In this document: positions 1 through 64,000 of the stretch, in pieces
Layout of the letters: each line of letters opens with the position of its first letter
Numbering within the stretch: position 1 is the stretch's first letter
NCBI GenBank assembly: GCA_964561085.1
Contig: CAZLNP010000001.1
Location: 75,335 to 139,334, forward strand
Reading direction: 5' to 3'
Origin: an uncultured Candidatus Saccharibacteria bacterium
Lineage (GTDB): Bacteria; Patescibacteriota; Doudnabacteria; UBA920
Length of the DNA stretch: 64,000 nucleotides
Made by a program: the position numbers and the translations under genes
The notes under the pieces: generated by a model
Databases searched by the model: none
Told to the model about the DNA's origin: nothing
The model's input: the letters and a program-made list of their open reading frames with translations, nothing else

Positions 1-561
1 CGCGTTGGCAGTGTCTATAACAATTTTAAAAGGTTTAATTTCAGGATTGCCAGCAAACTTTAAAAATTCTGGAATTGTAATTTTTTCTACTGACTCTTTT
101 ACTTCTAAAGTTCCTTGAGTTTCTGATAAAGGCGCAAGATCATTTTCTAAAATCATTCGGCGCATCTCGTAGATGCCACTCTCTCCCCCAACTGCAATAC
201 CACGCTCGCGCACCATCTTAAAACCATTATACTCTGCTGGGTTATGAGAAGCAGAGACCTGTACACCACCATCTAGCTTGAAAAAACCGACTGCAAAATA
301 ATATGTCGGTGTAGAAATTAAGCCAACATCAACAACATTAACGCCAGAATCACGTAAACCCTTTATAACCTGTTCTTTTAGAGATGGAGTTGAAAGGCGC
401 ATATCGCCGCCGACAGCAATGTTCAAAGTGCGGTCTGGAATTTCTCTAGTCATTAGTGTGGCGAAAGCACGCCCAATAGCGTAAGCCCCTTCTTCATCTA
501 CTTGAGATGGATAGATAGCGCGAATGTCATAAGCTTTAAATATAGATGGTTCAAGATTCAT
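1..561 (-). CDS. Phosphomannomutase/phosphoglucomutase (alpha-D-phosphohexomutase), N-terminal part; gene continues beyond window start
   Basis: Reverse-strand translation from ATG at 561: MNLEPSIFKAYDIRAIYPSQVDEEGAYAIGRAF...GVQVSASHNPAEYNGFKMV; contains the phosphoserine active-site loop SASHNP typical of the family. Confidence 0.8.
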   Translation of the reverse strand, partial: MNLEPSIFKAYDIRAIYPSQVDEEGAYAIGRAFATLMTREIPDRTLNIAVGGDMRLSTPSLKEQVIKGLRDSGVNVVDVGLISTPTYYFAVGFFKLDGGVQVSASHNPAEYNGFKMVRERGIAVGGESGIYEMRRMILENDLAPLSETQGTLEVKESVEKITIPEFLKFAGNPEIKPFKIVIDTANA

Positions 562-680
562 AGAATTATAGTTAAATTTGGCGAGAGCAGCTTGCACTGC
601 TCTGCATTATTATAGCAAAAATAAAAGCCGCTTGCGTTGTAAGCGCATGCGGCTGGGTAAAACATTTTTTGTTGGCAATA

Positions 681-1004
681 CTAGCTGCTCGAAGGAATGG
701 CGAAACCAACGTCGCCTTGAGCAACTATACCACCTGTTCCTTTTAGGCCGACCCTAAAAGTGCCGAACTCGCCTGGCACAGCCGAGACATCTTTGAACAA
801 CCCAGACGATTTGAGCGCCGTCTTTACCTGCCTGAAGAAAGTCCGATTTTTGAGATCTTTGGGATCTGTTATTCCAGACTCCAACAATGAAGTGCTTAGC
901 CTTTCCCTTTGGTCAGGCGAAAGCGACGAGTGAATAGACGGAAGTTCTTCCTTCTTTCTGCCGAATGAAGAACCAATTATGATTGAACCAGTTTGCTTTG
1001 CCAC
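681..1004 (-). CDS. hypothetical protein (107 aa)
   Basis: ORF from track; no motif I can assign. Confidence 0.35.
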   Translation of the reverse strand: MAKQTGSIIIGSSFGRKKEELPSIHSSLSPDQRERLSTSLLESGITDPKDLKNRTFFRQVKTALKSSGLFKDVSAVPGEFGTFRVGLKGTGGIVAQGDVGFAIPSSS

Positions 1005-1423
1005 TAAAAAATTCCTCCTAGAACATAGTGTTAGTCAAAACTGCTGACTACAAAATTGATTTTACTTAATTAGTATATTTTTGTCAAAACAAAAAGCGAC
1101 CCGAAACTGCTGGGGCGCTTCTTTGCATCACTACCTTTTAGGTGTTTTACTTTTTCGATTTTCGATGTCTGTGTCTATCTATGAAACCTTGTGCGGAAAC
1201 ATGAATCTGATACCGGGAGTTAGAGACAATAATGCTGTCTTTCTTTTTTTGTTGACGCGAAATTTCAAGACCGAAAAATTTTAACACCTTTGGGATAAAA
1301 CCCAAAAGACTCATACACGATACCTCCGTTGAAAATAAACTGTCCGAGATGAAAATATAACAGATTTTATTCATCTAGTCCATAACCTTGTTCACACCAC
1401 CAAATTCGGCTACAATATAGGCT

Positions 1424-2542
1424 ATGTCATTTCAAATCGGAATCGTGGGTTTGCCCAACGTTGGTAAGTCCACACTATTTAACGCAATAACAAAGTCCTC
1501 TGTTGAGGCTGCTAATTACCCATTCGCGACTATCGATCCGAACGTGGGTGTTGTTCCTGTGCCCGATGAACGCTTAGCAAAGCTGGCTGTTCAGGAAAAG
1601 TCTAGCAAGATTGTTCCGACTACTATTGAGTTCGTGGACATCGCTGGCCTTGTGAGTGGCGCGCACAAAGGTGAAGGCCTTGGAAATCAGTTCCTGAGCC
1701 ACATTCGCGAAGTTGATGCGATTCTAGAAGTCGCTCGCCTCTTCACTGATGACGACATCATTCATGTTAATGGCTCAGTAGATGCAAAACGTGATATTGA
1801 GACAATCGGAATTGAACTTCAGCTTGCAGACTTGCAAAACGTCGAGAAGCGTTTAGAAAGCAATGGTAAGGCTGTGAAGTCTGGCGACCGTGATGCAAAG
1901 GTGCGTCAAGTAGTTTTGGAAAAATACAAAGTCGCTTTGGAAGCTGGCAAGATGGCGAACACAGTTGAGCTAACAGATGAAGAACGCGCAGCTTCTAAAG
2001 ATGTGCAACTGCTTACAACCAAGCCTTTCTTGCTTGCAGCAAATGCGACATACAACATGTCTAGCAAAAAATACGAAAGCGAAGATGGTAAGCAGATAGA
2101 CACTAGCGTTTTAAACGACAACGCATCTGGCGGCAAGTTCGGCGACACTATTATAGTAGACGCGAAATTAGAAACTGAACTCGCACAACTAGACGACGCA
2201 GACCGTGATGAATATTTAAAGGATTTAGGTTTAACAGAAAGTGGTTTAGACCGCATCATTACTGCTGCATATAAAACTTTAGGTCTAGTAACATTCATTA
2301 CTGCCGGTGAAATGGAAAGTAAAGCATGGACTTGCCCAGCAGGAACGAAAGCTCCACAAGCCGCAGGCGTAATTCACACAGACTTTGAAGCTGGGTTTAT
2401 TCGCGCGGAAGTTATCCAATGGGACAAACTTCTAGAAGCTGGCGGATACGTTGGTGCCAAAGAAAAAGGTTGGCTACGAATGGAAGGCAAAGAATATGTC
2501 ATCCAAGATGGCGACGTAGTTCACTTCCACTTTAATAGATAA
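1424..2542 (+). CDS. ychF: Ribosome-binding ATPase YchF (Obg-family GTPase/ATPase)
   Basis: N-terminus MSFQIGIVGLPNVGKSTLFNA (P-loop), C-terminal TGS-like domain; 372 aa typical length. Confidence 0.95.
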   Translation: MSFQIGIVGLPNVGKSTLFNAITKSSVEAANYPFATIDPNVGVVPVPDERLAKLAVQEKSSKIVPTTIEFVDIAGLVSGAHKGEGLGNQFLSHIREVDAILEVARLFTDDDIIHVNGSVDAKRDIETIGIELQLADLQNVEKRLESNGKAVKSGDRDAKVRQVVLEKYKVALEAGKMANTVELTDEERAASKDVQLLTTKPFLLAANATYNMSSKKYESEDGKQIDTSVLNDNASGGKFGDTIIVDAKLETELAQLDDADRDEYLKDLGLTESGLDRIITAAYKTLGLVTFITAGEMESKAWTCPAGTKAPQAAGVIHTDFEAGFIRAEVIQWDKLLEAGGYVGAKEKGWLRMEGKEYVIQDGDVVHFHFNR

Positions 2543-2544
2543 AA

Positions 2545-2590
2545 AGAAAAAGCGTTTCGACTGGGAGAGTCGAAACGCTTTTATATTTTG
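2545..2590. terminator. bidirectional intrinsic terminator between ychF and convergent small ORF
   Basis: 13-bp perfect stem AAGCGTTTCGACT/AGTCGAAACGCTT with GGGAG loop, A-run upstream and T-run downstream. Confidence 0.6.
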
Positions 2591-2610
2591 ATCAGTTGTT
2601 GCGTTGCCGC

Positions 2611-2883
2611 CTAACGATAAAAAGATTCGAAAGTGTGAATGGTCTTGGAATATTCGTTAACGTGATCTTGCATATGGCGCGCAGCAGCTGAATAAATGCC
2701 ACGAGCCAAGCTTTTACGAATATGAGCTTTCTGTCTTTTTGTAAACTTTATCCTCTTTTGGAAAAGATTGTAAAATTCATTGCCAATCGATGAGGATGTA
2801 GACGTATACTCATCAAGGACGTTAATAACGTCAACTGGCTGAGGTGAGTCCATGCGCAAAAGATCTGCTACACTAAGGTTCAT
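2611..2883 (-). CDS. hypothetical protein (90 aa)
   Basis: ORF from track, convergent with ychF; no recognisable motif. Confidence 0.3.
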   Translation of the reverse strand: MNLSVADLLRMDSPQPVDVINVLDEYTSTSSSIGNEFYNLFQKRIKFTKRQKAHIRKSLARGIYSAAARHMQDHVNEYSKTIHTFESFYR

Positions 2884-3196
2884 TTCATTTCTCCTTCAAT
2901 TTCAAATTGATACCAAAATCAGCATTATTCTACAACATTATACCAAAATTGTCAATACAAGCACCTACAAAATCACCTCTGGACAAAAGACACAGAATAC
3001 AGTAGAATTAAGGAAATTTGAAGAAAATTTTAAGTTTTCTTGAGGTAACATCAGGCACAATCAGGTTAAGAATATTAACCAAAAAGCCTATGGACCACCG
3101 CTTGGACTAGCTTAGAAGCTAGGCCAAATATAGAGAACGACACAATTATTAATATTCTCTGCACCAATTGGGGTGTAGAGATAAGGAAAACTCCTT

Positions 3197-3724
3197 ATGC
3201 CGAGATATGAATTGATGTACATTCTCGCATCTAGTGTATCTGATGATCAGGTACCTACAACCGCTCAAACTATTGAGCAGTACGTCACCGACAACGGTGG
3301 CACAGAAATTACCCACGAACAATTGGGTAAAAAGAAATTAGCTTATCCGATTAAGAAGACCCGCAACGGTCATTACGGAACTATTGTTTTCACTGCTGAA
3401 GGCAAAGGCGTAAATTCTTTGGACGCGAAAATTCGCACACAAAAAGCGACTATCATCCGTCACATCATTGTGAACATTGATGAGCACTTAGAACGTCTTG
3501 AAAAAGATAAAGAAGCTCAAGCAAAGATGAACCGCAATCGCCCACCGGAAGCTATCGCAGCTGACAACAGCGAACAAGTTGTTCCTGAAGCAAAGCCTGC
3601 TGCTAAACCAGTGCGCGAAGCTGCTGTAAAAGCTCCGAAAGCTGAAACACCAAAAGCTGTAGTGACTGAAGAAGTTCTTGACGAAGAAATCGAAAAAGCA
3701 CTTTCTGAAGATATTACTAAATAA
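3197..3724 (+). CDS. rpsF: 30S ribosomal protein S6 with Ala/Lys/Glu-rich C-terminal extension
   Basis: MPRYELMYIL...KKLAYPIKK pattern of bS6; first gene of conserved rpsF-ssb-rpsR cluster. Confidence 0.85.
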   Translation: MPRYELMYILASSVSDDQVPTTAQTIEQYVTDNGGTEITHEQLGKKKLAYPIKKTRNGHYGTIVFTAEGKGVNSLDAKIRTQKATIIRHIIVNIDEHLERLEKDKEAQAKMNRNRPPEAIAADNSEQVVPEAKPAAKPVREAAVKAPKAETPKAVVTEEVLDEEIEKALSEDITK

Positions 3725-3735
3725 AATTTACAACT

Positions 3736-4233
3736 ATGGACTTAAACAAAGTTATGATTATCGGTCGCTTAACTCGCGAACCGGAACTACGCAACACTCC
3801 TAACGGTGCTGCGGTCTGCCAAGTAGGATTGGCAACCAACTACGTTTACACTAACCAACAATCCGGCCAAAAAGTTGAGCAAGTCGAATACCACAATGTG
3901 GTGATGTGGCGCAAACTGGCTGAGATCGCTAACCAGTACTTAAAAAAAGGTCAGCGCGTTTACATCGAAGGTCGTCTAGTAACCCGTTCATGGGATGCAC
4001 AAGATGGCACAAAGCGCAGCAAGACTGAAATCGTTGCCGACAACATGATCATGTTAGACGGTGGCAAAGGTGCTGACGGTGGCATGGGAAGTGGAAACAA
4101 TAACTTCGGCGGCAACAACGCTTCCAATAACGGTCCAGACAATTCTAATCAATCTTTCCCTGATGAAGAACTTCCAACCATTCAAGCTAATGGTGGTGGC
4201 GAAGACATCAGCGTAGAAGATATCCCATTTTAA
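3736..4233 (+). CDS. ssb: Single-stranded DNA-binding protein
   Basis: OB-fold N-terminus MDLNKVMIIGRLTREPELR, Gly/Asn-rich linker, acidic C-terminal tip EDIPF. Confidence 0.9.
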   Translation: MDLNKVMIIGRLTREPELRNTPNGAAVCQVGLATNYVYTNQQSGQKVEQVEYHNVVMWRKLAEIANQYLKKGQRVYIEGRLVTRSWDAQDGTKRSKTEIVADNMIMLDGGKGADGGMGSGNNNFGGNNASNNGPDNSNQSFPDEELPTIQANGGGEDISVEDIPF

Positions 4234-4262
4234 ACTCTAATCAGTCCCCTTAATAATTACTC

Positions 4263-4508
4263 ATGGCATACAATAACAACAAGAATAATAACAATGCTCC
4301 AGTAGTAAAAAAGATTTGCTACTTCTGCTCTAACAAGATCAGCACTGTTGATTACAAAGATGGCCAAACAATGCGCCGCTTTATGTCTCCTCATGCTAAG
4401 ATCTTAGCGCATGGTCGTACAGGCACTTGCCCTAAGCACCAACGCATGGTGACAATCGCTTTAAAGCGTGCTCGTCACATGGCTTTGCTACCTTTTGTAG
4501 CTCCTTAA
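4263..4508 (+). CDS. rpsR: 30S ribosomal protein S18
   Basis: CYFCSNKISTVDYKD...RTGTCPKHQR bS18 signature; follows ssb. Confidence 0.9.
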   Translation: MAYNNNKNNNNAPVVKKICYFCSNKISTVDYKDGQTMRRFMSPHAKILAHGRTGTCPKHQRMVTIALKRARHMALLPFVAP

Positions 4509-4519
4509 GTCACTCAATC

Positions 4520-4590
4520 AACAAATACCTTTGGTACGAAAACACGTCGTTTTCTTAACCAAAGGTATTTGTTTATCACAACGTAAATAG
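4520..4590 (+). terminator. intrinsic terminator after rpsR (nested hairpins)
   Basis: 12-bp inverted repeat AAATACCTTTGG...CCAAAGGTATTT enclosing GAAAAC/GTTTTC, followed by TTGTTTAT. Confidence 0.5.
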
Positions 4591-4603
4591 TAACAAAAAT
4601 AGT

Positions 4604-5164
4604 ATGGATTTAAACGATGTAAAATTAGGCGCAATTGTGCTAATGAATGGTGAACCAATGCAAGTGATTTGGTCTAATCGTATGCGAACTGCACAACGCA
4701 AACCAGTAATGCAAGCTAAGCTTCGCAACGTTATCACCGGTAAAGTTTTAGAATACAGTTTCAAGTTTGGTGAAAAGGTTATTGAAGCAGACGTCACTCG
4801 CGAAAATGCTAATTTCCTGTATGCAGACGATGACGGCACTCACTTCATGAATAACGAAACGTTCGAAACAGTCGACTTCGACAAAGAAGCTACAAAAGAA
4901 CAAGAACTGTTCTTGAAAGAAGGCACTAAAGTGATGGTACTTCGTTTCAACGGCAAACCGGTATCAATTGAATTACCTGTAAAAGTTGAATTAGAAGTCA
5001 TCGAATCCCCTCCTAGCGTAACCGGTAACTCTGGAGGCAGTATTACTAAACCAGTGAAAGTTGAGACTGGCTTAATGGTTAACGCTCCGATGTTCATCAA
5101 AGAAGGTGAAATCATTCGTATCGATACTCGCACTGGCGAATATGTAGAACGAGTGAATAGTTAA
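4604..5164 (+). CDS. efp: Elongation factor P
   Basis: 186 aa; KPGKG-equivalent loop region and three OB/KOW-like segments; strong family resemblance. Confidence 0.93.
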   Translation: MDLNDVKLGAIVLMNGEPMQVIWSNRMRTAQRKPVMQAKLRNVITGKVLEYSFKFGEKVIEADVTRENANFLYADDDGTHFMNNETFETVDFDKEATKEQELFLKEGTKVMVLRFNGKPVSIELPVKVELEVIESPPSVTGNSGGSITKPVKVETGLMVNAPMFIKEGEIIRIDTRTGEYVERVNS

Positions 5165-5188
5165 GAAGAAACAATACAAATTTAAAAA

Positions 5189-5227
5189 GACCCTTTACCC
5201 TCTTTAGGGGGCCACGGGTCTTTTTTT
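5189..5227. terminator. bidirectional intrinsic terminator (efp / convergent redox operon)
   Basis: AGACCC...GGGTCT hairpin with inner AGGG/CCCT, followed by TTTTTTT. Confidence 0.6.
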
Positions 5228-5236
5228 GAAATTTAT

Positions 5237-5860
5237 TTATACAATGATTTTTCCCATATCTTTTGCAGCATCCCAAAGTGCTGCTTTCATCTTATTCTTT
5301 ATTATTGCCATCACTTGTTTTGGGCTAGTGTTGTCCATAATCATGGAAGTTGTTGCTCTAACAATATATTCTGATTCACTTTCTCCATGCACCGGTGAGG
5401 AGTAATTTATATCTTTAGCCAAATGGCTGTCTTCCAATAGCCACTCGCCCGGATAAGTTTCTCCCAATTTTGAAACTGTAGAGATGGTCCCACTCTCAGC
5501 ACCTAAGAATTTTTTAAGCTCTGCTACGAATTGAACTAATTCTTCGCTACGTCCACTTATAGACCAATCATTTTCTTGCATAGTATTTACGGCTTTTTTG
5601 AAATCATTGTCCAGGCTCGCAGCCATCGATTCCAACTTTTCTATCTCCTTTATGAGTTCTGGGTTGCGAAGCGCCTCATAAACATTTTCAGATCTTTCGA
5701 ATTCTCTATGAATCTGTTCCTTCTGAGCAACATCTGGCACTACCTTGATAGAACCGTCATGAGAAATATCTACCTCAGCTCCCTCGTCAACTAACTTTCG
5801 ATCAGAATTAAAGCGCTCAGCATTCATCATTTTAGCTTCCTGATCACTTAAATTTTCCAT
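5237..5860 (-). CDS. hypothetical protein (207 aa), last gene of csoR-trxB-gdhA-trxB operon
   Basis: ORF from track; 37-nt gap to upstream gene, same strand. Confidence 0.5.
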   Translation of the reverse strand: MENLSDQEAKMMNAERFNSDRKLVDEGAEVDISHDGSIKVVPDVAQKEQIHREFERSENVYEALRNPELIKEIEKLESMAASLDNDFKKAVNTMQENDWSISGRSEELVQFVAELKKFLGAESGTISTVSKLGETYPGEWLLEDSHLAKDINYSSPVHGESESEYIVRATTSMIMDNTSPKQVMAIIKNKMKAALWDAAKDMGKIIV

Positions 5861-5897
5861 ATGTTTTGATTAATTTATCTAATACGATTATAGCAAA

Positions 5898-6392
5898 CTA
5901 CGCGGCCTTGCGGAATTCTGTTTCTTCTTCTGAATCGTCTGGCTTTGGTTTTTCAGGTCCTGGCCAAACACTTTCTGGAACTTTTATTACGTTGTCATTT
6001 CCTGTTTGATGCGTATACCCATCTTTCTCCATAGACTCTCGGCGAGATGTGATATTGGCAATCCGCACAATACGAGCTAGCTTATGGATTTTATCTTCCA
6101 AATCAGTAATCTTTTTTACTTCCTGCCCCTGATTCGATATCCTGTCTTTGATTTTTGCCCAAAAGGACATAAAAGCCTGCTGTTCTTCTTCCTTTAATGC
6201 ATTAAGCTCCTCTACTGCTTGATCCAACGAGTCGTAGCCTGCGTCCTTTAGAATTTCTAAAGATTTTTGATGTGGACTTAGTTTATCAAAAATATGTTTA
6301 ATAACTTTCTCCGCTGGTTGATCGTGGCTTTCAAACTCCACTACGTTATCTTTTACCTCGCCTGGACTAAACTCTGATCTTTCACCATGCAT
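5898..6392 (-). CDS. hypothetical acidic protein (164 aa), coiled-coil-like
   Basis: ORF from track; 15-nt gap from the trxB-like gene, same strand. Confidence 0.5.
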   Translation of the reverse strand: MHGERSEFSPGEVKDNVVEFESHDQPAEKVIKHIFDKLSPHQKSLEILKDAGYDSLDQAVEELNALKEEEQQAFMSFWAKIKDRISNQGQEVKKITDLEDKIHKLARIVRIANITSRRESMEKDGYTHQTGNDNVIKVPESVWPGPEKPKPDDSEEETEFRKAA

Positions 6393-6407
6393 ATTTTTAA
6401 AATTTAA

Positions 6408-7322
6408 TTATTTTAAATTAGTAAAATAGTTGCTGACAGCCATGGCGGCCTTAGCACCTTCACCAGCTGCGATAATAATCTGTTCACCCCAGGCATCATT
6501 AATGTCTCCAGCTGCAAATATTCCCGGTACGCTGGTTTGCAAATCTTTATCTACCTTAATTTCATTCTTCTCGTTCTTCTCAAGAATATCCGCAAAAGAA
6601 ATACTTGGCTCGTAACCAATCTCTATAAAGACTCCACTGACGGGCAGCTCTTGGTCTGGCTTACCTATTTGCTGAACAGTCATCGCTTCGACATGAGTAG
6701 TGCCAGAAATTTTAGTTATTTGTGCTTGATGATACGCTTTGACATTAGGCAAGCTCATGATTTTATCTCTTACAATACCTTCACCAGTATAATCGTCAGT
6801 CATGTTAATTACATATACTTGACGAGCCACCCTTGATAGTGCGCAAATCGCATCCATTGCAGAGTTACCACCGCCTACCACAGCTACATCTTTACCTTTA
6901 TACAAAGGTCCATCGCAAGTAGCACAAATTGCTACACCTTTTCCATAAAACTCCTCTTCACCAGGAACACCTAAATGACGAGGGTTCTTTCCAGAAGCAA
7001 CTATTACAGATTTAGCATAGTAAACATTCCCTTGTTTATCTTCCAAAACAAAGCTGGTGATATTTTTGTCTAGTTTTACTATCTCTACATCAAGCTTTAC
7101 TTCAAGATCTTCTTTTAAGGCAGCCATGTGTTCCTGGAAACGCAAAGTTAAATCTGCGCCAGAGATCATGCTGAAACCGGTGTAGTTTTCTACATCGGCT
7201 GACCATATCATTTGCCCACCAACAGCCTTAGCAAGCACTAATGTTTTTAGTTTACGGCGAGCTGTATAGATCGCAGCAGTCATTCCTGCTGGTCCTGCGC
7301 CGATTATGATGCAGTCGTACAT
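6408..7322 (-). CDS. Thioredoxin-reductase-like flavoprotein (CATC redox-active disulfide) lacking the canonical NADPH HRRD motif
   Basis: GAGPAG FAD motif, CATCDG active site, GGGNSAMDA second dinucleotide motif; where TrxR has HRRDxxR this protein reads VINMTDDYTGE. Confidence 0.8.
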   Translation of the reverse strand: MYDCIIIGAGPAGMTAAIYTARRKLKTLVLAKAVGGQMIWSADVENYTGFSMISGADLTLRFQEHMAALKEDLEVKLDVEIVKLDKNITSFVLEDKQGNVYYAKSVIVASGKNPRHLGVPGEEEFYGKGVAICATCDGPLYKGKDVAVVGGGNSAMDAICALSRVARQVYVINMTDDYTGEGIVRDKIMSLPNVKAYHQAQITKISGTTHVEAMTVQQIGKPDQELPVSGVFIEIGYEPSISFADILEKNEKNEIKVDKDLQTSVPGIFAAGDINDAWGEQIIIAAGEGAKAAMAVSNYFTNLK

Positions 7323-7331
7323 ATGACTGTA

Positions 7332-8573
7332 TTATACCATCTTCTCTGCGATGCGCTCTAACGCCACAATGTATGCTGCTGTTCTCATTGTAGTATTATG
7401 CTTTTCTTGAGCAGCGCGGACTGCGGCAAAGGCTGCGACCATGTGTTCATCAAGTTTCTTGAGAACATCTTCCTTAGTCCATGTTTCGTTATTCTGGTTC
7501 TGATACCACTCGAAGTAACTTACACATACTCCTCCGCTGTTTGCGAGGATATCTGGCACTACAGTCACACCGTTTTGCGCAAAGATGGCATCTGCTTCTG
7601 GAGTAGTTGGACCATTAGCCATTTCTAGAATAAATTTTGCTTTGACTTTTGCAGCGTTGTCGCCAGTTAAAACGTTTTCAAGTGCTGCTGGCACTAGAAC
7701 ATCGACATCAAGTTCAAGCAATTCTTCATTAGTAATTTCAATGGTACCCTCTAGCCCGCGCAAAGCCTTATTCGCCGCTTTATGCGCTTCTGCCGCAGCT
7801 AAATCTATTCCTTCAGCGTTAAAAATCCCGCCCTTGCTGTCTGACAAAGCAACCACTTTAAAACCATGCTCTTTTACGTACTCTGCTAAGTAAGTCGCTA
7901 CGTTACCGAAACCTTGAATTGCAATAGTCTTTCGGCCTTCTGTTGCAGAAGCGTCTGGCACAAGTCCAGCTGCCAAAGCTTCGCGAAGTACATAGCCACC
8001 ACCAAAACCAGTTGCTTCGGTGCGACCCTGGCTGCCACCATTCTCTACTGACTTACCAGTAATTACACCAGGAGCTTGCGTGCCGGTTTGTTTTTCAAAT
8101 TCATCACGCATCCACGCCATGATCTGTCCGTTAGTATTTACATCAGGCGCAGGCACATCTACTAAGGGTCCAAAGTTGCGGAACATTTGCTTCATGTAAC
8201 CGCGAGATAAACGCTCAAGTTCCCCTTCGCTCAACTCTTTCGGATTCACAATTATTCCACCCTTACCTCCCCCAAAAGGAACGTTAACTACGGCGTTTTT
8301 GAAAGTCATCCAAAAACTTAACGCGCGAACTTCATCTAAGTTTACATCTTGATGATATCTAATTCCGCCTTTGTATGGACCGCGTGCGTTGTTGTGCTGT
8401 GATCGAAACCCAGAAAAAATCTTTTGAGTTCCGTCGTCCATTTGTACTGGAATTGAAACTTCGATGTAACGATCTGGATTCTTTAATTGGTCTACGATTT
8501 TGGCGTCTGCGTTGCTAACTTGTGCCGCAGCATCTAGTTGGGCTTTTGCTGATTCGAAAGGATTGTTTGTCAT
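7332..8573 (-). CDS. gdhA: Glutamate dehydrogenase (NAD(P)+)
   Basis: KGGIRYH...VNVPFGGGKGG...GFGNVA motifs diagnostic for Glu/Leu/Phe/Val dehydrogenase family, 413 aa. Confidence 0.95.
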   Translation of the reverse strand: MTNNPFESAKAQLDAAAQVSNADAKIVDQLKNPDRYIEVSIPVQMDDGTQKIFSGFRSQHNNARGPYKGGIRYHQDVNLDEVRALSFWMTFKNAVVNVPFGGGKGGIIVNPKELSEGELERLSRGYMKQMFRNFGPLVDVPAPDVNTNGQIMAWMRDEFEKQTGTQAPGVITGKSVENGGSQGRTEATGFGGGYVLREALAAGLVPDASATEGRKTIAIQGFGNVATYLAEYVKEHGFKVVALSDSKGGIFNAEGIDLAAAEAHKAANKALRGLEGTIEITNEELLELDVDVLVPAALENVLTGDNAAKVKAKFILEMANGPTTPEADAIFAQNGVTVVPDILANSGGVCVSYFEWYQNQNNETWTKEDVLKKLDEHMVAAFAAVRAAQEKHNTTMRTAAYIVALERIAEKMV

Positions 8574-8602
8574 GGTTCTAAACTTAATTTTTATTCTTCT
8601 GT

Positions 8603-9544
8603 TTACTCTTCTAACGCTTCAAGGTATTTCTCTACGTCTAGTGCAGCTTTACAACCTTCACCGGCAGCAGTAATTGCTTGGCGATAGCGGTGGTCATGAA
8701 CGTCACCAGCAACAAACACACCCGGAATGTTTGTCATGGTAAATTCTTTTGGTTCAATGTAGCCTTTTTCGTTTGTATCGATGCCAGCTTCACGGAATAT
8801 CTTAGTAGCGGGGGTGTGTCCAATCGCTGCGAAGTATCCTTGTGCTTTAATTTCTCTCTCTTCGCCGGTTGCGTTATCTTTTACGCGAATGCCCTCTACG
8901 CTGTTTTCACCCAACACTTCTGTGACAGTAACGTTAGTGACAAACTCAATTTTCGGATTATCTTGCGCTCGCTTAAGCATGATGCGAGAAGCTTTAAATT
9001 CATCACGACGATGAACAACAGTCACGTGAGAAGCGAACTTGGTCAGGAAATTTGCTTCTTCCATGGCGCTATCTCCGCCGCCAATTACCACTACATCTTT
9101 TTCTTTAAAGAAAAAACCATCACAAGTAGCACAAGCACTTACACCTTTACCACGTAGCTTTTGCTCACTTTCTAGGTTAAGCCAATTTGCTTCTGCGCCA
9201 GTGGCGATAATAACAGCCTTCGCCTTATACTCAGTATTAGCTGTTTTAAGCACGAAGGGGTTAGATTTAAAGTCTACCGACAGTACGTCTTCGTAAATCA
9301 TTTTAGTGCCGAAACGTTCCACTTGCTTAGTCATATTAGCCATGAGTTCTGGCCCTTGAATACCTTCTGGAAAGCCTGGGAAATTTTCTACTTCTGTTGT
9401 TAACATGAGCTGACCTCCAGGAGCGATGCCTGCCATTACTGTTGGCTCTAGTTCTGCTCTAGCAGCATACAAAGCTGCAGTTAGTCCCGCAGGTCCCGCA
9501 CCGATGATTATTAGTTTGTGAGTTTCATTTGATGTTGTTTCCAT
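8603..9544 (-). CDS. trxB: Thioredoxin-disulfide reductase (canonical NADPH type)
   Basis: GAGPAG, CATCDG, GGGDSAMEEA and HRRDEFKASRIM (NADPH 2'-phosphate binding) motifs. Confidence 0.9.
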   Translation of the reverse strand: METTSNETHKLIIIGAGPAGLTAALYAARAELEPTVMAGIAPGGQLMLTTEVENFPGFPEGIQGPELMANMTKQVERFGTKMIYEDVLSVDFKSNPFVLKTANTEYKAKAVIIATGAEANWLNLESEQKLRGKGVSACATCDGFFFKEKDVVVIGGGDSAMEEANFLTKFASHVTVVHRRDEFKASRIMLKRAQDNPKIEFVTNVTVTEVLGENSVEGIRVKDNATGEEREIKAQGYFAAIGHTPATKIFREAGIDTNEKGYIEPKEFTMTNIPGVFVAGDVHDHRYRQAITAAGEGCKAALDVEKYLEALEE

Positions 9545-9565
9545 AACTGTCCTTTCTAGTTTGTA

Positions 9566-9856
9566 CTAATTCTTTTTAGAGTAAATTTTGATGAGTTCTT
9601 CGACCGCAGCTTTACGCTTAGCAGGGTTAGTGCTTTTTGCATCTATGACACATTCGCCTAGGTATCCTTCTAGGATCAAATTGTTCACCTTCTTCATGGC
9701 TTCAATTACGGCGTGGCTTTGATTGATGATATCCATGCAGTAGGCGTCGGTTTCTACCATTGTGGCAACTGCCCGAACATGACCTTCTATGTAACGGAGT
9801 CGTTTTACTAAGTCAGCCTGGTTAGCGGCCGCAACACTGTTAAGTTTTTTTGACAT
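9566..9856 (-). CDS. CsoR/RcnR/FrmR-family (DUF156) metal- or thiol-sensing transcriptional repressor; start re-set to MSKKL (track ORF extends further upstream across the operator)
   Basis: LVKRLRYIEGHVRAV...YCMD...LGEC matches the CsoR-family helix bundle; fingerprint positions appear to be Cys-Tyr-Cys. Confidence 0.75.
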   Translation of the reverse strand: MSKKLNSVAAANQADLVKRLRYIEGHVRAVATMVETDAYCMDIINQSHAVIEAMKKVNNLILEGYLGECVIDAKSTNPAKRKAAVEELIKIYSKKN

Positions 9857-9874
9857 AATTTCTATATTTACTAG

Positions 9875-9891
9875 ACCCCCCTGTGGGGGGT
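9875..9891 (-). promoter_or_regulatory. candidate CsoR-family operator: ACCCCCC-TGT-GGGGGGT inverted repeat overlapping its own promoter
   Basis: Perfect 7-bp GC arms with 3-bp spacer, 19-35 nt upstream of the MSKKL start codon. On the coding strand it sits just downstream of TTGACT-17nt-TATACT (approx 9900-9928). Resembles known CsoR operators, which are G/C-tract palindromes. Confidence 0.5.
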
Positions 9892-9995
9892 ATATATCTA
9901 GTATATGCTCCCCCACTTTTTAAGTCAAACTTGAGAGGTGTTCATATGCATGGTATGATGTGCATGACAATCGCATTCTAAAGCCACTCTGGCTC

Positions 9996-10030
9996 AAATA
10001 AAGCCGCCCGAAAGGGCGGCTTTATTATTG
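9996..10030. terminator. bidirectional intrinsic terminator ending the 1760-aa surface protein gene
   Basis: AAGCCGCCC-GAAA-GGGCGGCTT hairpin flanked by A-run and T-run. Confidence 0.65.
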
Positions 10031-10065
10031 TCTATTTTATCTTTAGCTAATTTAGTATTGCAAGT

Positions 10066-13000
10066 TTAGAACCCCAGCACTCCAGCAGCACGGGTCACAA
10101 GAACTTGGGTCTGTTGAAGAAGTTTGTCTGCAGTATTAGCTGCTACTGCTGTAATTGGGTTGTATCCCCAAGAAGATAGGACTTCCATGGAAGGAATACC
10201 AGCTAGAGCGTTGTCTTTAATGACTTGAAGAGTACCACTGTTGTTAATTAGAGTTCCTGATCTGTGGGTAGAGTTAGGATCAGAGATATTGTCTGTTGAA
10301 GTCATGAAAGAGACATCTCCATACAAGGCATTAGCAAAGGAGAAGCCTTGAGCTTTGAACACCTTCTCAGAAACAAATCCTGCTTTCATTCCACCAGTGA
10401 TTAGGTAACAAGTGCCTTTGTCTGTACCACGATCTGAGCAAGTGATTGAGCCATCTCTTGGAGGAATGAATGATCCTACCGGAAGAGTTAGATCAGAGCT
10501 GCGAGCGGGAACTGCATTGCTCCAAGTGTTAAAGCCATATGAAAGGTATGCACCTGCTGAAGTGTAAGGCCTGCGTTTACCATCTGAAGTAAGAGTGTAG
10601 ATGGTTCCAGTCGAGTCTACGATGTTAGTACCTACTGGATGGCGAGTGACAGAGCCGGAGGTTGAGCCAGATGCAGAAGCTGTGCCAAACAGTGCGAACA
10701 TTGAGAAACCGCCTGTTTCGCAAGTCACAGTATTTGCATTTGTATCTACTGTGCAAGGAGCTAGCGAAGACCAAGTTCCTGAGCTATATCGCCAAACCAC
10801 AAGAGATGATTCACTGATACCATCTATCTCATCATCTTCATAAGAGAAAGTTAAAGTAATAGGATCATTAAAAGAAGTTACGGATGTCCCAATTCCTGTT
10901 AAGGCTTTCAAGTCGTATGTGTGGCCATTTACAGGGTTTAACCCTGTAGGCATTCCAGAAGCGATTAATGCATCTGCAGTATTTATTTGCTTAATCTGGA
11001 ATACAGACTCTGCCCCAACAGCTCCAGCAGGGATATCTAATTCAATTCCAGAATCCCCATCTGTTAATTCAACCGTGCCTCCAGTAGCATTAGAAACATT
11101 ATCACCTATTTCACTTTCTACTTCTGCAGAACCAGTACAACCGTCAGTTGTAAATGTTGCACTAGAACTTGAAGTAGAAACAGATGAAGCGTCTACCGAT
11201 ACCACACTGTAGTGGTATGTAGTACAAGCAGCAAGGGAAGAGATTGTCTTTGAGTGTGAAAGTACTCGTGGAGAAGTATCCGTTACTGCGGAGGTCTCTG
11301 TGTGAGTAGAAGTAAGTCCGTATGTTACACCAGTAGAAGCAAGAGAGCCTGTTGTCCAAGTGATAACCGCACTAGTGGTCGCAGGATTAACACTAATAGC
11401 GGAAATTACTGGGCCAGTTGTATCGATTACCAAAGCCTTGTTGGCAGCTAAGTTAGTAGTCGGAACGAAGTTTACCATGGCATGAGCATCAAGATCAGCG
11501 ATGGTTCCAGAAATAGTTTTAACGGTTAAGTCATCGGTCGAATCACCAGCTTGAACTGTGTAATTACAACTTCCACTGGTCGCGCTAGTGACTGTAAAAG
11601 TACAGGTCCTGTCTGTCGCACCAGTTTCCAATGTCACTGTGACGTTGCCAGTTGAAGTAACAGCCTTCGAGAAGGTGACATCAATGTCTATTACTTCACC
11701 AACGCTGTATGTACCATTAGCTTTGTCAGAAGAAACATTAGTAATAGTTGGAGCGGAAGAATCTAGGGTTACAGGGTGATCAAAGTGAACTGCCCAGTTG
11801 TACAAAGTGTTGCTGTACAAAGATGGGTACGGGTCTGTATCACGCAAGTTCCCAGCTGCGCTGCCAGCATTTTGTGCACCAGTGTTTGTTCCAGGCACAC
11901 CTGTATAAGCGTATCTTAAGCGTTGGTTATTGCCTGTTGGAGTACCGCTTAGAGTAACTCTAACTGTATCGGTGTCAACTAACTCAACTGAGCTAATTGT
12001 TGCCGATGAAGTTGAGTCGTAATATTCAAATCCATAGTTTGTGCGGGCACTAACTAGAGTTGTATCAAAAGCTAGTTGCCCTGCAGGGACATGGAAGTCT
12101 GCCAAAATTACGTTCCCTGTACGAGTAACAGTGTCTGGGCTCAATGGGCGCCAAGTCTCATGATCTATAGCAACTTTCTTAATTACTTTCGCATGATACT
12201 CCCCTAACCAACGGGAACTTGCTGCAGTTAAGTGATGTCGATCTGAGTAGCTAAAGAAGTATTTTGGAGCAACTAGTACGATCTCATCTGGATTATCTTC
12301 CGCTGCATACAATTGATAGATTGGGATTTCCGAAGTAGCATCGTTAGCGTAAGAAGACATGAAAGAACTCATCTGGTCGATGAACATGTAAACCTCATTA
12401 CTCTGTCCAGTAATTGCTTTTACATCAGTATCGTAATCGTTCTGCCATTCTTCTAAGTAACCCTGATATGTTGCTCCACTTACATTATTGAAGTTATCAG
12501 TTTCACCATGAATATTAGTTACGCCCATTACACGAGACACTCGGCCAAGAGACAAAGCAGCGCTTTTTGCATTCGTAACTTGGTTCATCGCATTAGTATA
12601 TGGCCCTGTCCCCTTTTTCAGCTGGGAATATGTATAACCACTAACTCCATGGAGCGACATAACTGTATCTAAATCATTGCCGGTATCGTTGAAAGTCAAA
12701 GAGTTTGCAATCGCACTACTCATGGTTTCAACACTGCTTTCTATCAAAGCTGTGAAGCTACCGCCAGCACCCATTCCACCAGAACCACCGGTTAACATTT
12801 TGTTAGAGTAAGGTTGTGTAGTCGAAAGGGCTGGGCTTGCAGCAACACCAACAGACAAACTTTGACCTGTAGACAGAATTTGGTTTAAATAATTGATTGT
12901 AGCAACTTGGCTAGTTGCAGAACTAAGAGTTGCGGATCCAGTTGTCGGTGCAGTTGCACTACCTGGCGTTACTTCAAACTTCAGGTACATGCCAATATCG

Positions 13001-15348
13001 TCTTCATCTACTATATACGTAGTACTAGTAGCGCCAGAAATAGCAGAATAGCTGCCACCAGCGCTTGTAGCAGTTAGCCATCTGAAAGTAGAACCTGATT
13101 CCGAGTTGCCGTTCACGTCTACAAAGGTGTACGTTCCTGTAAGTTGCTCCCCAACTGCTGCATTCCCTGAAATAGCTACACCTGTCGCAGTTGGCGCGGT
13201 TGGAGTTGCAGAAACTGGACGAGCTGTAGCTGTAGATGATGGATCACTTGTACCATTGCTATTAATTCCAGATACGCGGAAGTTATAATTCAAACCGTTA
13301 GTTAATCCTGTAACCGTAGCTCCTGTGGAAGTAGAAGTGCCATCAGAAAAAGTTAACCAGGTCCCAGAAGTACTGAGCTTGTATTCAACTAAGTAATCAG
13401 TAATTGCAGCGCCGTTGTCTGCTCCAGCAGTCCAAGTCAACGCTACCTGTCCGTCACCAGGTGTTGCACCTAAACCAGATGGAGCAGCTGGGCCAGTTGC
13501 GGGTTCTATAATTTGTACATTATCTAAGTCGCTAGTACCAGTACTACTCATTGCACCCAGCCAGAACCCTTCGTCAGTAAATGTGCCAGATGTAATAGTT
13601 GCGCTTGGTGTTCCAGAACCATTTACAAACACGCTCGCACCTCCACCTTGGAGCGCCGTTAAGGTTAAGGTGAATGGAACTCCATTTGTACAAGATGTGA
13701 ATCCGCTCAAAGTTTGAGGTGATGCAGATGGACCGGATCCAGCAACGTTTGACCCACCAGTCCAGTAATACAATTCCCAGTTCGTTGCATTAGCTAAAAG
13801 AATATAAGATGATGTTCCTACTCCAGTGAAAACTAAATCACCATAGCCAATTGCTACTGGGCCCACACCCGAACCACAAGATGACCTAGTAACAGTAACT
13901 GTAATACTTACATCGCCGTTAGTTCTATCATATGTTTGTACTGTACTCAGTCCAGCGCCACCCCATGCACCAGTACCGGTTATATTTAGATCTCCATTTT
14001 GTTGAACGTTTCCAACAGTCCCTCCCGTACCACCTGGATCAAGCTCAGTCCATTTGTCAGTATCAATAGTGGTGCCAGTAAAATCATCTGACATAGCAAA
14101 GGTATTTGGAATACCGTTAGCTGTACTGGAAACAGGGCCAGTTCCTACAGAGTTAGTAGCAGAAACGCGGAAGTTATATGTAGAACCGTTTACTAAGCCA
14201 GTAACTGTTGCCCCAGTTGAGCCTGATGTGCCGTCGGAAAAAGTAGTCCAAGTAGTGGGCTCAGTGGAAAGTTTATACTCTACTATATAGTCAGTAATAG
14301 CCGCGCCGCCGTTGGTAAGAGGTGCGGACCAAGTCAAAGTTGATTGTCCGCTCGTTCCGCTAGATGCAGACAAGCCTTGCGGTGCAGATGGGACACTTAA
14401 CGCGGGAGTTGCGGTCGCTGTACTGGAAGGTACGCCGGTGCCCACCGAGTTAGTCGCAGAGACGCGGAAATTATAGCTCAACCCATTTGTTAAACCGGTT
14501 ACTGTAGTAGCCGCTGTAGTTGATGTACCGTCTGAAAAAGTAGTCCAAGTAGTTGGTTCGCTAGCCAATTTATATTCGACTAAGTAATCAGTAATAGCCG
14601 CCCCACCATTGCTAACAGGAGCTGTCCATGTTAATCCCATTGCAGTGCTGGCAGGTGTTGTTGTAAGTCCAGTTGGAGCGTCAGGGGCCGTCGCAGCACT
14701 TGCGCTAGCAATCACAACGTTATCAATTAACGTAGCTGTGCCGGAATGCCCCGAAAGGAAAAAACCTTTGTTGGTAAAAGTACCGCCGGTCAATGTCGCT
14801 GCCGCGGTGCCACTCCCGTTAATGTATAGAGCAGCGCCACTAGTGGAATCAATAGCGATGCGGGCACTAAAAGCCACGCCGTTGGTACAGCTAAAAGCTG
14901 TGGTAATATTTTCAGCATTACCATTAGCAAGCTGTCGGGAGAAATAAACTGTATTTGATACAACGTACAGAGTATAAGACTGTCCGCCGCCGGTCAACAC
15001 CCCAGGATCTCCATATCCAATACCAAAAATACTACTACCACTAGCGCAAGTCACATCAGCTGTCATCTCTAATCCCCCAACAGACCTATCATATGTATCG
15101 TCAGTAACCAAATAGTTGTTACCCCAAGAAGCAGAACCTGTCATGCTCAAAGACCCATTCTGTTGAATGTTCCCAGAAGTTCCCCCTACGCCACCAGCAT
15201 CTGTCTCATTCCATTTTACTGTATTAATAGTGGTTCCAGTAAAATCATCTGATAAAAGAGTCGATGCCTGGGAAAGATTAAACGTACTAGTAATGATTCC
15301 TGTCACTGCAAGAACTGCTATGAGCGTATATATGGACTTTTTGAACAT
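10066..15348 (-). CDS. Giant secreted surface protein (1760 aa): signal peptide, tandem LamG/ConA-like + fibronectin type III modules, SASA/SGNH-like esterase-like domain, Ig-like and FN3 domains
   Basis: N-terminal MFKKSIYTLIAVLAVTG signal/anchor. Repeated DDFTGTTI(N/D)T.KW modules, each followed by FN3-like PSAP..LTWTAP..GGAAITDY.VEYK...Y.FRVSA.N units. Central region has GQSLSVG, reminiscent of the sialate-O-acetylesterase GQSN motif. Near-identical ~200-bp DNA tandem repeats (approx 14150-14350 vs 14445-14640). Confidence 0.8.
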   Translation of the reverse strand: MFKKSIYTLIAVLAVTGIITSTFNLSQASTLLSDDFTGTTINTVKWNETDAGGVGGTSGNIQQNGSLSMTGSASWGNNYLVTDDTYDRSVGGLEMTADVTCASGSSIFGIGYGDPGVLTGGGQSYTLYVVSNTVYFSRQLANGNAENITTAFSCTNGVAFSARIAIDSTSGAALYINGSGTAAATLTGGTFTNKGFFLSGHSGTATLIDNVVIASASAATAPDAPTGLTTTPASTAMGLTWTAPVSNGGAAITDYLVEYKLASEPTTWTTFSDGTSTTAATTVTGLTNGLSYNFRVSATNSVGTGVPSSTATATPALSVPSAPQGLSASSGTSGQSTLTWSAPLTNGGAAITDYIVEYKLSTEPTTWTTFSDGTSGSTGATVTGLVNGSTYNFRVSATNSVGTGPVSSTANGIPNTFAMSDDFTGTTIDTDKWTELDPGGTGGTVGNVQQNGDLNITGTGAWGGAGLSTVQTYDRTNGDVSITVTVTRSSCGSGVGPVAIGYGDLVFTGVGTSSYILLANATNWELYYWTGGSNVAGSGPSASPQTLSGFTSCTNGVPFTLTLTALQGGGASVFVNGSGTPSATITSGTFTDEGFWLGAMSSTGTSDLDNVQIIEPATGPAAPSGLGATPGDGQVALTWTAGADNGAAITDYLVEYKLSTSGTWLTFSDGTSTSTGATVTGLTNGLNYNFRVSGINSNGTSDPSSTATARPVSATPTAPTATGVAISGNAAVGEQLTGTYTFVDVNGNSESGSTFRWLTATSAGGSYSAISGATSTTYIVDEDDIGMYLKFEVTPGSATAPTTGSATLSSATSQVATINYLNQILSTGQSLSVGVAASPALSTTQPYSNKMLTGGSGGMGAGGSFTALIESSVETMSSAIANSLTFNDTGNDLDTVMSLHGVSGYTYSQLKKGTGPYTNAMNQVTNAKSAALSLGRVSRVMGVTNIHGETDNFNNVSGATYQGYLEEWQNDYDTDVKAITGQSNEVYMFIDQMSSFMSSYANDATSEIPIYQLYAAEDNPDEIVLVAPKYFFSYSDRHHLTAASSRWLGEYHAKVIKKVAIDHETWRPLSPDTVTRTGNVILADFHVPAGQLAFDTTLVSARTNYGFEYYDSTSSATISSVELVDTDTVRVTLSGTPTGNNQRLRYAYTGVPGTNTGAQNAGSAAGNLRDTDPYPSLYSNTLYNWAVHFDHPVTLDSSAPTITNVSSDKANGTYSVGEVIDIDVTFSKAVTSTGNVTVTLETGATDRTCTFTVTSATSGSCNYTVQAGDSTDDLTVKTISGTIADLDAHAMVNFVPTTNLAANKALVIDTTGPVISAISVNPATTSAVITWTTGSLASTGVTYGLTSTHTETSAVTDTSPRVLSHSKTISSLAACTTYHYSVVSVDASSVSTSSSSATFTTDGCTGSAEVESEIGDNVSNATGGTVELTDGDSGIELDIPAGAVGAESVFQIKQINTADALIASGMPTGLNPVNGHTYDLKALTGIGTSVTSFNDPITLTFSYEDDEIDGISESSLVVWRYSSGTWSSLAPCTVDTNANTVTCETGGFSMFALFGTASASGSTSGSVTRHPVGTNIVDSTGTIYTLTSDGKRRPYTSAGAYLSYGFNTWSNAVPARSSDLTLPVGSFIPPRDGSITCSDRGTDKGTCYLITGGMKAGFVSEKVFKAQGFSFANALYGDVSFMTSTDNISDPNSTHRSGTLINNSGTLQVIKDNALAGIPSMEVLSSWGYNPITAVAANTADKLLQQTQVLVTRAAGVLGF

Positions 15349-15410
15349 AAGGGTTTATTTTAATTCTGCTTTAAGTATGACATATTATTCTCTTATCATT
15401 GATTCAGCCC

Positions 15411-15439
15411 TTGACATTTATCCACAATTGGAGTATACT
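15411..15439 (+). promoter_or_regulatory. consensus sigma70 promoter (TTGACA-17-TATACT) reading rightwards into GC-rich segment
   Basis: TTGACA at 15411-15416, exactly 17-nt spacer, TATACT at 15434-15439. Confidence 0.55.
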
Positions 15440-15446
15440 CTAGCGT

Positions 15447-15838
15447 CGGATGCGTTTCTGGTGCCACCATAGACTGGTGACCCTGGGAATGATCCGCAGT
15501 ATTAACGGAGGATGTCTGCCTACAGAGCGCGGTGCGCTGTTGTGGAAAGACGAGAAAGGACTCTATGTCCCAGACTCTGAGAAAAGCTACTCGCTCTCTA
15601 GTGAAAGCGACCAAAGTAGCCCATGTGCATCAGATGCTAGGAGTGCTCATTGTAGTAGCTCATGCATCAGAAATCACTAGAGTGATTTCGCACATCAGCT
15701 TGTGGCACTTAGCCATAGCAATGGTTCTCTTCGGACTATGGCTAGCCAGCGAAAAGCACTCATCAAAAGAGCTGGCATAGAGGCCAGCACACCCTAAAAA
15801 CTGGACTGCATACTTATTGCGGCTCAGTTTTTTCTTTT
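15447..15838 (+). ncRNA. candidate ~390-nt structured RNA or mRNA of a 71-aa membrane peptide (identity unresolved)
   Basis: Noticeably GC-richer than surroundings, many local hairpins (e.g. GCCATAG...CTATGGC). Bounded by consensus promoter and intrinsic terminator (AAAAACTGGACTGC...GCGGCTCAGTTTTT at 15796-15838). No RNase P or tmRNA signature could be recognised by eye. Confidence 0.3.
15565..15780 (+). CDS. alternative reading of the same unit: 71-aa basic N-terminus/two hydrophobic helix peptide (possible small membrane toxin-like protein)
   Basis: GAAAGGA Shine-Dalgarno 5 nt before ATG at 15565; MSQTLRKATRSLVKATKVAHVHQMLGVLIVVAHASEITRVISHISLWHLAIAMVLFGLWLASEKHSSKELA. Confidence 0.25.
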   Translation: MSQTLRKATRSLVKATKVAHVHQMLGVLIVVAHASEITRVISHISLWHLAIAMVLFGLWLASEKHSSKELA

Positions 15839-15917
15839 ATTGGCTATCTGGGGGGTTAATGAGGGGCTTGATTTTTTCCTCAATTTCTGTTACAATTCGA
15901 TAGTTATTTAAGTTCAT

Positions 15918-15992
15918 GGCGCTATCGTCTAACGGTTAGGACAGACGGTTTTCATCCGTCAAATCGGAGTTCGATTCTCCGTAGCGCTACCA
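15918..15992 (+). tRNA. tRNA-Glu (anticodon TTC), CCA encoded
   Basis: 7-bp acceptor GGCGCTA/TAGCGCT (G1-U72), D-arm GTCT AACGGTTAGG AC, anticodon stem GACGG/CCGTC with loop TTTTCAT, T-arm CGGAG TTCGATT CTCCG, discriminator A then CCA. Confidence 0.85.
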
Positions 15993-17452
15993 CCTAACAT
16001 TTTATCCCTTTTGGAGATAGGCAAACATTCTTTTTTCCAATTGGTTATTACATTTTTATCACTTAGAGAAAAGTTTTCCACTAAACTTTTCACAAGACGG
16101 CGTCGGGATTCTTCCGACGCTGTTTTGTATGCAATGGTTGGGCTTTTAAGCAGTTTTCCAAGGTTTTCCATTTTCAGCATCGATTCAGCATTTTCAGACT
16201 GTACGCCATTTAATTGTTCAGTATATTCAATTTTTTTGTTTAACAATTTTGACTTCATGGATTGATAATCTTCGCTACTGATACTTTTGTCCAAAAATCG
16301 ATCCATTATATCGTCAAGCTGTTTCTCTACTTTATGAATTTCAAATATCCATTTAGCAGTAAGCTCCCCCTGTTGGCTTTTCAAGTCTTCCCTTAACTGT
16401 CCGATTGCTTTCAAAAACATTACTACTTCTTCATCCGAAAATTCAATACCCTTTAGTTCTTCAAAAAACTGTTCATCTACAAGTTCTTCTAACAAATTAT
16501 ATTTATGTTCTGCGCTGCGGCAGTTGTAGTACTTATAATAAACATTTCTATGTACTTTAGTTGAAGAAATACATCTTAATGGTCTATCGCAGGTAGGACA
16601 ATTAAGCATTCCTTGAAATACATACAACCGTTTTCTTTTATGCTTAAAGCTCTTCTTGTCTAACACTTCCTGAACTTTATCAAATAAAGATTTAGTAATG
16701 ATCGGTTGATGAATACCTTTGAAATCTCCTTTATTAGTCCACCGTACGATTCCGTAGTAAAATGGGTTTCTAAACATTTTATAAAGTGTTTTGTGTTTTA
16801 CCAAACCACCGTCATTATTCCTTAACCCCATTTCTTTTAACTTATCCTGTAAAGGTATAATCCCATACAAACCAGTAGCAAACATTTCGAATGCTTGTTT
16901 TACAAGTCTACTTTGAACAGGGTCAGGTTCTTTGAAACCTTTTTTAGAATCTAAATAACCGATTGGAGCTCTTGATGGAAAAAGTCCTTGTTCTAACATT
17001 CTATCAAATGCTGTATTTACTTTAACCCGCAATCTTTGGCTATAGACTGTTGCCTGCCCCCATAAATCATAAATTCTTGAAAGGTCATCGTCTGATTGAG
17101 TTGTGAGATTTTCAGCAGCAAAGTGAAAGTGATAGCCTTGTTCAATAAGTTTGTAAAAATTTCCAATATCTTGGTAATTCCTTGACGATCTGTCCACGGT
17201 AGCAAAGCAAATTCCAGCTAACTTTTCTTTCTTTAATCTTTGTATTAACATGCCAAACAACTTTCTCCCAGGACGAAAGGAAGATTCTACCCCCTCAAAG
17301 AAGTCAACTATTTCTAACCCTCTCTGTTTTGCATATAGTTCTATTTGTTTCTTTTGAATTTCTGGACTCCAGTTTGTTGCTTGGTCTTTTGAACTGACCC
17401 GTACATAAGCTAAGAATTTATTATTAGATAATTTTTTCATGTTGTCCTTCAT
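15959..17452 (-). CDS. Large serine recombinase (resolvase catalytic domain + recombinase domain + zinc ribbon + coiled coil)
   Basis: AYVRVSSKDQ catalytic serine motif near N-terminus, CPTCDRPLRC...C zinc ribbon, 497 aa; C-terminal codons overlap the tRNA-Glu 3' half. Confidence 0.9.
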   Translation of the reverse strand: MKDNMKKLSNNKFLAYVRVSSKDQATNWSPEIQKKQIELYAKQRGLEIVDFFEGVESSFRPGRKLFGMLIQRLKKEKLAGICFATVDRSSRNYQDIGNFYKLIEQGYHFHFAAENLTTQSDDDLSRIYDLWGQATVYSQRLRVKVNTAFDRMLEQGLFPSRAPIGYLDSKKGFKEPDPVQSRLVKQAFEMFATGLYGIIPLQDKLKEMGLRNNDGGLVKHKTLYKMFRNPFYYGIVRWTNKGDFKGIHQPIITKSLFDKVQEVLDKKSFKHKRKRLYVFQGMLNCPTCDRPLRCISSTKVHRNVYYKYYNCRSAEHKYNLLEELVDEQFFEELKGIEFSDEEVVMFLKAIGQLREDLKSQQGELTAKWIFEIHKVEKQLDDIMDRFLDKSISSEDYQSMKSKLLNKKIEYTEQLNGVQSENAESMLKMENLGKLLKSPTIAYKTASEESRRRLVKSLVENFSLSDKNVITNWKKECLPISKRDKMLGGSATENRTPI

Positions 17453-18176
17453 ATATGTTTCCTTTATATGATATTTTATTTTTATAAATATCGTTAGTTA
17501 ATATTTTTTTAATTGTTGACGGCCACCACCTGTTACCTCCACGCTTTGTTGGTATGCTTCGCAAATTTAGGTATGCAGCAATTTTAGTAAGATTCATTCT
17601 CTTATAGCGTTTTAAGTGAAAGATTTTTCTTACAATATCTGCCTCTGCTTGATTTGTTATCAACTGTCCGTCTTTGCAGTCGTATCCGTAAATTTCTCCT
17701 CCATGCCACCTCCCCTTAGCTGCAGCCGAAGCGCGTCCGTTGGTCAGTCGCATTGTAATCATGGCTCTTTCGAATTCACTAAAAGCACCTATAATTTGCC
17801 TAAACAGTTTACGAGTTGCATCATTACTACCTAAGTCTGGTTCAGTTAGTGAGATTAGCTGTTTATTTAGTTTTATAAACTCTCTTATTAGTCCTTCCTG
17901 GATATAGAGGTCACGGGCTAATCTCGTCAGTGACAAAATTACAACTGCTTTTACTTCGCTATTAACTTCTAAATACTGCATCATTTGTGCCAGCGCTGGC
18001 CTATGTTCCAAACCGCCACTTACACCATCGTCTTTAAACCATTCAACTATTTCTATACCGTTCTTTTTTGCATAATTTGATATTGATTCAACTTGTAATT
18101 CAATGTTGTCATTTTCCGCTTGTAGTGCAGTTGATACTCTGCAATATGCTATCGCTTGCATTTTCGTTCCTTCCAT
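17424..18176 (-). CDS. Serine recombinase, short form (resolvase domain + partial recombinase domain, no zinc ribbon)
   Basis: AIAYCRVSTALQ catalytic motif; 250 aa; 3' end overlaps the start of the 497-aa recombinase by 29 nt. Confidence 0.8.
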   Translation of the reverse strand: MEGTKMQAIAYCRVSTALQAENDNIELQVESISNYAKKNGIEIVEWFKDDGVSGGLEHRPALAQMMQYLEVNSEVKAVVILSLTRLARDLYIQEGLIREFIKLNKQLISLTEPDLGSNDATRKLFRQIIGAFSEFERAMITMRLTNGRASAAAKGRWHGGEIYGYDCKDGQLITNQAEADIVRKIFHLKRYKRMNLTKIAAYLNLRSIPTKRGGNRWWPSTIKKILTNDIYKNKISYKGNIYEGQHEKII

Positions 18177-18472
18177 ATCTGATTACTAACTTTTGCGAAT
18201 TCTGACCGAGCGAACTTTATCCCCTTTAACAACGAAAACGCTTTCGCGTAATCTGCGTCTAGTATTGCCCTAATTCTGTCCTGTTCCATCTGCCTTAATT
18301 TTTGTGAAGTACCTTTTAGCCACTCGAGCCGTTCTTCACAATTAGAGAATTTCATGTTACTCCAAATATAAAACCACCAGAGAATGAACTGCCAATTGTT
18401 ACGACACAACAACAGTTTCCCTGGTGGTTTAATTAAACTATACCAAATAAAAATTTGGCGTTCAATATCCAT
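18149..18472 (-). CDS. hypothetical small protein (likely starts at internal MKFSNCEER...)
   Basis: ORF from track upstream of the recombinase pair; N-terminal part of the track ORF is tryptophan-rich and implausible. Confidence 0.3.
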   Translation of the reverse strand: MDIERQIFIWYSLIKPPGKLLLCRNNWQFILWWFYIWSNMKFSNCEERLEWLKGTSQKLRQMEQDRIRAILDADYAKAFSLLKGIKFARSEFAKVSNQIWKERKCKR

Positions 18473-18609
18473 TGTTGTGTCGTATATAAATAGTAATCAC
18501 TATAGATGGCAAAGTACAATCTAGTCCGCAACTAGCCACAAAAGTATTCCCCTGTATACTCTTTATTAAATCCTCCTAAAATGGTGTCTATGGTGTATAT
18601 GCTGTCAGG

Positions 18610-20190
18610 CTAAAATGGTATGTCAGATTCATTTAGTGTATCCAAGGCCGCTTCGTCTGAATCTTCCATGACACCAGAAACAGCATTGACACCACTCTCG
18701 TAAATCTTCGTAAATGTAATCAGTCGTGCGCCGTCCTTATCGCGAGAAACTTTGATTCCGAGCGCCATCAGGTTTGTTGCGACAACTTGCAGTCTACGCC
18801 ATAGCCAATTCGGTGTTTTTGGAAATTCTCTCTGTCTTGTGTCTTGTTTTAGCTTTATTGCCAGTTCTTGAAGCACTAATAGCAAGTCAGTTGGAGTAGC
18901 TTGATAGTGCGTTTTGTTTTCCATGAATGCAATAACAACTTGCGCCACAGGAGAGTCATCAATCGCTTCAGCATTTTGTCTGATTAGGTTTTGAGTTAAC
19001 GCATCTATAAATTCTTCTGCCGTGTGTCCAATCGCAATACTGATAGCACAGCCCCACCGCACAAAATCTGCCATACGGAAGTTGCTTATTTGTTCTGGCA
19101 GTTCCATTCCCGGGTATACTTTAATGGATTTTTGTACTGCTCCAATTATTGCGCCTAAGAGCTGCGGTCGTGCTTGTTCAAACTCTGCCATTAACACACC
19201 TTCTTCTTTATAGTTTTGAGGTCTTTCTAGTTCAATAATTAGTGAACGTTCCAACAAATCAGGTTTACTAACCACAAGATTAATTCCGTTCATGGCAACG
19301 ACACGGCGGAAGCTGTAAATAATATCATCGTCATCTGAATAGAGTTCTCGCTTTGACATACCTTCGCCAGTCACGGTTCTGCATAATAGGTCTGAAAATT
19401 CAGGTTTTATAGGTGATAGATTATCAAGCGGTAAGAAATAATGATGGCTGGCTAACTGCACATACTCTCTGCTGTCGCCATGTGCGGTTAAAGTTTCCAT
19501 TATTGATGGGTCAATTAGCCCACGGAGCAGTTTGAACAAAGTAGTTTTTCTTGACCCTTGCGGTCCGTGAACAACTAATATCGGGTGCGGGAAGTTAGGC
19601 AACACAGACGCTACGAGCCATACAAGCAGTAATAATTTTTGACGTGGTTCTTTCGGAGTAGGAATGAAGTCAAATACTTTTTCTAACTCTGCTCCTGGTA
19701 TAGGTGCAACCTGCAGGCGCTGATGTCCGAATCTGTAAAACAGAATTGGTGCAGGGTCTAGTATTTTCCACTCATCTTTATTTATCAGTACCGCACGACC
19801 ATCACCTAAATCGTAAATTATACCGTTATCAGTTTCAGCAATTCTTACATGTAGCTTTATTTCTTCGCTGTCATGCGTTGCGTGTCCTTCTAGCGTTCTA
19901 ACTGCTGTTTCTATAGTGCCAGACGACACGGCCTTGCCTAATTCATCCCAACCGAGATGCGACAACCATGACTTGAATCCACGCGACCTCAGCTTTAGAG
20001 TCTTATGTCCATTCTCCTCTACAGCTATAAAGCCGTTATCAAACTGGTCATGAAATAGTTTAACGTTTCTGTTCAGTACCAGTTCAACAAGCTGTTCGGT
20101 AAGATTCTTTTCACTATCTGATTCAACTATAGATTCAGCTACAGAATCTTGGGTTTCTTTTTCTATAATTTCGTTTTCTTTGTCTGTCAT
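18610..20190 (-). CDS. Phage/plasmid primase-associated helicase (D5/P4-type P-loop NTPase)
   Basis: Walker A VHGPQGSRKTT about 190 aa from N-terminus, acidic C-terminus; gene order immediately after a primase zinc-finger protein. Confidence 0.6.
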   Translation of the reverse strand: MTDKENEIIEKETQDSVAESIVESDSEKNLTEQLVELVLNRNVKLFHDQFDNGFIAVEENGHKTLKLRSRGFKSWLSHLGWDELGKAVSSGTIETAVRTLEGHATHDSEEIKLHVRIAETDNGIIYDLGDGRAVLINKDEWKILDPAPILFYRFGHQRLQVAPIPGAELEKVFDFIPTPKEPRQKLLLLVWLVASVLPNFPHPILVVHGPQGSRKTTLFKLLRGLIDPSIMETLTAHGDSREYVQLASHHYFLPLDNLSPIKPEFSDLLCRTVTGEGMSKRELYSDDDDIIYSFRRVVAMNGINLVVSKPDLLERSLIIELERPQNYKEEGVLMAEFEQARPQLLGAIIGAVQKSIKVYPGMELPEQISNFRMADFVRWGCAISIAIGHTAEEFIDALTQNLIRQNAEAIDDSPVAQVVIAFMENKTHYQATPTDLLLVLQELAIKLKQDTRQREFPKTPNWLWRRLQVVATNLMALGIKVSRDKDGARLITFTKIYESGVNAVSGVMEDSDEAALDTLNESDIPF

Positions 20191-20193
20191 ATT

Positions 20194-20817
20194 TTATAGT
20201 CCTAGTAAGTACTTGACGGCTTCGGGGAAAGAATAGCCGTGAAGTAACATTATGAATTTAATTGAGTTGCCCCCTTCTTGGCAGCCGAAACACCAACAAG
20301 AATTTGTTTGTGAGTAAACTGTGAATGACGGGCGTTTGTCTTCGTGGAATGGGCATAGCCCTGTGAGATTGTTTCCACTACGCCTTAGTCTGCCGTCGTA
20401 CAAATCAGCTATTGGAATTTGAGTGGCCATTTCTATTTGCTCATCTGTCAATCGTCCTTTAGGCTTCTTGCCACTGGCGACATAAACTTGCCGTCTCAGT
20501 CTTGCTATATGCTTAATTACTTCAAGTAGTTGTAGCCCGTCAGTGTGCTTAACCAATTCTCTGCAAAACCAGTATTCAAAGTCAGTTTTTGTACTGTCAT
20601 ATAATCGTTCCAGTTTCCGCAATATTGATTTCTTGACGGCTTTCTTTACGATTTGCCATTCCTTAATCTTGCTTGGCAGTACAGACTTGATTTCAGGGAA
20701 TATCGATAACAACTCAGCATCTGTATATTTGCGCTTTGAATCCCTATGTTCAGATTCCAGTTCTTCATACATGAGCCACTGCTCATAATCTTTATCGACA
20801 TGACTAGCTTGTGTCAT
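20194..20817 (-). CDS. DnaG-type primase zinc-finger (CHC2) domain protein
   Basis: C-terminal CPFHEDKRPSFTVY...CWCFGCQEGGNSIKF matches the zf-CHC2 consensus; 3-nt gap to the helicase gene. Confidence 0.6.
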   Translation of the reverse strand: MTQASHVDKDYEQWLMYEELESEHRDSKRKYTDAELLSIFPEIKSVLPSKIKEWQIVKKAVKKSILRKLERLYDSTKTDFEYWFCRELVKHTDGLQLLEVIKHIARLRRQVYVASGKKPKGRLTDEQIEMATQIPIADLYDGRLRRSGNNLTGLCPFHEDKRPSFTVYSQTNSCWCFGCQEGGNSIKFIMLLHGYSFPEAVKYLLGL

Positions 20818-21168
20818 CAGTATCTCCTTTCGACTGTTTACAATCGTTATCGAAAATATGAATGACAGCTTCTAAGTAATCTCCGTACTTGTCTAGCACT
20901 TCTTCTATATTCATTTGTTTTCTTTCTGCATAAATGCAAAAAGAGCTTTCTCAAGCAGACAAACAAAACACCCGTTCGGTGATCGTTTATCAACATAAGA
21001 AAGCCCTTCTAGTTTTTACGTATATTCTAGAAGCAGGTGTCGCACCCCCTATACTCAACGGAGCGGTAGGATAGATATACCTCGCTTATCAATGCAGTAC
21101 TGTTTAAAAAGAACTCTTTACTTAATTACTAGGTAATTATAGCAGATTCAAACAACCATGTCAAAAAA

Positions 21169-21501
21169 TTATTTAATAATTTCAAAATCTCTATTGCATT
21201 TAGGGTTAGAGCAGGTGTAGAACTCCGTCAAATTCTTAGAAACAAACCGCATCCCCTGTTTTAAAAGGCCACTCTCATGAAATGGACAATGATAACTTTT
21301 TAGTTCAATTTCAGTATTTAAAGATAAGCTAATTTTCTTGTAAGCAGACTGCTCATCAAAAATTTGTACGGTGAACTCTAAACCACATTTCTCACAAACT
21401 AAATCTAACGCACTATTATCAGTAACTTTATTAAAACGCTTCCGACCCATAGGGTTGCTACATTTTATGCAATAAATTTTCTCTGCTATTTGATTACTCA
21501 T
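21169..21501 (-). CDS. hypothetical double zinc-ribbon protein (110 aa)
   Basis: Four CxxC pairs: CIKC...CEKC and CPFH...CSNPKC. Confidence 0.4.
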   Translation of the reverse strand: MSNQIAEKIYCIKCSNPMGRKRFNKVTDNSALDLVCEKCGLEFTVQIFDEQSAYKKISLSLNTEIELKSYHCPFHESGLLKQGMRFVSKNLTEFYTCSNPKCNRDFEIIK

Positions 21502-21793
21502 ATATATATTGTAGTATTAGTTAACTTCTCTAGACGTGATTTCTTACATTCGGTTAGTACCGAGTGTCCAAGACCCTAAAGCAAGTGACTATAATATAAC
21601 AAAATAACCCCTCTCAGAATAGGCATATAAATACCTATAACCAATACAAAAAGTGTTCTCTGAGGCCATTCTAGGACTTCATGGAATGCTTCAAAGTGCC
21701 TTGTTTATAGTACTTTTAGCTGTAATGGTATATAATTAACCTACAATTCTGCCTAAACCTTCAAGTAATTGAAGGCATGGCGCAATACTAAAC

Positions 21794-21922
21794 CCACTAC
21801 TACATGAAGGCGGCTATCCGTCTTGCTTACCATGTAGTAGTGGTTATCCTTCCGAAAGGTTGGATAAGGCAAGCGGGTAGCCCCTTTTGTTTTTTAAAAT
21901 AATTAAATCCACTACTACAATG
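21794..21922 (+). repeat. iteron-like element: three copies of CCACTACTACA(A)TG (two forming a 13-bp inverted repeat) plus TTATCC/GGATAA hairpin and T-tract
   Basis: Copies at 21794-21806, 21831-21843 (inverted) and 21909-21922 (overlapping the start codon of the downstream ORF). Confidence 0.5.
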
Positions 21923-22477
21923 AAAAAATGCCCATACTGCGCTGAAGAAATGCAGGACGAAGCAGTCGTTTGCAAGCACTGCAAAAAAGATATTCCCAAA
22001 CAAGACAAGCACTTACCAACGAATGTACCCAACTTTAATCCCACATTAAATAATAGAGTTTTAATTGCTATAGTAATTATTATTGCATTGTTATGCCTTT
22101 ACGCCATAATGCGAATGAAGCAAGGCAATACTTCCGTGCCGGCAACCCCGGCAGCAACTACAAATTCAATAAGCAACCAGTCGCTAGAACACAAACTGGC
22201 TTCTATACATTCTAACGACACAGCTCCACCGCAAGAACTGGTTAATCAGTTTAAAGACCAGTTATATAAACTAAGTTTAGTATGTCCGAAAAATACCGAA
22301 CAACAACTAAGCGATTATATCGTGAAAGCACATCAACTAATCACTGAAAAGCGTCCTGTATTTACACTTCTTGAAGTTAGTCAGGGATTTTATACTAGTA
22401 TTCCAAAAACAAATACCACTACAGACTGCGTTGATTACATGACAATATACATGGCTTTAGTCCTAAAAGGTTACTAA
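21920..22477 (+). CDS. hypothetical zinc-ribbon + single-TM membrane protein
   Basis: [23 protein letters not shown] then hydrophobic [17 protein letters not shown]; start re-set from the track TTG to ATG 21920. Confidence 0.45.
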
Positions 22478-23010
22478 ACCACTAAAGTAGTATTTTTCTG
22501 CTGATTGTATTCAGCCAACTGTGCCTTCAAATTTTTAACCACTTTTCGTTTTTCTTCAATAGACACATTTGCGTTCAGGTTATGATTATGCGTAATTATA
22601 CTAGCTTCGCCAAACTCGGTACGCTGAATGTCACAGATTACTGAAAATGCACTAGCTATTGTAGCGAGTTCTTTGGGTGCTAGAATATTTTCACTTTTAG
22701 CATACTCGCCAATCATATCTAGTAAATTGCTAGTCATTTCAATACGCTTGTGTTTAGCTGTGGTCATCTGCTCCATAGAGGAAACCACCACGTCCGCATA
22801 GTTCTGTTTTTCGTCTTGGTATACTTGCGCCTTTTCTAGTTCTTGCTTGATTGATTTTTTAAACTTGCTCCAGTTGTGGCGGGAAGCATAAAGTTGCAAC
22901 GCACTGACGGCAATTTGATTTGCATAATCTTTATGAATGTCTATTAAGGATTCACCTTTAATGTAGCGTTCAAATATTTTAGAGTATTCTGCTTTAGGAA
23001 TTCGTGCCAT
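22474..23010 (-). CDS. hypothetical protein (start re-set to MARIPKAEY...), last gene of five-gene cassette
   Basis: ORF from track; overlaps stop of downstream ORF by 4 nt; N-terminal region looks helix-turn-helix-like. Confidence 0.4.
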
Positions 23011-23067
23011 AAATTTATAACTTACTATATATCTAAAATATATCAACCTCTGCAGTAAGTACACATC

Positions 23068-23676
23068 TTATTCTATGCCATGTTTATTCTTCCAATCCTT
23101 GAAAAGCTGCTCTGTTCGCTGATGTTGCTCATCTGTTAGTTCCCCTACAATTCCAGACTGTTCTTCTAGGTCAATATTTTTAGAAAGTGTTATATAATCT
23201 TTAACCATTTTTGCCTTAGTTTCTAAATCAAACAGACTATCACCGTTATAAGATAATTCTTTAATTCTGCCGTGGCTTAAACTATCTCTTATGCTTTTTA
23301 TTTTCCATAAGAATTTAGTATGTGCGGTTTTGCCCCTGACTTTCTCTACAAAGAAGATTCTATCGCCGAACGAAATTTCATTCGGTTTATACGCAGGGTG
23401 AGTAGGATCAACTTTCTCCATTTTCAAACCTATATTAGTTCTGATAAAATTGTCCAAATCTTCTGTTGAATTACCCAACATTTCATTAACTACATTAGCC
23501 GCTTGGGTTAAGGTGGAATTTAAATCCTGTTCAACGGTATGACAAAACCAAAAAGCAAATTCAACAGTTAATCTTTCTTCTTTTGAAATCTTAAGCATCG
23601 TATCAGGAATTAAGTTAGCAAAATCCTGACTGCTGTATTGCTTCAATAAATTTTCTAAATCAATTTCTTCAGTCAT
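23068..23676 (-). CDS. HEPN-like protein (Rx4H motif)
   Basis: KIKSIRDSLSHGRIKE contains R-x4-H; 202 aa; start overlaps the upstream DUF4238-like gene by 8 nt. Confidence 0.4.
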   Translation of the reverse strand: MTEEIDLENLLKQYSSQDFANLIPDTMLKISKEERLTVEFAFWFCHTVEQDLNSTLTQAANVVNEMLGNSTEDLDNFIRTNIGLKMEKVDPTHPAYKPNEISFGDRIFFVEKVRGKTAHTKFLWKIKSIRDSLSHGRIKELSYNGDSLFDLETKAKMVKDYITLSKNIDLEEQSGIVGELTDEQHQRTEQLFKDWKNKHGIE

Positions 23677-24547
23677 GCTTAATTTCCTTTGCTAATTTTT
23701 CTAACACTTCTTTATCATTATGGAATAGGTATCTATCACTACGTGATGCTAGTGCTAAATTGATTTCATCTACACTCTTTCCACTAATGGTCGCTATTAA
23801 ATTTTCTTCGTGATCATCTAGCATTAACAAGCATACCTTTGAAGTTATAGGAAATACCTTTATTACTCCTCTAACCAGAAACCCCATAGCGGGCGGCTTC
23901 TTCCCTTCAATAAAAGTCATTACAAACGGCGAACTTGTAGTGATAAAAGAATAATTTTCTGGAGCAAAGCAGTATCGCCATTCTAGGTGCAAAAAATTAG
24001 CTGCGAATTGCACACCTGAATTAACAACCATTTCAAGGTGCTGGTTCTTAAACTTTGTATCCGAATCAAGCAGCTCAGTTAAATTGTCATGTAGTTCCCT
24101 CGCAGAGATACCTGGTGTATCCGATGGCAAGAAATCTGGAGTCTTAACTTCATGTTTTTCCTCCGGAATATCCCATTCTTTCATAATTTCCATGAGTTGA
24201 TTCATTGAATCTCTATTCTGATTCTCATAACTAGGTACTCGCACAAATTGATAAGCAATAAATAGCGCTAATTTATCTTTTTCCAATTGTGTCGGGCGTT
24301 CTTTGTTCTCAATTTTCTCTATTATTGGTTTGATATCGCTTTCCATCTGAGCAAAGTATCTTTCAATGTCATTATTTTTCTCACCTTCATAAACCAAAGA
24401 GTAGTAATTACTAATAACCGCCACGTTTTCAAGTGACGGTGAATAGTATTTATTTTCTAACTTATCGTAGACCCAAACCTTTTCGTTATCGGCAAAACCT
24501 CTTAAATAGGTTTGAGGTACATAGTGGTGTCGTTTAGGTTCGCTCAT
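23669..24547 (-). CDS. DUF4238-like protein
   Basis: N-terminal RHHYVPQTYLRGF and C-terminal FITTSSPFVM match what I recall of the DUF4238 family profile; 292 aa, the typical size. Confidence 0.45.
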   Translation of the reverse strand: MSEPKRHHYVPQTYLRGFADNEKVWVYDKLENKYYSPSLENVAVISNYYSLVYEGEKNNDIERYFAQMESDIKPIIEKIENKERPTQLEKDKLALFIAYQFVRVPSYENQNRDSMNQLMEIMKEWDIPEEKHEVKTPDFLPSDTPGISARELHDNLTELLDSDTKFKNQHLEMVVNSGVQFAANFLHLEWRYCFAPENYSFITTSSPFVMTFIEGKKPPAMGFLVRGVIKVFPITSKVCLLMLDDHEENLIATISGKSVDEINLALASRSDRYLFHNDKEVLEKLAKEIKHD

Positions 24548-24548
24548 T

Positions 24549-25328
24549 TTATATTTTTATCATACGAAAAATTATAAACTCCGGTATTTTATTTAGTCTA
24601 ATATAATCTCTTTCCGAGATTTGCTTCATTCCTTCCAAAGGCTTAGGTTCTAAAAAACGCTCTACCAGAAACCCCGCATTATTTGCTTCATTAATCATCT
24701 CACTAATAGGCTTATGCCAAGTAGTAACATCGGCAAGTGCACCTAAACCGTCAGCCAACTTTCTACGGTCCATATAATTACCAATAATTTCAACGCTCTT
24801 AGGCTGCTTTTGTTTAATAATAGCCAACTGCCTAATCTGCTGGTTATCAGTATCCTCTGTAACGACCATTGCAGTTCTTACTGGATGAGCGCAGGAAAAT
24901 TGAAAATAAGAGTTAGGCTTCAGCACACGATAGGCTTCTTGAAAAACTTTAGTCCAATCTTCGATGTAATGTATTGCGAGGCTCGAATAAACAAAATCAA
25001 AACTATTATCCGGAAAAATTAATTGTTCCATGTTCATAACCTCAAACTTACAGTCAGTATAACTGGCTTCAGCAATTTTAATTAACTCAGGAGATATATC
25101 TATACCCACTGATTCATTTGCTCCTTGTTGTTTCAAGTAAATGCTATCTTCCCCACTCCCACACCCGAGACTTAGTACTCGCTTACCTTTTAAGTCAGGC
25201 AACAAGCTATACATAGCCGGCTTTTCGTAATACGCATGGTATATAGAATCATTTGGGTTGCGCACATGAGCTGTATAACCTACGGCATTATCGTTGTACC
25301 AATTTTTAGTTTTATCGTCAGTAGACAT
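24549..25328 (-). CDS. Class I SAM-dependent methyltransferase (not a DNA N6/C5 MTase by motifs)
   Basis: VLSLGCGSGED motif I, acidic residue after beta2, 259 aa; no DPPY/NPPF or PC motifs. Confidence 0.75.
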   Translation of the reverse strand: MSTDDKTKNWYNDNAVGYTAHVRNPNDSIYHAYYEKPAMYSLLPDLKGKRVLSLGCGSGEDSIYLKQQGANESVGIDISPELIKIAEASYTDCKFEVMNMEQLIFPDNSFDFVYSSLAIHYIEDWTKVFQEAYRVLKPNSYFQFSCAHPVRTAMVVTEDTDNQQIRQLAIIKQKQPKSVEIIGNYMDRRKLADGLGALADVTTWHKPISEMINEANNAGFLVERFLEPKPLEGMKQISERDYIRLNKIPEFIIFRMIKI

Positions 25329-25380
25329 ATTAATTTATTAATAATGTAGATTTAAATTATTTGTCAGTTAATTATCACTC

Positions 25381-26208
25381 TTAAAATAATTCAAACTTGG
25401 TAATTAGATCCTTTGGTATATAAAACTCTGATGAGAATCGTTTGCGAATGCTTTTTGCTTTGGACTTATTCCGTTCAATTATAAGTTTGATTTTCTTCTT
25501 TTCTGTATCGATAGACTGTAAATAAGATTCTAGCGTAGGCATGTCTGGACTTTTTTTATAGCACTCCTCTATTTCAATCGCAAATTTAGGTGAAAAACTA
25601 TTAGTAATAATGTAGTCGCCTATAATGGTCTTATAATTATTAGTGGGAAATAATTTTTTACCAGTTGCTACTTGAACAAACTCATTTTGAATAGTCCTTT
25701 TAACTGCTTTGTCCTGTTCTGAATCTGAACCGATAAGACAAAAAGCCAAAGTTTCATTGCTTTTGAAAGCAGCATAATAATCCAGTTCACTTTTTTTACG
25801 ATTTTTGCCTAAGTAAATCCATATATAATGGAAATTATAGAAAAATACTGGGTTATTTTTCTGCGACTCATGTAGCGGTAAAACCACATTTTTCCATTGC
25901 AAATCGTTGTGAGTCAATGAAGTAAGATGATATGTAATACTTTCTCCTTCTGAAAGATTAATCGTTTTGCCGGTATGCATTTGGGAGCTTACTTTCATTC
26001 GCCATTCCTCATTAAGAAAATATACCTTCCCTCTTTTTATTACAGATTCTGAAGCAACTAGCGAGCGCAAAGCTACATATACTGCTTGAATAGTATAGGT
26101 AGAAGATTCGCTTTTTAATTGTTCCATTAATTCAGTAACGGTTAGCTCAGAACTAATTAAAAGCCTAATTAGTTTATCTTCTAACGTTTCCTTTTGAGTG
26201 AATATCAT
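25381..26208 (-). CDS. hypothetical protein with N-terminal winged-helix-like region
   Basis: ORF from track; first gene of tightly packed minus-strand cassette. Confidence 0.35.
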   Translation of the reverse strand: MIFTQKETLEDKLIRLLISSELTVTELMEQLKSESSTYTIQAVYVALRSLVASESVIKRGKVYFLNEEWRMKVSSQMHTGKTINLSEGESITYHLTSLTHNDLQWKNVVLPLHESQKNNPVFFYNFHYIWIYLGKNRKKSELDYYAAFKSNETLAFCLIGSDSEQDKAVKRTIQNEFVQVATGKKLFPTNNYKTIIGDYIITNSFSPKFAIEIEECYKKSPDMPTLESYLQSIDTEKKKIKLIIERNKSKAKSIRKRFSSEFYIPKDLITKFELF

Positions 26209-26277
26209 GATAATAGTATAACTTAAAAGGCTCAGTTTTTAAAATATTCTTTTAAAAACCTATTATTTCACCACATT

Positions 26278-27003
26278 TTGGTTGAAAAGTCAATAGTTTT
26301 GAGCTATACTGCGCTCATGATAAATAACGAAGTCACAACTCAATACAATAATTTCCACACTGACTACAGTATTCAACTATCCGAACAGGATGAAATTAGC
26401 AATGCTATGTTCCATAAAGCAATCGATTTTGAATTAACTGATAAAAAGCTTTTGGACATAGGCTGTGGGGATGGAAGCGCATTAAAAATGCTAAGTGGTA
26501 AAGGCGCTAGTGTCTATGGAATAGACCCCTCTACGGAATTCTTAAAAAAGGCGGAAATTAATAATCCTACTGGGATATTCAGACAGGGTGTTGGAGAAGC
26601 ACTCCCCTTTGAGGCTAATTACTTCGATGTAGTAGTCTCGAAATGGGCAATGCAAACATCTCCTGATGTGCCTGGAATATTGTCCGAAGCAGCTCGAGTT
26701 CTTAAGCCTGGTGGTATGTTCGTATTTTTAACCAAGCATCCTATTCAACAGTGGCTTGAAAAAATTAGAGATTACGGGCATGGATCTAATTACTACTCAC
26801 AGCAAATTGTTACCTCTAACATCTATGAGGGTACTATTAAGCTAAAAGAACCAACTCATACAATTGGGGAATATCTTAACGCAGACTTCTTTAAGAACTT
26901 TGAGGTTCTTGATTACAAAGAAGAGACTCAATTCCCTGCTTCTGAACAATTCAATAATGATATTTACCCCACCTTCCTTTTGATTAAGGCTCGTAAGAAA
27001 TAA
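26278..27003 (+). CDS. Class I SAM-dependent methyltransferase (UbiE/COQ5-like)
   Basis: LLDIGCGDGS motif I and VLKPGGMFVF; true start may be the ATG near 26316 (MINNEV). Confidence 0.75.
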   Translation: MVEKSIVLSYTALMINNEVTTQYNNFHTDYSIQLSEQDEISNAMFHKAIDFELTDKKLLDIGCGDGSALKMLSGKGASVYGIDPSTEFLKKAEINNPTGIFRQGVGEALPFEANYFDVVVSKWAMQTSPDVPGILSEAARVLKPGGMFVFLTKHPIQQWLEKIRDYGHGSNYYSQQIVTSNIYEGTIKLKEPTHTIGEYLNADFFKNFEVLDYKEETQFPASEQFNNDIYPTFLLIKARKK

Positions 27004-27007
27004 TCAC

Positions 27008-27541
27008 ATGAAAATTGCAATATTTAGTTCGTGGCTTCCAGAAGTCAATGAGTATAACCAAAAACTTGCGATACAAATTGCTGAATATTTAGCCGATAAA
27101 GATATCACGGTTGTCACTGGTGGATGTAGCGGTATTCCCGCAGCAGTCGTTGAAGCAGCGCACAATAAAGGAGTAAAAACTATCGGATACTTCCCACATA
27201 AAAGTAAGGAAGAATACCATGACCGCCAGCACGAAAAAAATATTCATGCTTTAGACTATTATTCAACTGCTCATTTTATTTCCGGTTTTACAGCTCGTAG
27301 CTTAGAAATGATCAAAAATGTAGATGCGGCTATAGTCTTGAACGGTAGGATTGGCACCCTATCAGAATTTGGAATTGCAATCGAGGAAGGTTTACCATTA
27401 GCAGTGATTGAGGGCACTGGCGGTATTACTGATGAATTACGAAATCTTGTAAAAGTAGCTCAAAAAGAATTCCCTAATAACGAGGTAATATTCGAACAAG
27501 ACTACAAAAAAGCTATTGATATGCTAATATCAAACCATTAA
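27008..27541 (+). CDS. LOG/TIGR00725-like Rossmann-fold nucleotide-binding protein (SLOG superfamily)
   Basis: VVTGGCSGIPAAVVEAA glycine-rich motif and ...GRIGTLSEF... typical of LOG-like phosphoribohydrolase fold. Confidence 0.6.
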   Translation: MKIAIFSSWLPEVNEYNQKLAIQIAEYLADKDITVVTGGCSGIPAAVVEAAHNKGVKTIGYFPHKSKEEYHDRQHEKNIHALDYYSTAHFISGFTARSLEMIKNVDAAIVLNGRIGTLSEFGIAIEEGLPLAVIEGTGGITDELRNLVKVAQKEFPNNEVIFEQDYKKAIDMLISNH

Positions 27542-27544
27542 TAC

Positions 27545-27576
27545 AAAACGGTCCAATTCAGGACCGTTTTTGTTTT
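27545..27576. terminator. bidirectional intrinsic terminator (LOG-like / HAD convergent pair)
   Basis: AAAACGGTCC-AATTCA-GGACCGTTTT perfect hairpin then TTGTTTT; overlaps last codons of the HAD gene. Confidence 0.6.
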
Positions 27577-28241
27577 GATTCAAAAATTTCAGTTAACTCT
27601 GCCAAAGAAGATATAAACTTGTCTGGCTCCGCACTATCCGGAATAGGAATGATTTCACGTTTATACAATATCGTGCTCAAGCCTAACAATTTGGCTTGAA
27701 GTAATCCCCTATACCAATTATCATCTATTAAAACGCTTTCAGATGGCAATGCACCCGAATCTTTCAATATTTCTAAATAAAAATTCGGGTCGGGTTTTTG
27801 CAGTCCAATGTGTCCTGACATTTTTTGATGGGAAAAATATTGCAACAAACCAGCATCTTCTAATACATTACCAGCTTTAACATTTTGGTTGGCCATAATT
27901 CCCAAGTTAAAAGATTTGCTCAATCCTGAAAGCACCTCCATCGCTTCAGGACGAACTTTCGATAAACCATAATAATCTACATTACATTCGTTGTTGTATA
28001 CTAACTCAGCTTCTTCTTTAAGTTTAGAGTCCTTAAATAGATAATGTAAGGCATTAATCCTAACGCTCCCAGGTTGCTGAGATGCAAACAGCCAAGCTTC
28101 GTAGATATTTGCCATAGTTATATTAGGCAAATACCGCTGTGCTACATTGAACAAAATTTCTTGTCGTAATGTCTCTGGCTTCGTATCATCTAGGATAACG
28201 CCTCCCATATCAAAGAATAGCCATTTGATGTTTTCTTTCAT
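27558..28241 (-). CDS. HAD-superfamily hydrolase
   Basis: FDMGGVI (motif I DxG), ...LIDDN (motif IV) and GHIGLQKPD region. Confidence 0.75.
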   Translation of the reverse strand: MKENIKWLFFDMGGVILDDTKPETLRQEILFNVAQRYLPNITMANIYEAWLFASQQPGSVRINALHYLFKDSKLKEEAELVYNNECNVDYYGLSKVRPEAMEVLSGLSKSFNLGIMANQNVKAGNVLEDAGLLQYFSHQKMSGHIGLQKPDPNFYLEILKDSGALPSESVLIDDNWYRGLLQAKLLGLSTILYKREIIPIPDSAEPDKFISSLAELTEIFESKQKRS

Positions 28242-28319
28242 GCAATTAGTATACCATCTTCAATTAAAGGTATGACACCAGAGACACCATTTTTGTCATA
28301 ATATATATTCTATTAACCA

Positions 28320-28420
28320 ATCCACATGGAATCACCAGAGGTCATCGTGGTAACTCTAGGATAATCTTAGAACTCACCACTATGATTGAGTTTTGGATTT
28401 TACCGAAAAGTTTTGAAAAC
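28320..28420. repeat. intergenic repeat element, copy A (shares three blocks with copy B at 30530-30760)
   Basis: CCACATGGAATCACC / GGTCATCGTGGTAACTCTAGGA / GAGTTTTGGATTTTACCGAAAAGTTTTGAAAAC recur, partly permuted, at 30532-30557, 30686-30720 and 30720-30737. Confidence 0.5.
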
Positions 28421-29184
28421 TATATCTTCTCCCAAATACCTTTAAACATCTCGCGTAGGTTTTGCGCCATAACTGCATCGTGAGTCTCAACCATATAATG
28501 CGGGTGTTGATTTGTAACTATAAACATTACATAATCTCCCAAGACCACATGCGTTGCGGTAAAGTCTACAGTTTTATCCCAATATTTTGTTTGACGTCTA
28601 TCGTCAGATACTCTATTCGCAACTTCTTTTTCAACTTGTTTGTTATTTGTAAATACTCTTAAACCAAAATTTTCCGGAAAGATTTCCCAATGATACTCAA
28701 CCCAATCTTTATATTCTTCCAATAGAGAAGTGTCCTGGAATCCCCACCAATTTTTATCATCTAATTTCTTAGCACTTTCTATCCAAACTGGTAATTGCTT
28801 TTTAAGAAAATCAGCTAGCTGAGGTTCATCTATAAAACGAATTTTAGGCACTGAATACTGCTTAGACTTAGGTAACGCCTGGAGTTCTAAGATTGCCTGT
28901 TCTATGGCAGTCTTTTTTTGTTCTAATTCCTGCTCTTGAGATTTATATAGAGTACGAAGCTCTTCAGGTGGCAAAGCAGTGTAATAAGTAGTAGTTCCCC
29001 CTAGGTCTTCTTGAATAACCCCCTTTTTTACAAGTTCCTTTGAAACACCATATACAGTGGTTCTATTGATTTTAGAAATACGAGACACATCAGCGGCTGA
29101 TAGTTTGCCATTCTCTTGAATACATAGATATACCGAGATTTCTTTATCAGTGAAGCCTAATTGTTGTAAATATTCATTTAACAT
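28420..29184 (-). CDS. TrmB-family transcriptional regulator
   Basis: N-terminal LGFTDKEISVYLCIQENGKLSAADVSRISKINRTTVYGVSKELVKKGVI winged-HTH characteristic of TrmB, plus C-terminal sensing domain. Confidence 0.75.
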   Translation of the reverse strand: MLNEYLQQLGFTDKEISVYLCIQENGKLSAADVSRISKINRTTVYGVSKELVKKGVIQEDLGGTTTYYTALPPEELRTLYKSQEQELEQKKTAIEQAILELQALPKSKQYSVPKIRFIDEPQLADFLKKQLPVWIESAKKLDDKNWWGFQDTSLLEEYKDWVEYHWEIFPENFGLRVFTNNKQVEKEVANRVSDDRRQTKYWDKTVDFTATHVVLGDYVMFIVTNQHPHYMVETHDAVMAQNLREMFKGIWEKI

Positions 29185-29284
29185 AGCTTAATTATAGCAT
29201 GTTGTTGAAGATAAATCAACAGTTATTTAATGGCTTATTTACGATATTATTTAGATTAATTTCTACATTCTTTTGAAGTAGTAT

Positions 29285-29313
29285 TGACAAAAGAGCAAAA
29301 ATCTGTTATACTG
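29285..29313 (+). promoter_or_regulatory. consensus sigma70 promoter TTGACA-17-TATACT for the PLP-fold gene
   Basis: TTGACAaaagagcaaaaatctgtTATACT followed by GAGGAGG Shine-Dalgarno and ATG at 29364. Confidence 0.6.
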
Positions 29314-29363
29314 GTAAGTCAAAAATAAAAACTATTAAAAAACAAGTCTTGAGGAGGACAATA

Positions 29364-30422
29364 ATGAATACACTATCGAACAAAAGAAAGGCTCTCTATG
29401 CTTCAATCTTGGGTTCTGTAAAGAACTCCCCTGTCGAGTCTATCGAGTTTGAGGGTAACCATTACCACTTCAAGCTTGATTACAAACTTCCCTACGGGGA
29501 ATGCCATTATGCCAGAGTGTTTTCTCAGCTAATATATCTCAAGGAATGCTTAGGCATTATCAAACCTGGAGATACATTACTAGAAACAACTTCCGGTTCT
29601 GGCGGACGAGGTGCAGCTGCTGTAGCAACTGCTCTTGGATACCGGATTATAATCGGCCTTCCCGCCGGTGGAGAAAAAGCTCGTGAAGATGCCATCAAGA
29701 AAGCGGGTGGAGAACTACTTCTTACGCCGTCTGAAGCTTACGTAAATGGTTTCCCGGAATTCATCAAAAAGTATCTTGTTGAAAACCGTGGAACCAGATA
29801 TATCAATCATGTTATGGGCGATATATCTGGCAGAGGGATTTCCATTAATCATGCGGCGATTAATGCCTTCCGCCCATTTGTGTACGAAGTATTGGAAGCT
29901 GGTATTAAACCAGACGTTGTGATCAGTCCTCTTGGCAACGGGACTACAACGCTTCCAATGGTTGAGGGGTTCAAATCTCTCTTTGCGAAAACAGAAGTTG
30001 TAGGTTTTGAGTCTGTTGCTGCCGGTTATGCACACAGAAAATACTATGCTGGCAAGTACGAAGACATCTTCGGAATAAACCCAGATGTGTTTACTCGGCA
30101 TGACCTGCCGGGCTCATCACCTTCTCACACAACTTTTCCAATGCCCGCTCTAGATGCAGCAATACCGCAACTAGATGGTGTCGGATTGGTGACAAGTGAT
30201 TACACAGATCGACTGTTCAGTGAAACCGTTGGCTTCAAGCCTTCGGATAAAAGTAACTGGGTCGTGAAGTGGGATGACTTTCATCATTCTGCGCTAACGG
30301 AATTTGGCCGGACTGGCAGAGCCGGTTTCGCACTCGCCGTCACATTGGCACGTAAAAAAGAAGTGTCTGGCAAACATTTTCTTGTACCAATATTTGACGC
30401 ATCCTGGCATTACGATAGCTGA
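29364..30422 (+). CDS. PLP-fold type II (CysK/tryptophan-synthase-beta-like) protein, apparently lacking the Schiff-base lysine
   Basis: IIKPGDTLLETTSGSGGRGAA matches the cysteine-synthase [21 protein letters not shown] Gly-loop. The position of the SIKDR lysine reads GECHYAR. Start re-set from the track TTG to ATG 29364. Confidence 0.65.
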   Translation: MNTLSNKRKALYASILGSVKNSPVESIEFEGNHYHFKLDYKLPYGECHYARVFSQLIYLKECLGIIKPGDTLLETTSGSGGRGAAAVATALGYRIIIGLPAGGEKAREDAIKKAGGELLLTPSEAYVNGFPEFIKKYLVENRGTRYINHVMGDISGRGISINHAAINAFRPFVYEVLEAGIKPDVVISPLGNGTTTLPMVEGFKSLFAKTEVVGFESVAAGYAHRKYYAGKYEDIFGINPDVFTRHDLPGSSPSHTTFPMPALDAAIPQLDGVGLVTSDYTDRLFSETVGFKPSDKSNWVVKWDDFHHSALTEFGRTGRAGFALAVTLARKKEVSGKHFLVPIFDASWHYDS

Positions 30423-30529
30423 AAAGCGCTCGAACTGATTATCTTTACGATAGTCAGTTCTTTTTTATTCTAAGAACATACTTTTACATGAATTATATGA
30501 ATATATTACTTGTACATTTCTATGACTCT

Positions 30530-30760
30530 CGGGGTCATCTAGTGAACTCTAGGAGGTGTCTGAGTTTCCATATAAACTTCTCTTACTAAAGCCAAATAGT
30601 TTTTCCACCTGTACCTATAGGACCTACCACGCAAATTCAAAACACCCTCACGGGTGTTTTTGCGTAGGTTTTCATTGGCTATGCGTGAGTTTTCAGTTTG
30701 ACCTAAAAGTTTTGAAAACCACATGGTATCCATCGTGATTTGAAAACTTTATTAGCTAGG
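30530..30760. repeat. intergenic composite repeat, copy B (blocks shared with copy A and copy C) including a hairpin AAAACACCC-TCAC-GGGTGTTTT
   Basis: 30579-30629 TCTCTTACTA..TTTTCCACCTGTACCTATAGGACCTACCA is ~90% identical to 31682-31731. Other blocks match copy A. Track ORFs 30539..30733 and 30556..30738 lie entirely inside the repeat. Confidence 0.55.
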
Positions 30761-30782
30761 GTAAAGTGAGTATAATGAATAT

Positions 30783-31667
30783 ATGAGTGAATTTAATAAA
30801 AACATACCAGGTACAGAGTTCAGTAATATCCCAGCACAGAGGGAAAATATAGAAAAACCATCTCCGGAATCCATTGCTTTAGAAAAACTAAAAAGCTCAG
30901 GCGAGATATTGTCCTATTACAAACAAAGCCGATCTACTTATATCGACATGAATGGTTGGCAAACTGATTTATCTGACGAAGAGGTTATTAACCATTTTAA
31001 GGAATCCCCTACTTTATTCCATAGCACATTTTTAACTAAAGAAAATAAAATAGAGCGGATAGGCCAGCAAGGATTAACAACCGAATCCTTCCGCGAACGC
31101 GCTGGTATTAAACCAGAACCACCCCTTGCAGAGGTGGTACAAGAAGCGAATGAGTATACAGAAGACGACTTTTGGAATGACATGATGGAAATGGAATATG
31201 ATATGGATAGTGCTTTCAAAAAAAGTCCTGAATACAATAAAAAGTATATATCCTTTTCATACTTACCTTGGTGGAATGAGCGTGAGATTATTGAAGATGC
31301 CCCGAATTCCGAATTTGACTTTGATGATAATGGCAAGATTAAGGATTTGAAAATTAGCATAGCACTTAATCCAAAATCTGGCCGTAGAATAATCGAAGAA
31401 AATCTAGAAAGCTTGAAAGATAATGATAGCGAGATAGCAAAGTTAGGCCGATTAACTTCCTTCTGCGAAGTCCTCGAACCAATCCGAACGGCACCCAGAG
31501 ATTTTGCTGCAATATTCCTATTAATCAAAGGTTACGAAGATATTGACGATCCAAAGAAAAAAGAATTATTTGTAAAATTTATTGAAAGATTAGGAGGCAA
31601 AAGTCAGTTGCCTATCTTTGATTACTACGGTAATTTGCTTTGGCCCCACCAGAATAAAGCTAACTAA
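30783..31667 (+). CDS. hypothetical acidic protein (294 aa) flanked by direct repeat copies B and C
   Basis: ORF from track; no motif assigned. Confidence 0.45.
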   Translation: MSEFNKNIPGTEFSNIPAQRENIEKPSPESIALEKLKSSGEILSYYKQSRSTYIDMNGWQTDLSDEEVINHFKESPTLFHSTFLTKENKIERIGQQGLTTESFRERAGIKPEPPLAEVVQEANEYTEDDFWNDMMEMEYDMDSAFKKSPEYNKKYISFSYLPWWNEREIIEDAPNSEFDFDDNGKIKDLKISIALNPKSGRRIIEENLESLKDNDSEIAKLGRLTSFCEVLEPIRTAPRDFAAIFLLIKGYEDIDDPKKKELFVKFIERLGGKSQLPIFDYYGNLLWPHQNKAN

Positions 31668-31681
31668 TGATATAATAAATC

Positions 31682-31770
31682 TCTCTTACTAGCGCCATAA
31701 AGGTTTTCCACCTGTATCTATAGGACCTACCAACAGTCCGCAGTATCGAGAGACCCAAATGGGTCTTTTA
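31682..31770. repeat. intergenic repeat copy C plus terminator-like hairpin AGACCC-AAAT-GGGTCT-TTT
   Basis: See copy B; the repeat is followed about 20 nt later by a stem-loop and T-run. Confidence 0.5.
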
Positions 31771-31786
31771 AAATAATTTATTATAT

Positions 31787-32596
31787 ATGAAAAATCGCAT
31801 CATTTTAATAAGCATAATATCCATTGCTTTATTAGCCGTTAGCTGCAGCGAGCAAGCACCGTCTGTTGATAATGCCAATACAAACTTACCTACATCAAAT
31901 TTACAAGAAGCAGATAATTCAAATAATTCTCAGCAAACCGATAATAATTTTTACGACAAAATTAACCAGAATACTAGCACTTGGAAAACATATTCCAATA
32001 ATTCTTTAGCGCTATCGTTTCAATATCCTAATGAACTAGGTGAAGTAAAAGAGGGCGCGGGTTCAAATGGTTATTCTCATGATTTTTCATTCACAAAAGA
32101 AAACCAAAGCTACAGCTATACTGCCATTCTTCCTTTTTCCCGAGATTCTATAAATAGCTATAACAACCAAATCAAAATTGAAAATATGGGAGAACGAGGC
32201 CCAGGTGAAACAAACGATTTTCCTGTAGAAATAGCAACTACTATAATTACTACAAAGCCAGTCGATTATAATTGCTCAAAAGATTTTGGACTTGATGTAA
32301 CTGCTAATGAATTTTGTAGCATTGTAAATATTAACGACACCAAGATTATCAGATCCATAACCAACGGCGATGGGCCTAATGGTAGAGATGCATCGTCTCT
32401 TGCATATTTATTCTATAAAGATGGTGCTTGGGTATCGTTTGCAAAAACTTTTTATGTATATCGATTTAGCAATGACGAAAGTTCTTACCCCAATTCCATG
32501 CTGAGCAAAGAATTAAATGCAAAAACGCGCAATGAAAAAGTAAAAGCTGAATTGGATATATTCGATAAGATGTTAAAAACAGTAAGTCTGGAATAA
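31787..32596 (+). CDS. hypothetical lipoprotein
   Basis: MKNRIILISIISIALLAVSC: signal peptide with lipobox-like LAVSC. Confidence 0.55.
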   Translation: MKNRIILISIISIALLAVSCSEQAPSVDNANTNLPTSNLQEADNSNNSQQTDNNFYDKINQNTSTWKTYSNNSLALSFQYPNELGEVKEGAGSNGYSHDFSFTKENQSYSYTAILPFSRDSINSYNNQIKIENMGERGPGETNDFPVEIATTIITTKPVDYNCSKDFGLDVTANEFCSIVNINDTKIIRSITNGDGPNGRDASSLAYLFYKDGAWVSFAKTFYVYRFSNDESSYPNSMLSKELNAKTRNEKVKAELDIFDKMLKTVSLE

Positions 32597-32714
32597 TCAT
32601 ATTTGCATCGATTTTGCCCTAAGACTCGAATGCATCAAAACGACTGTGTGAAATCTCCTAGAAATCCTTTATAGCTCCCCTAGTTGATCAGTTCTAGACG
32701 CGGTATCACTACCA

Positions 32715-32752
32715 AGAAAAAAGTACTCCAATTATTGGAGTACTTTTTTCTT
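32715..32752. terminator. bidirectional intrinsic terminator
   Basis: AAAAAAGTACTCCA-ATTATT-GGAGTACTTTTTT perfect 14-bp stem. Confidence 0.65.
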
Positions 32753-32805
32753 TGCCATGCTTGCTTATTGAAAGCAGTTCAATCCAAACTACTCCTAAAT
32801 AATTC

Positions 32806-33549
32806 CTACTTCTTAGTCACACTTTCAATTGCTCTAAGGATTTCAATCGGTAAAGCAAAGATGACTGTGTTGGATTTATCTGAGCTTAAATCATTTATAG
32901 TATTCAAAGTACGCAAGTGCAAAGCACCTGGTGCTCCAGACAAAGTTTCAGCTGCCTTCGCTAAGTTATCTGCAGCAACGACTTCCCCCTCAGCTTGAAT
33001 AATCACAGAACGACGTTCACGTTCTGCCTCAGCTTGACGACCAATCACACGCTTCATTTCTTCCGGCAAAACTACATCTTTCAATTCAACAGATTGCACA
33101 TCAACTCCCCAAGCATCGGTAGCATCATCTACTATGCTGCGAATTCGTTCTGCGGTTGCTACACGACTAGAAAGTAATTCATCTAAAGTGACCTCTCCTA
33201 CTACATTACGCATAGTCGTTTGAGCTAACTGAGAAACAGCGTAATAAAAATTCTCTACCTCGATGATCGCTTTTTGTGCATCGGCAATTCTGTAGTAGAT
33301 AACAGCGTTTACACTTGCTGAGATGTTGTCCTTAGTAATAGTTTCTTGATTTGGCACATCCACTGCTTTAATACGCATATCAACTTTTTGATAGCTCTGG
33401 AATACAGGGATGACTAATCTCCAGCCTGGCTCCATAATCCCAGAGAACTTTCCGATTGTGAACCTGACCCCTCGTTGATATTGGTTTATCTGTTTGATTG
33501 AGATAAGCAAGATGAAACCAATAGCTCCTAGCAAAATTACAAATATCAT
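32806..33549 (-). CDS. SPFH/band-7 (stomatin/prohibitin-like) membrane protein
   Basis: N-terminal TM then YQRGVRFTIGKF...; 247 aa, typical SPFH-domain organisation. Confidence 0.8.
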   Translation of the reverse strand: MIFVILLGAIGFILLISIKQINQYQRGVRFTIGKFSGIMEPGWRLVIPVFQSYQKVDMRIKAVDVPNQETITKDNISASVNAVIYYRIADAQKAIIEVENFYYAVSQLAQTTMRNVVGEVTLDELLSSRVATAERIRSIVDDATDAWGVDVQSVELKDVVLPEEMKRVIGRQAEAERERRSVIIQAEGEVVAADNLAKAAETLSGAPGALHLRTLNTINDLSSDKSNTVIFALPIEILRAIESVTKK

Positions 33550-33581
33550 AGTTTTATCCTTTAATTACAGTTAGTCTAGCA

Positions 33582-34760
33582 CTAAGATTTGCGAGCGTAA
33601 ATATACGCGGCAAGCAGCGTAGCCACTGGCACTGCCAATATTAAAGTGATGCTTCCCACCAAAGCTCGCACTAATTCTTCAGCCATGAACTCACTATTAA
33701 GTAGAATCCAAAGCGGCTGAGACTTTTGTAAGGTCAGCAGTAAAAACAGTGGCAAGGCTGCGCCGGCATAGACTAAAATTAATGTGTTTATTAGAGAAGC
33801 AATGTGTTCTCTACCAATCGACAACCCTTTTTGATACAAAGCTTTCACGGACAAAGTTTGATCAGTTTTGTGCAACTCTTCTACGGCGGCAGTTTGAGCC
33901 GTTGTGACATCATCCAGAACTCCTAGAACAGAAATCATAATACCAGCAAGTAAAATCCCTTGAAGATTAATACTACCTAAGAAACCTGTCTCTAGAATGA
34001 AGGCATCGCTTTGACCGAACCCAAATATACTAGAAATTTGTACGAACGCGTAAGCAATGGCAGCCGTAATAGCTAAAGAGATAATCGTACTGACAGCAGA
34101 AATTTGAATGCGCTTATTGAACCCATGAGAGATGAACATGCTTACTAACACAATTGCACCTGCTCCAACCAGTGCCACCAAGAACGGATCTTTCCCCGCT
34201 AAAATTTGTGGGGCGATGAAGAAAAGAAGTATACATCCAGTTATTCCTAATCCTATTAGTGAAGTTAAACCACGGCGGCGCCCAACAATTAATGCCAAAG
34301 CTAAAAATACACCAACAACAATGTATAGCCCCGGAAGTCTGTACCGATCTATAATCACATATTCTTCAGTCACTTCCGCGGAAATCGATCCAAGCACGAC
34401 TTTATCGCCGACTTCATATTGCACACTACGAGCTGCATCTAGAATTTGGGTGTTATCTACTAAAACTTCTTCACCTGCATCTTCAGCGTCATCAGTCAGC
34501 CTTACTTTTAGTTGCTGAGTTATGTATTGAGTTCGCTGAACATCATCAACTTGCTCAAAAATAACTTCAATAACTTCCCCTTTAGCATAGCCCTTAAATG
34601 AGGTTGTATCTTGAGAAGCGTTCTCTTGGCTAAAAGATGAGTTACTACTTGGCAATTGCAAAACATAGACCCCAGCCGCGGCAATAATGATAGCAAATAC
34701 AATTAGAAGATGAATTAATCGAAATTGTTTAAACATATTTATAGTGTACATTTTCCGCAA
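33582..34760 (-). CDS. YibE/F-family polytopic membrane protein
   Basis: About 10 predicted TM helices after a periplasmic N-domain; resembles YibE/F family by overall pattern; overlaps the Fur-family gene by 22 nt. Confidence 0.5.
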   Translation of the reverse strand: MRKMYTINMFKQFRLIHLLIVFAIIIAAAGVYVLQLPSSNSSFSQENASQDTTSFKGYAKGEVIEVIFEQVDDVQRTQYITQQLKVRLTDDAEDAGEEVLVDNTQILDAARSVQYEVGDKVVLGSISAEVTEEYVIIDRYRLPGLYIVVGVFLALALIVGRRRGLTSLIGLGITGCILLFFIAPQILAGKDPFLVALVGAGAIVLVSMFISHGFNKRIQISAVSTIISLAITAAIAYAFVQISSIFGFGQSDAFILETGFLGSINLQGILLAGIMISVLGVLDDVTTAQTAAVEELHKTDQTLSVKALYQKGLSIGREHIASLINTLILVYAGAALPLFLLLTLQKSQPLWILLNSEFMAEELVRALVGSITLILAVPVATLLAAYIYARKS

Positions 34761-35170
34761 AGTCCGAACAACTCAAAAGAATGTCCAGTCACTTGCTTAA
34801 AATTTACAGAGTTTTTAATAGCTTTGCTTATGATGGAATCAAGATCACAATTCTCTATGTCTTCCACTTTCCCGCACTGACTACAAATAAAGTGATGATG
34901 ATCCTCTAAACCCGCAAACTCATAATGACCATGTCCATGCTGAAAATTAATTTGTTTTATCAAACCCGCCGCTAAAAACTCTTTGATAGAGCGGTAGACA
35001 GTCGCCATATCTGGAGCAGGTTCAGTGAATTTTCTATAAATCCCTTCTACAGACAGCGGCTTCTTACTCTTTGCCAATATAGACAAAAGCTGGACTTTTG
35101 ATTGAGTCGCCTTGAAACCTGCCTTCCTTAGCAAATCAGCGTATTGATTGTCGATTCTAGGTGTTTTCAT
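34739..35170 (-). CDS. Fur-family metalloregulator (likely Zur given divergent ZIP transporter)
   Basis: wHTH N-domain, HHHFICSQCGKV...C..C metal-site motifs. Confidence 0.8.
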   Translation of the reverse strand: MKTPRIDNQYADLLRKAGFKATQSKVQLLSILAKSKKPLSVEGIYRKFTEPAPDMATVYRSIKEFLAAGLIKQINFQHGHGHYEFAGLEDHHHFICSQCGKVEDIENCDLDSIISKAIKNSVNFKQVTGHSFELFGLCGKCTL

Positions 35171-35203
35171 GTTATTTACATACTAGCATTTAGTTGATCT
35201 AAA

Positions 35204-35245
35204 TGCAAATTACTTGCATTATCATTTTAGATATGATAGTATTGT
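35204..35245. promoter_or_regulatory. candidate Fur/Zur box in divergent fur/ZIP promoter region
   Basis: TGCAAATTACTTGCA palindrome and GCATTATCATTTTAGATATGATAGTATT containing an AATGATAAT-like half site. Confidence 0.3.
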
Positions 35246-35267
35246 TTCAATCAATAATATTTTTCAA

Positions 35268-36146
35268 ATGACAACAATCTATATTTTATTAGCCTCGTTC
35301 GCGGTGATGCTTATGTCTCTGGTAGGCATATTTACCGTGACTCGAGTCTTCCGTGGATGGGCGGAACGAAATCTAAAATACCTGGCAACTTTTGCAACTG
35401 GTGTCTTCATTGTGGTTGCATACAACTTAGTCAAAGAAACTTTTCATAGCGATATTGCTCTCGCTCCCCTACTTGGAATCATGCTAATTGGAGTTCTAAT
35501 TGCTTTTGCGGTAGACAAAGCTATCCCTAACTCTCATCACCACCATGACGATAGCGAGCACCCGGATTCACACAGTAAAGCTGGGGCACAAAGAATCATC
35601 CTCAGCGATACATTACACAACATTACTGATGGGTTTTTAATTGTCCCAGCCTTTTTAGTTGATGTGCATCTAGGATTGCTTACAACTGCAGGCATTATGA
35701 TTCATGAGATAGCGCAAGAAGTTTCAGAATTCTTTGTTCTTAAAAGCGCAGGATATTCGACTAAAAAAGCACTTACCATAAACTTTGTGACATCGGGGAG
35801 TATTCTACTTGGAGTACTAGGAGCACTATTCATTACCAACATTTCTGAGGACATAATTTTCTCTCTACTAGCAGTGGCTGCAGGAATCATTGTTTACACT
35901 ATATTAAAGGATTTAATTCCTTACTCACTCTCTGTCGCTAAAAAAGAAAAGACTTACCTAAAACATCTTGTTGCTGCGCTGGCTGGGATTGCAATCATTG
36001 CCGCGTTAACAACTGCCACTGCAGATACCCATGTTCATTCTGAAGATGAACATGCCCATACTGAGGAAATTCATCTTGAAGAAAATCACTCAGAGGAACC
36101 TAGTGCTGATATAATTCATTCCGAAGAAGATACACATTCTCACTAA
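35268..36146 (+). CDS. ZIP-family divalent-metal (zinc) transporter
   Basis: His-rich loop NSHHHHDDSEHPDSHS, conserved HEIAQE..F motif of ZupT/ZIP TM helices; start re-set to MTTIYILL. Confidence 0.75.
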   Translation: MTTIYILLASFAVMLMSLVGIFTVTRVFRGWAERNLKYLATFATGVFIVVAYNLVKETFHSDIALAPLLGIMLIGVLIAFAVDKAIPNSHHHHDDSEHPDSHSKAGAQRIILSDTLHNITDGFLIVPAFLVDVHLGLLTTAGIMIHEIAQEVSEFFVLKSAGYSTKKALTINFVTSGSILLGVLGALFITNISEDIIFSLLAVAAGIIVYTILKDLIPYSLSVAKKEKTYLKHLVAALAGIAIIAALTTATADTHVHSEDEHAHTEEIHLEENHSEEPSADIIHSEEDTHSH

Positions 36147-36147
36147 T

Positions 36148-36179
36148 CAAAAAAGCAGGCAATATTGCCTGCTTTTTTG
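36148..36179 (+). terminator. intrinsic terminator after ZIP gene
   Basis: AAAAAGCAGGC-AATATT-GCCTGCTTTTTT. Confidence 0.7.
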
Positions 36180-36361
36180 ATTATCTATCACTTTTAGGCT
36201 ATACTAACTAAGCCTTGGATATTGCTGAGGGAGAAGCGATAGGTCTCGCGTTATTAGACAGCGAGCGCTTCAACCATTGAATCAATATCAATTATAACCG
36301 GCTTGTCCGGTCTTTTTTTATATCAGACCGTGGCACAAATTTATAATTAAAGGAAAAACAT

Positions 36362-36667
36362 ATGCAATGTCCAAACGATCAAGCGACTCTCTTAATGACT
36401 GAACGACAAGGTATCGAAATTGATTACTGTCCTACCTGTCGAGGTGTATGGCTAGATAAAGGCGAGCTAGATAAACTAATTGCTAATAGCGAAGTCGGTG
36501 CTGCTCCTGCACAGTCATACCAGTCCCCTGCGCCACAACAACAACCGCAACAGCAATATCAGCAACCGCGCTACGAACAACAGCGTCCAACTTACTCAAA
36601 CGACGACCATAACTACAAAAAGAAGCACAAAAAAGAATCATTCTTAGGAGATCTATTCGATTTCTAA
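36362..36667 (+). CDS. zinc-ribbon (zf-TFIIB-like) domain protein with Gln/Pro-rich tail
   Basis: MQCPNDQATL...YCPTCRGVWLDKGELDKL matches the common bacterial C4 zinc-ribbon family. Confidence 0.55.
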   Translation: MQCPNDQATLLMTERQGIEIDYCPTCRGVWLDKGELDKLIANSEVGAAPAQSYQSPAPQQQPQQQYQQPRYEQQRPTYSNDDHNYKKKHKKESFLGDLFDF

Positions 36668-36710
36668 ATGATTTTAGTAAAACACGTGGCCCACAAAAAT
36701 AAGAACATGA

Positions 36711-38147
36711 ATGTTTGTTAACAACTCACCCTGGCTAAAACAATTAAATAGAACCAGACCCGTTACAGCGCTCGATGGAGATCATCATGCTGACGTGGCA
36801 ATAATCGGCGGCGGAATTGCAGGTATATCCACCGCCTTTTATGCTTTAAAAAATACCAACAAGCACGTAATTCTTGTAGAGGCAGGGAAAATTGCGCATG
36901 GCGCTACCGGACACAATGGCGGCTTTTTAGCTACTTATTTTGAAAGAAGTTTTTCAAGTCTTATTTCCGAGTTTGGAATCAAGAAAGCATCCGAGGGCCA
37001 GCAAGCAATTGAGTCCACGTGGACTTTACTAGATGAAATTCGTGAAGAGGCCCAAATCCAAACCCCAATTTGGCAATTCACGGGTTACGCTGCTTGTGCC
37101 AACATAGACGAAGTCCTAGTGCACCTAAGAAATAATGCACTAAGAGTTAAAGCTGGGCTCCCTACTACTTTGCTTATGGTTTCTGACGAAGCAAAAGACC
37201 TAAACAGTATTCCAGATATGTACAAAGAACTCTACACAGCTCTACCGAAAGCAGATATTCTTTCCTTGTTAGAAACAACTGATGAAGAGTACATTGCTAT
37301 CTTGCCAGAACGTAAAGGCTGTATGAACAGTGCTTTATTTTGTGAGGAGCTGATCGGTTATTTGCTTGCCGAGTATCCCGAAAGATTCACTCTTGCCGAA
37401 AACACACCCGTGCGACGCCTTGTCCTTAAAGATAGCTACGCGGTCTTAGACATATCCAAAACAAAAAAAGTCACCGCTAAAGAAGTAGTGCTTTGCACCA
37501 ATGGTTTTGAGAATATCAATATAGTTAATACTCCAGGGAAAGCAATTAATGCTAAGTTTCATCAGCTAGTTCGCGGCATAGTTGGATACATGGCCGGTTA
37601 TACAGAAGAGCTTAACAAGCCCCCAGCAGAAATTAGCTATCTACCCAAGAAGTCTAATCACAGCAGCGATATTTACGAAGAAGATCCGTACTTTTACCTC
37701 ACCCGAAGGCCTTTTGAAACCGAGACCAAGGAAACCCATAACCTAATTTGTATTGGTGGGCCTGAGGCTTTAATGGATGATACTAACAATTACAACCAAG
37801 AACATCTTTACCCAGATGAAGCTCGTTCAGAAATAGATAACTTCCTCCGCTACACTTACAAACACAGTCCCAAAGATAAAATTGAGTACAAGTTTCTATG
37901 GCATGGCCTTATGGGATTCACACCCAATGGTATTAGATTAATTGGCCCTGAGCCCAACAACCCAATTCTGTACTATAATTTGGGATGCAATGGCGTTGGC
38001 TTACTTCCTTCCATTTATGGAGGGCAAAGGATCTCTTGGTTTTTGTCAGGGAAAAAAGTTGAGCCATCAATTTTTGATCCGAAGGGAGACACTAAACAAG
38101 TCATCCCAAAGAAGCACATTCGCAAACGCTTAAACTTAAAAAAATAG
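36711..38147 (+). CDS. FAD-dependent oxidoreductase (DAO/glycine-oxidase-like)
   Basis: DVAIIGGGIAGISTAFYAL Rossmann dinucleotide motif near the N-terminus, 478 aa. Confidence 0.75.
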   Translation: MFVNNSPWLKQLNRTRPVTALDGDHHADVAIIGGGIAGISTAFYALKNTNKHVILVEAGKIAHGATGHNGGFLATYFERSFSSLISEFGIKKASEGQQAIESTWTLLDEIREEAQIQTPIWQFTGYAACANIDEVLVHLRNNALRVKAGLPTTLLMVSDEAKDLNSIPDMYKELYTALPKADILSLLETTDEEYIAILPERKGCMNSALFCEELIGYLLAEYPERFTLAENTPVRRLVLKDSYAVLDISKTKKVTAKEVVLCTNGFENINIVNTPGKAINAKFHQLVRGIVGYMAGYTEELNKPPAEISYLPKKSNHSSDIYEEDPYFYLTRRPFETETKETHNLICIGGPEALMDDTNNYNQEHLYPDEARSEIDNFLRYTYKHSPKDKIEYKFLWHGLMGFTPNGIRLIGPEPNNPILYYNLGCNGVGLLPSIYGGQRISWFLSGKKVEPSIFDPKGDTKQVIPKKHIRKRLNLKK

Positions 38148-38169
38148 CGCGTTAACGAACTAAGTACCT

Positions 38170-38370
38170 CTACTTATGTTCTATAATGTCGCCAGGCTGG
38201 CAGTTTAATGCCTTACAGATTGCAGCCAAGGTTGAAAAACGGATAGCTTTAGCTTTACCGTTTTTTAATATAGATATATTAGCCATCGTAATCCCTACTT
38301 TCTCTGCCAATTCCGTCACACTCATCTTTCTCTTCGCTAACATTACATCAATATTTATTATTATTGCCAT
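38170..38370 (-). CDS. XRE-family (Cro/C1-type HTH) transcriptional regulator
   Basis: MSVTELAEKVGITMANISILKNGKAKAIRFSTLAAICKAL. Confidence 0.8.
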   Translation of the reverse strand: MAIIINIDVMLAKRKMSVTELAEKVGITMANISILKNGKAKAIRFSTLAAICKALNCQPGDIIEHK

Positions 38371-38371
38371 A

Positions 38372-38836
38372 TTAAACTGTTAAATCATTTTCTAATTTGA
38401 TATCTAAAACATTCTCTAACAACATTTGTAGCAGTGCCGCGAATACTGCAATCACTAATGGCGCCCCACTAAATGCCAGCCACATCAAGATCATTCCTGG
38501 AGCATCATCTTCTTGAGCTACTCTAAATATCCATGGCAAACACGCGACATATAGAACTGTCATTACCATTGCGCAATATTTAATTTTATCTAAAGCTTTA
38601 ACAGAATTAACAGAAAAAGCAGTGTTATTATTTATGTATCCCAAAAGTTTTATTCCCTGATATAGCGCTATATAGAATGGAATACATGTAAGGTACAACA
38701 ACACGAAGAATATTAGATCATTTTTGATGCCGTTAGTGATGATTTCGTAAGGCAGTGCGATACCTGCAATACCAAACACAGCCAAACCCATCACAATGAT
38801 GACTAATTCAAGAAATAAAGTAGAACCTTTTTTCAT
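38372..38836 (-). CDS. DUF2975-like membrane protein (common partner of short XRE regulators)
   Basis: Four hydrophobic helices; stop abuts the XRE gene start; start re-set to MKKGSTLF. Confidence 0.5.
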   Translation of the reverse strand: MKKGSTLFLELVIIVMGLAVFGIAGIALPYEIITNGIKNDLIFFVLLYLTCIPFYIALYQGIKLLGYINNNTAFSVNSVKALDKIKYCAMVMTVLYVACLPWIFRVAQEDDAPGMILMWLAFSGAPLVIAVFAALLQMLLENVLDIKLENDLTV

Positions 38837-38978
38837 AAAATTTAAATTAATTTTTGTTAAACTTATTGTATATAGACGTTTATTGTTTGTCAATATATTT
38901 TTATTGTTAAAAATATGCTAGTTACAGAGCCTTGCTACTTTCCCAAATAGGGCTACAATAAAAGTAGAAAGGATATTT

Positions 38979-39764
38979 ATGAAAAAGTTACTTGGTCTCG
39001 TCATCGCTATATCTGTTATTATTTCCCCATTAATTACACCTATTTCTAAGGTAGAAGCTTACACTCCTCCTAAAATAGAAGTGGATGCACTGGGTCGCAG
39101 CCAGTTCCGCATTAGCATTACTAATGCCCCAAGCTACAGCACAGTTGACCTGTATTACCACCAGTCCGATTCAGAACTTTGGAATGGTACATTAGATATT
39201 GGGACCACAGACAGAAATGGGCGTTTTACTACCACTCGAACTTTTAACTCCTTTTCTCCGCAACTCGATTGGTTCTGGTACGCTAAAGTTGGTGGATACA
39301 ACACACCATCAATCTCAACAAATTCCCGCTCTACTTCCGACAAAACATACTACCCAGATAGGCCAGGTAGAGTCCGTGCTAATACCACTTTCAAGAGCGG
39401 TGCACTTGTCTTAGATAATGGCACGGTTTACTTAATTTATCGGGACCAAAAAATTGGATTCTCTAACGAACGCGTTTTCTTAGATCTTGGATATCAATGG
39501 AGTGACGTAGTTTACGGAAACACCTCTTACTTACCACACATCTATACAGTCACAAGTGGCACATATTCTCACCCATGGGGTAGTTGGGTAAAATCTGGTA
39601 ACACCATCTACTTCGTTCACGAGGACGGCTTAATTCCAGTCCCTTCTGACAGCATCTTCAAGAATAATGGCGGAGAATCCAAACTAACTGTACCGATGAA
39701 CTACTATGATAGACAGTTAGATACACTCTCCAAAATGAAAAATAACGACTCTCGCCTGAAATAA
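38979..39764 (+). CDS. hypothetical secreted protein
   Basis: MKKLLGLVIAISVIISPLITPISKVEA signal peptide. Confidence 0.5.
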   Translation: MKKLLGLVIAISVIISPLITPISKVEAYTPPKIEVDALGRSQFRISITNAPSYSTVDLYYHQSDSELWNGTLDIGTTDRNGRFTTTRTFNSFSPQLDWFWYAKVGGYNTPSISTNSRSTSDKTYYPDRPGRVRANTTFKSGALVLDNGTVYLIYRDQKIGFSNERVFLDLGYQWSDVVYGNTSYLPHIYTVTSGTYSHPWGSWVKSGNTIYFVHEDGLIPVPSDSIFKNNGGESKLTVPMNYYDRQLDTLSKMKNNDSRLK

Positions 39765-39799
39765 AAATAAAATTTCATAGCTAGTGATATAATGAAGTT

Positions 39800-40828
39800 A
39801 TGAACATAACTCATTTTGAAGTGTCCGACGAAGACAAGAAGATTCTGCACTCTTTGTCATCAAACGTTGGGGGTCTCCAGCAAGATAAAATTGACTACAT
39901 CGAAGAAAACTTAAGCTCATCAACAATAAGTCGCGCTACCAAAGCAGAGGCAGTGACGGTCTTTGTTAATTCCATGGTTGATAAGTCCATAATTGACTCG
40001 CTGCCAAATTTAAAGCTCATCATCACTCGGTCTACAGGTTTCGATCACATCGATGTAGCCCACGCCCAATCCAAAGGAATTCTAGTTTGCAATATCCCCG
40101 CCTATGGCTCACGTACTGTAGCTGAGTTTACTTTTGCTTTAATCCTAACTCTGTCTCGCAAAGTATTTAGCGCGATTGAGCAGATTAAATTTAATAAAAG
40201 TTGGGATGTTTCGAATTTTGAAGGGTTTAATTTGCAGGGTAAAACCTTAGGGGTGGTTGGCACTGGGCGCATTGGTTTGAACGTCATACAAATAGCTAAA
40301 GGGTTCGATATGAAAATAATGGCCCACGATGCTTTTCCAAATGAAGATAAAGCTAAAGCTTATGGCTTTGAATACTCCAAATCACTAGAAGAATTGCTCG
40401 CGGCTTCTGACATTGTCACCTTACATGTGCCTGCGAACCCTGATACTCATCATCTAATTAATTTAGATAACATCTCGAAAGTGAAAAAGGGTTGCATGTT
40501 AATAAATACAGCGCGCGGTGATGTAATTGACCCAGCCGCACTAATCAAAGGTTTAAACGAAGGAATTTTGGGAGGTGCCGGACTGGACGTACTTGAAGGA
40601 GAACATGAACTAAAGGAAGAGGCTGAGTTAATGTCTTCGAATCATCTAAGTTTCGAGAAACTTAAAGTGCTCTTGGAAGATCACGAATTAATGGATCATC
40701 CAAAGGTTATTATTACCCCACACGTTGCGTTCAATACAAGAGAAGCTCGCACCGAAATTATGACCACCACTTTGACTAATCTATCTGGGTTCATGGCTAA
40801 CGAACCCCAAAATGTTATTACTATATAA
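39800..40828 (+). CDS. D-isomer-specific 2-hydroxyacid dehydrogenase (hydroxypyruvate/glycerate dehydrogenase-like)
   Basis: GVVGTGRIG NAD motif, ...INTARG.. and catalytic His region HVAFNT. Confidence 0.85.
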   Translation: MNITHFEVSDEDKKILHSLSSNVGGLQQDKIDYIEENLSSSTISRATKAEAVTVFVNSMVDKSIIDSLPNLKLIITRSTGFDHIDVAHAQSKGILVCNIPAYGSRTVAEFTFALILTLSRKVFSAIEQIKFNKSWDVSNFEGFNLQGKTLGVVGTGRIGLNVIQIAKGFDMKIMAHDAFPNEDKAKAYGFEYSKSLEELLAASDIVTLHVPANPDTHHLINLDNISKVKKGCMLINTARGDVIDPAALIKGLNEGILGGAGLDVLEGEHELKEEAELMSSNHLSFEKLKVLLEDHELMDHPKVIITPHVAFNTREARTEIMTTTLTNLSGFMANEPQNVITI

Positions 40829-40830
40829 AA

Positions 40831-42105
40831 ATGAGTAAACAATGGATAAAAAATAGGTCTGAGCTACAAACCTCACCGGAAAGAAAAATAGTGTTAGATA
40901 TAATTGAGGCTGCTTACGACGCTATTGATACAAAAGAAATTATTAAGAAGAGCGTGAAGCTTGATGGCAAGACACTGACTGTCAAAGATAAGGTTTTCAA
41001 CCTGGAAGGGGTTGAGCATATCTATGTAATCGGTTTTGGGAAGGCATCTTGTCTAGCAGCTTCTGAATTAGACGGAATTTTAGGCTCTGTAATTAAAGAA
41101 GGAGTGGCAATTGGCCTCGCTCCGATTGCCTGCGACTACATACAAACTTATGGGGGCTCTCATCCATTACCTTCTGTTGCTAACGTGGAGTTCTCAGATA
41201 AGATTGTCCAGCTCAGTAGAGAAATTACTGAAAAAGATTTAGTAATAACAGTAGTTTCTGGAGGTGGATCTTCCCTACTATGCTGGCCAATGGATGAATG
41301 TAAACAAGCTAATAAACTATATGAAGAGTTCCTGAAAACTGGCGGCGACATCAGAGAATTAAACACTGTCCGCAAACACATTTCCATGCTTAAAGGTGGT
41401 GGCCTGGCTAAAGTTCTCTACCCTGCCACCGTAATTGGTTTAATTTTTTCTGACGTACCTGGTGATAATTATGAATACATTGCATCTGGGCCAACTTACA
41501 AAGACATAACCACTATTGCAGATGCTCAAGCAATCTTGGACAAGTATGGACTTACGGGCTACACGCTTAACGAAACTCCGAACGAAGATGTCTATTTTGA
41601 AAAGGTTACTAACATACCGTTAGTTTCTAACATTGAAGCCCTTGAAGCGATGAAAAGTAAAGTAAAGAGTCTAGGGTTAAAAGCAGAAATTCTATCTTCG
41701 GAACTTTATGGGGCACCAGAGCAAATTGTAAAAAAGTTTATCAAGGAGATCGAGCCTGGATGTGTTGTATTAGGTGGTGGTGAACCACAGGCGATAGTTC
41801 CTGATTCAGGAGGAACTGGCGGTCGTTGTCAGCGACTAGGCATTGAAATGCTCTCCGTCTTAAAGAAGACCGATGTGTTTGCCAGCATAGCCTCAGACGG
41901 TTTAGATAACAGTAATGCTGCAGGCGTCATAGAAGATTGGGATACTTTACAGATGGTTCAATCCAAAGCGATCGATATAGAAGATTACAAAAACCGGTGG
42001 GACAGCCTTGGATTCTACAAACAGACTGGAAATGAACTTTTAGAAACAGGGCCAACGCAAGCCAACGTTTCTGATCTGATGATTTTATATAGAAATAGAG
42101 GCTAA
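40831..42105 (+). CDS. Glycerate kinase (MOFRL/GckA family)
   Basis: DUF4147-like N-domain (VIGFGKAS) and MOFRL C-domain; 3-nt gap from the dehydrogenase gene. Confidence 0.75.
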   Translation: MSKQWIKNRSELQTSPERKIVLDIIEAAYDAIDTKEIIKKSVKLDGKTLTVKDKVFNLEGVEHIYVIGFGKASCLAASELDGILGSVIKEGVAIGLAPIACDYIQTYGGSHPLPSVANVEFSDKIVQLSREITEKDLVITVVSGGGSSLLCWPMDECKQANKLYEEFLKTGGDIRELNTVRKHISMLKGGGLAKVLYPATVIGLIFSDVPGDNYEYIASGPTYKDITTIADAQAILDKYGLTGYTLNETPNEDVYFEKVTNIPLVSNIEALEAMKSKVKSLGLKAEILSSELYGAPEQIVKKFIKEIEPGCVVLGGGEPQAIVPDSGGTGGRCQRLGIEMLSVLKKTDVFASIASDGLDNSNAAGVIEDWDTLQMVQSKAIDIEDYKNRWDSLGFYKQTGNELLETGPTQANVSDLMILYRNRG

Positions 42106-42151
42106 GTCTTGTGGGACTTAGCCTTTTAAATAAACTCTTTAGCGAAACTTA

Positions 42152-42949
42152 TTAGTTAGCTAGAGTTCTCAAGTCTCTGACGATTAAGTCTGAGATTTCT
42201 GGTAGTTGTTTTTTCATTACCTCAATACGTTTTTCAATTTGCCTAAAGAATCCCTCAGCCACATCGCTTTTCTTAAGAAGAAGCTCAGCAAATAGTTTAA
42301 TGTCACCATTCCCAGAGCCGACCGGTTGCCATGCAAACTTGGCCAACTTCGATACCTTTTCTCTCTTTCGTTTGCTGTCGCCGATTAATTCCAAGCACTT
42401 GTTCTGATAGAACGTAAGGTGTCTAAGCTCTTCGCTCTGTATTAAACTAATGATCTTTCTCAACTCAGGGTCAGAAGTGTGTTGCATATATGCCCAATAC
42501 CCGGCTTTAGCTGTAACTTCATTGAACAATCCCACCAGCATATGAACAGCCGGAGATGAATACCAATACCACCATGACGCAAGAATCATACGCCAAGTGC
42601 GTAATAAGTATTTCCAATCCACATTTTGATTTGTTAGTGGTTCAAAAATGTGTCCGTGAACACGTAAGTATTCTTGAATGGCCACCCCGTGACGAGTTTC
42701 CTCATACTCCCAAGCTCTGCTAAACTCGCGGATGTCAGCATCCATGTATGATGGCATTTTGCTGATTTCTTTAGCATATTGAACCATTACCATCAGTTCA
42801 ATTTTCCGAAAATATAATAGCATAGAGACTTCATCTTCCGACAAAGGTGGCTTGCTACCCGTCGCTTGTAATTTTAGCTTTTGTATTTGTGCGTCTAATG
42901 CTGCAGTGTTCCGAGTATTCCTAAACTCCATTATTGCTGCTCTACTCAT
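42152..42949 (-). CDS. ferritin-like diiron-carboxylate protein (desaturase/MiaE-like)
   Basis: Two ExxH diiron motifs: EYEETRHG and SEELRH. Confidence 0.45.
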   Translation of the reverse strand: MSRAAIMEFRNTRNTAALDAQIQKLKLQATGSKPPLSEDEVSMLLYFRKIELMVMVQYAKEISKMPSYMDADIREFSRAWEYEETRHGVAIQEYLRVHGHIFEPLTNQNVDWKYLLRTWRMILASWWYWYSSPAVHMLVGLFNEVTAKAGYWAYMQHTSDPELRKIISLIQSEELRHLTFYQNKCLELIGDSKRKREKVSKLAKFAWQPVGSGNGDIKLFAELLLKKSDVAEGFFRQIEKRIEVMKKQLPEISDLIVRDLRTLAN

Positions 42950-43057
42950 TTTGTAATGTCCTCCGATATGATTTACTTACAATAGTACTAATACTACCTA
43001 AGACATAAAAACCGCCGAGTGACGGTTTTTATATTCTAGATACTAAACGCTTCTAAA

Positions 43058-43660
43058 CTATTTAGGCATCAAAACTGAGTCAATCACGAATGTCACACCG
43101 TTCTTGGAAATAACATCTTGAGTTTGAACCATTGTTGTACCATTAACAGTGATTACACCATTCTTATTACCAATAAGTAGTGTTTGGCCTTGGACTGACT
43201 TAAGAGTCATGCCATCTTTTAGATCCTTAGCTAAATAGCGACCCGCTACCACGTGATAAGTAAGAATCTTAGTAAGCATTTCTTTGCTTTCAGGCTTCAC
43301 TAAAGTTTCCACTGTCCCAGCTGGAAGCTTTGCGAAGGCATCGTTAGTAGGTGCGAATACTGTAAAAGGACCTTCTCCCTTTAAAGTTTCAACTAATCCT
43401 GCTGCTTTAACAGCAGTCACTAAAGTAGTGACGTTGCTAGCATTGGACGCGTTGTCTACAATATCCTTTGACGGTACCATCATTGCTCCACCGACTTCTA
43501 CGCCAGCTTCGTTCATCATGGAATCGTTAGTTGCTGTAGCATCATTTTTAACCATGGCCTCATCTTTCATCATGGAGTCCTGGTTATCTGCTTTGTTGCC
43601 ACAACCAGCGGCCAAAAGTGATAGCGCTACAATAGGGACAAGAATGTATCTTGCTTTCAT
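43058..43660 (-). CDS. Fasciclin (FAS1) domain lipoprotein
   Basis: LLAAGCG lipobox, FTVFAPTNDAF...TYHVV FAS1 motifs. Confidence 0.8.
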   Translation of the reverse strand: MKARYILVPIVALSLLAAGCGNKADNQDSMMKDEAMVKNDATATNDSMMNEAGVEVGGAMMVPSKDIVDNASNASNVTTLVTAVKAAGLVETLKGEGPFTVFAPTNDAFAKLPAGTVETLVKPESKEMLTKILTYHVVAGRYLAKDLKDGMTLKSVQGQTLLIGNKNGVITVNGTTMVQTQDVISKNGVTFVIDSVLMPK

Positions 43661-43696
43661 AATTTATGTTCCTTTTCTCTAATTAATTTATTAGAT

Positions 43697-43719
43697 AATA
43701 CTTAACTAAGTTAAGTATT
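43697..43719. promoter_or_regulatory. palindrome AATACTTAAC-TAA-GTTAAGTATT (candidate MarR operator, site 1)
   Basis: Perfect 10-bp arms with 3-bp spacer, upstream of the fasciclin gene start and downstream of the MarR stop. Confidence 0.4.
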
Positions 43720-43769
43720 ATACATATTCATTATAATGTCAAGGAATGAATAAACTATGATATTTACTG

Positions 43770-44252
43770 CTATTTACTATGTTTCTCGGAGTAATCCACA
43801 ATCCCCTCTAGGACCTTAATGTACCCAATTGCATCTGGTAACGAAATTCCTGCGGATATCTTCTCCATCTCCTTAGTTAAATTCGCTTCCATTTGTTTTA
43901 CGAAAGCTTTCCCCTCTTTGCTTAAATGAATTATTTTTGCGCGCTTGTCTGTAGGGTCTGGAGATACTATGACAAAGCCTCTTTTCTTAAGTTTATTGAT
44001 AACTACTGTAATAAAAGGCTGTTCCACTCCCATTATTTCAGAAAGGAGTAAAGCACGTAATCCAGCAGAGTGATCGTTAATTGTTCCTAGTGCTACCCAA
44101 TCGGAATTAGATATATCTAAGCGGTTTAGCAAATCAGAAGTAGTTCCCATCAAAGCTTTATAGGCTTTTGTCTGTAAAAGACCAATGTGGTAAGTATTTG
44201 TAATTCCGGATTTATTCTTTTGGCTCTTCAAAAATGACAATATAGTTTTCAT
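43770..44252 (-). CDS. MarR-family transcriptional regulator
   Basis: Winged HTH ...NSDWVALGTINDHSAGLRALLLSEIMGVEQPFITVVINKLKKRGFV... Confidence 0.8.
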   Translation of the reverse strand: MKTILSFLKSQKNKSGITNTYHIGLLQTKAYKALMGTTSDLLNRLDISNSDWVALGTINDHSAGLRALLLSEIMGVEQPFITVVINKLKKRGFVIVSPDPTDKRAKIIHLSKEGKAFVKQMEANLTKEMEKISAGISLPDAIGYIKVLEGIVDYSEKHSK

Positions 44253-44260
44253 TAGTTTAC

Positions 44261-44302
44261 ATTCTTAAGAATCTATTATATAATACTTAAGCTACTTAAG
44301 TA
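44261..44302. promoter_or_regulatory. palindromes ATTCTTAAGAAT and TACTTAAG-CTA-CTTAAGTA (candidate MarR operator, site 2) in the divergent MarR/DipZ-like intergenic region
   Basis: Same TACTTAAG-N3-CTTAAGTA architecture as site 1. Confidence 0.4.
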
Positions 44303-44324
44303 AAGTTATTAATTACTAATTTTT

Positions 44325-45947
44325 ATGATCGAACTTTTATTTGCTGTCATAGCAGGCGTTCTGACTGTAGGGGCTCCATGTATTTTACCCATGCTTCCTA
44401 TTCTACTAGGAACAACTGTTGGCCAACAAAGTAAGTGGCGCCCTGCGTTCATTGCCTTAGGGTTTATCATTGCTTTCTCTATTGTAGCATTTTTATTCGG
44501 ATTATTTACTAATATTTTAGGTCTATCCCCTCAGGTCCTACGTACGGTCGCCGTTGTAATGCTGGCCATTTTCGGGGTATTCATGGTTTGGCCTACTCCT
44601 TTTGAAAAACTTACTACTTACTTAACCGGTTTCATAAATGGAGCAAATCGCCTAAGTCAGAAAGCTGGTAACGGAAACCTTGGCGCTTTGGTTCTCGGTC
44701 TGATGCTTGGAGTAATTTGGACCCCTTGTGCAGGGCCAGTGCTTGGTAGCATCTTAACATTAATAGCAACAAAACAAGACATAGTAAAAGCTGGACTTCT
44801 TTTGCTTGCTTACGCAATCGGCGCCGGTATTCCCCTTCTACTTGTTGGATACGGTGGCCAGTACGTCACTACTAAAGTTCGCTTCTTTGCTCAATATGCT
44901 CGCCGTATTCAGCAAGGGTTTGGTATTTTAATTCTACTTTTAGCTGGAGCGATATACTTCCAATACGATACAGTTATTCAAGCAAAGATTTTGCAGTATG
45001 TTCCAGTTCCAAATATAGAATTACCTGGCAGCGAAAAAGAACAAAGAGAAAGTGGTATTGGGCAGTATGGCGCCGCGCCTGAATTTACAGGAATAACAAA
45101 GTGGTTAAACGGTGATGAACAAAAGATTGCTGATTTAAAGGGTAAAGTAGTCTTAATAGATTTCTGGACTTACTCTTGTATTAACTGTGTCCGAACTTTA
45201 CCAAATGTTACTGCATGGTACGACAAATATAAGAATGACGGGCTAGTAGTAATCGGCGTTCATACTCCTGAATTTGCTTTTGAAAGGGAGACCAGTAATG
45301 TTGAGAGGGCAATTGATCGTTTTAACATTAACTACCCTGTCGCCCAAGATAATGACTATGCCACATGGAATGCTTACTCAAACAATGCTTGGCCAGCAAG
45401 CTACCTAATAGATAAAGAAGGTAATATTGTTTACAAGCATTTTGGTGAAGGTAACTATGATGTGACGGAGAACAATATCCGTAAATTGCTTGGCCTTGAA
45501 GGCGGTACTGAAACGAAAGTTGAACTTCCCAACTTTAGAGCCATTCAAACACCAGAAATTTACTTTGGATTAAGTCGCCAAGAATACATTGCTAACAACG
45601 AACGCATTAGTGGAGACGCCCAACAACTAGAGCTACCAGCTGAAATTCCAAGCAATCAATTCGCTGTATCAGGTAATTGGAAATTTAATGCTGAGTCAGC
45701 GAAGCTAGTTAGCGGTCCCGGCAAAATCAAACTGCAGTTCAATGCGAGTAAGGTTTACATGGTTGCCCAATCTGTGGCATCACCCGTAACTCTGCGTATT
45801 CTGGTAGACGAGCAGTTTGTAAAAGAAATTACTGTGTCTGGATCTGATATATACACCCTGTTCGAGTCCGAAGAATATAAAGATCGCACTCTGGAAATAG
45901 AAATCCCACCAAGTGATTTTGAAGCCTTTACGTTCACATTCGGATAA
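44325..45947 (+). CDS. DipZ-like thiol:disulfide interchange protein (CcdA/DsbD transmembrane domain fused to TlpA-like thioredoxin domain and C-terminal beta-rich domain)
   Basis: Paired Cys in TM region (GAPCILP, WTPCAGP), periplasmic thioredoxin fold with WTYSCINCVRTLP. Confidence 0.75.
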   Translation: MIELLFAVIAGVLTVGAPCILPMLPILLGTTVGQQSKWRPAFIALGFIIAFSIVAFLFGLFTNILGLSPQVLRTVAVVMLAIFGVFMVWPTPFEKLTTYLTGFINGANRLSQKAGNGNLGALVLGLMLGVIWTPCAGPVLGSILTLIATKQDIVKAGLLLLAYAIGAGIPLLLVGYGGQYVTTKVRFFAQYARRIQQGFGILILLLAGAIYFQYDTVIQAKILQYVPVPNIELPGSEKEQRESGIGQYGAAPEFTGITKWLNGDEQKIADLKGKVVLIDFWTYSCINCVRTLPNVTAWYDKYKNDGLVVIGVHTPEFAFERETSNVERAIDRFNINYPVAQDNDYATWNAYSNNAWPASYLIDKEGNIVYKHFGEGNYDVTENNIRKLLGLEGGTETKVELPNFRAIQTPEIYFGLSRQEYIANNERISGDAQQLELPAEIPSNQFAVSGNWKFNAESAKLVSGPGKIKLQFNASKVYMVAQSVASPVTLRILVDEQFVKEITVSGSDIYTLFESEEYKDRTLEIEIPPSDFEAFTFTFG

Positions 45948-46159
45948 AACAAAAACCCGCTCAAGCGCTAAGCCTGAGCGGGTAAACTGATTGCTATCTA
46001 AAGTCTAGGCATTAGTAGCAGGAGGTGTTTCAGTTGTTTTCTTTTCTTCTTCGTCGTTGTTGTTTAATTTTGCTTTCATCTTTTTACCTTTCTCTGTGTG
46101 TACAGAATTAATTGATGACATATACACCATACTATTCTGAGATGAGGTAAAGATGTTTT

Positions 46160-46669
46160 TTATTTCGTTGCTTTCTTTTTCCCTTCTATGAAAGTTATCT
46201 CTGAGTCAGTATCTCTTACGGTAGTATCAGGAAAAACTTCTCGGGGGTACTTCTGAAATACGATGTATCCTTCTAAATACTGAAGGAAGTCATATCGTTT
46301 GGGCATGAATTGAAAATGGTAGGCAAAGAAGTGCCTTATTGGGTCGTACTCTGGGGTGTACTCATAATGCCCACGAATCTCACCATCGCTAAATACTCTT
46401 AAATGATATTGCTCTTCAAAGGAAGAAAGCTTTCGCCAAGACAATATTTGCCCAGTATCTTCCCAAGCGATGAAATGGTTACCAAATCCCCATTTTGTGC
46501 TTAAATGTCGCTTTAATTGCGGTAAAGATTTATCTGGATGAAGCCAACCAATATGATACGGCTGTCTGCGCTTCTCATGAAAAGGCAAAGCTAAATGCTC
46601 CAACTTCTTAAAACTTGGATAAATAAACCGCCAAAATTTTTGTTTTAGTTTCTGAACCGTTGTCATCAT
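46160..46669 (-). CDS. hypothetical protein (169 aa)
   Basis: ORF from track. Confidence 0.4.
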   Translation of the reverse strand: MMTTVQKLKQKFWRFIYPSFKKLEHLALPFHEKRRQPYHIGWLHPDKSLPQLKRHLSTKWGFGNHFIAWEDTGQILSWRKLSSFEEQYHLRVFSDGEIRGHYEYTPEYDPIRHFFAYHFQFMPKRYDFLQYLEGYIVFQKYPREVFPDTTVRDTDSEITFIEGKKKATK

Positions 46670-46755
46670 ATATATTATACCAAAACTTTAAAGAAATTGG
46701 GGAAATTATTTTTTAAATCATATCTTTATCATGTAGGGTCAGGTATACTTAAAGT

Positions 46756-47445
46756 ATGATAAAAACAAAATTTATATCGATATTTCTACTAGCAATTGCA
46801 GTGGGTCAATTCCCACTGTTTTCTATTAGTGCCCAATCAAGTTTTCCAAGTCGGCCACAAAGCACCATACTAAATGTCCCATATGTCTCTCAGATCCCTA
46901 CTGGCAATTGGAATGATCCCCGCCAAGCTGACGGATGCGAAGAAGCAAGTATTATAATGGCCATGTCTTGGATTAGAGGCGGCACAGTTCCCCCAGAGGA
47001 AGCCGAGCGAGATATTATTAATATGTCTGAATACGAAAGAGCAATCCTCGGATTCTTCCAAGATACCTCTGCTCAAGATACCGCAGAATTGATGCGAAAT
47101 TTCTATCTATATAAAGACGTAATTGTTAAACAAAACATTAGCGTAGAAGATGTGAAGCAAGAGCTTGCTTCTAATAGAGTGGTAATCTTGCCGATTAATG
47201 TTCGCGCTACTGGGTTAGCGATGTATCAGGGTGGACCTGTCCGCCATACAATAGTAGTAGTTGGCTATGACGATAAGAGTGATCAATTAATTATTCACGA
47301 CCCTCTTTACAAAAACATTCAAAATTTCTGGATTTCTTCGAGCGCAATTAATAAGTCACTGCGGAATTACGACTCTGGGAATCACCTCTCTACCAGCAAT
47401 GGAACAGCATTGATAAGTGTTGGTCGAGCCAGTATAATGTATTAA
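46756..47445 (+). CDS. secreted peptidase-C39-like (papain-fold) domain protein
   Basis: Signal peptide, VPYVSQ...GCEEAS candidate catalytic Cys and HTIVVVGYDD His segment as in C39_2/BtrH-like domains. Confidence 0.55.
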   Translation: MIKTKFISIFLLAIAVGQFPLFSISAQSSFPSRPQSTILNVPYVSQIPTGNWNDPRQADGCEEASIIMAMSWIRGGTVPPEEAERDIINMSEYERAILGFFQDTSAQDTAELMRNFYLYKDVIVKQNISVEDVKQELASNRVVILPINVRATGLAMYQGGPVRHTIVVVGYDDKSDQLIIHDPLYKNIQNFWISSSAINKSLRNYDSGNHLSTSNGTALISVGRASIMY

Positions 47446-48500
47446 TGAACTCAGTAAATATCTTAGCGATCGAGACTAGCTGTGATGAAACAGCGGCCAG
47501 TGTTTTGCGTGGCGATATAAAAGCAAGCCAGCCGAAATTTAAATTTCTCTCCTCAGTTGTAAAATCTCAAATTTCTATCCACAAGAAAACTGGTGGGGTT
47601 GTGCCGGAAGTAGCTGCTCGCGAGCACATGGTAAACATTCTGCCTGTTACAGGCAAAGCTCTCACCGACGCCAAGCTAAAACTAAATCAAATAGATTACA
47701 TTGCTGTCACTAGTGGACCCGGCTTGGTAGTGGCTTTAATTGTTGGTACAGAGTTTGCTAAAGGTTTAGCCCTAGCGACGAAGACTCCCCTGCTCCCTAC
47801 TAACCATATGGAAGGTCATTTATATTCTGCGTTTGCTGACAAGCCCGAGAAGGTACAGTTCCCAGTGCTATCTATAATTGTTAGTGGTGGTCACACAATG
47901 TTTGTGCTTTTAAAGGACTACAAGAACTACAAAGTAATTGGCAACACTGTTGATGATGCCGCTGGCGAAGCTTTCGATAAAGTAGCTCGCCTTCTTAAAC
48001 TTCCCTACCCTGGAGGGCCCGAGATTTCCAAACTAGCACACCTAGGTAAAACTGACATAAAGTTTCCTCGCCCAATGATTGGCGAAAATAACTTTAACTT
48101 CTCTTTCTCAGGATTAAAAACAGCGGTGCTCTATTATATAGACAAAGTTAGGTCTGGCCAAAAAGACAAACCTCTATCTAAACAGCAAAAAGCAGATGTA
48201 GCCATGTCTTTTGAGAATGCAGTGGCTGACGTCATAACCAGAAAAGCTGCCAAAGCTGTGGCAAAATACAAATGTAAGACAGTTGCCCTTTCAGGAGGGG
48301 TAGCCGCTAACAAAAAACTTCGCGCTGAGTTGGATCGGATGGCTGGAGAAAATAATATTAATTTTACAGTACCCGATTTTGAACTATGTACCGATAACGC
48401 GCAAATGATAGCCCTAGCAGCTTACTTTAACCTGCGCGCTGGCAAAAAACCAACCTCATCTGGGAAAGTTAGAGCCAATCCAGCCTGGGAAATTAGCTAA
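47445..48500 (+). CDS. tsaD: tRNA N6-adenosine threonylcarbamoyltransferase
   Basis: ILAIETSCDETAASV, SGGVAAN..LR motifs of the Kae1/TsaD family. Confidence 0.9.
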   Translation: MNSVNILAIETSCDETAASVLRGDIKASQPKFKFLSSVVKSQISIHKKTGGVVPEVAAREHMVNILPVTGKALTDAKLKLNQIDYIAVTSGPGLVVALIVGTEFAKGLALATKTPLLPTNHMEGHLYSAFADKPEKVQFPVLSIIVSGGHTMFVLLKDYKNYKVIGNTVDDAAGEAFDKVARLLKLPYPGGPEISKLAHLGKTDIKFPRPMIGENNFNFSFSGLKTAVLYYIDKVRSGQKDKPLSKQQKADVAMSFENAVADVITRKAAKAVAKYKCKTVALSGGVAANKKLRAELDRMAGENNINFTVPDFELCTDNAQMIALAAYFNLRAGKKPTSSGKVRANPAWEIS

Positions 48501-48519
48501 TCTTTACAAACGCCTTAAT

Positions 48520-48766
48520 TTTCAATATACTCTAACTAGATAAGAGCCAATACTTCGGCTGTCACCGAAGTGGCGCAGAAAGAACGTTGCAACTTTTTTG
48601 AAAGTTCAACTATTAGAATCTGCCGGAACCTTCCGTAAACAGGACAAATTAAGCCTACAAGTTGTAGGAAATCTAGATGGTACCGTCTCGTTAATCTCAC
48701 AAGAAACGCGAGGCTCTAGACACCGCCAGTAACTGGTAGCGGTGTTTTATTTTTAACCAAAAACAT
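48520..48766 (+). promoter_or_regulatory. candidate T-box riboswitch leader of valS
   Basis: TCTAGA-UGGUACC-GUCUCG matches the T-box antiterminator core (7-nt bulge UGGNACC, N=U fitting the tRNA-Val discriminator A). Upstream hairpin loop CUGUCACC carries a Val GUC codon followed by a purine. Terminator ACACCGC...GCGGTGTTTTATTTT ends just before the valS start. Confidence 0.35.
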
Positions 48767-50986
48767 ATGGCCTCAGAAATTGATCAACAAATAGATATGG
48801 AAAAATCTTACGATGCTTCCAAATACGAAACTGACATATATAAATTATGGATGGATTCAGGGTTCTTCAATCCAGATAACATGCCAAAAGATGCGGAGCC
48901 TTTTACTATTGTCCTCCCTCCGCCGAACGTAACTGGAACACTTCATTTGGGCCATGCTTACGAGCATACTATTCAAGACATCTTAATTCGTCATAAACGA
49001 ATGCAAGGCCGGAAGACTTTGTGGCTTCCTGGAGTGGATCATGCTGCGATTGCCACTCAAAGTAAAGTTGAGAAAATTTTAGACAAAGAAGAGGGGAAAC
49101 GCAAAACAGATTTAGGCCGTGATGAATTCCTAAAACGCGTGAATGATTTTGCTCAAGCTAGCCACGACACAATTGTTGGGCAACTAAGAACGCTTGGATC
49201 ATCTTTAGATTGGAGTCGTGAAGCTTACACTCTAGACGATAAGCGAAACTTGGCAGTACGCACTGCTTTTAAATCCATGTACGACGATGGGCTTATTTAC
49301 CGTGGCCATAAAGTAGTGAACTGGGATCCGAAAGGTCAGACAGTTATCTCAGATGAAGAAATAGTTCACCAAGAGCGTGATGCACTTCTCTATACATTCA
49401 AGTACTCATCTGATTTCCCTATTCCAATTTCTACTACCCGCCCTGAAACTAAAGTTGGAGATACAGCGGTTGCTGTTCATCCTAGTGATGAGCGTTATTC
49501 TGAATTCGTAGGTAAAGAATACGACATGGAATTTGCAGGGGTACCAATCCATATTAAAGTTGTTGCTGATGAAAGCGTAGAAAAAGATTTTGGTACTGGA
49601 GCGCTTGGAGTTACTCCAGCTCATAGTCAAATTGATGCCGAAATTGCCGAACGCCACAACCTACCAATGAAGGCAGTTATTAACGAGTTTGCGAAGATGA
49701 CGGTTGGCAGTGAAGATATACTGGGCAAAAAGACCACTGAAGCGCGCACTATAATTGTCGATTGGTTAAAGTCTCAAAACTTGCTTATTTCTGAGGAAAA
49801 TATCAAGCAGAACGTGGCGACTGCTGAACGCTCTGGGGGTGTTATTGAACCGCTTCCAAAGCTTCAATGGTTCTTGAATGTAAATAAAACATTCACGATG
49901 AAGCATTCAGAAATTGAAGGCATTAAAGAAGGAGGCCAAGTTACCCTAAAACAACTAATGCTTCACGTTGTGACTGAGAACCAAATTGGCATTACGCCAG
50001 ACCGCTTCGGCAAAGTTTATGTGAACTGGGTTAACAATTTACACGACTGGTGTATTTCTCGCCAGTTGTGGTTTGGACACAGAATCCCTGTTTGGTACAA
50101 AGGCAACGTGGCAAATCCAGAAGAAATTTACTGCGGAGTAGATGCGCCAGACAGAGACAAAGAAAATAGCGAGTGGGTTCAAGATGAAGACACATTAGAC
50201 ACATGGTTCTCATCAGGACTATGGACCTTCTCTACATTAGGGTGGCCCGAAAAAACTCCTGACTTAGAAACTTTTCACCCGACTTCTGTAATTGCACCGG
50301 GGTATGAAATCCTGTTCTTCTGGGTAGCTCGTATGATTCTAATGTCTACTTACAACGTCGGTCAGATCCCTTTCAAGCAAGTTTTAATCCATGGAATGGT
50401 TCGCGACAAACAAGGCCGCAAGTTTAGCAAGTCTCTAAACAACGGCATTGATCCAATTGAAATGATAGACAAGTACGGTGCGGATGCTTTGCGCTTTGCA
50501 ATTATCAGTGGCAACGCGATTGGTAATGACGTAATGTTTGATGAACAAAAAGTTAAAGGGATGAAGCACTTTGGAAACAAAGTTTGGAATATCACTCGTT
50601 TTGTTCTTTCAAATTTAGATGCAGCGAAAGTTAATCCGCTACCAATGACGGACGCAGACAAGGCTATTCTTGATCAGCTAGCAGAAACAACAAAGCTAAC
50701 CACGAAGTACTTAGAAGAGTACAGACTCCACGAAGCTGCGCAAGAACTCTACGACTTCATTTGGAAAAACTTTGCCGATGTCTACATTGAAGCTAGCAAA
50801 CCTCAACTTCAAGACGAAGTTAACAAAGCTAACACCCAAGCAATTCTTCTACATTGTCTAATCCAATCTATTAAACTCCTCCACCCTTTCATGCCATTTG
50901 TGACAGAGGTATTATGGCAGGAACTGAAGAAAGATAATCTAGTGGATGAGCCACTACTAATGGTCGCAGACTGGCCTAAATCCTAG
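48767..50986 (+). CDS. valS: Valine--tRNA ligase (short form without long C-terminal coiled coil)
   Basis: PPPNVTGTLHLGHA (HIGH), WLPGVDHAAIATQ, KFSKSLNNGIDP (KMSKS). Confidence 0.88.
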   Translation: MASEIDQQIDMEKSYDASKYETDIYKLWMDSGFFNPDNMPKDAEPFTIVLPPPNVTGTLHLGHAYEHTIQDILIRHKRMQGRKTLWLPGVDHAAIATQSKVEKILDKEEGKRKTDLGRDEFLKRVNDFAQASHDTIVGQLRTLGSSLDWSREAYTLDDKRNLAVRTAFKSMYDDGLIYRGHKVVNWDPKGQTVISDEEIVHQERDALLYTFKYSSDFPIPISTTRPETKVGDTAVAVHPSDERYSEFVGKEYDMEFAGVPIHIKVVADESVEKDFGTGALGVTPAHSQIDAEIAERHNLPMKAVINEFAKMTVGSEDILGKKTTEARTIIVDWLKSQNLLISEENIKQNVATAERSGGVIEPLPKLQWFLNVNKTFTMKHSEIEGIKEGGQVTLKQLMLHVVTENQIGITPDRFGKVYVNWVNNLHDWCISRQLWFGHRIPVWYKGNVANPEEIYCGVDAPDRDKENSEWVQDEDTLDTWFSSGLWTFSTLGWPEKTPDLETFHPTSVIAPGYEILFFWVARMILMSTYNVGQIPFKQVLIHGMVRDKQGRKFSKSLNNGIDPIEMIDKYGADALRFAIISGNAIGNDVMFDEQKVKGMKHFGNKVWNITRFVLSNLDAAKVNPLPMTDADKAILDQLAETTKLTTKYLEEYRLHEAAQELYDFIWKNFADVYIEASKPQLQDEVNKANTQAILLHCLIQSIKLLHPFMPFVTEVLWQELKKDNLVDEPLLMVADWPKS

Positions 50987-51032
50987 TTAATAAGCAAAAA
51001 ACAGCCCCACGCGGGCTGTTTTTGTTATATAG

Positions 51033-52241
51033 CTAAACTGGGTTAGACGACCTGTTTTGTTCGTCCAGCAGACGAGTATGATGCCTTACGTATCTGTAAG
51101 CTATGTAGAAAAGCACTAAGAATAGAATCAACAGTAGAACTAGTAAACTCCAAATTACTGCGGGCCCCTGAGCAATCACTCCACTTGCAGAAGCAGGTTC
51201 CTTCAAGACAAACTTGGCTGAAGCCACAGACTCCACACCTTCATAGGTACTAGACACTCTAATAGTGTAGGTGCCAGTCGGAGTTAGTGGCGCAATATTA
51301 AATGTTTTCAAGAATTGAACCTGTCCACTAAATGATATTGTGTCTTGAGTCTCCAATACAACTTTTCCCAAAGGAGAGATAATCTGATAGTTTACATTTT
51401 GATTAGAAATTTGCTGACCAGTATTACTTACTAACGTGACCCAACTAACAAGTTTTCCGCCAGTTTCAACAGTTTCGTACTCGGGCAATATTTCATAGAA
51501 AACTCCAAAAATTATATCGGATGCATCTATAGGTGGGTTTGGAGGAAGTGGGATGGAGGTTCCGCCATCGCCGTCACCTGTTCCTGAACCTGGGTCTTCT
51601 CCATCATTGCCACCAGGTTGTCCAGGTTGCGTAGGCTGACCTGGCTCCTGTGGAACCTTAGGAGATTGGATTACAAAGTATGCTTGTGTACTGCCAGAAC
51701 GAGTTAAGTCATATGAATCATAGACTCGTGCAGTCACTGAATAAACACCATACGGTAGCGGATCGGGAGATTGCCATATCCAATCACCCTGCAGGCTTGC
51801 TCTGGCAGTGGTATTTAAATTTTTTGGGCCCTCTATGTATAAGAAGATGATTCCGTTTGGAACAGAGGTGGTACCTGAAAATGTAGGCCGAACAGTCTCG
51901 AAGACATACGCTGGTAAAATATTTCCGCCGACAGTAATGTTTCTTTGAGGAATTTGTCCAAGTGGTTCTGCTTTAATGGTTACTGTCGGAAAAGCTGTCG
52001 ATACAGGAGGCCTGCTTCCAGATGTAGATGTTGGCTCTGTTGGACCAGGATTAATACCAGCAACGGTTGCTGTAATGGTAAGATTCTCGGTATCTGTGAC
52101 GTCAAAAGCGCTCGCGTCTATTAAGAAAGTGCCCATCCCTGTAGCCATCACTAAAGCAGCAACACCAAAACACATGCTCATCGAAAGATGATACAACCTA
52201 TGTGCATGATGATGAGTCCACTTTTCTGGTTTGATTTTCAT
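51033..52241 (-). CDS. hypothetical cell-surface protein with N-terminal signal/TM, Pro/Gly/Thr-rich linker and C-terminal TM anchor
   Basis: ORF from track; hydrophobic segments at both termini, GQPTQPGQPGGNDGEDPGSG low-complexity linker. Confidence 0.5.
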   Translation of the reverse strand: MKIKPEKWTHHHAHRLYHLSMSMCFGVAALVMATGMGTFLIDASAFDVTDTENLTITATVAGINPGPTEPTSTSGSRPPVSTAFPTVTIKAEPLGQIPQRNITVGGNILPAYVFETVRPTFSGTTSVPNGIIFLYIEGPKNLNTTARASLQGDWIWQSPDPLPYGVYSVTARVYDSYDLTRSGSTQAYFVIQSPKVPQEPGQPTQPGQPGGNDGEDPGSGTGDGDGGTSIPLPPNPPIDASDIIFGVFYEILPEYETVETGGKLVSWVTLVSNTGQQISNQNVNYQIISPLGKVVLETQDTISFSGQVQFLKTFNIAPLTPTGTYTIRVSSTYEGVESVASAKFVLKEPASASGVIAQGPAVIWSLLVLLLILFLVLFYIAYRYVRHHTRLLDEQNRSSNPV

Positions 52242-52265
52242 TATTGTATTTATAGAGTTTCGATG

Positions 52266-52829
52266 TTACTGCGCTGGTGCCGCCGCTGGTGTAGGGACCG
52301 GTGCCGGGCTAGTCGCTGGTGTAGAAGTAGCTGGCGTTCCTGCACTGCCACTATTATTTAGTGGCGCTAATTCAATTATTTTATTTGTACTTGGGCGGAA
52401 AAGAATCGCCTTTCTATCTTTCTGATAGATAAGAACTTTGTCACCCACTTCAGCTTTTTCAAAAAATGGCTGACCTTCAAGTTTACTTAAATCAGATACA
52501 GTAGCGATGGTAGGATCTTCATCGGTTGGCAAAATAATCAATTTACCTACTTGCTCTACTAATTGTTTATTTGATTCCTTAGTCTTTGCAGCAGGATCGT
52601 TTTGGACAGATTCTAAATCTTTTTGGACAGACTTTAGCTGTTGCTGAGAGCGGATAAATAGGAATAGTGCGCCAAGAACTACTACAACAGCGATAACAAT
52701 TACAGCCCAAAGCAATCTTTTAGGCACTCTTGCTACCTCCGGTCGATTGCGCATACCTTCAGTTAAAGGGCGCTTTTCGGTCACACTGATTTTTGGAGAT
52801 TGGTTTTTTATTTCATCAAACATAAGCAT
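52266..52829 (-). CDS. hypothetical single-pass membrane protein with Pro/Thr/Ala-rich tail
   Basis: ORF from track; TM LLWAVIVIAVVVVLGALFLFI. Confidence 0.45.
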   Translation of the reverse strand: MLMFDEIKNQSPKISVTEKRPLTEGMRNRPEVARVPKRLLWAVIVIAVVVVLGALFLFIRSQQQLKSVQKDLESVQNDPAAKTKESNKQLVEQVGKLIILPTDEDPTIATVSDLSKLEGQPFFEKAEVGDKVLIYQKDRKAILFRPSTNKIIELAPLNNSGSAGTPATSTPATSPAPVPTPAAAPAQ

Positions 52830-52906
52830 TTTTACTATCTATATCATTATACAATAAAACCCTAAGTAATAACTACTACTTAGGGTTTATATGTTTTTCG
52901 AATAGA

Positions 52907-55900
52907 TTATGGATTGGTTCCACTGCCTTCACCGCCGCCGTCTCCTGGAGGCGTATCACCTGAAGGTGGTGTATCTCCTGATGGAGTATCGGCAGGTGGG
53001 TCTGATGCAGGAGGTGTCCCACCGTCGCCAGAGCCTTCACCGGAACCGCTGTCACCAGAGCCACTATCTCCAGATCCTGAATCACCGTCATCGGCACCGG
53101 CCACAAAGCCGCTTGGAGTATCTATACTCATAAATGTTGTAGCGTTACGAACTGCTAACGCTGTCCATGACATCTTCACGTCACTAGGAGCTGGCTTGCT
53201 TAACACAATTGTGAAGCCAAACTTGCTCTTGTTTGTTACAACATAAGTGATGCCTTCAGCTAAGAAGGTTTGTGCTGCAGCAATTGAATCGTTCTTAAGA
53301 ACTTCGCGAGCTTCTTCATCTAGTAATTCTTGATCTACGTCTTGCTCAAAGCTAATTGATGCATTAACTATTGGCTGAGCTAGGTATTCACGAGTAAACA
53401 CTACATCTACACTTTGAACACCAGCTTTCACTACGGCGAACCCTGCAGTGTCAGAAGTAAAGTAAGGAGTGCCGAAGAATTCAACGTCGCTGCTGAATGA
53501 TAGCAGGTCACCAATTGCACTGATTGTATCAACTGTTAACCCACCGTTGAACATGGTTGTAGAAGCCACAGATAGTCCTCCGTCAGAAGTAGCTGAGCTC
53601 AAGAAGTCAGCACGCAAAGTTTGCGTTGTCACAGTTGGAGTGATTATTTCACCATTAGCAACTACTACGTCAGTTACAACTTCGGAGAGATTTTCTGAGT
53701 CTAAGCTTGGAAGTTGAGAAATTAAGTATTCTAGAATTTGTGAAGAATTTTGCGCTGAGTTTAACAATCCCTGTTCTGTACCAGTGTAATCAAAGGTTAA
53801 TCCAGCGAGCTGATCTTCAATAGCAAGGCCATTGTAGTTAGATGGTTTGATGAAAGCGTCAATTTTTCCAACGCCACCAGTAAATGTTTCTAGAGCTTGC
53901 CCAATCACAGATCCAGCTTTAGTTGCCTTCATGGCAGCACCTGGTATTGTTGCTGAGTTAACCAAGAAGTCACCTGGCATAATCTCGCCGTTCTCGTTAG
54001 AGACCTTAACCTGCGCTCGGCCAATCAACGCAACTGAATATTTTGTATTACCACTGCCTTCTTCTAGCTCAGAGCCAAGCTCTAATCCTGACTCTTCTAC
54101 TACAACTCCAAGAATTGATTTAGAACCAGACATGTCTGCTCGAGCAATTAGCGCATCTTCAGAATTGTCTATTGCTACCACTTCCCCTGCTTCTAAAGAG
54201 TCATCTGATGATTCATAGTTTTCAGATATACTATTGCCTGAAACCTTTACTGAATCTGCAACAACGTTTTCAGCTGTCACTGTTTCAGATGTGATTGTTT
54301 CGGCTGTCACTTCTTCAGCAACAACACTCTCCGCAATTATACTTTCTACCATGATACTACCTTCGATTTGAGCATCGCCTCTCACTATAATATTGCCAAA
54401 TAGCTCTAGCTCTGCAGAGTCTGCAGCTGTGCCAATTGTAAGCTTGCGAGTATTAGTGTTTACATTAAACAATGTGCTGCCGGTGTTATCTGAAATGTTT
54501 ACCGCAGTATCAGATGCCGCCTGAAGTACAATATCGCTACTAGCACCTGTGCTTGAACCATTCCAAGATAAGTTAACTAATACCAATACTTGGGTTTGAG
54601 AAGTGCCAGGAGTCCAGCTCTCTAGAGCTTTTCCAATAGTTGGTCCGTTAACCGACGCCTTCATAGCTTTACCAGGGTAGGTACCAGAAGATACGATTGC
54701 ATCTCCTGCTGCAATTGGTGCAGAGTCTGGCGCGATGTTTACAGGAACACGTCCAGCCAAAGCAACAGGTACAGTTGGCAAACCGTTAATAGCCGCTTCT
54801 TCCTGAGACAGACGTAAACCAGGTTTTGTAGAGTAGATACCAACTACTGTTCTGTCATAGCCAACAGAAGAGCGAACTACTAAACCAGTTTCATTTGGAT
54901 TCAAGCTAAGTACATCCCCTGCCACAAGGCCTTGTTCACGAGTTGGGTAGTCTTCCGCAATGTCATAAGCACCTGTAGTAGAAACAAGTGAGTGGCTAAA
55001 CAAGAAGCTACCCATGTTGTCGGCATTACTGTCTCCAGTCTGATTGCCAACAAAGCTAATGCTACCATAGTTTCCGCTTCCAGAATCAAATTTAAGCGCG
55101 TATGAATTAGTAAATGTCTTACTCCATGTGTAGACGCTACCGATACCACCTTCAGTGGTTCCTAAATATAGGGTTCCATTAAAAGCAATTATTGCAGAAA
55201 GTGAATCAACATTAGCCTGACTGCCAAATGTGCCTTCAGTAGAGTTTATTATATCCCACTTACGAGTAGTATCATCATACTCATATAAATTAGCCTGATT
55301 AACGTCACTATATGTGCCAGCATACAATCTTCCATTGTACTCTCGTAATACAGGCACGGAATCAGTAAAGTCTGCTTGGGTTTGATCAAGAATGCCTTCA
55401 GTAATCCCTGTCGGGTCAAAACTCAACTCAGGTTCGCCAAATCTTCCCTCAAGGTCACTAGCATTGCTAAATACAAATGAATAAACTTGCCCGGCGTCGG
55501 GTTCAGCAGTACCAAAGTACAAACGGCCATTATGGACTGCTAAGGATGAGATATCATCGATAGCGGTAAGGCCTCCAGCTGAAAATGTTCCGTCTGTTGT
55601 ATGAAGTCTTACGAAATTATTACTATTGCTATTTTCTCCTGTGTAAACACATAATCTAGCTCCATCACTGCCAGTACCTGCAGCAATACCCCAGAACAGA
55701 CGGCCATCGTATACAGCCAATTGACCAGAGTCTTGGTTATTCTGAGCAGTACAATATTGAGATCCACTCCCGCCATAACTAAGGTTAACAAAAGCTCCGC
55801 TTCCTCTATACGAGTACACCTGCGCTGCATCCGCCTCTTGGGTAGCAACTATTAGTACACCTCCATAAACTACCATATCGCTAATGCCATCAATGCCATT

Positions 55901-58900
55901 CTCAGCTCCGAATTCTCCCAAAGTATAATTGTCCATCATCCAGGCCGATCCATTGTAAGAATAAAGTGCCCCACGGTCTGCAGCAGCACCAGTTCTGGTA
56001 CCAGCGTATAATTTACCGTTAAACACTGTTAATACCATGGAGTCAGCTTCAGCAAAATCACCAGAAACCACCTTACCAGGAGTACTGTCTGATACTTTTG
56101 TCCATGTTGTACCGCCATCGTGCCTATAAACACTAGATCCATTTGTTTCTGCAGTAGCAGCATATAATTTACCATTGTAGATAGCAAAGCTAGATACGCC
56201 ATCACGAGCTGTTTCAGATCCAAATGTTCCAGCAGCGCTATTGGTAATAGTGAAAGTGCTTCCAGTATTTGCATCGGTTTGTGCTCCAACTGTTAAGTCA
56301 CCAGATGCCACGGTTAAGCGACCAGCAATGTTTACTGTTGTTGCACTTGTACCTAAGTTTAGAGTGGTAGTATTGCCGTTGTTTAAGAAGTTAAATGTGC
56401 TACTAGCCAGTGATTGACTAATTCCGCCATCGGAGAAGTAAGTAGAGCCATTACCAGCAACTATACCGTCAATAAAGTAACCACGACCGTAGCGATTTGC
56501 CAAAGGTTCAGAAGTATTAATACCACCAACTTCTGGAACATGCATTTCTACCACACTAGCGCCGTTATCCCAAGTAAGCGCAGGTGATATTATAAATAGG
56601 TTTGCTGAAGGATTGTCTATAATTTTCGCATAACAGACCGCAGTGGAACCGGAACAGTTTCCTGAAACAGGATCAACCTTTACATAATTTCCTATGTCAA
56701 AATCGTTATCAGAGGATACTGTCAGGCTGGTGCTATTTGAACCAGTTCCAACAGCTGTAGTTGAACCATCAAGCTGAGTGAAACCAGAGGTAATAGATCC
56801 ATAGTTGCTAGCAGCTAATAGTGCTGCACCACTGCTATTTTGTAGTTGTAACAAGTCTGCGGTTTGGCTAGCAATAGCCTTAACTTTCATGGTAATCGCA
56901 GAAGTAGACCAGGAGTTTTGAACTGCAAAGGCAGCATCGCCAGGCAAAGTTGCTGTACCAAATACATATTTAGAGTTACCTTGATCGAAAGCGAAGTTTA
57001 GACCATAGACAGTCGCATTAGAGTTACCTCCTACCCCAAACGCCACTGTTCCATTAGATTGCTGAGCTTGGAACAGGTCCGCGGATTGAGATGCAAAACC
57101 TTGAACCACTAATCCTTTATGAGATGCATTAGCTGAGTTAATCTGAGCAGTGGCATTGTTATCTACTGTGCTGTAGGCATTAACTAATAGCTTATTGCTA
57201 GTTCCGAAAGTAGTGGCATTAATACCAACATTACCATTGCTTGAGTTTGCAAATAATGTAGTTAAACTTGGGGTACCGTAGAACAAAGTACCTGTAACAC
57301 CAGATCCATCATTAGTTACTTTTAACCGATGTCCTGTACCAGCATCATTAGCGCCAACATCCAGCAACAAGGCAGAGCCACTAGGAGAAACTCCAGCAAT
57401 TAAACCTCCTCCGGAGTAGTTGTATGAATTAGAGTTAGAGTTAGCGGCTACTAATTGAGTAGCGAGAACTCTCAAAGTGTTACCATCGCTATTAGTGGAT
57501 TGACGGATTTCAGTATTGCCGGTCATGCCGATACTTCCAGCTACTTGCAAAATTCCATTTGCAGAGTTTGGAACAACTCCCACGCCAACATTTCCACCAG
57601 CAAATACGGCAGCGTAGCTGTTTATAGCACCTGTTTGAGAATCTACATAAAGGCCATAAGAGGTTTCTCCACCACTTGCCCCTTGATTGCCAATACGCAT
57701 TCCGTAAATATTTTGGGTACCGTTAACTGGACTACCCGCAGCGTTTTGAATACGTATAGAGTACGTATCATGAGTTCCAGAAGTTCCAGAAGCAGTGATA
57801 GTTGGAGCGATGTTAATACCACTAACGACTGATACTCCAGAAGTAGATGTTGAGTTATTTGTAAATGCTAAGTTAATTAAGTTACCTGTATTGCCAGAAC
57901 CTGGATTGTAAGAAGCACCACTAGTAGAAAGTAGTGAACCTGTTGTTAAGGAGGACCCTAGGGTAGCAGAAACTAGGCTGCCAGAGGTTAAACCACTACC
58001 GCTAAGAGCAGCAAGTGTACCAGTAGTAGCAGAGTTAGCAGTTAGGTTGAATATACCAGTACCAGTGTAAACGCCAGTGTTAGTAAGAGCTAAGTCTGCT
58101 CCAGTTGTTGTTGTGTTTGCAATTGAAATAGTATCGTTTGCAGTTGTTTGCGAGAGCACAGTTCCAGTCCTGGTCCAATATCCTAAAGCACCACTAGTAG
58201 GCGCAGTTGTTGTTAGCGTCCCATTACCACCAGAAGTATATAGAGCACCGTTAGTTGTTAGAGCTGAAAATTGAATAGTGCCTGAAGAAACAATTCCAGT
58301 AGCAGCAGCAATTGCACCTGAGGAGTTTACTTGAAACAAGTCGCCAGAACCTACTGTTAACAAGGCAGCTGGTGTTGTGTCGCCTATTCCGACGTTGCCG
58401 CTAGCCAAAACAGTAAGTTTTGCAGATGTCTGATTACGAACTTCTAACAGTTTAGCAGTAGCATTAACTAAGTTATTAGTTGTATCTAATGTATATCCAA
58501 CAGCTGAACCACCGTCTGCAACACCAGGATTGGCAATAAACTTATTATTACCACCCGCATCCATTAATGAAATTATTCCACTTCTAGGGTTGGTATGGAA
58601 ATTAGCCAAGTCTCCTTCATAGCTTTTAAAAGTAAGGGATGAAGCATAGGTATTATCCACACCTTGAATCGTTAATCCTTGATAAACAGACAGGGTTGCG
58701 CCATTACCCCCACCCTCATTACTACCACCGAATGAAAAGTAGTTACCCATAATATTCAGCCTAGGGGCGTGGGCATATGCTGTAGCTCCTGCAATTGTAT
58801 TTACGCCAGTGGTACTAATAAGCTGCCAACCCAATGAGTTAGTAATATTAATTCCGTTATTCCCCAGTATTTGCCCAGCGGACGATGCGTACAAGGGAGG

Positions 58901-61900
58901 AGATGTCACAGTCCCAGCTGCACCAGTATCAGAGTATGATGTTCCAGATGTAGAATATCTAGTAAAGGTGCCATTGGACCCACCAGAGGAACGATAGATA
59001 TAGTAGCTTGTTGCTAAAGTTGAAGCTGTCCAGGTTAAGTCAACTTGGTTATTTCCGCCGGTCACATTTACATATATATACGCAGGGGCGGATTCCCCCG
59101 TTGCATCAATTGACGTAATAACATAGTAGTAGTTGGCATTCGCCAAGCTACCGCCAGTAGTTGCTGTACCGCTAAAGTTAGTTGGAGCTTGGACGCCGTA
59201 TGCTTTAATGTTTCCTTGGGAAACTGATAGTTTTTCTGCCGGCGACACAGTACCAATCCCCACTCTTTGAGATGTATCAATAGTCAAAGCTGCGGTACTG
59301 TTAGTACCTAAAGTTAAATTGCTAGAGTTAATTGTTTGCACAACCCCAGCACTGGTCATTTGCAAAGTCTCAACATTGCCAGCAGTAACTAAACGGATGC
59401 TTCCGCCACTAGTTCCATCTTGTACGCGCAAATAACTAGCAGAGGTAGCAAGCAACATATTTCCTGTAGCAGAAATTTGAATAGGTTGTGTACTTGAAAG
59501 CTCACTATACCCACCACCATTGTAGGTAGCTTTTAGCATGTCAAAGTAACCACCACCGGAGTCATATCTTAGAAGTAAAGGAGCTACTCCTCCGCTACTG
59601 TTTGCTTGAAGTCTTGCAGTGGGTGATGTTGCATTTATACCAACATTACCATCGCCTTGAATGGTCATTTTTTCTGCCAAAGCGGCTGCGCTATTAACAG
59701 TGTAGAATCCTATATTTGATGTGCGGGAAGCGTGGGTTGCTGTGGTCCAATAAGAAGCAATTCGAGCCATATCTTGGTTGTCAGTGGTGGAAGATTCACC
59801 CTGCAAAAGAATACCTGTTCCAAAGTTGGCAGCTGCAGTACCTGTAGAATTACTTGAAGAAATAAATTGATCAACTATAGTATTAGTTGTTGTGTTATCA
59901 CCATTGTAAGACCTTAGTGCGCCTCCACTACCTCGCAAAGAGAAGTAAAGTCCACCGCCAGAGGAGTATGATTGTAATAAACCACCCGCAGATGTGCTAT
60001 TATTGGGGCGGAAATCTAACCCTGGATAATATCCATTAGTTGCATCGCCGGCTAGAATCAAGGTCGGATTAACACCAGAGACATCCAAATGGATATTTCC
60101 ATTTCCTGAACCACCTGACACAGTTAATTTGGAAGATGGGGCAGTTGTCCCAATCCCCACATTACCTGCATCGAAAATCGCTGCGTAGTTGTTTGTGGCG
60201 CCAGTTGCTGTTGCATACAAACCCACGTTTACAGAAGTCGCGCCAGCGCCAGTTGCTTCTGCTGAAATTGCAGTTCTTGTTTGAGATGCAGTCGCATCAT
60301 TTTGAAGAACTCGTAGCTGGTTGTAGTTTCCAGGAGCGGTAGTGTTAATGCCGACATTACTATTCCCTGTACCAGAGCCACCAGGAACAAATAAAATATA
60401 TTTAGACGCGTTTTGGTTTACTAAAGAAAACTCTCTCGAGCCTCCACCAACATTAAATGTGAAGTCCCCGTTTTGACTAAGCCCGGAATTACCACCTACC
60501 ATTTGAAGAACTTGAGCTGCATCTGTACGACTAAGTGTGACTCTGCCTGTAGTTATCTGAACGTCACCAGCAGTAGTGACTAAGGCATAATTAGCTGCAG
60601 TTGCTCCTGAAGCAGTTAATTGCAATGCGTAGTTTACAGCAGATGCCCCTGTATGAGTATTAGAGATTTGAGCACCATAAGTAGCCTGAGCTCCAGTTAC
60701 AGCTCCTTGCAAAGCAACATTTAATCCAGTTTGATTATTTAGAGCCCCTGTACCATTTGAAGAAAGAGACAGCAAGTTTCCAGAAGTTAATCCATTCCCA
60801 GTAACTGCAGCAAGTGTTCCTGTAGTAGCAGAGTTAGCAGTTAGGTTGAATATACCAGTACCAGTGTAAACGCCAGTATTAGTAAGAGCTAAGTCTGCTC
60901 CAGTTGTTGTTGTGTTAGCTACAGAGATAACATCATTTGCTGTAGCAGGTTGAAGAGTTGTTCCTGTTCTAGACCAATAACCAATAGTACCACTTGTTGG
61001 AGCGGTTGTTGTTAGAGTTCCATTACCACCAGAAGTATATAGAGCGCCGTTGGTTGTTAAAGAGGAGAATTGAATAGTTCCAGAAGAAGAAAGACCAGTA
61101 AGTGCAGAAGCCACACCAGCTGAAGTAATTTTAAAGTTAGTAAAGTCAATTAAGTTGCCGCCAGCTGTGGTTCCTGAAATTAATGTGTCCCAACCTGTAC
61201 CAAGTCTAATGGCAGCCGAAGTTATACCTGTTCCGTCTGTCACATTTCCAATGTTAACACCATTTGGATTACAAGTTGAGCCACCAGTACAAGCTGTGAA
61301 AGTTGGAGCAACTGAGACACCATTAATAGTCTTAGTGCCAGATGCACCAGTAGTCACGTTTACTGTTGGTGAAATTAAAATTCCATTTGTTGTGGAAGTA
61401 GCTGTGCCATTTGTTGCATCTGTAAAGGCTAAGCTAACAAGGCTTCCCGTTTCTGTTGCCGAACCATGATTGTAAGAAGCACTTGAAACTCTATATGCTC
61501 CCCCAGTTGTAAGAGCAGAACCTAGAGTTATAGACTCAGCAATGCCAGTAGTTAGACCTGTTGCTGAAGTGCCTTGAATTGTCCCAGTAGTTGCAGAGTT
61601 TGCAGTCAGAGTAATTAGGCCAGTACCAGTATAAACTCCTGAAGTAGTGACTGCCAAGCCATTGCCTGCAGTTGCAGCACCCATTTGAAGATCAACTAGT
61701 TCTGCATTAGTGGCTAAGTTAGCGCCGCCACCTGTGATGAGCAATCCAGTTCCAGATGTCATGCCAGTGAAAGACATTTTAGAACCATGACCAGTCGTGA
61801 GTGAGTTACCAACAACATTAAATCCAAGGGCGTCAGCTGCGCCAGTTCCTGTATAAACTCCTGTGCTGGTTATAGTAATACCTGCACCCACAGTATTAGC

Positions 61901-64000
61901 ACCAAGAGGTAGGTCTATTAATTCTCCACCAGTTTGCATAGTAGCTCCAGAACCTTGAATTTGCATACCATTACCAGTTGTAATTCCTAAGGTGGCTACA
62001 TAAAAACCAGTACCTGAATTAACAGAGCTCGCAAGTAATGCTAAAGCAGAGGACGATGCTGATTGGTTAGTGTTCGCAGAAGTTACTCTCATTGTTCCGG
62101 AACCTTGGATATAGCCTGTGACACCACTTATAGCACCGGCAGAAGAAATATCAATGTTAGTAGTTTGCAGAGAGAAAGTACCAGAGCCACCGCCAATAGT
62201 CACAAGAGAAGTAGCCCCACCAGTACCAATGTTAACTGCACTAGAGCCTGAGGTATTGATGTTGGTTGTGCCAGTCAAAGTTAAACCACCAGTTCCCTGA
62301 AGTAAGCCAGAGCCAGAGTTAACACCAACCGCTACCACAGCACCAGCTGAAGAAACATCAAAGTTTGTAAAGTCGATTGCGGAAGTTGTACCAACAATAT
62401 TATTGTCAGCAATAGAGAGTGCATTTGTGAAGTCTGTATCAGTGATTGTTATTGCTGTTGTTTCAGCAGTTGCAGCGCCTAAAGTAATGGCACCGTTTTC
62501 AGAAAGCTGGAACAAAGTAGTAGCTGCATCATCTTGCACCAAGATTGGAGAACCAGTGTTTTGAGATTGATCAACAATAATATTCAAGCCATTACCAGTG
62601 TAAGCATTCGCATCTACGCCATCCATTGTAATTTGAATTGCATCACCGGCAAAAGTTCCGCCAGTTGCCTGGTTAACTGTAAGTTGTAATAAGTCACCGG
62701 TCACTGCACCTGTTGTTGTTTCTGTGATAATTACCGGATTGTTTGATGCAGTTTCAATTGTATTACCAGCACCATATGCTGCTTGCAAAGTTACAAGACC
62801 CGCACAAGACGACCATGAAGGAGCTGCTGCTGTATTCCCTACTAAACACTGCCCAGTAGTTCCGACCGCGGTGAATGACAATGCATTTGATGCGCCACCA
62901 TACATCACACCGTTTTGGGTGATGGCGTTAGCTTGCCATGTTCCAGAGTTAATTGATGGAACTCCAGAAGAAGCAGAGAAGTTTTGACCAGTACCACCAT
63001 ATTGAGAACCAACCGCTGTCCCGTTCCATGTTCCCGTTGTGATAACGCCTGTATTGGCAGTGACTACAAGGCCATTGAAGCCTGTCGCATCAGTAATAGC
63101 TCCAGCTGAGGAAATATCTATGTTTGTTGTTTGCAGGGAAAAAGTTCCAGAACCCCCACCAATTGTTGTAAGAGTGTTGTTAGTACCTGTAGAAATGCTT
63201 GTCGCAAAGTTGCTGTTGTTGTTTAGACTCACTGCTCCACCAGCTGTAGTAATACCGACGGAAGCAGCAATAGCTCCAGAAGAATTTACTTGGAACAAAT
63301 CCCCTGAACCAACGGTTAGAAGGGAAGCGGGAGTTGAATCGCCAATACCGACGTTGCCAGTACTAGTTTTAATTGTTACTTGAGTTGTGTTATTTTCTCT
63401 TATAGAAATGTCGCCACCAGTTGGTCTGTTGATGTATAAATTAGTAGCATCACCAAGCAGTGAATAGTTTGAACTAGTTAAAGTTCCCTGAACGCTCAAG
63501 CCTGCATATCCCGTTCCGAAACCTGCATCACCTATAATAGTGCTAAGTTGGCCACTAGTACCTTTTACTTCAAATTTACCCGCCAATGATGCAACACCGG
63601 TCCCTACTCCAACATTTCTACTACTATCTATATATAGAGCATTCCCTGCATTAACATCAAAACGAATATTACCACTAGCCTGTCTATTCACAAAGTAAAG
63701 GTCTGTTGTGTACACACCAAAGTCTGCCTCTGCAGTTCCTGCTTGATCCACGAACTGAACTGCTTCTCCCAAATTACCTTGAACTACTAATGCAGTGACC
63801 TTTGCAGCATCATTAGCAGAAACCCATAATGGATTAAGTTGATCTGCTCCAAAATAAGCACCACTCAAGTTTGTTGGAGTTGATGTACCAATACCAACGT
63901 TTCCACCACTTGCTGGAACTATGATTGCATAGTTATTTGTGCCACCTGAAGCATTAAAGTAACCAGCTACGTTTGTAGAGCTAGTCCCAGTGTGTGTATT
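52907..64000 (-). CDS. Giant fibre/adhesin-like protein, >3650 aa, 5' end beyond window
   Basis: Continuous ORF to the window edge. Dozens of ~30-aa GNVGIGTT.P...L.V.G beta-helix-like units, long internal duplications (DNA approx 58020-58355 vs 60822-61140 about 90% identical), central FNGKLYAGT-type propeller-like repeats, two homologous ~120-aa C-proximal modules and a GSGDSGSG/TPPSGDTPP low-complexity C-terminus. Confidence 0.8.
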   Translation of the reverse strand, partial: NTHTGTSSTNVAGYFNASGGTNNYAIIVPASGGNVGIGTSTPTNLSGAYFGADQLNPLWVSANDAAKVTALVVQGNLGEAVQFVDQAGTAEADFGVYTTDLYFVNRQASGNIRFDVNAGNALYIDSSRNVGVGTGVASLAGKFEVKGTSGQLSTIIGDAGFGTGYAGLSVQGTLTSSNYSLLGDATNLYINRPTGGDISIRENNTTQVTIKTSTGNVGIGDSTPASLLTVGSGDLFQVNSSGAIAASVGITTAGGAVSLNNNSNFATSISTGTNNTLTTIGGGSGTFSLQTTNIDISSAGAITDATGFNGLVVTANTGVITTGTWNGTAVGSQYGGTGQNFSASSGVPSINSGTWQANAITQNGVMYGGASNALSFTAVGTTGQCLVGNTAAAPSWSSCAGLVTLQAAYGAGNTIETASNNPVIITETTTGAVTGDLLQLTVNQATGGTFAGDAIQITMDGVDANAYTGNGLNIIVDQSQNTGSPILVQDDAATTLFQLSENGAITLGAATAETTAITITDTDFTNALSIADNNIVGTTSAIDFTNFDVSSAGAVVAVGVNSGSGLLQGTGGLTLTGTTNINTSGSSAVNIGTGGATSLVTIGGGSGTFSLQTTNIDISSAGAISGVTGYIQGSGTMRVTSANTNQSASSSALALLASSVNSGTGFYVATLGITTGNGMQIQGSGATMQTGGELIDLPLGANTVGAGITITSTGVYTGTGAADALGFNVVGNSLTTGHGSKMSFTGMTSGTGLLITGGGANLATNAELVDLQMGAATAGNGLAVTTSGVYTGTGLITLTANSATTGTIQGTSATGLTTGIAESITLGSALTTGGAYRVSSASYNHGSATETGSLVSLAFTDATNGTATSTTNGILISPTVNVTTGASGTKTINGVSVAPTFTACTGGSTCNPNGVNIGNVTDGTGITSAAIRLGTGWDTLISGTTAGGNLIDFTNFKITSAGVASALTGLSSSGTIQFSSLTTNGALYTSGGNGTLTTTAPTSGTIGYWSRTGTTLQPATANDVISVANTTTTGADLALTNTGVYTGTGIFNLTANSATTGTLAAVTGNGLTSGNLLSLSSNGTGALNNQTGLNVALQGAVTGAQATYGAQISNTHTGASAVNYALQLTASGATAANYALVTTAGDVQITTGRVTLSRTDAAQVLQMVGGNSGLSQNGDFTFNVGGGSREFSLVNQNASKYILFVPGGSGTGNSNVGINTTAPGNYNQLRVLQNDATASQTRTAISAEATGAGATSVNVGLYATATGATNNYAAIFDAGNVGIGTTAPSSKLTVSGGSGNGNIHLDVSGVNPTLILAGDATNGYYPGLDFRPNNSTSAGGLLQSYSSGGGLYFSLRGSGGALRSYNGDNTTTNTIVDQFISSSNSTGTAAANFGTGILLQGESSTTDNQDMARIASYWTTATHASRTSNIGFYTVNSAAALAEKMTIQGDGNVGINATSPTARLQANSSGGVAPLLLRYDSGGGYFDMLKATYNGGGYSELSSTQPIQISATGNMLLATSASYLRVQDGTSGGSIRLVTAGNVETLQMTSAGVVQTINSSNLTLGTNSTAALTIDTSQRVGIGTVSPAEKLSVSQGNIKAYGVQAPTNFSGTATTGGSLANANYYYVITSIDATGESAPAYIYVNVTGGNNQVDLTWTASTLATSYYIYRSSGGSNGTFTRYSTSGTSYSDTGAAGTVTSPPLYASSAGQILGNNGINITNSLGWQLISTTGVNTIAGATAYAHAPRLNIMGNYFSFGGSNEGGGNGATLSVYQGLTIQGVDNTYASSLTFKSYEGDLANFHTNPRSGIISLMDAGGNNKFIANPGVADGGSAVGYTLDTTNNLVNATAKLLEVRNQTSAKLTVLASGNVGIGDTTPAALLTVGSGDLFQVNSSGAIAAATGIVSSGTIQFSALTTNGALYTSGGNGTLTTTAPTSGALGYWTRTGTVLSQTTANDTISIANTTTTGADLALTNTGVYTGTGIFNLTANSATTGTLAALSGSGLTSGSLVSATLGSSLTTGSLLSTSGASYNPGSGNTGNLINLAFTNNSTSTSGVSVVSGINIAPTITASGTSGTHDTYSIRIQNAAGSPVNGTQNIYGMRIGNQGASGGETSYGLYVDSQTGAINSYAAVFAGGNVGVGVVPNSANGILQVAGSIGMTGNTEIRQSTNSDGNTLRVLATQLVAANSNSNSYNYSGGGLIAGVSPSGSALLLDVGANDAGTGHRLKVTNDGSGVTGTLFYGTPSLTTLFANSSNGNVGINATTFGTSNKLLVNAYSTVDNNATAQINSANASHKGLVVQGFASQSADLFQAQQSNGTVAFGVGGNSNATVYGLNFAFDQGNSKYVFGTATLPGDAAFAVQNSWSTSAITMKVKAIASQTADLLQLQNSSGAALLAASNYGSITSGFTQLDGSTTAVGTGSNSTSLTVSSDNDFDIGNYVKVDPVSGNCSGSTAVCYAKIIDNPSANLFIISPALTWDNGASVVEMHVPEVGGINTSEPLANRYGRGYFIDGIVAGNGSTYFSDGGISQSLASSTFNFLNNGNTTTLNLGTSATTVNIAGRLTVASGDLTVGAQTDANTGSTFTITNSAAGTFGSETARDGVSSFAIYNGKLYAATAETNGSSVYRHDGGTTWTKVSDSTPGKVVSGDFAEADSMVLTVFNGKLYAGTRTGAAADRGALYSYNGSAWMMDNYTLGEFGAENGIDGISDMVVYGGVLIVATQEADAAQVYSYRGSGAFVNLSYGGSGSQYCTAQNNQDSGQLAVYDGRLFWGIAAGTGSDGARLCVYTGENSNSNNFVRLHTTDGTFSAGGLTAIDDISSLAVHNGRLYFGTAEPDAGQVYSFVFSNASDLEGRFGEPELSFDPTGITEGILDQTQADFTDSVPVLREYNGRLYAGTYSDVNQANLYEYDDTTRKWDIINSTEGTFGSQANVDSLSAIIAFNGTLYLGTTEGGIGSVYTWSKTFTNSYALKFDSGSGNYGSISFVGNQTGDSNADNMGSFLFSHSLVSTTGAYDIAEDYPTREQGLVAGDVLSLNPNETGLVVRSSVGYDRTVVGIYSTKPGLRLSQEEAAINGLPTVPVALAGRVPVNIAPDSAPIAAGDAIVSSGTYPGKAMKASVNGPTIGKALESWTPGTSQTQVLVLVNLSWNGSSTGASSDIVLQAASDTAVNISDNTGSTLFNVNTNTRKLTIGTAADSAELELFGNIIVRGDAQIEGSIMVESIIAESVVAEEVTAETITSETVTAENVVADSVKVSGNSISENYESSDDSLEAGEVVAIDNSEDALIARADMSGSKSILGVVVEESGLELGSELEEGSGNTKYSVALIGRAQVKVSNENGEIMPGDFLVNSATIPGAAMKATKAGSVIGQALETFTGGVGKIDAFIKPSNYNGLAIEDQLAGLTFDYTGTEQGLLNSAQNSSQILEYLISQLPSLDSENLSEVVTDVVVANGEIITPTVTTQTLRADFLSSATSDGGLSVASTTMFNGGLTVDTISAIGDLLSFSSDVEFFGTPYFTSDTAGFAVVKAGVQSVDVVFTREYLAQPIVNASISFEQDVDQELLDEEAREVLKNDSIAAAQTFLAEGITYVVTNKSKFGFTIVLSKPAPSDVKMSWTALAVRNATTFMSIDTPSGFVAGADDGDSGSGDSGSGDSGSGEGSGDGGTPPASDPPADTPSGDTPPSGDTPPGDGGGEGSGTNP

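Follow-up and report, generated by a model that had tools for sequence, protein, structure and literature searches.

The intergenic repeats that bracket a TrmB/PLP gene pair and a 294-aa gene in a 64-kb stretch of DNA (the window) are most probably scars left at the junctions where a large serine recombinase (LSR) integrated DNA site-specifically into the 3' end of a tRNA-Glu gene. The repeats lie in an island that is missing from sister strains, the unit boundaries fall exactly at a hexamer identical to the last six bases of the tRNA, and the repeated blocks derive from the 3' end of a recombinase gene.

An island at tRNA-Glu missing from sister strains

The integration target, and the left arm of attB, is a tRNA-Glu(TTC) gene at 15918..15992 (+ strand; ARAGORN; Rfam 60.6 bits) whose last six bases, CTACCA (15987-15992), are the crossover core. 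By blastn, window 9816-15992 matched positions 3-6179 of L022 and window 31727-40208 matched 6174-14664, at about 95% identity, and the two matches overlapped by 6 nt, CTACCA. L023 and L025 gave the same result. The last 66 nt of the tRNA-Glu were identical to the empty-site tRNA of L022. In all three sister strains tRNA-Glu runs straight into the sequence of window 31733, and 15993..31732 is therefore a composite island of 15,740 bp; these strains, with the empty site, lack the bracketed genes. Beyond the island lies the chromosomal right arm of attB (B', 31733..31770, +), which contains the native tRNA-Glu terminator-like hairpin (31751-31766) and a T-run. The B' arm also follows the final block of L015 and, in L040, tRNA-Glu.

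The island consists of three units and has no conjugation genes that we could see. Unit 1 (15993 to about 28379) carries recombinases, a primase-like module, defence-like or methyltransferase cargo, and a LOOT RNA (RF03000; 21750..21882, +; 50.3 bits, gathering score 46.4) at the far end of the recombinase/primase-like module; this RNA family has the same relative placement and orientation in L019, L021, and L034. Unit 2 (about 28380-30629) carries a TrmB-family regulator (28420-29184, -, Pfam TrmB) and a PLP-dependent CysK-like enzyme (29364-30422, +, Pfam PALP), the latter with weak NCBIfam CysK-like matches far under the cut-offs. Elsewhere the TrmB gene was seen in one context only, matching that of the window (L041). 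Unit 3 (30630-31732) is a 1.1-kb cassette with the 294-aa gene (30783..31667, +), whose product had no match in Pfam, PHROGs, NCBIfam, or PDB sequences. The sequence-only reading had missed that the repeats belong to a 15.7-kb island with its tRNA-Glu anchor 12 kb upstream.

Blocks B and C both terminate in CTACCA, as tRNA-Glu does. B lies in the right end, or P arm, of unit 2 (30490..30629, +; core 30624-30629; nhmmer E 3.6e-15), and C is the P arm of unit 3 and, at the same time, of the island as a whole (31675..31732, +; core 31727-31732; E 6.5e-17). The block they had been noted to share is real: B 30572-30629 and C 31675-31732 form a 58-nt direct repeat at 86% identity, which extends in a gapped match to about 95 nt at 75% (blastn E 1e-13), and a 29-mer derived from it had two matches in the window vs none in 100 shuffles. 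A nhmmer profile built from 25 block copies recovered B and C at E 1e-15 to 1e-17, and neither it (next best E 0.026) nor blastn with word size 7 found further copies in the 64-kb window. Each block is followed on the + strand by a stable hairpin with a T-run (z = -4.1 for B and -3.1 for C), bearing out the terminator-like hairpins described earlier. The palindrome CCTATAGG had been taken as part of the shared block; other copies carry TCTCGAGA, GTCTCGAC, or a non-palindromic sequence, and it is not a family feature.

Region A (28340..28432, +), between units 1 and 2, is a decayed junction. A 28380-28432 aligned to B 30679-30731 (53 nt, 77%, E 1e-6) and A 28340-28361 to B 30533-30554 (22 nt, 82%), including a minus-strand remnant FSKLFGKIQNSII that matches FSKLLGQTENSRI of B. 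A retains the outer portions of the two arms but no longer the block core or the hairpin, and the block HMM did not recognise it. The sequence-only reading held that A and B share three blocks in permuted order; the sharing stands, but the alignment is colinear, with A equivalent to B minus two internal stretches of about 35 and 49 nt. The sole out-of-order element is the 8-mer CCACATGG, which occurs three times in the window and is a chance match. Repeats lie on either side of the TrmB/PLP pair and of the 294-aa ORF, as described. As recombination sites delimiting cassettes, an option raised at the time, they hold for the island and the 294-aa unit, while the left junction of the TrmB/PLP unit survives only in this decayed form.

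Exact breakpoints and shuffled arms in related loci

Unit 3 gave the sharpest view of the breakpoints. The 294-aa protein is identical in three other contigs with differing contexts, and the unit (1,103 bp) was identical at 1103/1103 positions in L001 and L002. Across the preceding 140 nt, L001 agreed with the window at 115/140 positions (82%) against 100% to the right, and the step lies precisely at CTACCA. L002 has tRNA-Glu itself on the left, its 3' end directly followed by the left end, or P' arm, of the cassette (30630..30733, +), an LSR 3' coding remnant that holds a hairpin and T-run (stem 30639-30660). Overall, unit 3 occurs at 100% identity in three left contexts, one of them a different block, and in two right contexts. 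Homology of the window with L001, L002, and L003 stops at 31733.

The same pattern held across related loci. In the junction table, 23/26 distinct block copies end in CTACCA like tRNA-Glu, and the blocks of the L021 elements at tRNA-Ala end in CCACCA, the 3' end of that tRNA; the core thus co-varies with the target tRNA. Across loci, left and right arms occur in shuffled combinations: one P' arm follows three left partners, block C precedes two right partners, and a single block type precedes three different right arms. All block copies have the same orientation, and those with sufficient flank lie near a tRNA gene, including copies 1-6 kb from tRNA-Glu, with the same polarity, in the metagenome contigs L028, L030, L034, and L040. 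L015 has six blocks in 8 kb separating one- or two-gene units, L030 has three blocks, and L021 has two full elements. The smallest units are 0.7-1.1 kb with one gene. Some arrays may be fossils, because no LSR was found near those of L015 and L030 in the DNA examined. The predicted circle junction was absent from all related loci compared.

These junctions bear on whether cassettes are instead swapped by homologous recombination between blocks, for example after natural transformation, with the blocks serving as portable homology arms. Blocks of 58-140 nt flank every unit and the L015 and L030 arrays have no recombinase gene nearby, as such exchange would predict. We nevertheless consider it improbable, since flanking blocks are just 75-86% identical with identical runs of ≤13 nt, and the breakpoint always falls exactly at the core, where identity jumps from 82% to 100%. 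The tRNA that forms the left partner in L002 has only those 6 nt in common, and in the tRNA-Ala elements the core itself is CCACCA instead.

Coding origin of the blocks and the serine recombinases

The LSR (497 aa; 15959..17452, -) has Pfam Resolvase (PF00239), Recombinase (PF07508), and Zn_ribbon_recom (PF13408) domains and the catalytic-serine motif VRVSS. Its gene now reads into the tRNA instead of a native tail, and the 3' end of tRNA-Glu encodes its last 10 codons and stop (SATENRTPI*). The C-terminus of LSR homologues is either this tRNA-encoded peptide or a native tail that resembles the blocks, and the wider LSR clade has C-termini that read into many different tRNA genes. A second, shorter serine recombinase (250 aa; 17424..18176, -; Pfam Resolvase and partial Recombinase; catalytic motif CRVST) overlaps the start of the LSR gene. 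A 246+496-aa recombinase pair adjoins tRNA-Glu in L019 and L020 too.

Judged by their sequence, the blocks encode on the minus strand the native C-terminal tail of the island's LSR. A 64-aa ORF (30539..30733, -; relatives P0001 and P0003-P0006) crosses the junction and resembles a pseudogene of the LSR C-terminus plus native tail. P0006 aligned to residues 461-493 of LSR P0016 (E 2e-7) and P0003 to residues 458-506 of LSR P0029 (E 9e-4), which itself has a block-like tail, GGAELLRWKTALAMVSQIY. P0006 and a copy in L030 have an LSR C-terminus fused to the block, and the small junction ORFs and the window LSR cross the junction in the same frame. Block copies show Ser TCT/AGT and Arg AGR/CGA codon switches, and the synonymous share of single-base codon differences was 53% in the LSR frame vs 10-42% in other frames, a test that is biased because copies were gathered by protein motif. 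The small 'hypothetical' ORFs at junctions are thus recombinase remnants, not genes. The sequence-only reading had set the ORFs within the repeats aside as spurious and missed that the repeats are coding remnants of a serine recombinase gene; the ORFs are non-random, being what is left of recombinase 3' ends.

Catalysis by the window LSR, perhaps with the small serine recombinase, is the reading these genes suggest. A different site-specific recombinase (tyrosine, Xer-like, or of unknown type) might use CTACCA instead, leaving the LSR to serve unit 1 only or to be unrelated. Typical serine-integrase sites have some dyad symmetry, and in attB and four reconstructed attP sites we found none above chance: ≤10/22 positions matched at any centre, close to the roughly 5.5 expected by chance. 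This lack of symmetry would fit a different enzyme, as would the cassette arrays without a nearby LSR and the fact that our inspection covered 64 kb of the genome; it could also stem from a two-protein, asymmetric system. We regard a different enzyme as unlikely, given that the blocks are LSR tail-coding sequence, the P' arms are what remains of LSR 3' ends, the LSR ORF runs through the tRNA junction in the frame of the small ORFs, and no tyrosine recombinase (Phage_integrase) domain was found among the island ORFs scanned.

The hairpins raise a further alternative, that blocks and hairpins are + strand small RNA or tRNA-like genes, duplicated as paralogues with their own terminators. A terminator-like hairpin after each block, tRNA-like ...ACCA ends, and a TATAAT-like box just upstream of C all point that way. 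The idea is nonetheless very improbable. The blocks had no Rfam match at gathering thresholds and no ARAGORN tRNA/tmRNA call, their variation tracks minus-strand codon positions, including the Ser and Arg codon-family switches, and the apparent 'TATAAA/T' box consists of two codons, for (I/V)-Y. Downstream of C, the hairpin is tRNA-Glu's own terminator, which the empty site also has, and covariation is confined to terminator hairpins outside the blocks, such as the P' hairpin, which reads ACACCC/GGGTGT vs ACGCCC/GGGCGT in L015 and L027. The earlier suggestion of shared terminator modules was partly right, in that a hairpin is regular just 3' of junctions (16/31 distinct junctions vs 0.45% of shuffles). 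MITE-like non-autonomous transposons, also proposed earlier, or integron attC sites would likewise give short intergenic repeats bracketing genes, yet we give them almost no credence: unit ends lack terminal inverted repeats, the window has no dispersed copies, copies are uniformly oriented and near a tRNA gene where flank suffices, the blocks lack an imperfect palindrome, and the island ORFs scanned included no IntI-type integrase.

Proposed mechanism and comparison with known systems

We propose that the attachment site of the circular element would lie within the 3' end of the LSR gene. The P arm, as in blocks B and C, would encode the native LSR tail of roughly 30-40 aa and end in CTACCA, and the P' side would be the remaining LSR 3' end or its remnant, often holding a terminator hairpin in cassettes that lost the LSR. 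Recombination at the CTACCA end would leave tRNA-Glu intact and place the LSR gene beside it, with the LSR now ending in the tRNA-encoded peptide and the P arm at the element's far end. Entry of more elements at the same core would build a tandem array in which every unit boundary bears a P arm, and recombinase-less units that retain both arms would be moved in trans; unit 2 would now be fused to unit 1 via the decayed junction A. Canonical LSRs recombine attP with attB only, so a second entry at attL, attR, or an attP-like junction would need relaxed site choice, which has been reported for Ccr recombinases. The cassettes may still be active.

The closest analogues seem to be the Dehalococcoides ssrA islands and SCCmec composites. 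The ssrA islands are tandem, lie downstream of the end of a tRNA-like gene, and are each bounded by a short direct repeat, with a reverse-strand integration module at attL consisting of a ~500-aa serine recombinase and then a shorter second one (DsiB/DsiA) (PMC3146451). Units without the module also occur, for which cis-mobilisation was proposed (McMurdie et al. 2011, PMC3146451). The window island is likewise tandem at a gene 3' end and repeat-bounded, with some units recombinase-less and a reverse-strand pair of serine recombinases (15959-17452, 17424-18176) beside attL. It differs in its target (tRNA-Glu rather than tmRNA), in having 6 bp of identity to the target while the 58-140-nt repeat is element sequence encoding the recombinase tail, in single-gene units down to 0.7-1.1 kb, and in its probable Saccharibacteria host. 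In SCCmec and pseudo-SCC elements, CcrAB or CcrC LSRs integrate at the rlmH 3' end, and tandem composites occur with some units recombinase-less. The window island shares LSR-type integration into a conserved gene's 3' end, two recombinase genes, and repeat-delimited composites with the SCCmec account in PMC3146451. However, its recombinases are not Ccr orthologues (37-108 bits vs NCBIfam CcrA/CcrB/CcrC cut-offs of 700-900), its target is a tRNA, and its repeats encode the recombinase tail, not the target-gene end. A tRNA-targeting LSR, an attachment site within the recombinase gene, and very small cassettes are unusual here.

Other systems share single features. CIMEs have been described for tyrosine-recombinase elements of Firmicutes, and the 294-aa unit is structurally CIME-like, with flanking att-type sites, no recombinase or transfer genes, and a tandem position with a recombinase-bearing element; it would be mobilised in trans, but by a serine-recombinase system. 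Tycheposons of Prochlorococcus are cargo elements at few tRNA genes, mostly with a tyrosine recombinase and in a minority with an LSR (bioRxiv 10.1101/2020.12.28.424599). Both they and the island have integration and primase modules, and in both, successive insertions push older elements into an island and leave degenerate remnants, but Tycheposons are flanked by partial tRNA copies, whereas the flanking repeat of the window is no tRNA fragment. As described in PMC4383910 (citing Tojo et al. 1996), phage Mx8 IntP and SSV-type integrases have attP inside the integrase gene, and integration alters the C-terminal end. The crossover within the gene and the changed C-terminus are alike; those enzymes are tyrosine recombinases, whereas here the enzyme is an LSR and the new tail is a reverse-strand reading of the tRNA. 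Like integrons, the island has one-directional arrays of one- or two-gene cassettes with conserved sites between them beside a fixed platform, but it has no IntI, attC hairpin-type palindrome, or attI/Pc platform, and its sites are coding remnants. Serine integrases have been stated as not known for tRNA targets (PMC4383910, PMC7192596).

These results account for 15.7 kb of strain-variable sequence in a small genome, probably of Saccharibacteria, where the repeats mark the edges of swappable gene cassettes. They offer a cassette-finding signature for metagenomes, namely exact boundaries and a P arm whose final six bases are those of the tRNA, connect LOOT RNA, an orphan family, with one particular type of mobile element, and provide short, well-defined sites that are potential genome-engineering tools. 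More tentatively, and with far less confidence than we place in integration itself, the island could represent, in Saccharibacteria and perhaps in further CPR bacteria, a serine-recombinase counterpart of the integron based at the tRNA-Glu CCA end, with a tail-swap switch and an overlooked LSR clade. The fixed platform would gather and exchange one- or two-gene cassettes, each supplying the tRNA with a terminator of its own. Because the recombination site falls within the recombinase gene, integration would trade the ~30-40-aa native tail for the 10-aa tRNA-encoded peptide, and this exchange could by itself switch the enzyme between a form competent for integration and one competent for excision (or inactive). 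The findings point to an LSR clade aimed at tRNA 3' ends, and the LSRs whose C-termini read into tRNA genes would then constitute a large, overlooked group of tRNA-targeting serine integrases.

An insertion at the tRNA-Glu gene

On three contigs with the same flanking genes as the window (L022, L023, and L025; 95-99% identity), tRNA-Glu joins directly to window position 31733, and alignments to these contigs overlap by six bases, CTACCA. These empty sites define 15993-31732 (15,740 bp) as DNA inserted at the terminal six bases of tRNA-Glu (15918-15992; Rfam and ARAGORN), an event that left the tRNA gene unaltered. Inside the island, intergenic blocks B (30572-30629) and C (31675-31732) form a 58-nt direct repeat with 86% identity, bearing out the ~50-bp shared block proposed in the sequence-only reading. 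With gaps, the similarity extends over ~95 nt (blastn E 1e-13), and a 29-mer of the repeat had 2 matches in the window vs 0 in 100 shuffles. The hairpins noted after both blocks were also confirmed as stable plus-strand structures, each with a T-run. The one after block C is the terminator-like hairpin of tRNA-Glu itself, since it is present at the empty site. Region A had been described as sharing three blocks with B in permuted order. Two shared pieces were recovered (28340-28361 with 30533-30554, and 28380-28432 with 30679-30731), but they are colinear, and in a gapped alignment A equals B minus two internal stretches, as deletions. The third piece was just eight bases, CCACATGG; the window contains three copies of this 8-mer, and we treated its presence in both A and B as chance.

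Unit 1 (15993 to ~28379) holds a large serine recombinase (LSR; 497 aa, 15959-17452, minus strand) with Resolvase, Recombinase, and zinc-ribbon domains, and a second serine recombinase of 250 aa (17424-18176), a pairing that L019 and L020 also conserve. The unit also encodes two unknown proteins, a primase-type zinc-finger protein, a LOOT RNA, and cargo consisting of HEPN-like and DUF4238 proteins, methyltransferases, and SLOG and HAD proteins. Unit 2 carries a TrmB regulator and a PLP enzyme and closes with block B. Because junction A (28340-28432) no longer has its core, units 1 and 2 now form a single fused stretch. No context other than that of the window was found for the TrmB gene, giving no sign of unit 2 moving alone. 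Unit 3, a 294-aa cassette, closes with block C. The HEPN(Apea)-like and DUF4238 proteins (23068-24547) have a defence-like look, as does the cargo of a neighbouring unit elsewhere, McrBC and a DNA cytosine methylase (L001 881-3458).

The LOOT RNA (Rfam RF03000, an orphan family; 21750-21882, plus strand) recurs in LSR elements (L019 963-1088, L021 15331-15448, L034 15831-15958), invariably sharing the strand of the tRNA that the element targets. Its place is the far border of a module encoding the LSR, a primase-like protein, a protein of ~500 aa and, in some elements, a second recombinase. L034 has kept the RNA next to a leftover LSR 3' end, at a distance of only ~330 nt from tRNA-Glu. The RNA, encoded by the element, may serve in its replication or control.

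Just outside the island, a 269-aa gene (31787-32596) and a 195-aa cassette gene of L015 (5331-5918) both encode lipoprotein-like products with similar N-terminal regions, a signal peptide followed by …W.(K/T)Y.N..L..S..YP…, and related cargo may have become fixed beside the array. Past the 269-aa gene, 32704-32750 has a junction-like layout of CTACCA, an A-rich stretch, a perfect 10-bp hairpin, and a T-run. Its interpretation as an older, fixed junction was unsupported, as the block HMM did not recognise the upstream sequence, and it is probably simply a bidirectional terminator separating convergent genes.

Cassettes and blocks in other loci

An identical 294-aa protein is encoded on three other contigs, and had no match in Pfam, PHROGs, NCBIfam, or PDB sequences. 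Unit 3 (30630-31732) was identical at 1103/1103 positions to both L001 and L002, vs just 115/140 to L001 in the 140 nt left of 30630. The cassette follows a different block in L001, behind McrBC and DNA-methylase genes, and in L002 it directly abuts the tRNA-Glu 3' end, …GTAGCGCTACCA|CGCAAATTC…. To the right of block C, the window has the chromosomal arm vs different sequence in L001, L002, and L011. L003, a 1,111-nt contig, spans exactly 30623-31733, an extent that fits an assembly graph branching at both sides of the unit. These alignments point to the 294-aa unit as a mobile cassette in its own right. The predicted junction of a circle (or tandem copy), with C-block-specific …GTATCTATAGGACCTACCA joined to CGCAAATTCAAAAC of the opposite element arm (P'), was absent from all loci compared. 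Loss of unit 3 would appear as block B joined to ACAGTCCGCAG of the chromosomal right arm (B'), and the empty site as tRNA-Glu joined to ACAGTCCGCAG.

An exact-pattern scan of genome contigs returned 13 matches, about the number estimated for chance. Just two were real, L011 and L015, each a Ca. Saccharibacteria MAG, and two viral-contig matches were chance. The putative assignment to a Saccharibacteria host rests on the same blocks occurring in these two named MAGs. L015 has six blocks in 8 kb, in a single orientation, separating 0.7-2 kb units of one or two genes each. Just past the distal end of the L015-type cassette array are bAvd accessory protein and reverse transcriptase genes typical of a diversity-generating retroelement (L042 482-1896, L015 7046-7804).

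A metagenome scan found 14 loci. In L028, L030, L034, and L040, blocks lie 1-6 kb from tRNA-Glu(TTC) with the polarity seen in the window. Of these, L030 has three blocks and lacks an LSR, and L034 retains only a 3' remnant of the LSR. L021 carries two complete LSR elements in tandem at tRNA-Ala(TGC) (2051-2128, 10755-10844, 19534-19607), with block cores of CCACCA, the 3' end of tRNA-Ala; the core thus covaries with the target tRNA. Across junctions, CTACCA is the end of 23/26 distinct copies, and left arms are paired with right arms in many combinations. A perfect-stem hairpin with a T-run occurred within 50 nt 3' of the junction in 16/31 distinct sequences vs 0.45% of shuffles, and this hairpin covaries between copies. 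The empty site, exact breakpoints, and arm shuffling agree with the earlier suggestion of recombination sites delimiting cassettes. Homologous recombination between blocks would be another route to cassette exchange. It is unlikely, because identity between blocks is 75-86% and their unbroken matches are short, only 6 nt are common to blocks and tRNA, and the step in identity falls exactly at the core.

Blocks and the 3' end of the recombinase gene

The LSR ORF adjoins tRNA-Glu and runs into it, ending …KMLGG-SATENRTPI*, and its last ten codons are a reverse reading of the tRNA-Glu 3' end. The native tail of this LSR would read …GG-RSYRYRWKNYLALVREVY… vs the tRNA-encoded …GG-SATENRTPI. Most of the closer LSRs among 85 homologues end in tRNA-encoded GSATENRTPI or GSATGNRTPI. 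The homologue P0029 has a block-like tail, …FGGAELLRWKTALAMVSQIYSALV; this is the inner LSR of L021, which draws its native-type C-terminal tail from the block at the right end of the outer element. P0006 (73 aa) and one L030 copy are recognisable LSR C-termini fused to a block. P0006 aligns to residues 461-493 of the LSR P0016 (E 2e-7), and P0003 aligns to residues 458-506 of P0029. The P0029 tail and the fusions indicate that the blocks are the native 3' end of an LSR gene, and the fusions and alignments that the small ORFs inside the repeats, previously dismissed as spurious, are LSR gene remnants. The small ORF over block B likewise crosses its own junction in the frame used by the window LSR ORF (…NLRG-RSYRYRWK…). 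A profile search with the small ORFs (5.8 billion sequences) retrieved six small proteins and no full LSR, since the ~20-aa tail is too short for significance; we made the link by reading the C-termini of LSR homologues. Exact-protein look-ups of the window LSR and PLP enzyme returned no record.

Many homologues among P0008-P0091, including those from Flavobacterium, Geomonas, and several CPR groups, end in tRNA-reverse-type peptides (GSATGNRTPIWRMKTACPNR, ..RDSNPR.., ..GFEPPTLRAEI), and others end in a native tail like G.P...SRTF..L..K[LI]..[YF]F. These C-termini suggest a large LSR clade integrating into tRNA genes, with the ORF crossing the junction.

Read in one minus-strand frame, GRSYRYRWK(N/T)(Y/F)(L/M)ALVRE(V/I)Y, four of the eight differences between B and C are synonymous and the other four conservative. 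Among 25 distinct block copies from the window and other loci, 53% of single-base codon differences were synonymous in this frame and 10-42% in the other five, a test biased by the gathering of copies by protein motif. The copies also switch codon families (Ser TCT to or from AGT, Arg AGR to or from CGA), which would be hard to explain other than by coding. Even third codon positions are invariant in TGGAAAAC and in the GGT beside the core, so a DNA-level constraint acts as well.

A different, unseen recombinase moving the cassettes is unlikely, and it would leave unexplained why the sites are LSR coding sequence. Reading the blocks as small RNAs fails its defining tests: Rfam (gathering thresholds) and ARAGORN gave no match at the blocks, leaving an RNA gene there without support, and the variation follows codon position. 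The integron reading fails likewise on that codon-position variation and the absence of dyad symmetry in the sites. The MITE-like elements raised earlier also failed their defining tests, with no block copies beyond A, B, and C in the 64-kb window by blastn (word size 7), pattern searches, or an nhmmer profile.

The invariant GTTTTCCACCTGT of the block (30601-30617) resembles the tRNA-Glu anticodon arm GGTTTTCATCCGTC (15938-15951), with GTTTTC..CC.GTC common to both, and the tRNA-encoded peptide …RMKT… resembles …RWKT… of the block. Descent of the block-side (P) arm from the 3' half of tRNA-Glu with a 15-nt deletion was set aside as speculation (~16/30 identities with a hand-placed gap, not significant).

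Proposed mechanism and known systems

The best explanation is that this LSR family recombines, site-specifically, the CTACCA terminus of tRNA-Glu with an element site located inside the 3' end of the LSR gene. On integration, the P arm would come to lie at the element's distal end, and a tRNA-encoded peptide would replace the LSR tail. Repeated entries at one core would build the tandem array, and units without an LSR would retain both arms and be moved in trans. The insertion polymorphism, exact breakpoints, arm shuffling, coding origin of the blocks, and tRNA association can be read directly from the sequences compared; the LSR is the presumed acting enzyme, and the cassettes are presumed to be still active. 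Two features argue against a textbook LSR system: dyad symmetry is missing from the reconstructed att sites, and canonical LSRs are not known to target attL, attR, or attP-like sites. Both could, conjecturally, be explained by a Ccr-like system of two recombinases in which site choice is relaxed.

The closest analogue is the Dehalococcoides ssrA islands, which are tandem at the tRNA-like end of tmRNA, carry an LSR and a shorter serine recombinase beside attL on the reverse strand, and include some recombinase-less units (PMC3146451). SCCmec composites and CIME accretion work similarly. The window recombinases are not orthologues of the SCCmec Ccr. Tycheposons share tRNA targets and a primase module but, unlike the window array, rely mainly on tyrosine recombinases, with partial tRNA copies left behind. 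The integrase gene spans attP in Mx8 and SSV, both with tyrosine recombinases (PMC4383910). Serine integrases were stated not to be known to target tRNA genes (PMC4383910; PMC7192596), making this LSR clade unusual in that respect. Searches of open-access texts found no account of this system in Saccharibacteria or Patescibacteria. The description that fits the repeats best is scars of recombination sites, marking off mobile units arrayed in tandem at tRNA-Glu, a kind of composite island already known. Its uncommon features are an LSR that targets a tRNA, an attachment site lying within the recombinase gene, whose tail is exchanged on integration, cassettes of one or two genes, and a LOOT RNA associated with the island element.

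Follow-up and report, generated by a model that had tools for sequence, protein, structure and literature searches.

Much about how ultrasmall episymbionts, Saccharibacteria and other Patescibacteria, choose and hold their hosts is unexplained; work to date implicates type IV pili together with a small number of candidate adhesins (PMC10633639, PMC11623550). We asked what is encoded by a giant gene that occupies the last 11 kb of a 64,000-nucleotide stretch of DNA (henceforth the window) from a Saccharibacteria-like organism. Translation of the minus strand revealed a frame that ends with a stop codon at 52907-52909 and is open through base 64000, giving 3,697 codons without a stop and bearing out the uninterrupted frame to the window edge claimed in the first-pass annotation of this DNA:

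Giant open reading frame: 52907..64000, minus strand; the N-terminus lies beyond the window edge

The table of open reading frames has this frame begin at the first TTG (63868). The 44 codons upstream of this TTG are clearly coding, because residues 2-65 match residues 1250-1320 of the giant protein itself and residues 1-42 are 76% identical to a homologue. The 3,697 visible residues are rich in Gly (14%), Thr (13%), Ser (11%), Ala (11%), and Asn (8%), include only eight Cys, and contain no segment that resembles a transmembrane helix. Searches of Pfam, NCBIfam, and PHROGs gave no above-threshold match for the window protein itself; with these curated libraries silent, all domain assignments given below were made through profiles of relatives or through predicted structures.

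The stalk of the protein contains at least three fibre units homologous to solved fragments of the mosaic adhesive trimers (MATs) of Bdellovibrio, along with a long shaft, a duplicated segment, and a possible insert:

MAT-like fibre unit 1: 63308..64000, minus strand; residues 1-231, truncated by the window edge (A5 HMM domain E 1.6e-14)
Shaft rich in Thr, Gly, Ser, and Ala: 60359..63307, minus strand; residues 232-1214, with internal paralogous segments
Duplication, copy 1 (~150 residues): 60635..61075, minus strand; residues 976-1122, DNA repeats D1/D2 at 60767-60943 and 60960-61135
MAT-like fibre unit 2: 59201..60358, minus strand; residues 1215-1600, with four GNVGIG-type motifs, first row of A5
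Possible fibronectin-III-like insert: 58901..59200, minus strand; residues ~1601-1700, pattern '...YYYVITSIDATGES...DLTWTAS...YYIYRSS...'
Duplication, copy 2 (~150 residues): 57827..58276, minus strand; residues 1909-2058, DNA repeats at 57968-58144 and 58161-58336
MAT-like fibre unit 3: 57299..57724, minus strand; residues 2093-2234 (A5 HMM domain E 1.9e-5)

When searched as a single sequence without a profile, the stalk unit matched nothing in the PDB. A profile built from an alignment of the unit (A5, whose first row is window residues 1215-1600) matched five distinct MAT fragments, 8ond (E 3.6e-17), 8oml (6e-16), 8ojn (1.6e-7), 8on4 (4.7e-7), and 8ol4 (3e-5), which substantiates the fibre-like character proposed earlier. 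Judged by these profile matches, the stalk units are homologous to the intertwined trimeric MAT fibres of Bdellovibrio, and homology suggests a trimeric state here as well. In relatives of the stalk, whose annotation reads tail fiber domain-containing protein, the Peptidase_S74 chaperone is present. Unit 2 is the best-conserved unit, with the highest homologue coverage in the stalk, and a piece that overlaps it (residues 1401-1800) gave weak PHROG tail-fibre matches. For the shaft, self-comparison yielded numerous internal matches at 25-40% identity, while database searches retrieved almost no homologues and no family match. The insert at residues ~1601-1700 is possibly fibronectin-III-like by its sequence pattern; homologues (P0147 and P0150) align with it and weak PHROG matches of unknown function were found, and Pfam gives no confirmation of this assignment.

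The motif GNVGIGTxxPxxKL is present in 10 copies, at residues 34, 129, and 216 (unit 1), 1215, 1280, 1452, 1580, 1869, and 2137 and 2257 (both assigned to unit 3). Rather than forming tandem units of ~30 residues, as had been claimed, the copies are scattered at spacings of about 65-1,000 residues; the exact duplicate GNVGIGD(S/T)TPA.LLTVGSGDLFQVNSSGAIAA was recovered as described, at residues 215 and 1868. A 110-residue duplication with DNA repeats of ~90% identity some 2.8 kb apart had also been reported. The duplication is real and recent, and its spacing is 2,799 bp, but it is about 150 residues long (residues 976-1122 against 1909-2058, 66% protein identity, E 1e-58 in self-comparison) and consists at the DNA level of two blocks of 177 nt (85% identity) and 176 nt (76%). 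With an intact 11-kb frame, blocks no more than 76-85% identical, and a longest exact DNA repeat within the gene of 56 bp, the view that the repeats are hotspots of assembly error or phase-variation-like recombination found no support.

Beyond the stalk, the seven FNGKLYAGT repeats that had been read as a beta-propeller do appear to form one:

Seven-bladed beta-propeller: 55115..56233, minus strand; residues ~2590-2962, from repeats, AlphaFold2 model, and Foldseek

The [YF]NGKLYAGT repeats recur every 52-65 residues, starting at residues 2608, 2660, 2712, 2764, 2823, 2888, and 2940, and the AlphaFold2 model (pLDDT 80-93) has paired strands in each repeat. The best Foldseek match is the seven-bladed EPTP domain of LGI1 (target-normalised TM 0.69-0.70, E ~1e-9); other matches include the eight-bladed Tako8 designer propeller, which ranks high, the Photorhabdus lectin PLL, and WD40 and kelch propellers. 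Pfam DUF6242 matches the region below threshold. Residues ~2590-2962 are thus confidently modelled as a seven-bladed beta-propeller.

Two homologous modules of ~140 residues each follow, as the first-pass annotation had recognised (33% identity between residues 3014-3140 and 3258-3384, E 8e-23 in self-comparison); that they are of the type of the phage phi29 gp12 auto-chaperone had escaped notice:

Module A: 54551..54988, minus strand; residues 3005-3150, phi29-gp12-type (Peptidase_G2-like) auto-chaperone by the A1 family alignment, pLDDT 80-89
Linker between modules A and B: 54254..54550, minus strand; residues 3151-3249, with an acidic V/E/T-rich end (AESVVAEEVTAETITSETVTAENVVADSV), pLDDT below 50
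Module B: 53816..54253, minus strand; residues 3250-3395, fold as in module A, pLDDT 90-97

Neither module matched Pfam at E <= 1. Relatives match positions ~18-101 of Pfam Peptidase_G2 (PF11962) on the homologous region at E 2e-10 to 2e-5, one relative matches XM1_gp53 there, and a search with the family profile A1 picks up gp12 chains with borderline significance (E 1.1e-3 and 1.4e-3), covering mainly the first half of the module. Foldseek of the model containing module B gave as its top PDB match 3suc, the pre-mature phi29 gp12 (E 1.5e-4, prob 1.0), and as its top BFVD match a 'Preneck appendage protein' (E 7e-13, target-normalised TM 0.67); the fold also resembles decoration or head-fibre proteins of Borrelia phage BB1, phi29 (the gp8.5 base), T1, and XM1. 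The models thus place both modules in the fold of the gp12 C-terminal domain.

In the A1 alignment, the motif Asp falls on residue 1 of the released gp12 fragment (3gqh_A) and on D692 of the full-length protein (6qz9). D692 and E695 of gp12 are the reported residues of its cleavage motif, the Glu position being occupied by Gln in 3suc. Module A carries D3013-I-A-E3016, aligned to the D-F-A-E of gp12, and the predicted scissile bond is Y3012|D3013. Across the family alignment the Glu is invariant and the Asp at least 90% conserved, and 49 of 52 proteins with a single module retain D-x-[AG]-E. The motif of module B is degenerate (S3257-I-S-E3260) and has lost the Asp, as has the last module in three related loci (L001, L079, and L044). 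Both modules are internal, B lying 310 and A about 550 residues before the C-terminus, so that the terminal position of the gp12 type is not seen here. Patescibacteria proteins likewise have 300-780 further residues after the module. In viral contigs (at least 83 in IMG/VR) the module is always the last ~123 residues of its reading frame, as expected for a releasable chaperone. The C-terminal domain of gp12 is needed for trimer assembly and is cut off after folding (PMC3357383).

The modules had been placed before a GSGDSGSG/PPSGDTPP tail. The tail is present, but some 240 residues separate it from module B and include a folded domain, at residues 3495-3626, that had been overlooked:

H-type-lectin-like domain: 53123..53518, minus strand; residues 3495-3626, pLDDT 87-98, family alignment A6
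Acidic low-complexity tail of Gly, Ser, Asp, and Pro: 52910..53098, minus strand; residues ~3635-3697, from sequence

The lectin-like domain is preceded by a long helix (residues ~3409-3432) and a low-confidence stretch. Among the A6 members, 14 of 17 match Pfam H_lectin (PF09458) at E <= 1 (best E 1.1e-4), the window copy not being one of them, and the A6 profile matched no PDB sequence. Foldseek returned Helix pomatia agglutinin, SLL-2, and discoidin II at E 5e-3 to 5e-2, for which the aligned query region was not reported. On this model and these family matches the domain is probably H-type-lectin-like, with putative sugar binding. With MAT-homologous units, a modelled propeller, gp12-type modules, and a lectin-like domain resolved, the possibility that the modules match only low-complexity noise falls away.

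Immediately 3' of the giant gene lie small open reading frames with hydrophobic segments, then housekeeping genes, which encode a class I aminoacyl-tRNA synthetase, TsaD, and a DsbD-like protein. The two nearest are:

Downstream open reading frame of 187 residues: 52266..52829, minus strand; hydrophobic membrane-anchor-like segment
Downstream open reading frame of 402 residues: 51033..52241, minus strand; an Ig-like region and, close to either end, hydrophobic segments

The 187-residue product, which has no Pfam match, is 57% identical to that of the frame right after the giant gene of a Saccharibacteria MAG (L001), and homologues occur in 13 of 80 related loci; it is kept beside or near related giant genes, a link by association alone. 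The 402-residue product is 43-46% identical to the products of frames that are syntenic in L001 and in a second related locus (L002), with a weak Big_13 match, and is likewise tied to the giant gene by association. Gene order at the locus is the same in L001, where the upstream genes include no phage genes. The L001 counterpart is complete (2,484 residues), starts with a signal or transmembrane anchor, and shares with the window protein the C-terminal 1,100 residues at 52% identity, the stalks being unalignable. From this counterpart with its non-aligning stalk we infer an N-terminal anchor for the window protein. A hydrophobic leader and, behind it, a conserved INFQGKL domain open the L001 counterpart and some 17 of 31 complete relatives, an arrangement also found in an S74-ended Patescibacteria protein (P0161).

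The first-pass annotation had connected proteins of this kind with episymbionts and with phage fibres, and both connections are upheld. Related loci number at least 550 in species-representative genomes, almost all labelled Patescibacteria; the IMG/VR contigs with the module include giant reading frames of over 4,000 residues that end in it; and in several isolated jumbo phages it sits in proteins whose annotation is virion structural or baseplate. In total, the module family comprises 23,294 sequence clusters at E <= 1e-10, in proteins of up to 6,814 residues. The giant gene is chromosomal, syntenic in a related genome, and a member of a very large family. In the literature searched we found no published description of this giant-fibre module family, no experiment tying a Patescibacteria member of it to host attachment, and no pairing of Saccharibacteria with an intramolecular chaperone.

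We favour, at a probability of roughly 0.6, the reading that the giant protein is a Sec-exported, N-terminally anchored, trimeric surface fibre for host recognition, assembled by a Saccharibacteria-like episymbiont from phage tail-fibre parts, with cleavage and binding as inferred steps. After export, the C-terminal chaperone modules would bring three chains into register, as phi29 gp12 and other phage spikes suggest, and would nucleate folding of the trimer from the C-terminal end of the fibre. Module A, which keeps the Asp/Glu motif, would then cut between Y3012 and D3013. This would leave the propeller as distal tip and shed a trimeric fragment of ~685 residues comprising module A, the linker, module B, the lectin-like domain, and the acidic tail; without the Asp, module B would remain intact. 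The propeller, the lectin-like domain, or both would bind glycans on the surface of the host bacterium, from which we propose a role for the fibre in host recognition and attachment. A stalk variable in length and sequence, together with duplications, may diversify reach and antigenicity.

That the modules cut at all is the point on which a related explanation parts from this one. The same fibre could carry its gp12-like modules uncut, as permanent trimerisation nodes whose beta-sandwiches clamp the chains, with the lectin-like domain as the true distal tip and the propeller as a second binding site. Since module A is internal and the lectin-like domain comes after it, cleavage would discard a putative binding domain, which argues for such a structural role, as do the internal modules of other Patescibacteria proteins, the resemblance of the fold to the non-cleaving decoration and head-fibre proteins, and the missing Asp in module B. 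In addition, gp12 cleavage is reportedly ATP-dependent, ATP is not available outside the cell, and the fibre would have to fold there. Against uncut modules stand the conservation of the Glu, the Asp, and the D-x-[AG]-E motif across the family, the exact alignment of this motif with the gp12 cleavage site, and the strictly terminal position of the phage copies, as in releasable chaperones; we regard permanent nodes as somewhat unlikely.

Two other explanations depart further from our preferred reading of a cellular host-recognition fibre, and we consider each very improbable. The gene could encode a virion tail fibre or tailocin fibre of an integrated prophage: its building blocks are phage-like, IMG/VR frames of more than 4,000 residues end in the module, the upstream flank lies outside the window, and an element with two serine recombinases is integrated elsewhere in the window. 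This element is, however, separated from the gene by more than 17 kb, with housekeeping genes in between, the 3' neighbours are the cellular genes listed above, their order is conserved in L001 with its non-phage upstream genes, and virion proteins are without the signal or transmembrane anchor with which the L001 counterpart begins, as do about half of the complete relatives. Equally, the product could be a secreted or surface enzyme resembling a tailspike depolymerase that digests the capsule or cell wall of the host, given that phi29 gp12 and many other proteins with C-terminal auto-chaperones are depolymerases, that relatives bear K1-lyase_C and Phage_depo_C domains, and that a GH43 propeller and a xyloglucanase occur far down the Foldseek list for the propeller. 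Yet no glycoside-hydrolase, lyase, or esterase family was found in the 3,697 residues, the propeller is nearest among its structural matches to binding propellers and lectins (LGI1 EPTP, PLL), not to enzymes, and the stalk matches adhesive MAT fibres, not beta-helices of the pectate-lyase type.

Among known systems the favoured fibre comes closest to the MATs of Bdellovibrio bacteriovorus, shown to be trimeric fibres that are exposed on the surface, bear a signal peptide, and have binding tips that vary; one of these MATs binds prey glycans (Caulton et al. 2024, PMC10769870). Examples are Bd2133, Bd2439, and Bd3182 (PDB 8ond, 8oml, 8ojn, 8on4, 8ol4), and the superfamily is defined by beta-helix and beta-prism fibres with a recurrent capping-loop motif, a signal peptide ahead of a conserved beta-rich N-terminal domain of ~130 residues, an intertwined homotrimeric assembly, and surface display with binding of prey or host molecules (PMC10769870). 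Counterparts of the window protein likewise begin with a putative signal peptide and then a conserved domain, and the 10 copies of GNVGIGTxxPxxKL are close to the MAT capping-loop consensus, V-G-G/N-pi-x-x-P-x-x-x-L (PMC10769870). Both kinds of protein are built like phage tail fibres, have a C-terminal binding end that varies, may carry a self-cleaving chaperone at the C-terminus, and come from bacteria that live on other bacteria. The window protein differs in its length (over 3,697 residues against about 1,000, at least a 3-4-fold difference), in its long Thr/Gly/Ser-rich shaft segments, which are without a MAT counterpart, and in its Saccharibacteria-like source. Its chaperone is of the phi29-gp12/Peptidase_G2 type in two tandem copies, not S74; Peptidase_S74 (PF13884, with the SDxxxK motif of the MAT S74 subgroup) found no match in the window protein, searched whole or in pieces. 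Term searches of the paper found neither a propeller nor an H-type-lectin-like domain among the MAT tips (PMC10769870).

With phi29 gp12 (PF11962; PDB 3gqh, 3suc, 6qz9) the modules share the fold, a weak but specific sequence signal, and D-x-A-E at the cleavage site. Unlike gp12, they are duplicated and internal, with a further domain after them and no Asp in module B, and what comes before module A is a propeller with a ~45-residue linker instead of a pectate-lyase-like beta-helix. The S74-ended tail fiber domain-containing proteins of phages and Patescibacteria (as in T5 pb1 and K1F) have stalk motif units in common with the window protein and share the logic of a trimer folded from the C-terminus and then cut, whereas neither the fold of their chaperone nor its catalytic motif (Ser-Lys, against Asp/Glu in the window type) is related. 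The very large surface proteins of Absconditicoccaceae (PMC13059738) and the candidate adhesins of Southlakia epibionticum (PMC10633639), which are proposed to act in episymbiont host recognition, are also giant, exported, and equipped with adhesion domains; the domains listed for them are, by contrast, fn3, VCBS, dockerin, integrin-type and similar, and term searches of these papers gave no mention of tail fibres. Aureispira GhpA (PDB 9flp, 5,898 residues), a giant fibre that catches other bacteria, is a functional analogue whose match is at chance level (E 2.4), giving no sign of homology.

No new principle emerges, as phage-derived trimeric fibres with self-cleaving chaperones are already known on predatory bacteria. 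The window protein departs from MATs in its duplicated phage phi29-type chaperone and in its predicted binding domains. A bolder proposal, which we think unlikely, is that Patescibacteria, Saccharibacteria among them, have drawn on phage tail-fibre parts to build a large and rapidly evolving set of giant, self-processing fibres for host recognition. Tandem gp12-type modules would serve in them as staged self-cleaving switches that need no ATP: the first cut would expose the propeller tip on the cell-bound fibre and shed a soluble trimeric lectin particle held together by the degenerate second module, and variation in stalk and tip would largely set host range.

Saccharibacteria are now genetically manipulable, and the favoured reading makes testable predictions: the chain should be cut at Y3012|D3013, and the propeller and the lectin-like domain should bind glycans. 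The module, with ~23,000 clusters and at least 550 species-level genomes that are mostly Patescibacteria, and often in proteins of 2,000-6,800 residues, offers a searchable marker for candidate host-recognition fibres. For the question of how these ultrasmall bacteria choose and hold a host, the locus offers a fibre of more than 3,700 residues related to the prey-binding MATs.

The giant open reading frame comprises 3,697 stop-free codons on the minus strand (window 52907-64000; residue numbers refer to these visible codons), with a stop codon at 52907-52909 in the translation (TAA, TAG or TGA), and is thus uninterrupted to the window edge, as the first-pass annotation had stated. The ORF listing begins it at the first TTG, 63868. 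The 44 codons upstream of this TTG belong to the coding sequence, as shown by a match between aa 2-65 and aa 1250-1320 further along the protein and by the 76% identity of aa 1-42 to a homologue. Because these codons are coding, the gene runs past the window edge and its N-terminus is missing. Exact look-ups had no hits, either for two neighbouring proteins or for a 60-nt string from that edge in genome and metagenome collections. The visible 3,697 residues (G 14%, T 13%, S 11%, A 11%, N 8%; 8 Cys) include no TM-like segment.

The internal repeats that the annotation had reported are genuine. In a self-comparison, aa 976-1122 match aa 1909-2058 (66% identity, E 1e-58), aa 184-291 match aa 1839-1943 (46% identity), aa 2505-2995 give repeated self-matches, and the two homologous C-proximal modules it had described are recovered at aa 3014-3140 and 3258-3384 (33% identity, E 8e-23). 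The seven FNGKLYAGT-type repeats are likewise borne out, as [YF]NGKLYAGT copies at aa 2608-2940 with a period of 52-65 aa. Two descriptions held only in part. The GNVGIG-type motif is present in ten copies, but these are widely scattered (spacing about 65-1,000 aa), which rules out the claimed tandem array of ~30-aa units; the motif is a form of punctuation. The large duplication 2.8 kb apart exists, with adjacent 177-nt and 176-nt blocks recurring at 2,799 bp spacing, but at 85% and 76% DNA identity and not at ~90%. An assembly artefact is an unlikely explanation of the giant ORF, given that the frame is intact, that many genomes have orthologous giant ORFs and that the longest exact DNA repeat within the gene is 56 bp.

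A module-alignment scan of species-representative genomes found at least 550 related loci, and the best 80 of these are nearly all labelled Patescibacteria or, doubtfully, 'uncultured Gammaproteobacteria'. The latter labels, carried by many of the closest loci (L004, L008, L010, L033, L059 and others) despite the same giant-fibre family as in Patescibacteria MAGs, look doubtful; for some of these loci the contig or chromosome measures only 1.3-1.6 Mb. L001, the best locus, is from a Saccharibacteria MAG, and its gene order is syntenic with the window. Two small ORFs follow the giant gene, and beyond them the opposite strand carries genes for a class I aminoacyl-tRNA synthetase, TsaD, a C39-like peptidase and a DsbD-like protein:

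52266-52829, minus strand, 187-aa ORF with hydrophobic segment(s), found at the same position in L001 and in L002
51033-52241, minus strand, ORF with hydrophobic segments, found at the same position in the Saccharibacteria loci L001 and L002
46756-47445, plus strand, Peptidase_C39-like (papain-like cysteine protease) gene directly upstream of tsaD, with a 1-base overlap

In L001 the giant gene is followed by the small ORF (57% identity), a 404-aa ORF (43%), and then the opposite-strand synthetase (71%) and TsaD (77%). Homologues of the 187-aa ORF lie near related giant genes in 13 of the 80 loci, and a functional link of the two downstream ORFs to the giant protein, as anchoring, export or assembly partners, is possible. 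The L001 giant gene is complete and encodes 2,484 aa, opening with a signal or membrane anchor, MKNLTT...VILVCVYALVLVVGGLGYA, and continuing into a IPKYINFQGKLT... domain. Over its final ~1,100 aa the L001 protein shares 52% identity with window aa 2524-3627, but its stalk gives essentially no alignment to the window stalk. No phage genes are among those upstream of the L001 giant gene, one of which encodes a WxL-interacting peptidoglycan-binding domain. Because the window flanks, the L001 synteny and these non-phage upstream genes agree, we rejected a prophage location, and a prophage fibre is unlikely. We conclude that the giant gene belongs to the chromosome of a Saccharibacteria-like organism and encodes a protein whose C-terminal part is conserved and whose stalk is hypervariable.

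Elsewhere in the window, a tRNA gene is directly followed by recombinase genes, and there is a second large surface-type protein:

15918-15992, tRNA-Glu gene
15959-17452 and 17424-18176, minus strand, two serine recombinase genes directly after the tRNA gene
10066-15348, minus strand, 1,760-aa protein with several fibronectin-III domains

The ~20-kb stretch past the recombinases (within 15918-36000) has a G+C content of 0.35-0.39, against 0.40-0.46 elsewhere, and contains DUF4238 and methyltransferase genes; 15918-36000 resembles a mobile element, or genomic island, integrated at the tRNA gene. The 1,760-aa protein, another candidate for host interaction, has an Ig domain of AIR9 type and a purple-acid-phosphatase N domain as well, and it weakly matches SASA (sialate O-acetylesterase-like).

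The fibre-like nature proposed for the giant protein is supported by comparison of its stalk with fibre families. A search with aa 1241-2440 returned 65 homologous proteins, each spanning only 3-50% of the query, and many of them have a C-terminal Peptidase_S74 and the name 'tail fiber domain-containing protein'. A profile of the most conserved stalk unit (aa ~1215-1600), built from nine sequences with the window copy in the first row, matched five distinct solved sequences (eight entries) in the PDB, all of them fragments of mosaic adhesive trimer (MAT) fibres of Bdellovibrio bacteriovorus:

8ond (Bd2133), E 3.6e-17
8oml, E 6e-16
8ojn, E 1.6e-7
8on4, E 4.7e-7
8ol4, E 3e-5

These alignments reach past the ...ERMRI..GNVGIGT..P..KL.V.G motif. 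The stalk-unit HMM places units at aa 1-231, 1215-1474 and 2093-2234, and the Thr/Gly/Ser-rich segments at aa 232-1214 and ~1900-2090 have few homologues. Caulton et al. (PMC10769870) describe MATs as consisting of a signal peptide, a conserved ~130-aa N-domain and an intertwined trimeric fibre with the capping-loop consensus V-G-G/N-pi-x-x-P-x-x-x-L; their tips are variable (TNF-like, C-type lectin, novel sandwiches), a self-cleaving S74 chaperone ends 13 of 21, the predator carries them on its surface, and Bd2439 binds glycans of the prey. The giant protein shares fibre homology with MATs through its stalk but has no S74 and falls outside the S74 subgroup. A hydrophobic leader plus an INFQGKL domain stands at the start of about 17 of the 31 complete giant-protein relatives, and P0161, an S74-ended Patescibacteria fibre, has the same leader/INFQGKL N-terminus. 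This common N-terminus suggests that the giant proteins and the S74-ended fibres form one fibre superfamily with exchangeable C-terminal ends. When the L001 N-terminal domain was used as query, the matches were short fragments only, with no named relative among them.

Structure prediction upheld the earlier assignment of a beta-propeller behind the stalk. The model of aa 2441-3640 has pLDDT 80-93 across aa ~2590-2960, and its fold matches the seven-bladed LGI1 EPTP propeller (target-normalised TM 0.69-0.70, E ~1e-9), the Photorhabdus PLL lectin, WD40 and kelch; relatives are annotated PQQ_2, LVIVD or cytochrome-D1-type. No catalytic family was detected in the propeller, and the giant protein is unlikely to be a depolymerase. 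C-terminal to module B, beyond a helix and a stretch of low model confidence, lies a compact alpha/beta domain (aa 3495-3626, pLDDT 87-98), whose family has invariant D-T-A-G-F-A and G-F-T-I.L...D..F-S-W motifs. Fourteen of 17 family members match Pfam H_lectin (best E 1.1e-4); the window copy, with its long insertion, does not, and the family profile has no sequence match in the PDB. H-type lectins are among the fold matches of the module-B-containing model, and there is moderate support for aa 3495-3626 being an H-type-lectin-like domain.

Modules A and B are not directly recognised by any curated library. Pfam, PHROGs and NCBIfam gave no above-threshold match for the whole giant protein or ten overlapping pieces, and the below-threshold matches (DUF6242, GbpA and two tail-fibre PHROGs) were weak and used as hints only; a PDB sequence search with the whole protein or aa 2991-3420 gave nothing useful. 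A search with aa 2991-3697 returned 113 homologous proteins, mostly 'hypothetical' and from Patescibacteria, with two recurrent architectures, module plus shared C-terminal domain and propeller plus module. The module consensus is D[LVI]AExYPT...GD.V.ID...IGV.S..PG...VALAGRVPVKVS.ENG.I..GD.LT.S..PG.AMKAT..G..IG.ALE, in which Glu is invariant and Asp at least 90% conserved. In some relatives Pfam Peptidase_G2 ('IMC autoproteolytic cleavage domain') falls exactly on the module region, and in one relative XM1_gp53 minor capsid protein does. The module family profile (A1) matches the phage phi29 pre-neck appendage gp12 in the PDB, with the motif Asp aligned to residue 1 of the released C-terminal fragment (3gqh_A) and to D692 of the full-length protein (6qz9_A); uncleaved 'pre-mature' gp12 (3suc) has Gln in place of Glu. 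An AF2 model containing module B (pLDDT 90-97) has 3suc as its top PDB fold match (E 1.5e-4), followed by phage capsid decoration and head-fibre base proteins and the H-type lectins. Against BFVD, a 'Preneck appendage protein' comes top (E 7e-13, target-normalised TM 0.67), ahead of tail-fibre-like and collagen-repeat phage proteins. The C-terminal domain of gp12 is needed for trimer assembly and is removed by cleavage after folding (PMC3357383). Module A carries the motif as Y3012-D3013-I-A-E3016, and module B has S3257-I-S-E3260, with the Asp lost. The fold of module A is taken from the first model only (aa 2441-3640), since a second model, with the homologues in its alignment stacked on module B, left module A unfolded. 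Predicted fold and motif tie the modules to the gp12 auto-chaperone, yet they are not canonical terminal members of Peptidase_G2. The linker before module B (aa 3223-3251, DNA ~54248-54334) ends in an acidic quasi-periodic V/E/T stretch (AESVVAEEVTAETITSETVTAENVVADSV), which could be a short coiled-coil or beta-spine registering three chains.

In IMG/VR, automatic patterns found one locus and a degenerate ALAGRVPVK pattern 86, of which 82 were confirmed, for a total of 83. In these contigs, at least 83 in number, the module (35-42% identical) always forms the last ~123 residues of the ORF ([AS]DLAE[YF]Y... to stop), in ORFs of about 300 to >4,200 aa. Those of L092, L139, L124, L166, L122 and L136 are 3,500 to >4,200 aa long, so that either phages have fibres of comparable size or some of these contigs are cellular fragments misclassified as viral. 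By tblastn, window module A had no match in isolated phage genomes; a viral module copy matched jumbo phages (Atu_ph07, Phosso, PA5oct and Campylobacter CP220-like phages), in proteins that, where annotated, are called virion structural protein or baseplate wedge/tail pin. In the best 80 genome loci, 300-780 aa separate the module from the C-terminus, and the ORFs are mostly giant; many are longer than 3,300 aa and have no stop before the locus edge. By HMM, two or three modules are present in 32 of the 84 ORFs that bear any; among 52 single modules, 49 retain the D-x-[AG]-E motif. The last module of L001, L079 and L044, relatives of the window protein, has lost the Asp, as has module B. The module also exists outside giant fibres, since a 260-aa minus-strand ORF starting near 16850 in L067 encodes a stand-alone ~255-aa protein with a signal peptide and the module alone. 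The number of module clusters in an exhaustive profile search is 28,848 with E <= 1e-3 as the cut-off; tightening it to E <= 1e-10 leaves 23,294, and to E <= 1e-30, 3,102. The largest module-bearing protein has 6,814 aa.

The data show the domain identities described above, with moderate support for the lectin-like one, together with the chromosomal context, the synteny and the family distribution; the mode of action that we propose goes beyond them. To judge from its counterparts, the giant protein would be exported and anchored by its N-terminus, and its homology to MATs and gp12 suggests that it forms trimers. Because the motif is conserved and aligned to the gp12 site, and because the module is terminal in phages, we infer that folding would be nucleated at the C-terminal end and followed by self-cleavage at the predicted Y3012/D3013 bond. 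The main internal rival takes the modules as permanent trimerisation nodes and the lectin-like domain as a retained tip, which would fit the internal position of the modules, the further domain that follows them and the resemblance of the module to non-cleaving decoration proteins, but not the strict conservation of the Asp/Glu motif. The propeller and the lectin-like domain would be glycan binders and the fibre would have a putative role in host recognition, working by analogy like a MAT fibre or a phage tail fibre.

Homology to Aureispira GhpA was rejected (E 2.4). PMC13059738 deals in general terms with very large Patescibacteria surface proteins, and PMC10633639 reports candidate adhesins in Saccharibacteria; literature searches on this group turned up no account of gp12-type chaperone modules or of MAT-like fibres. 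The giant fibre represents no new principle. The module family is real and widespread, and is a useful marker of candidate host-recognition fibres.
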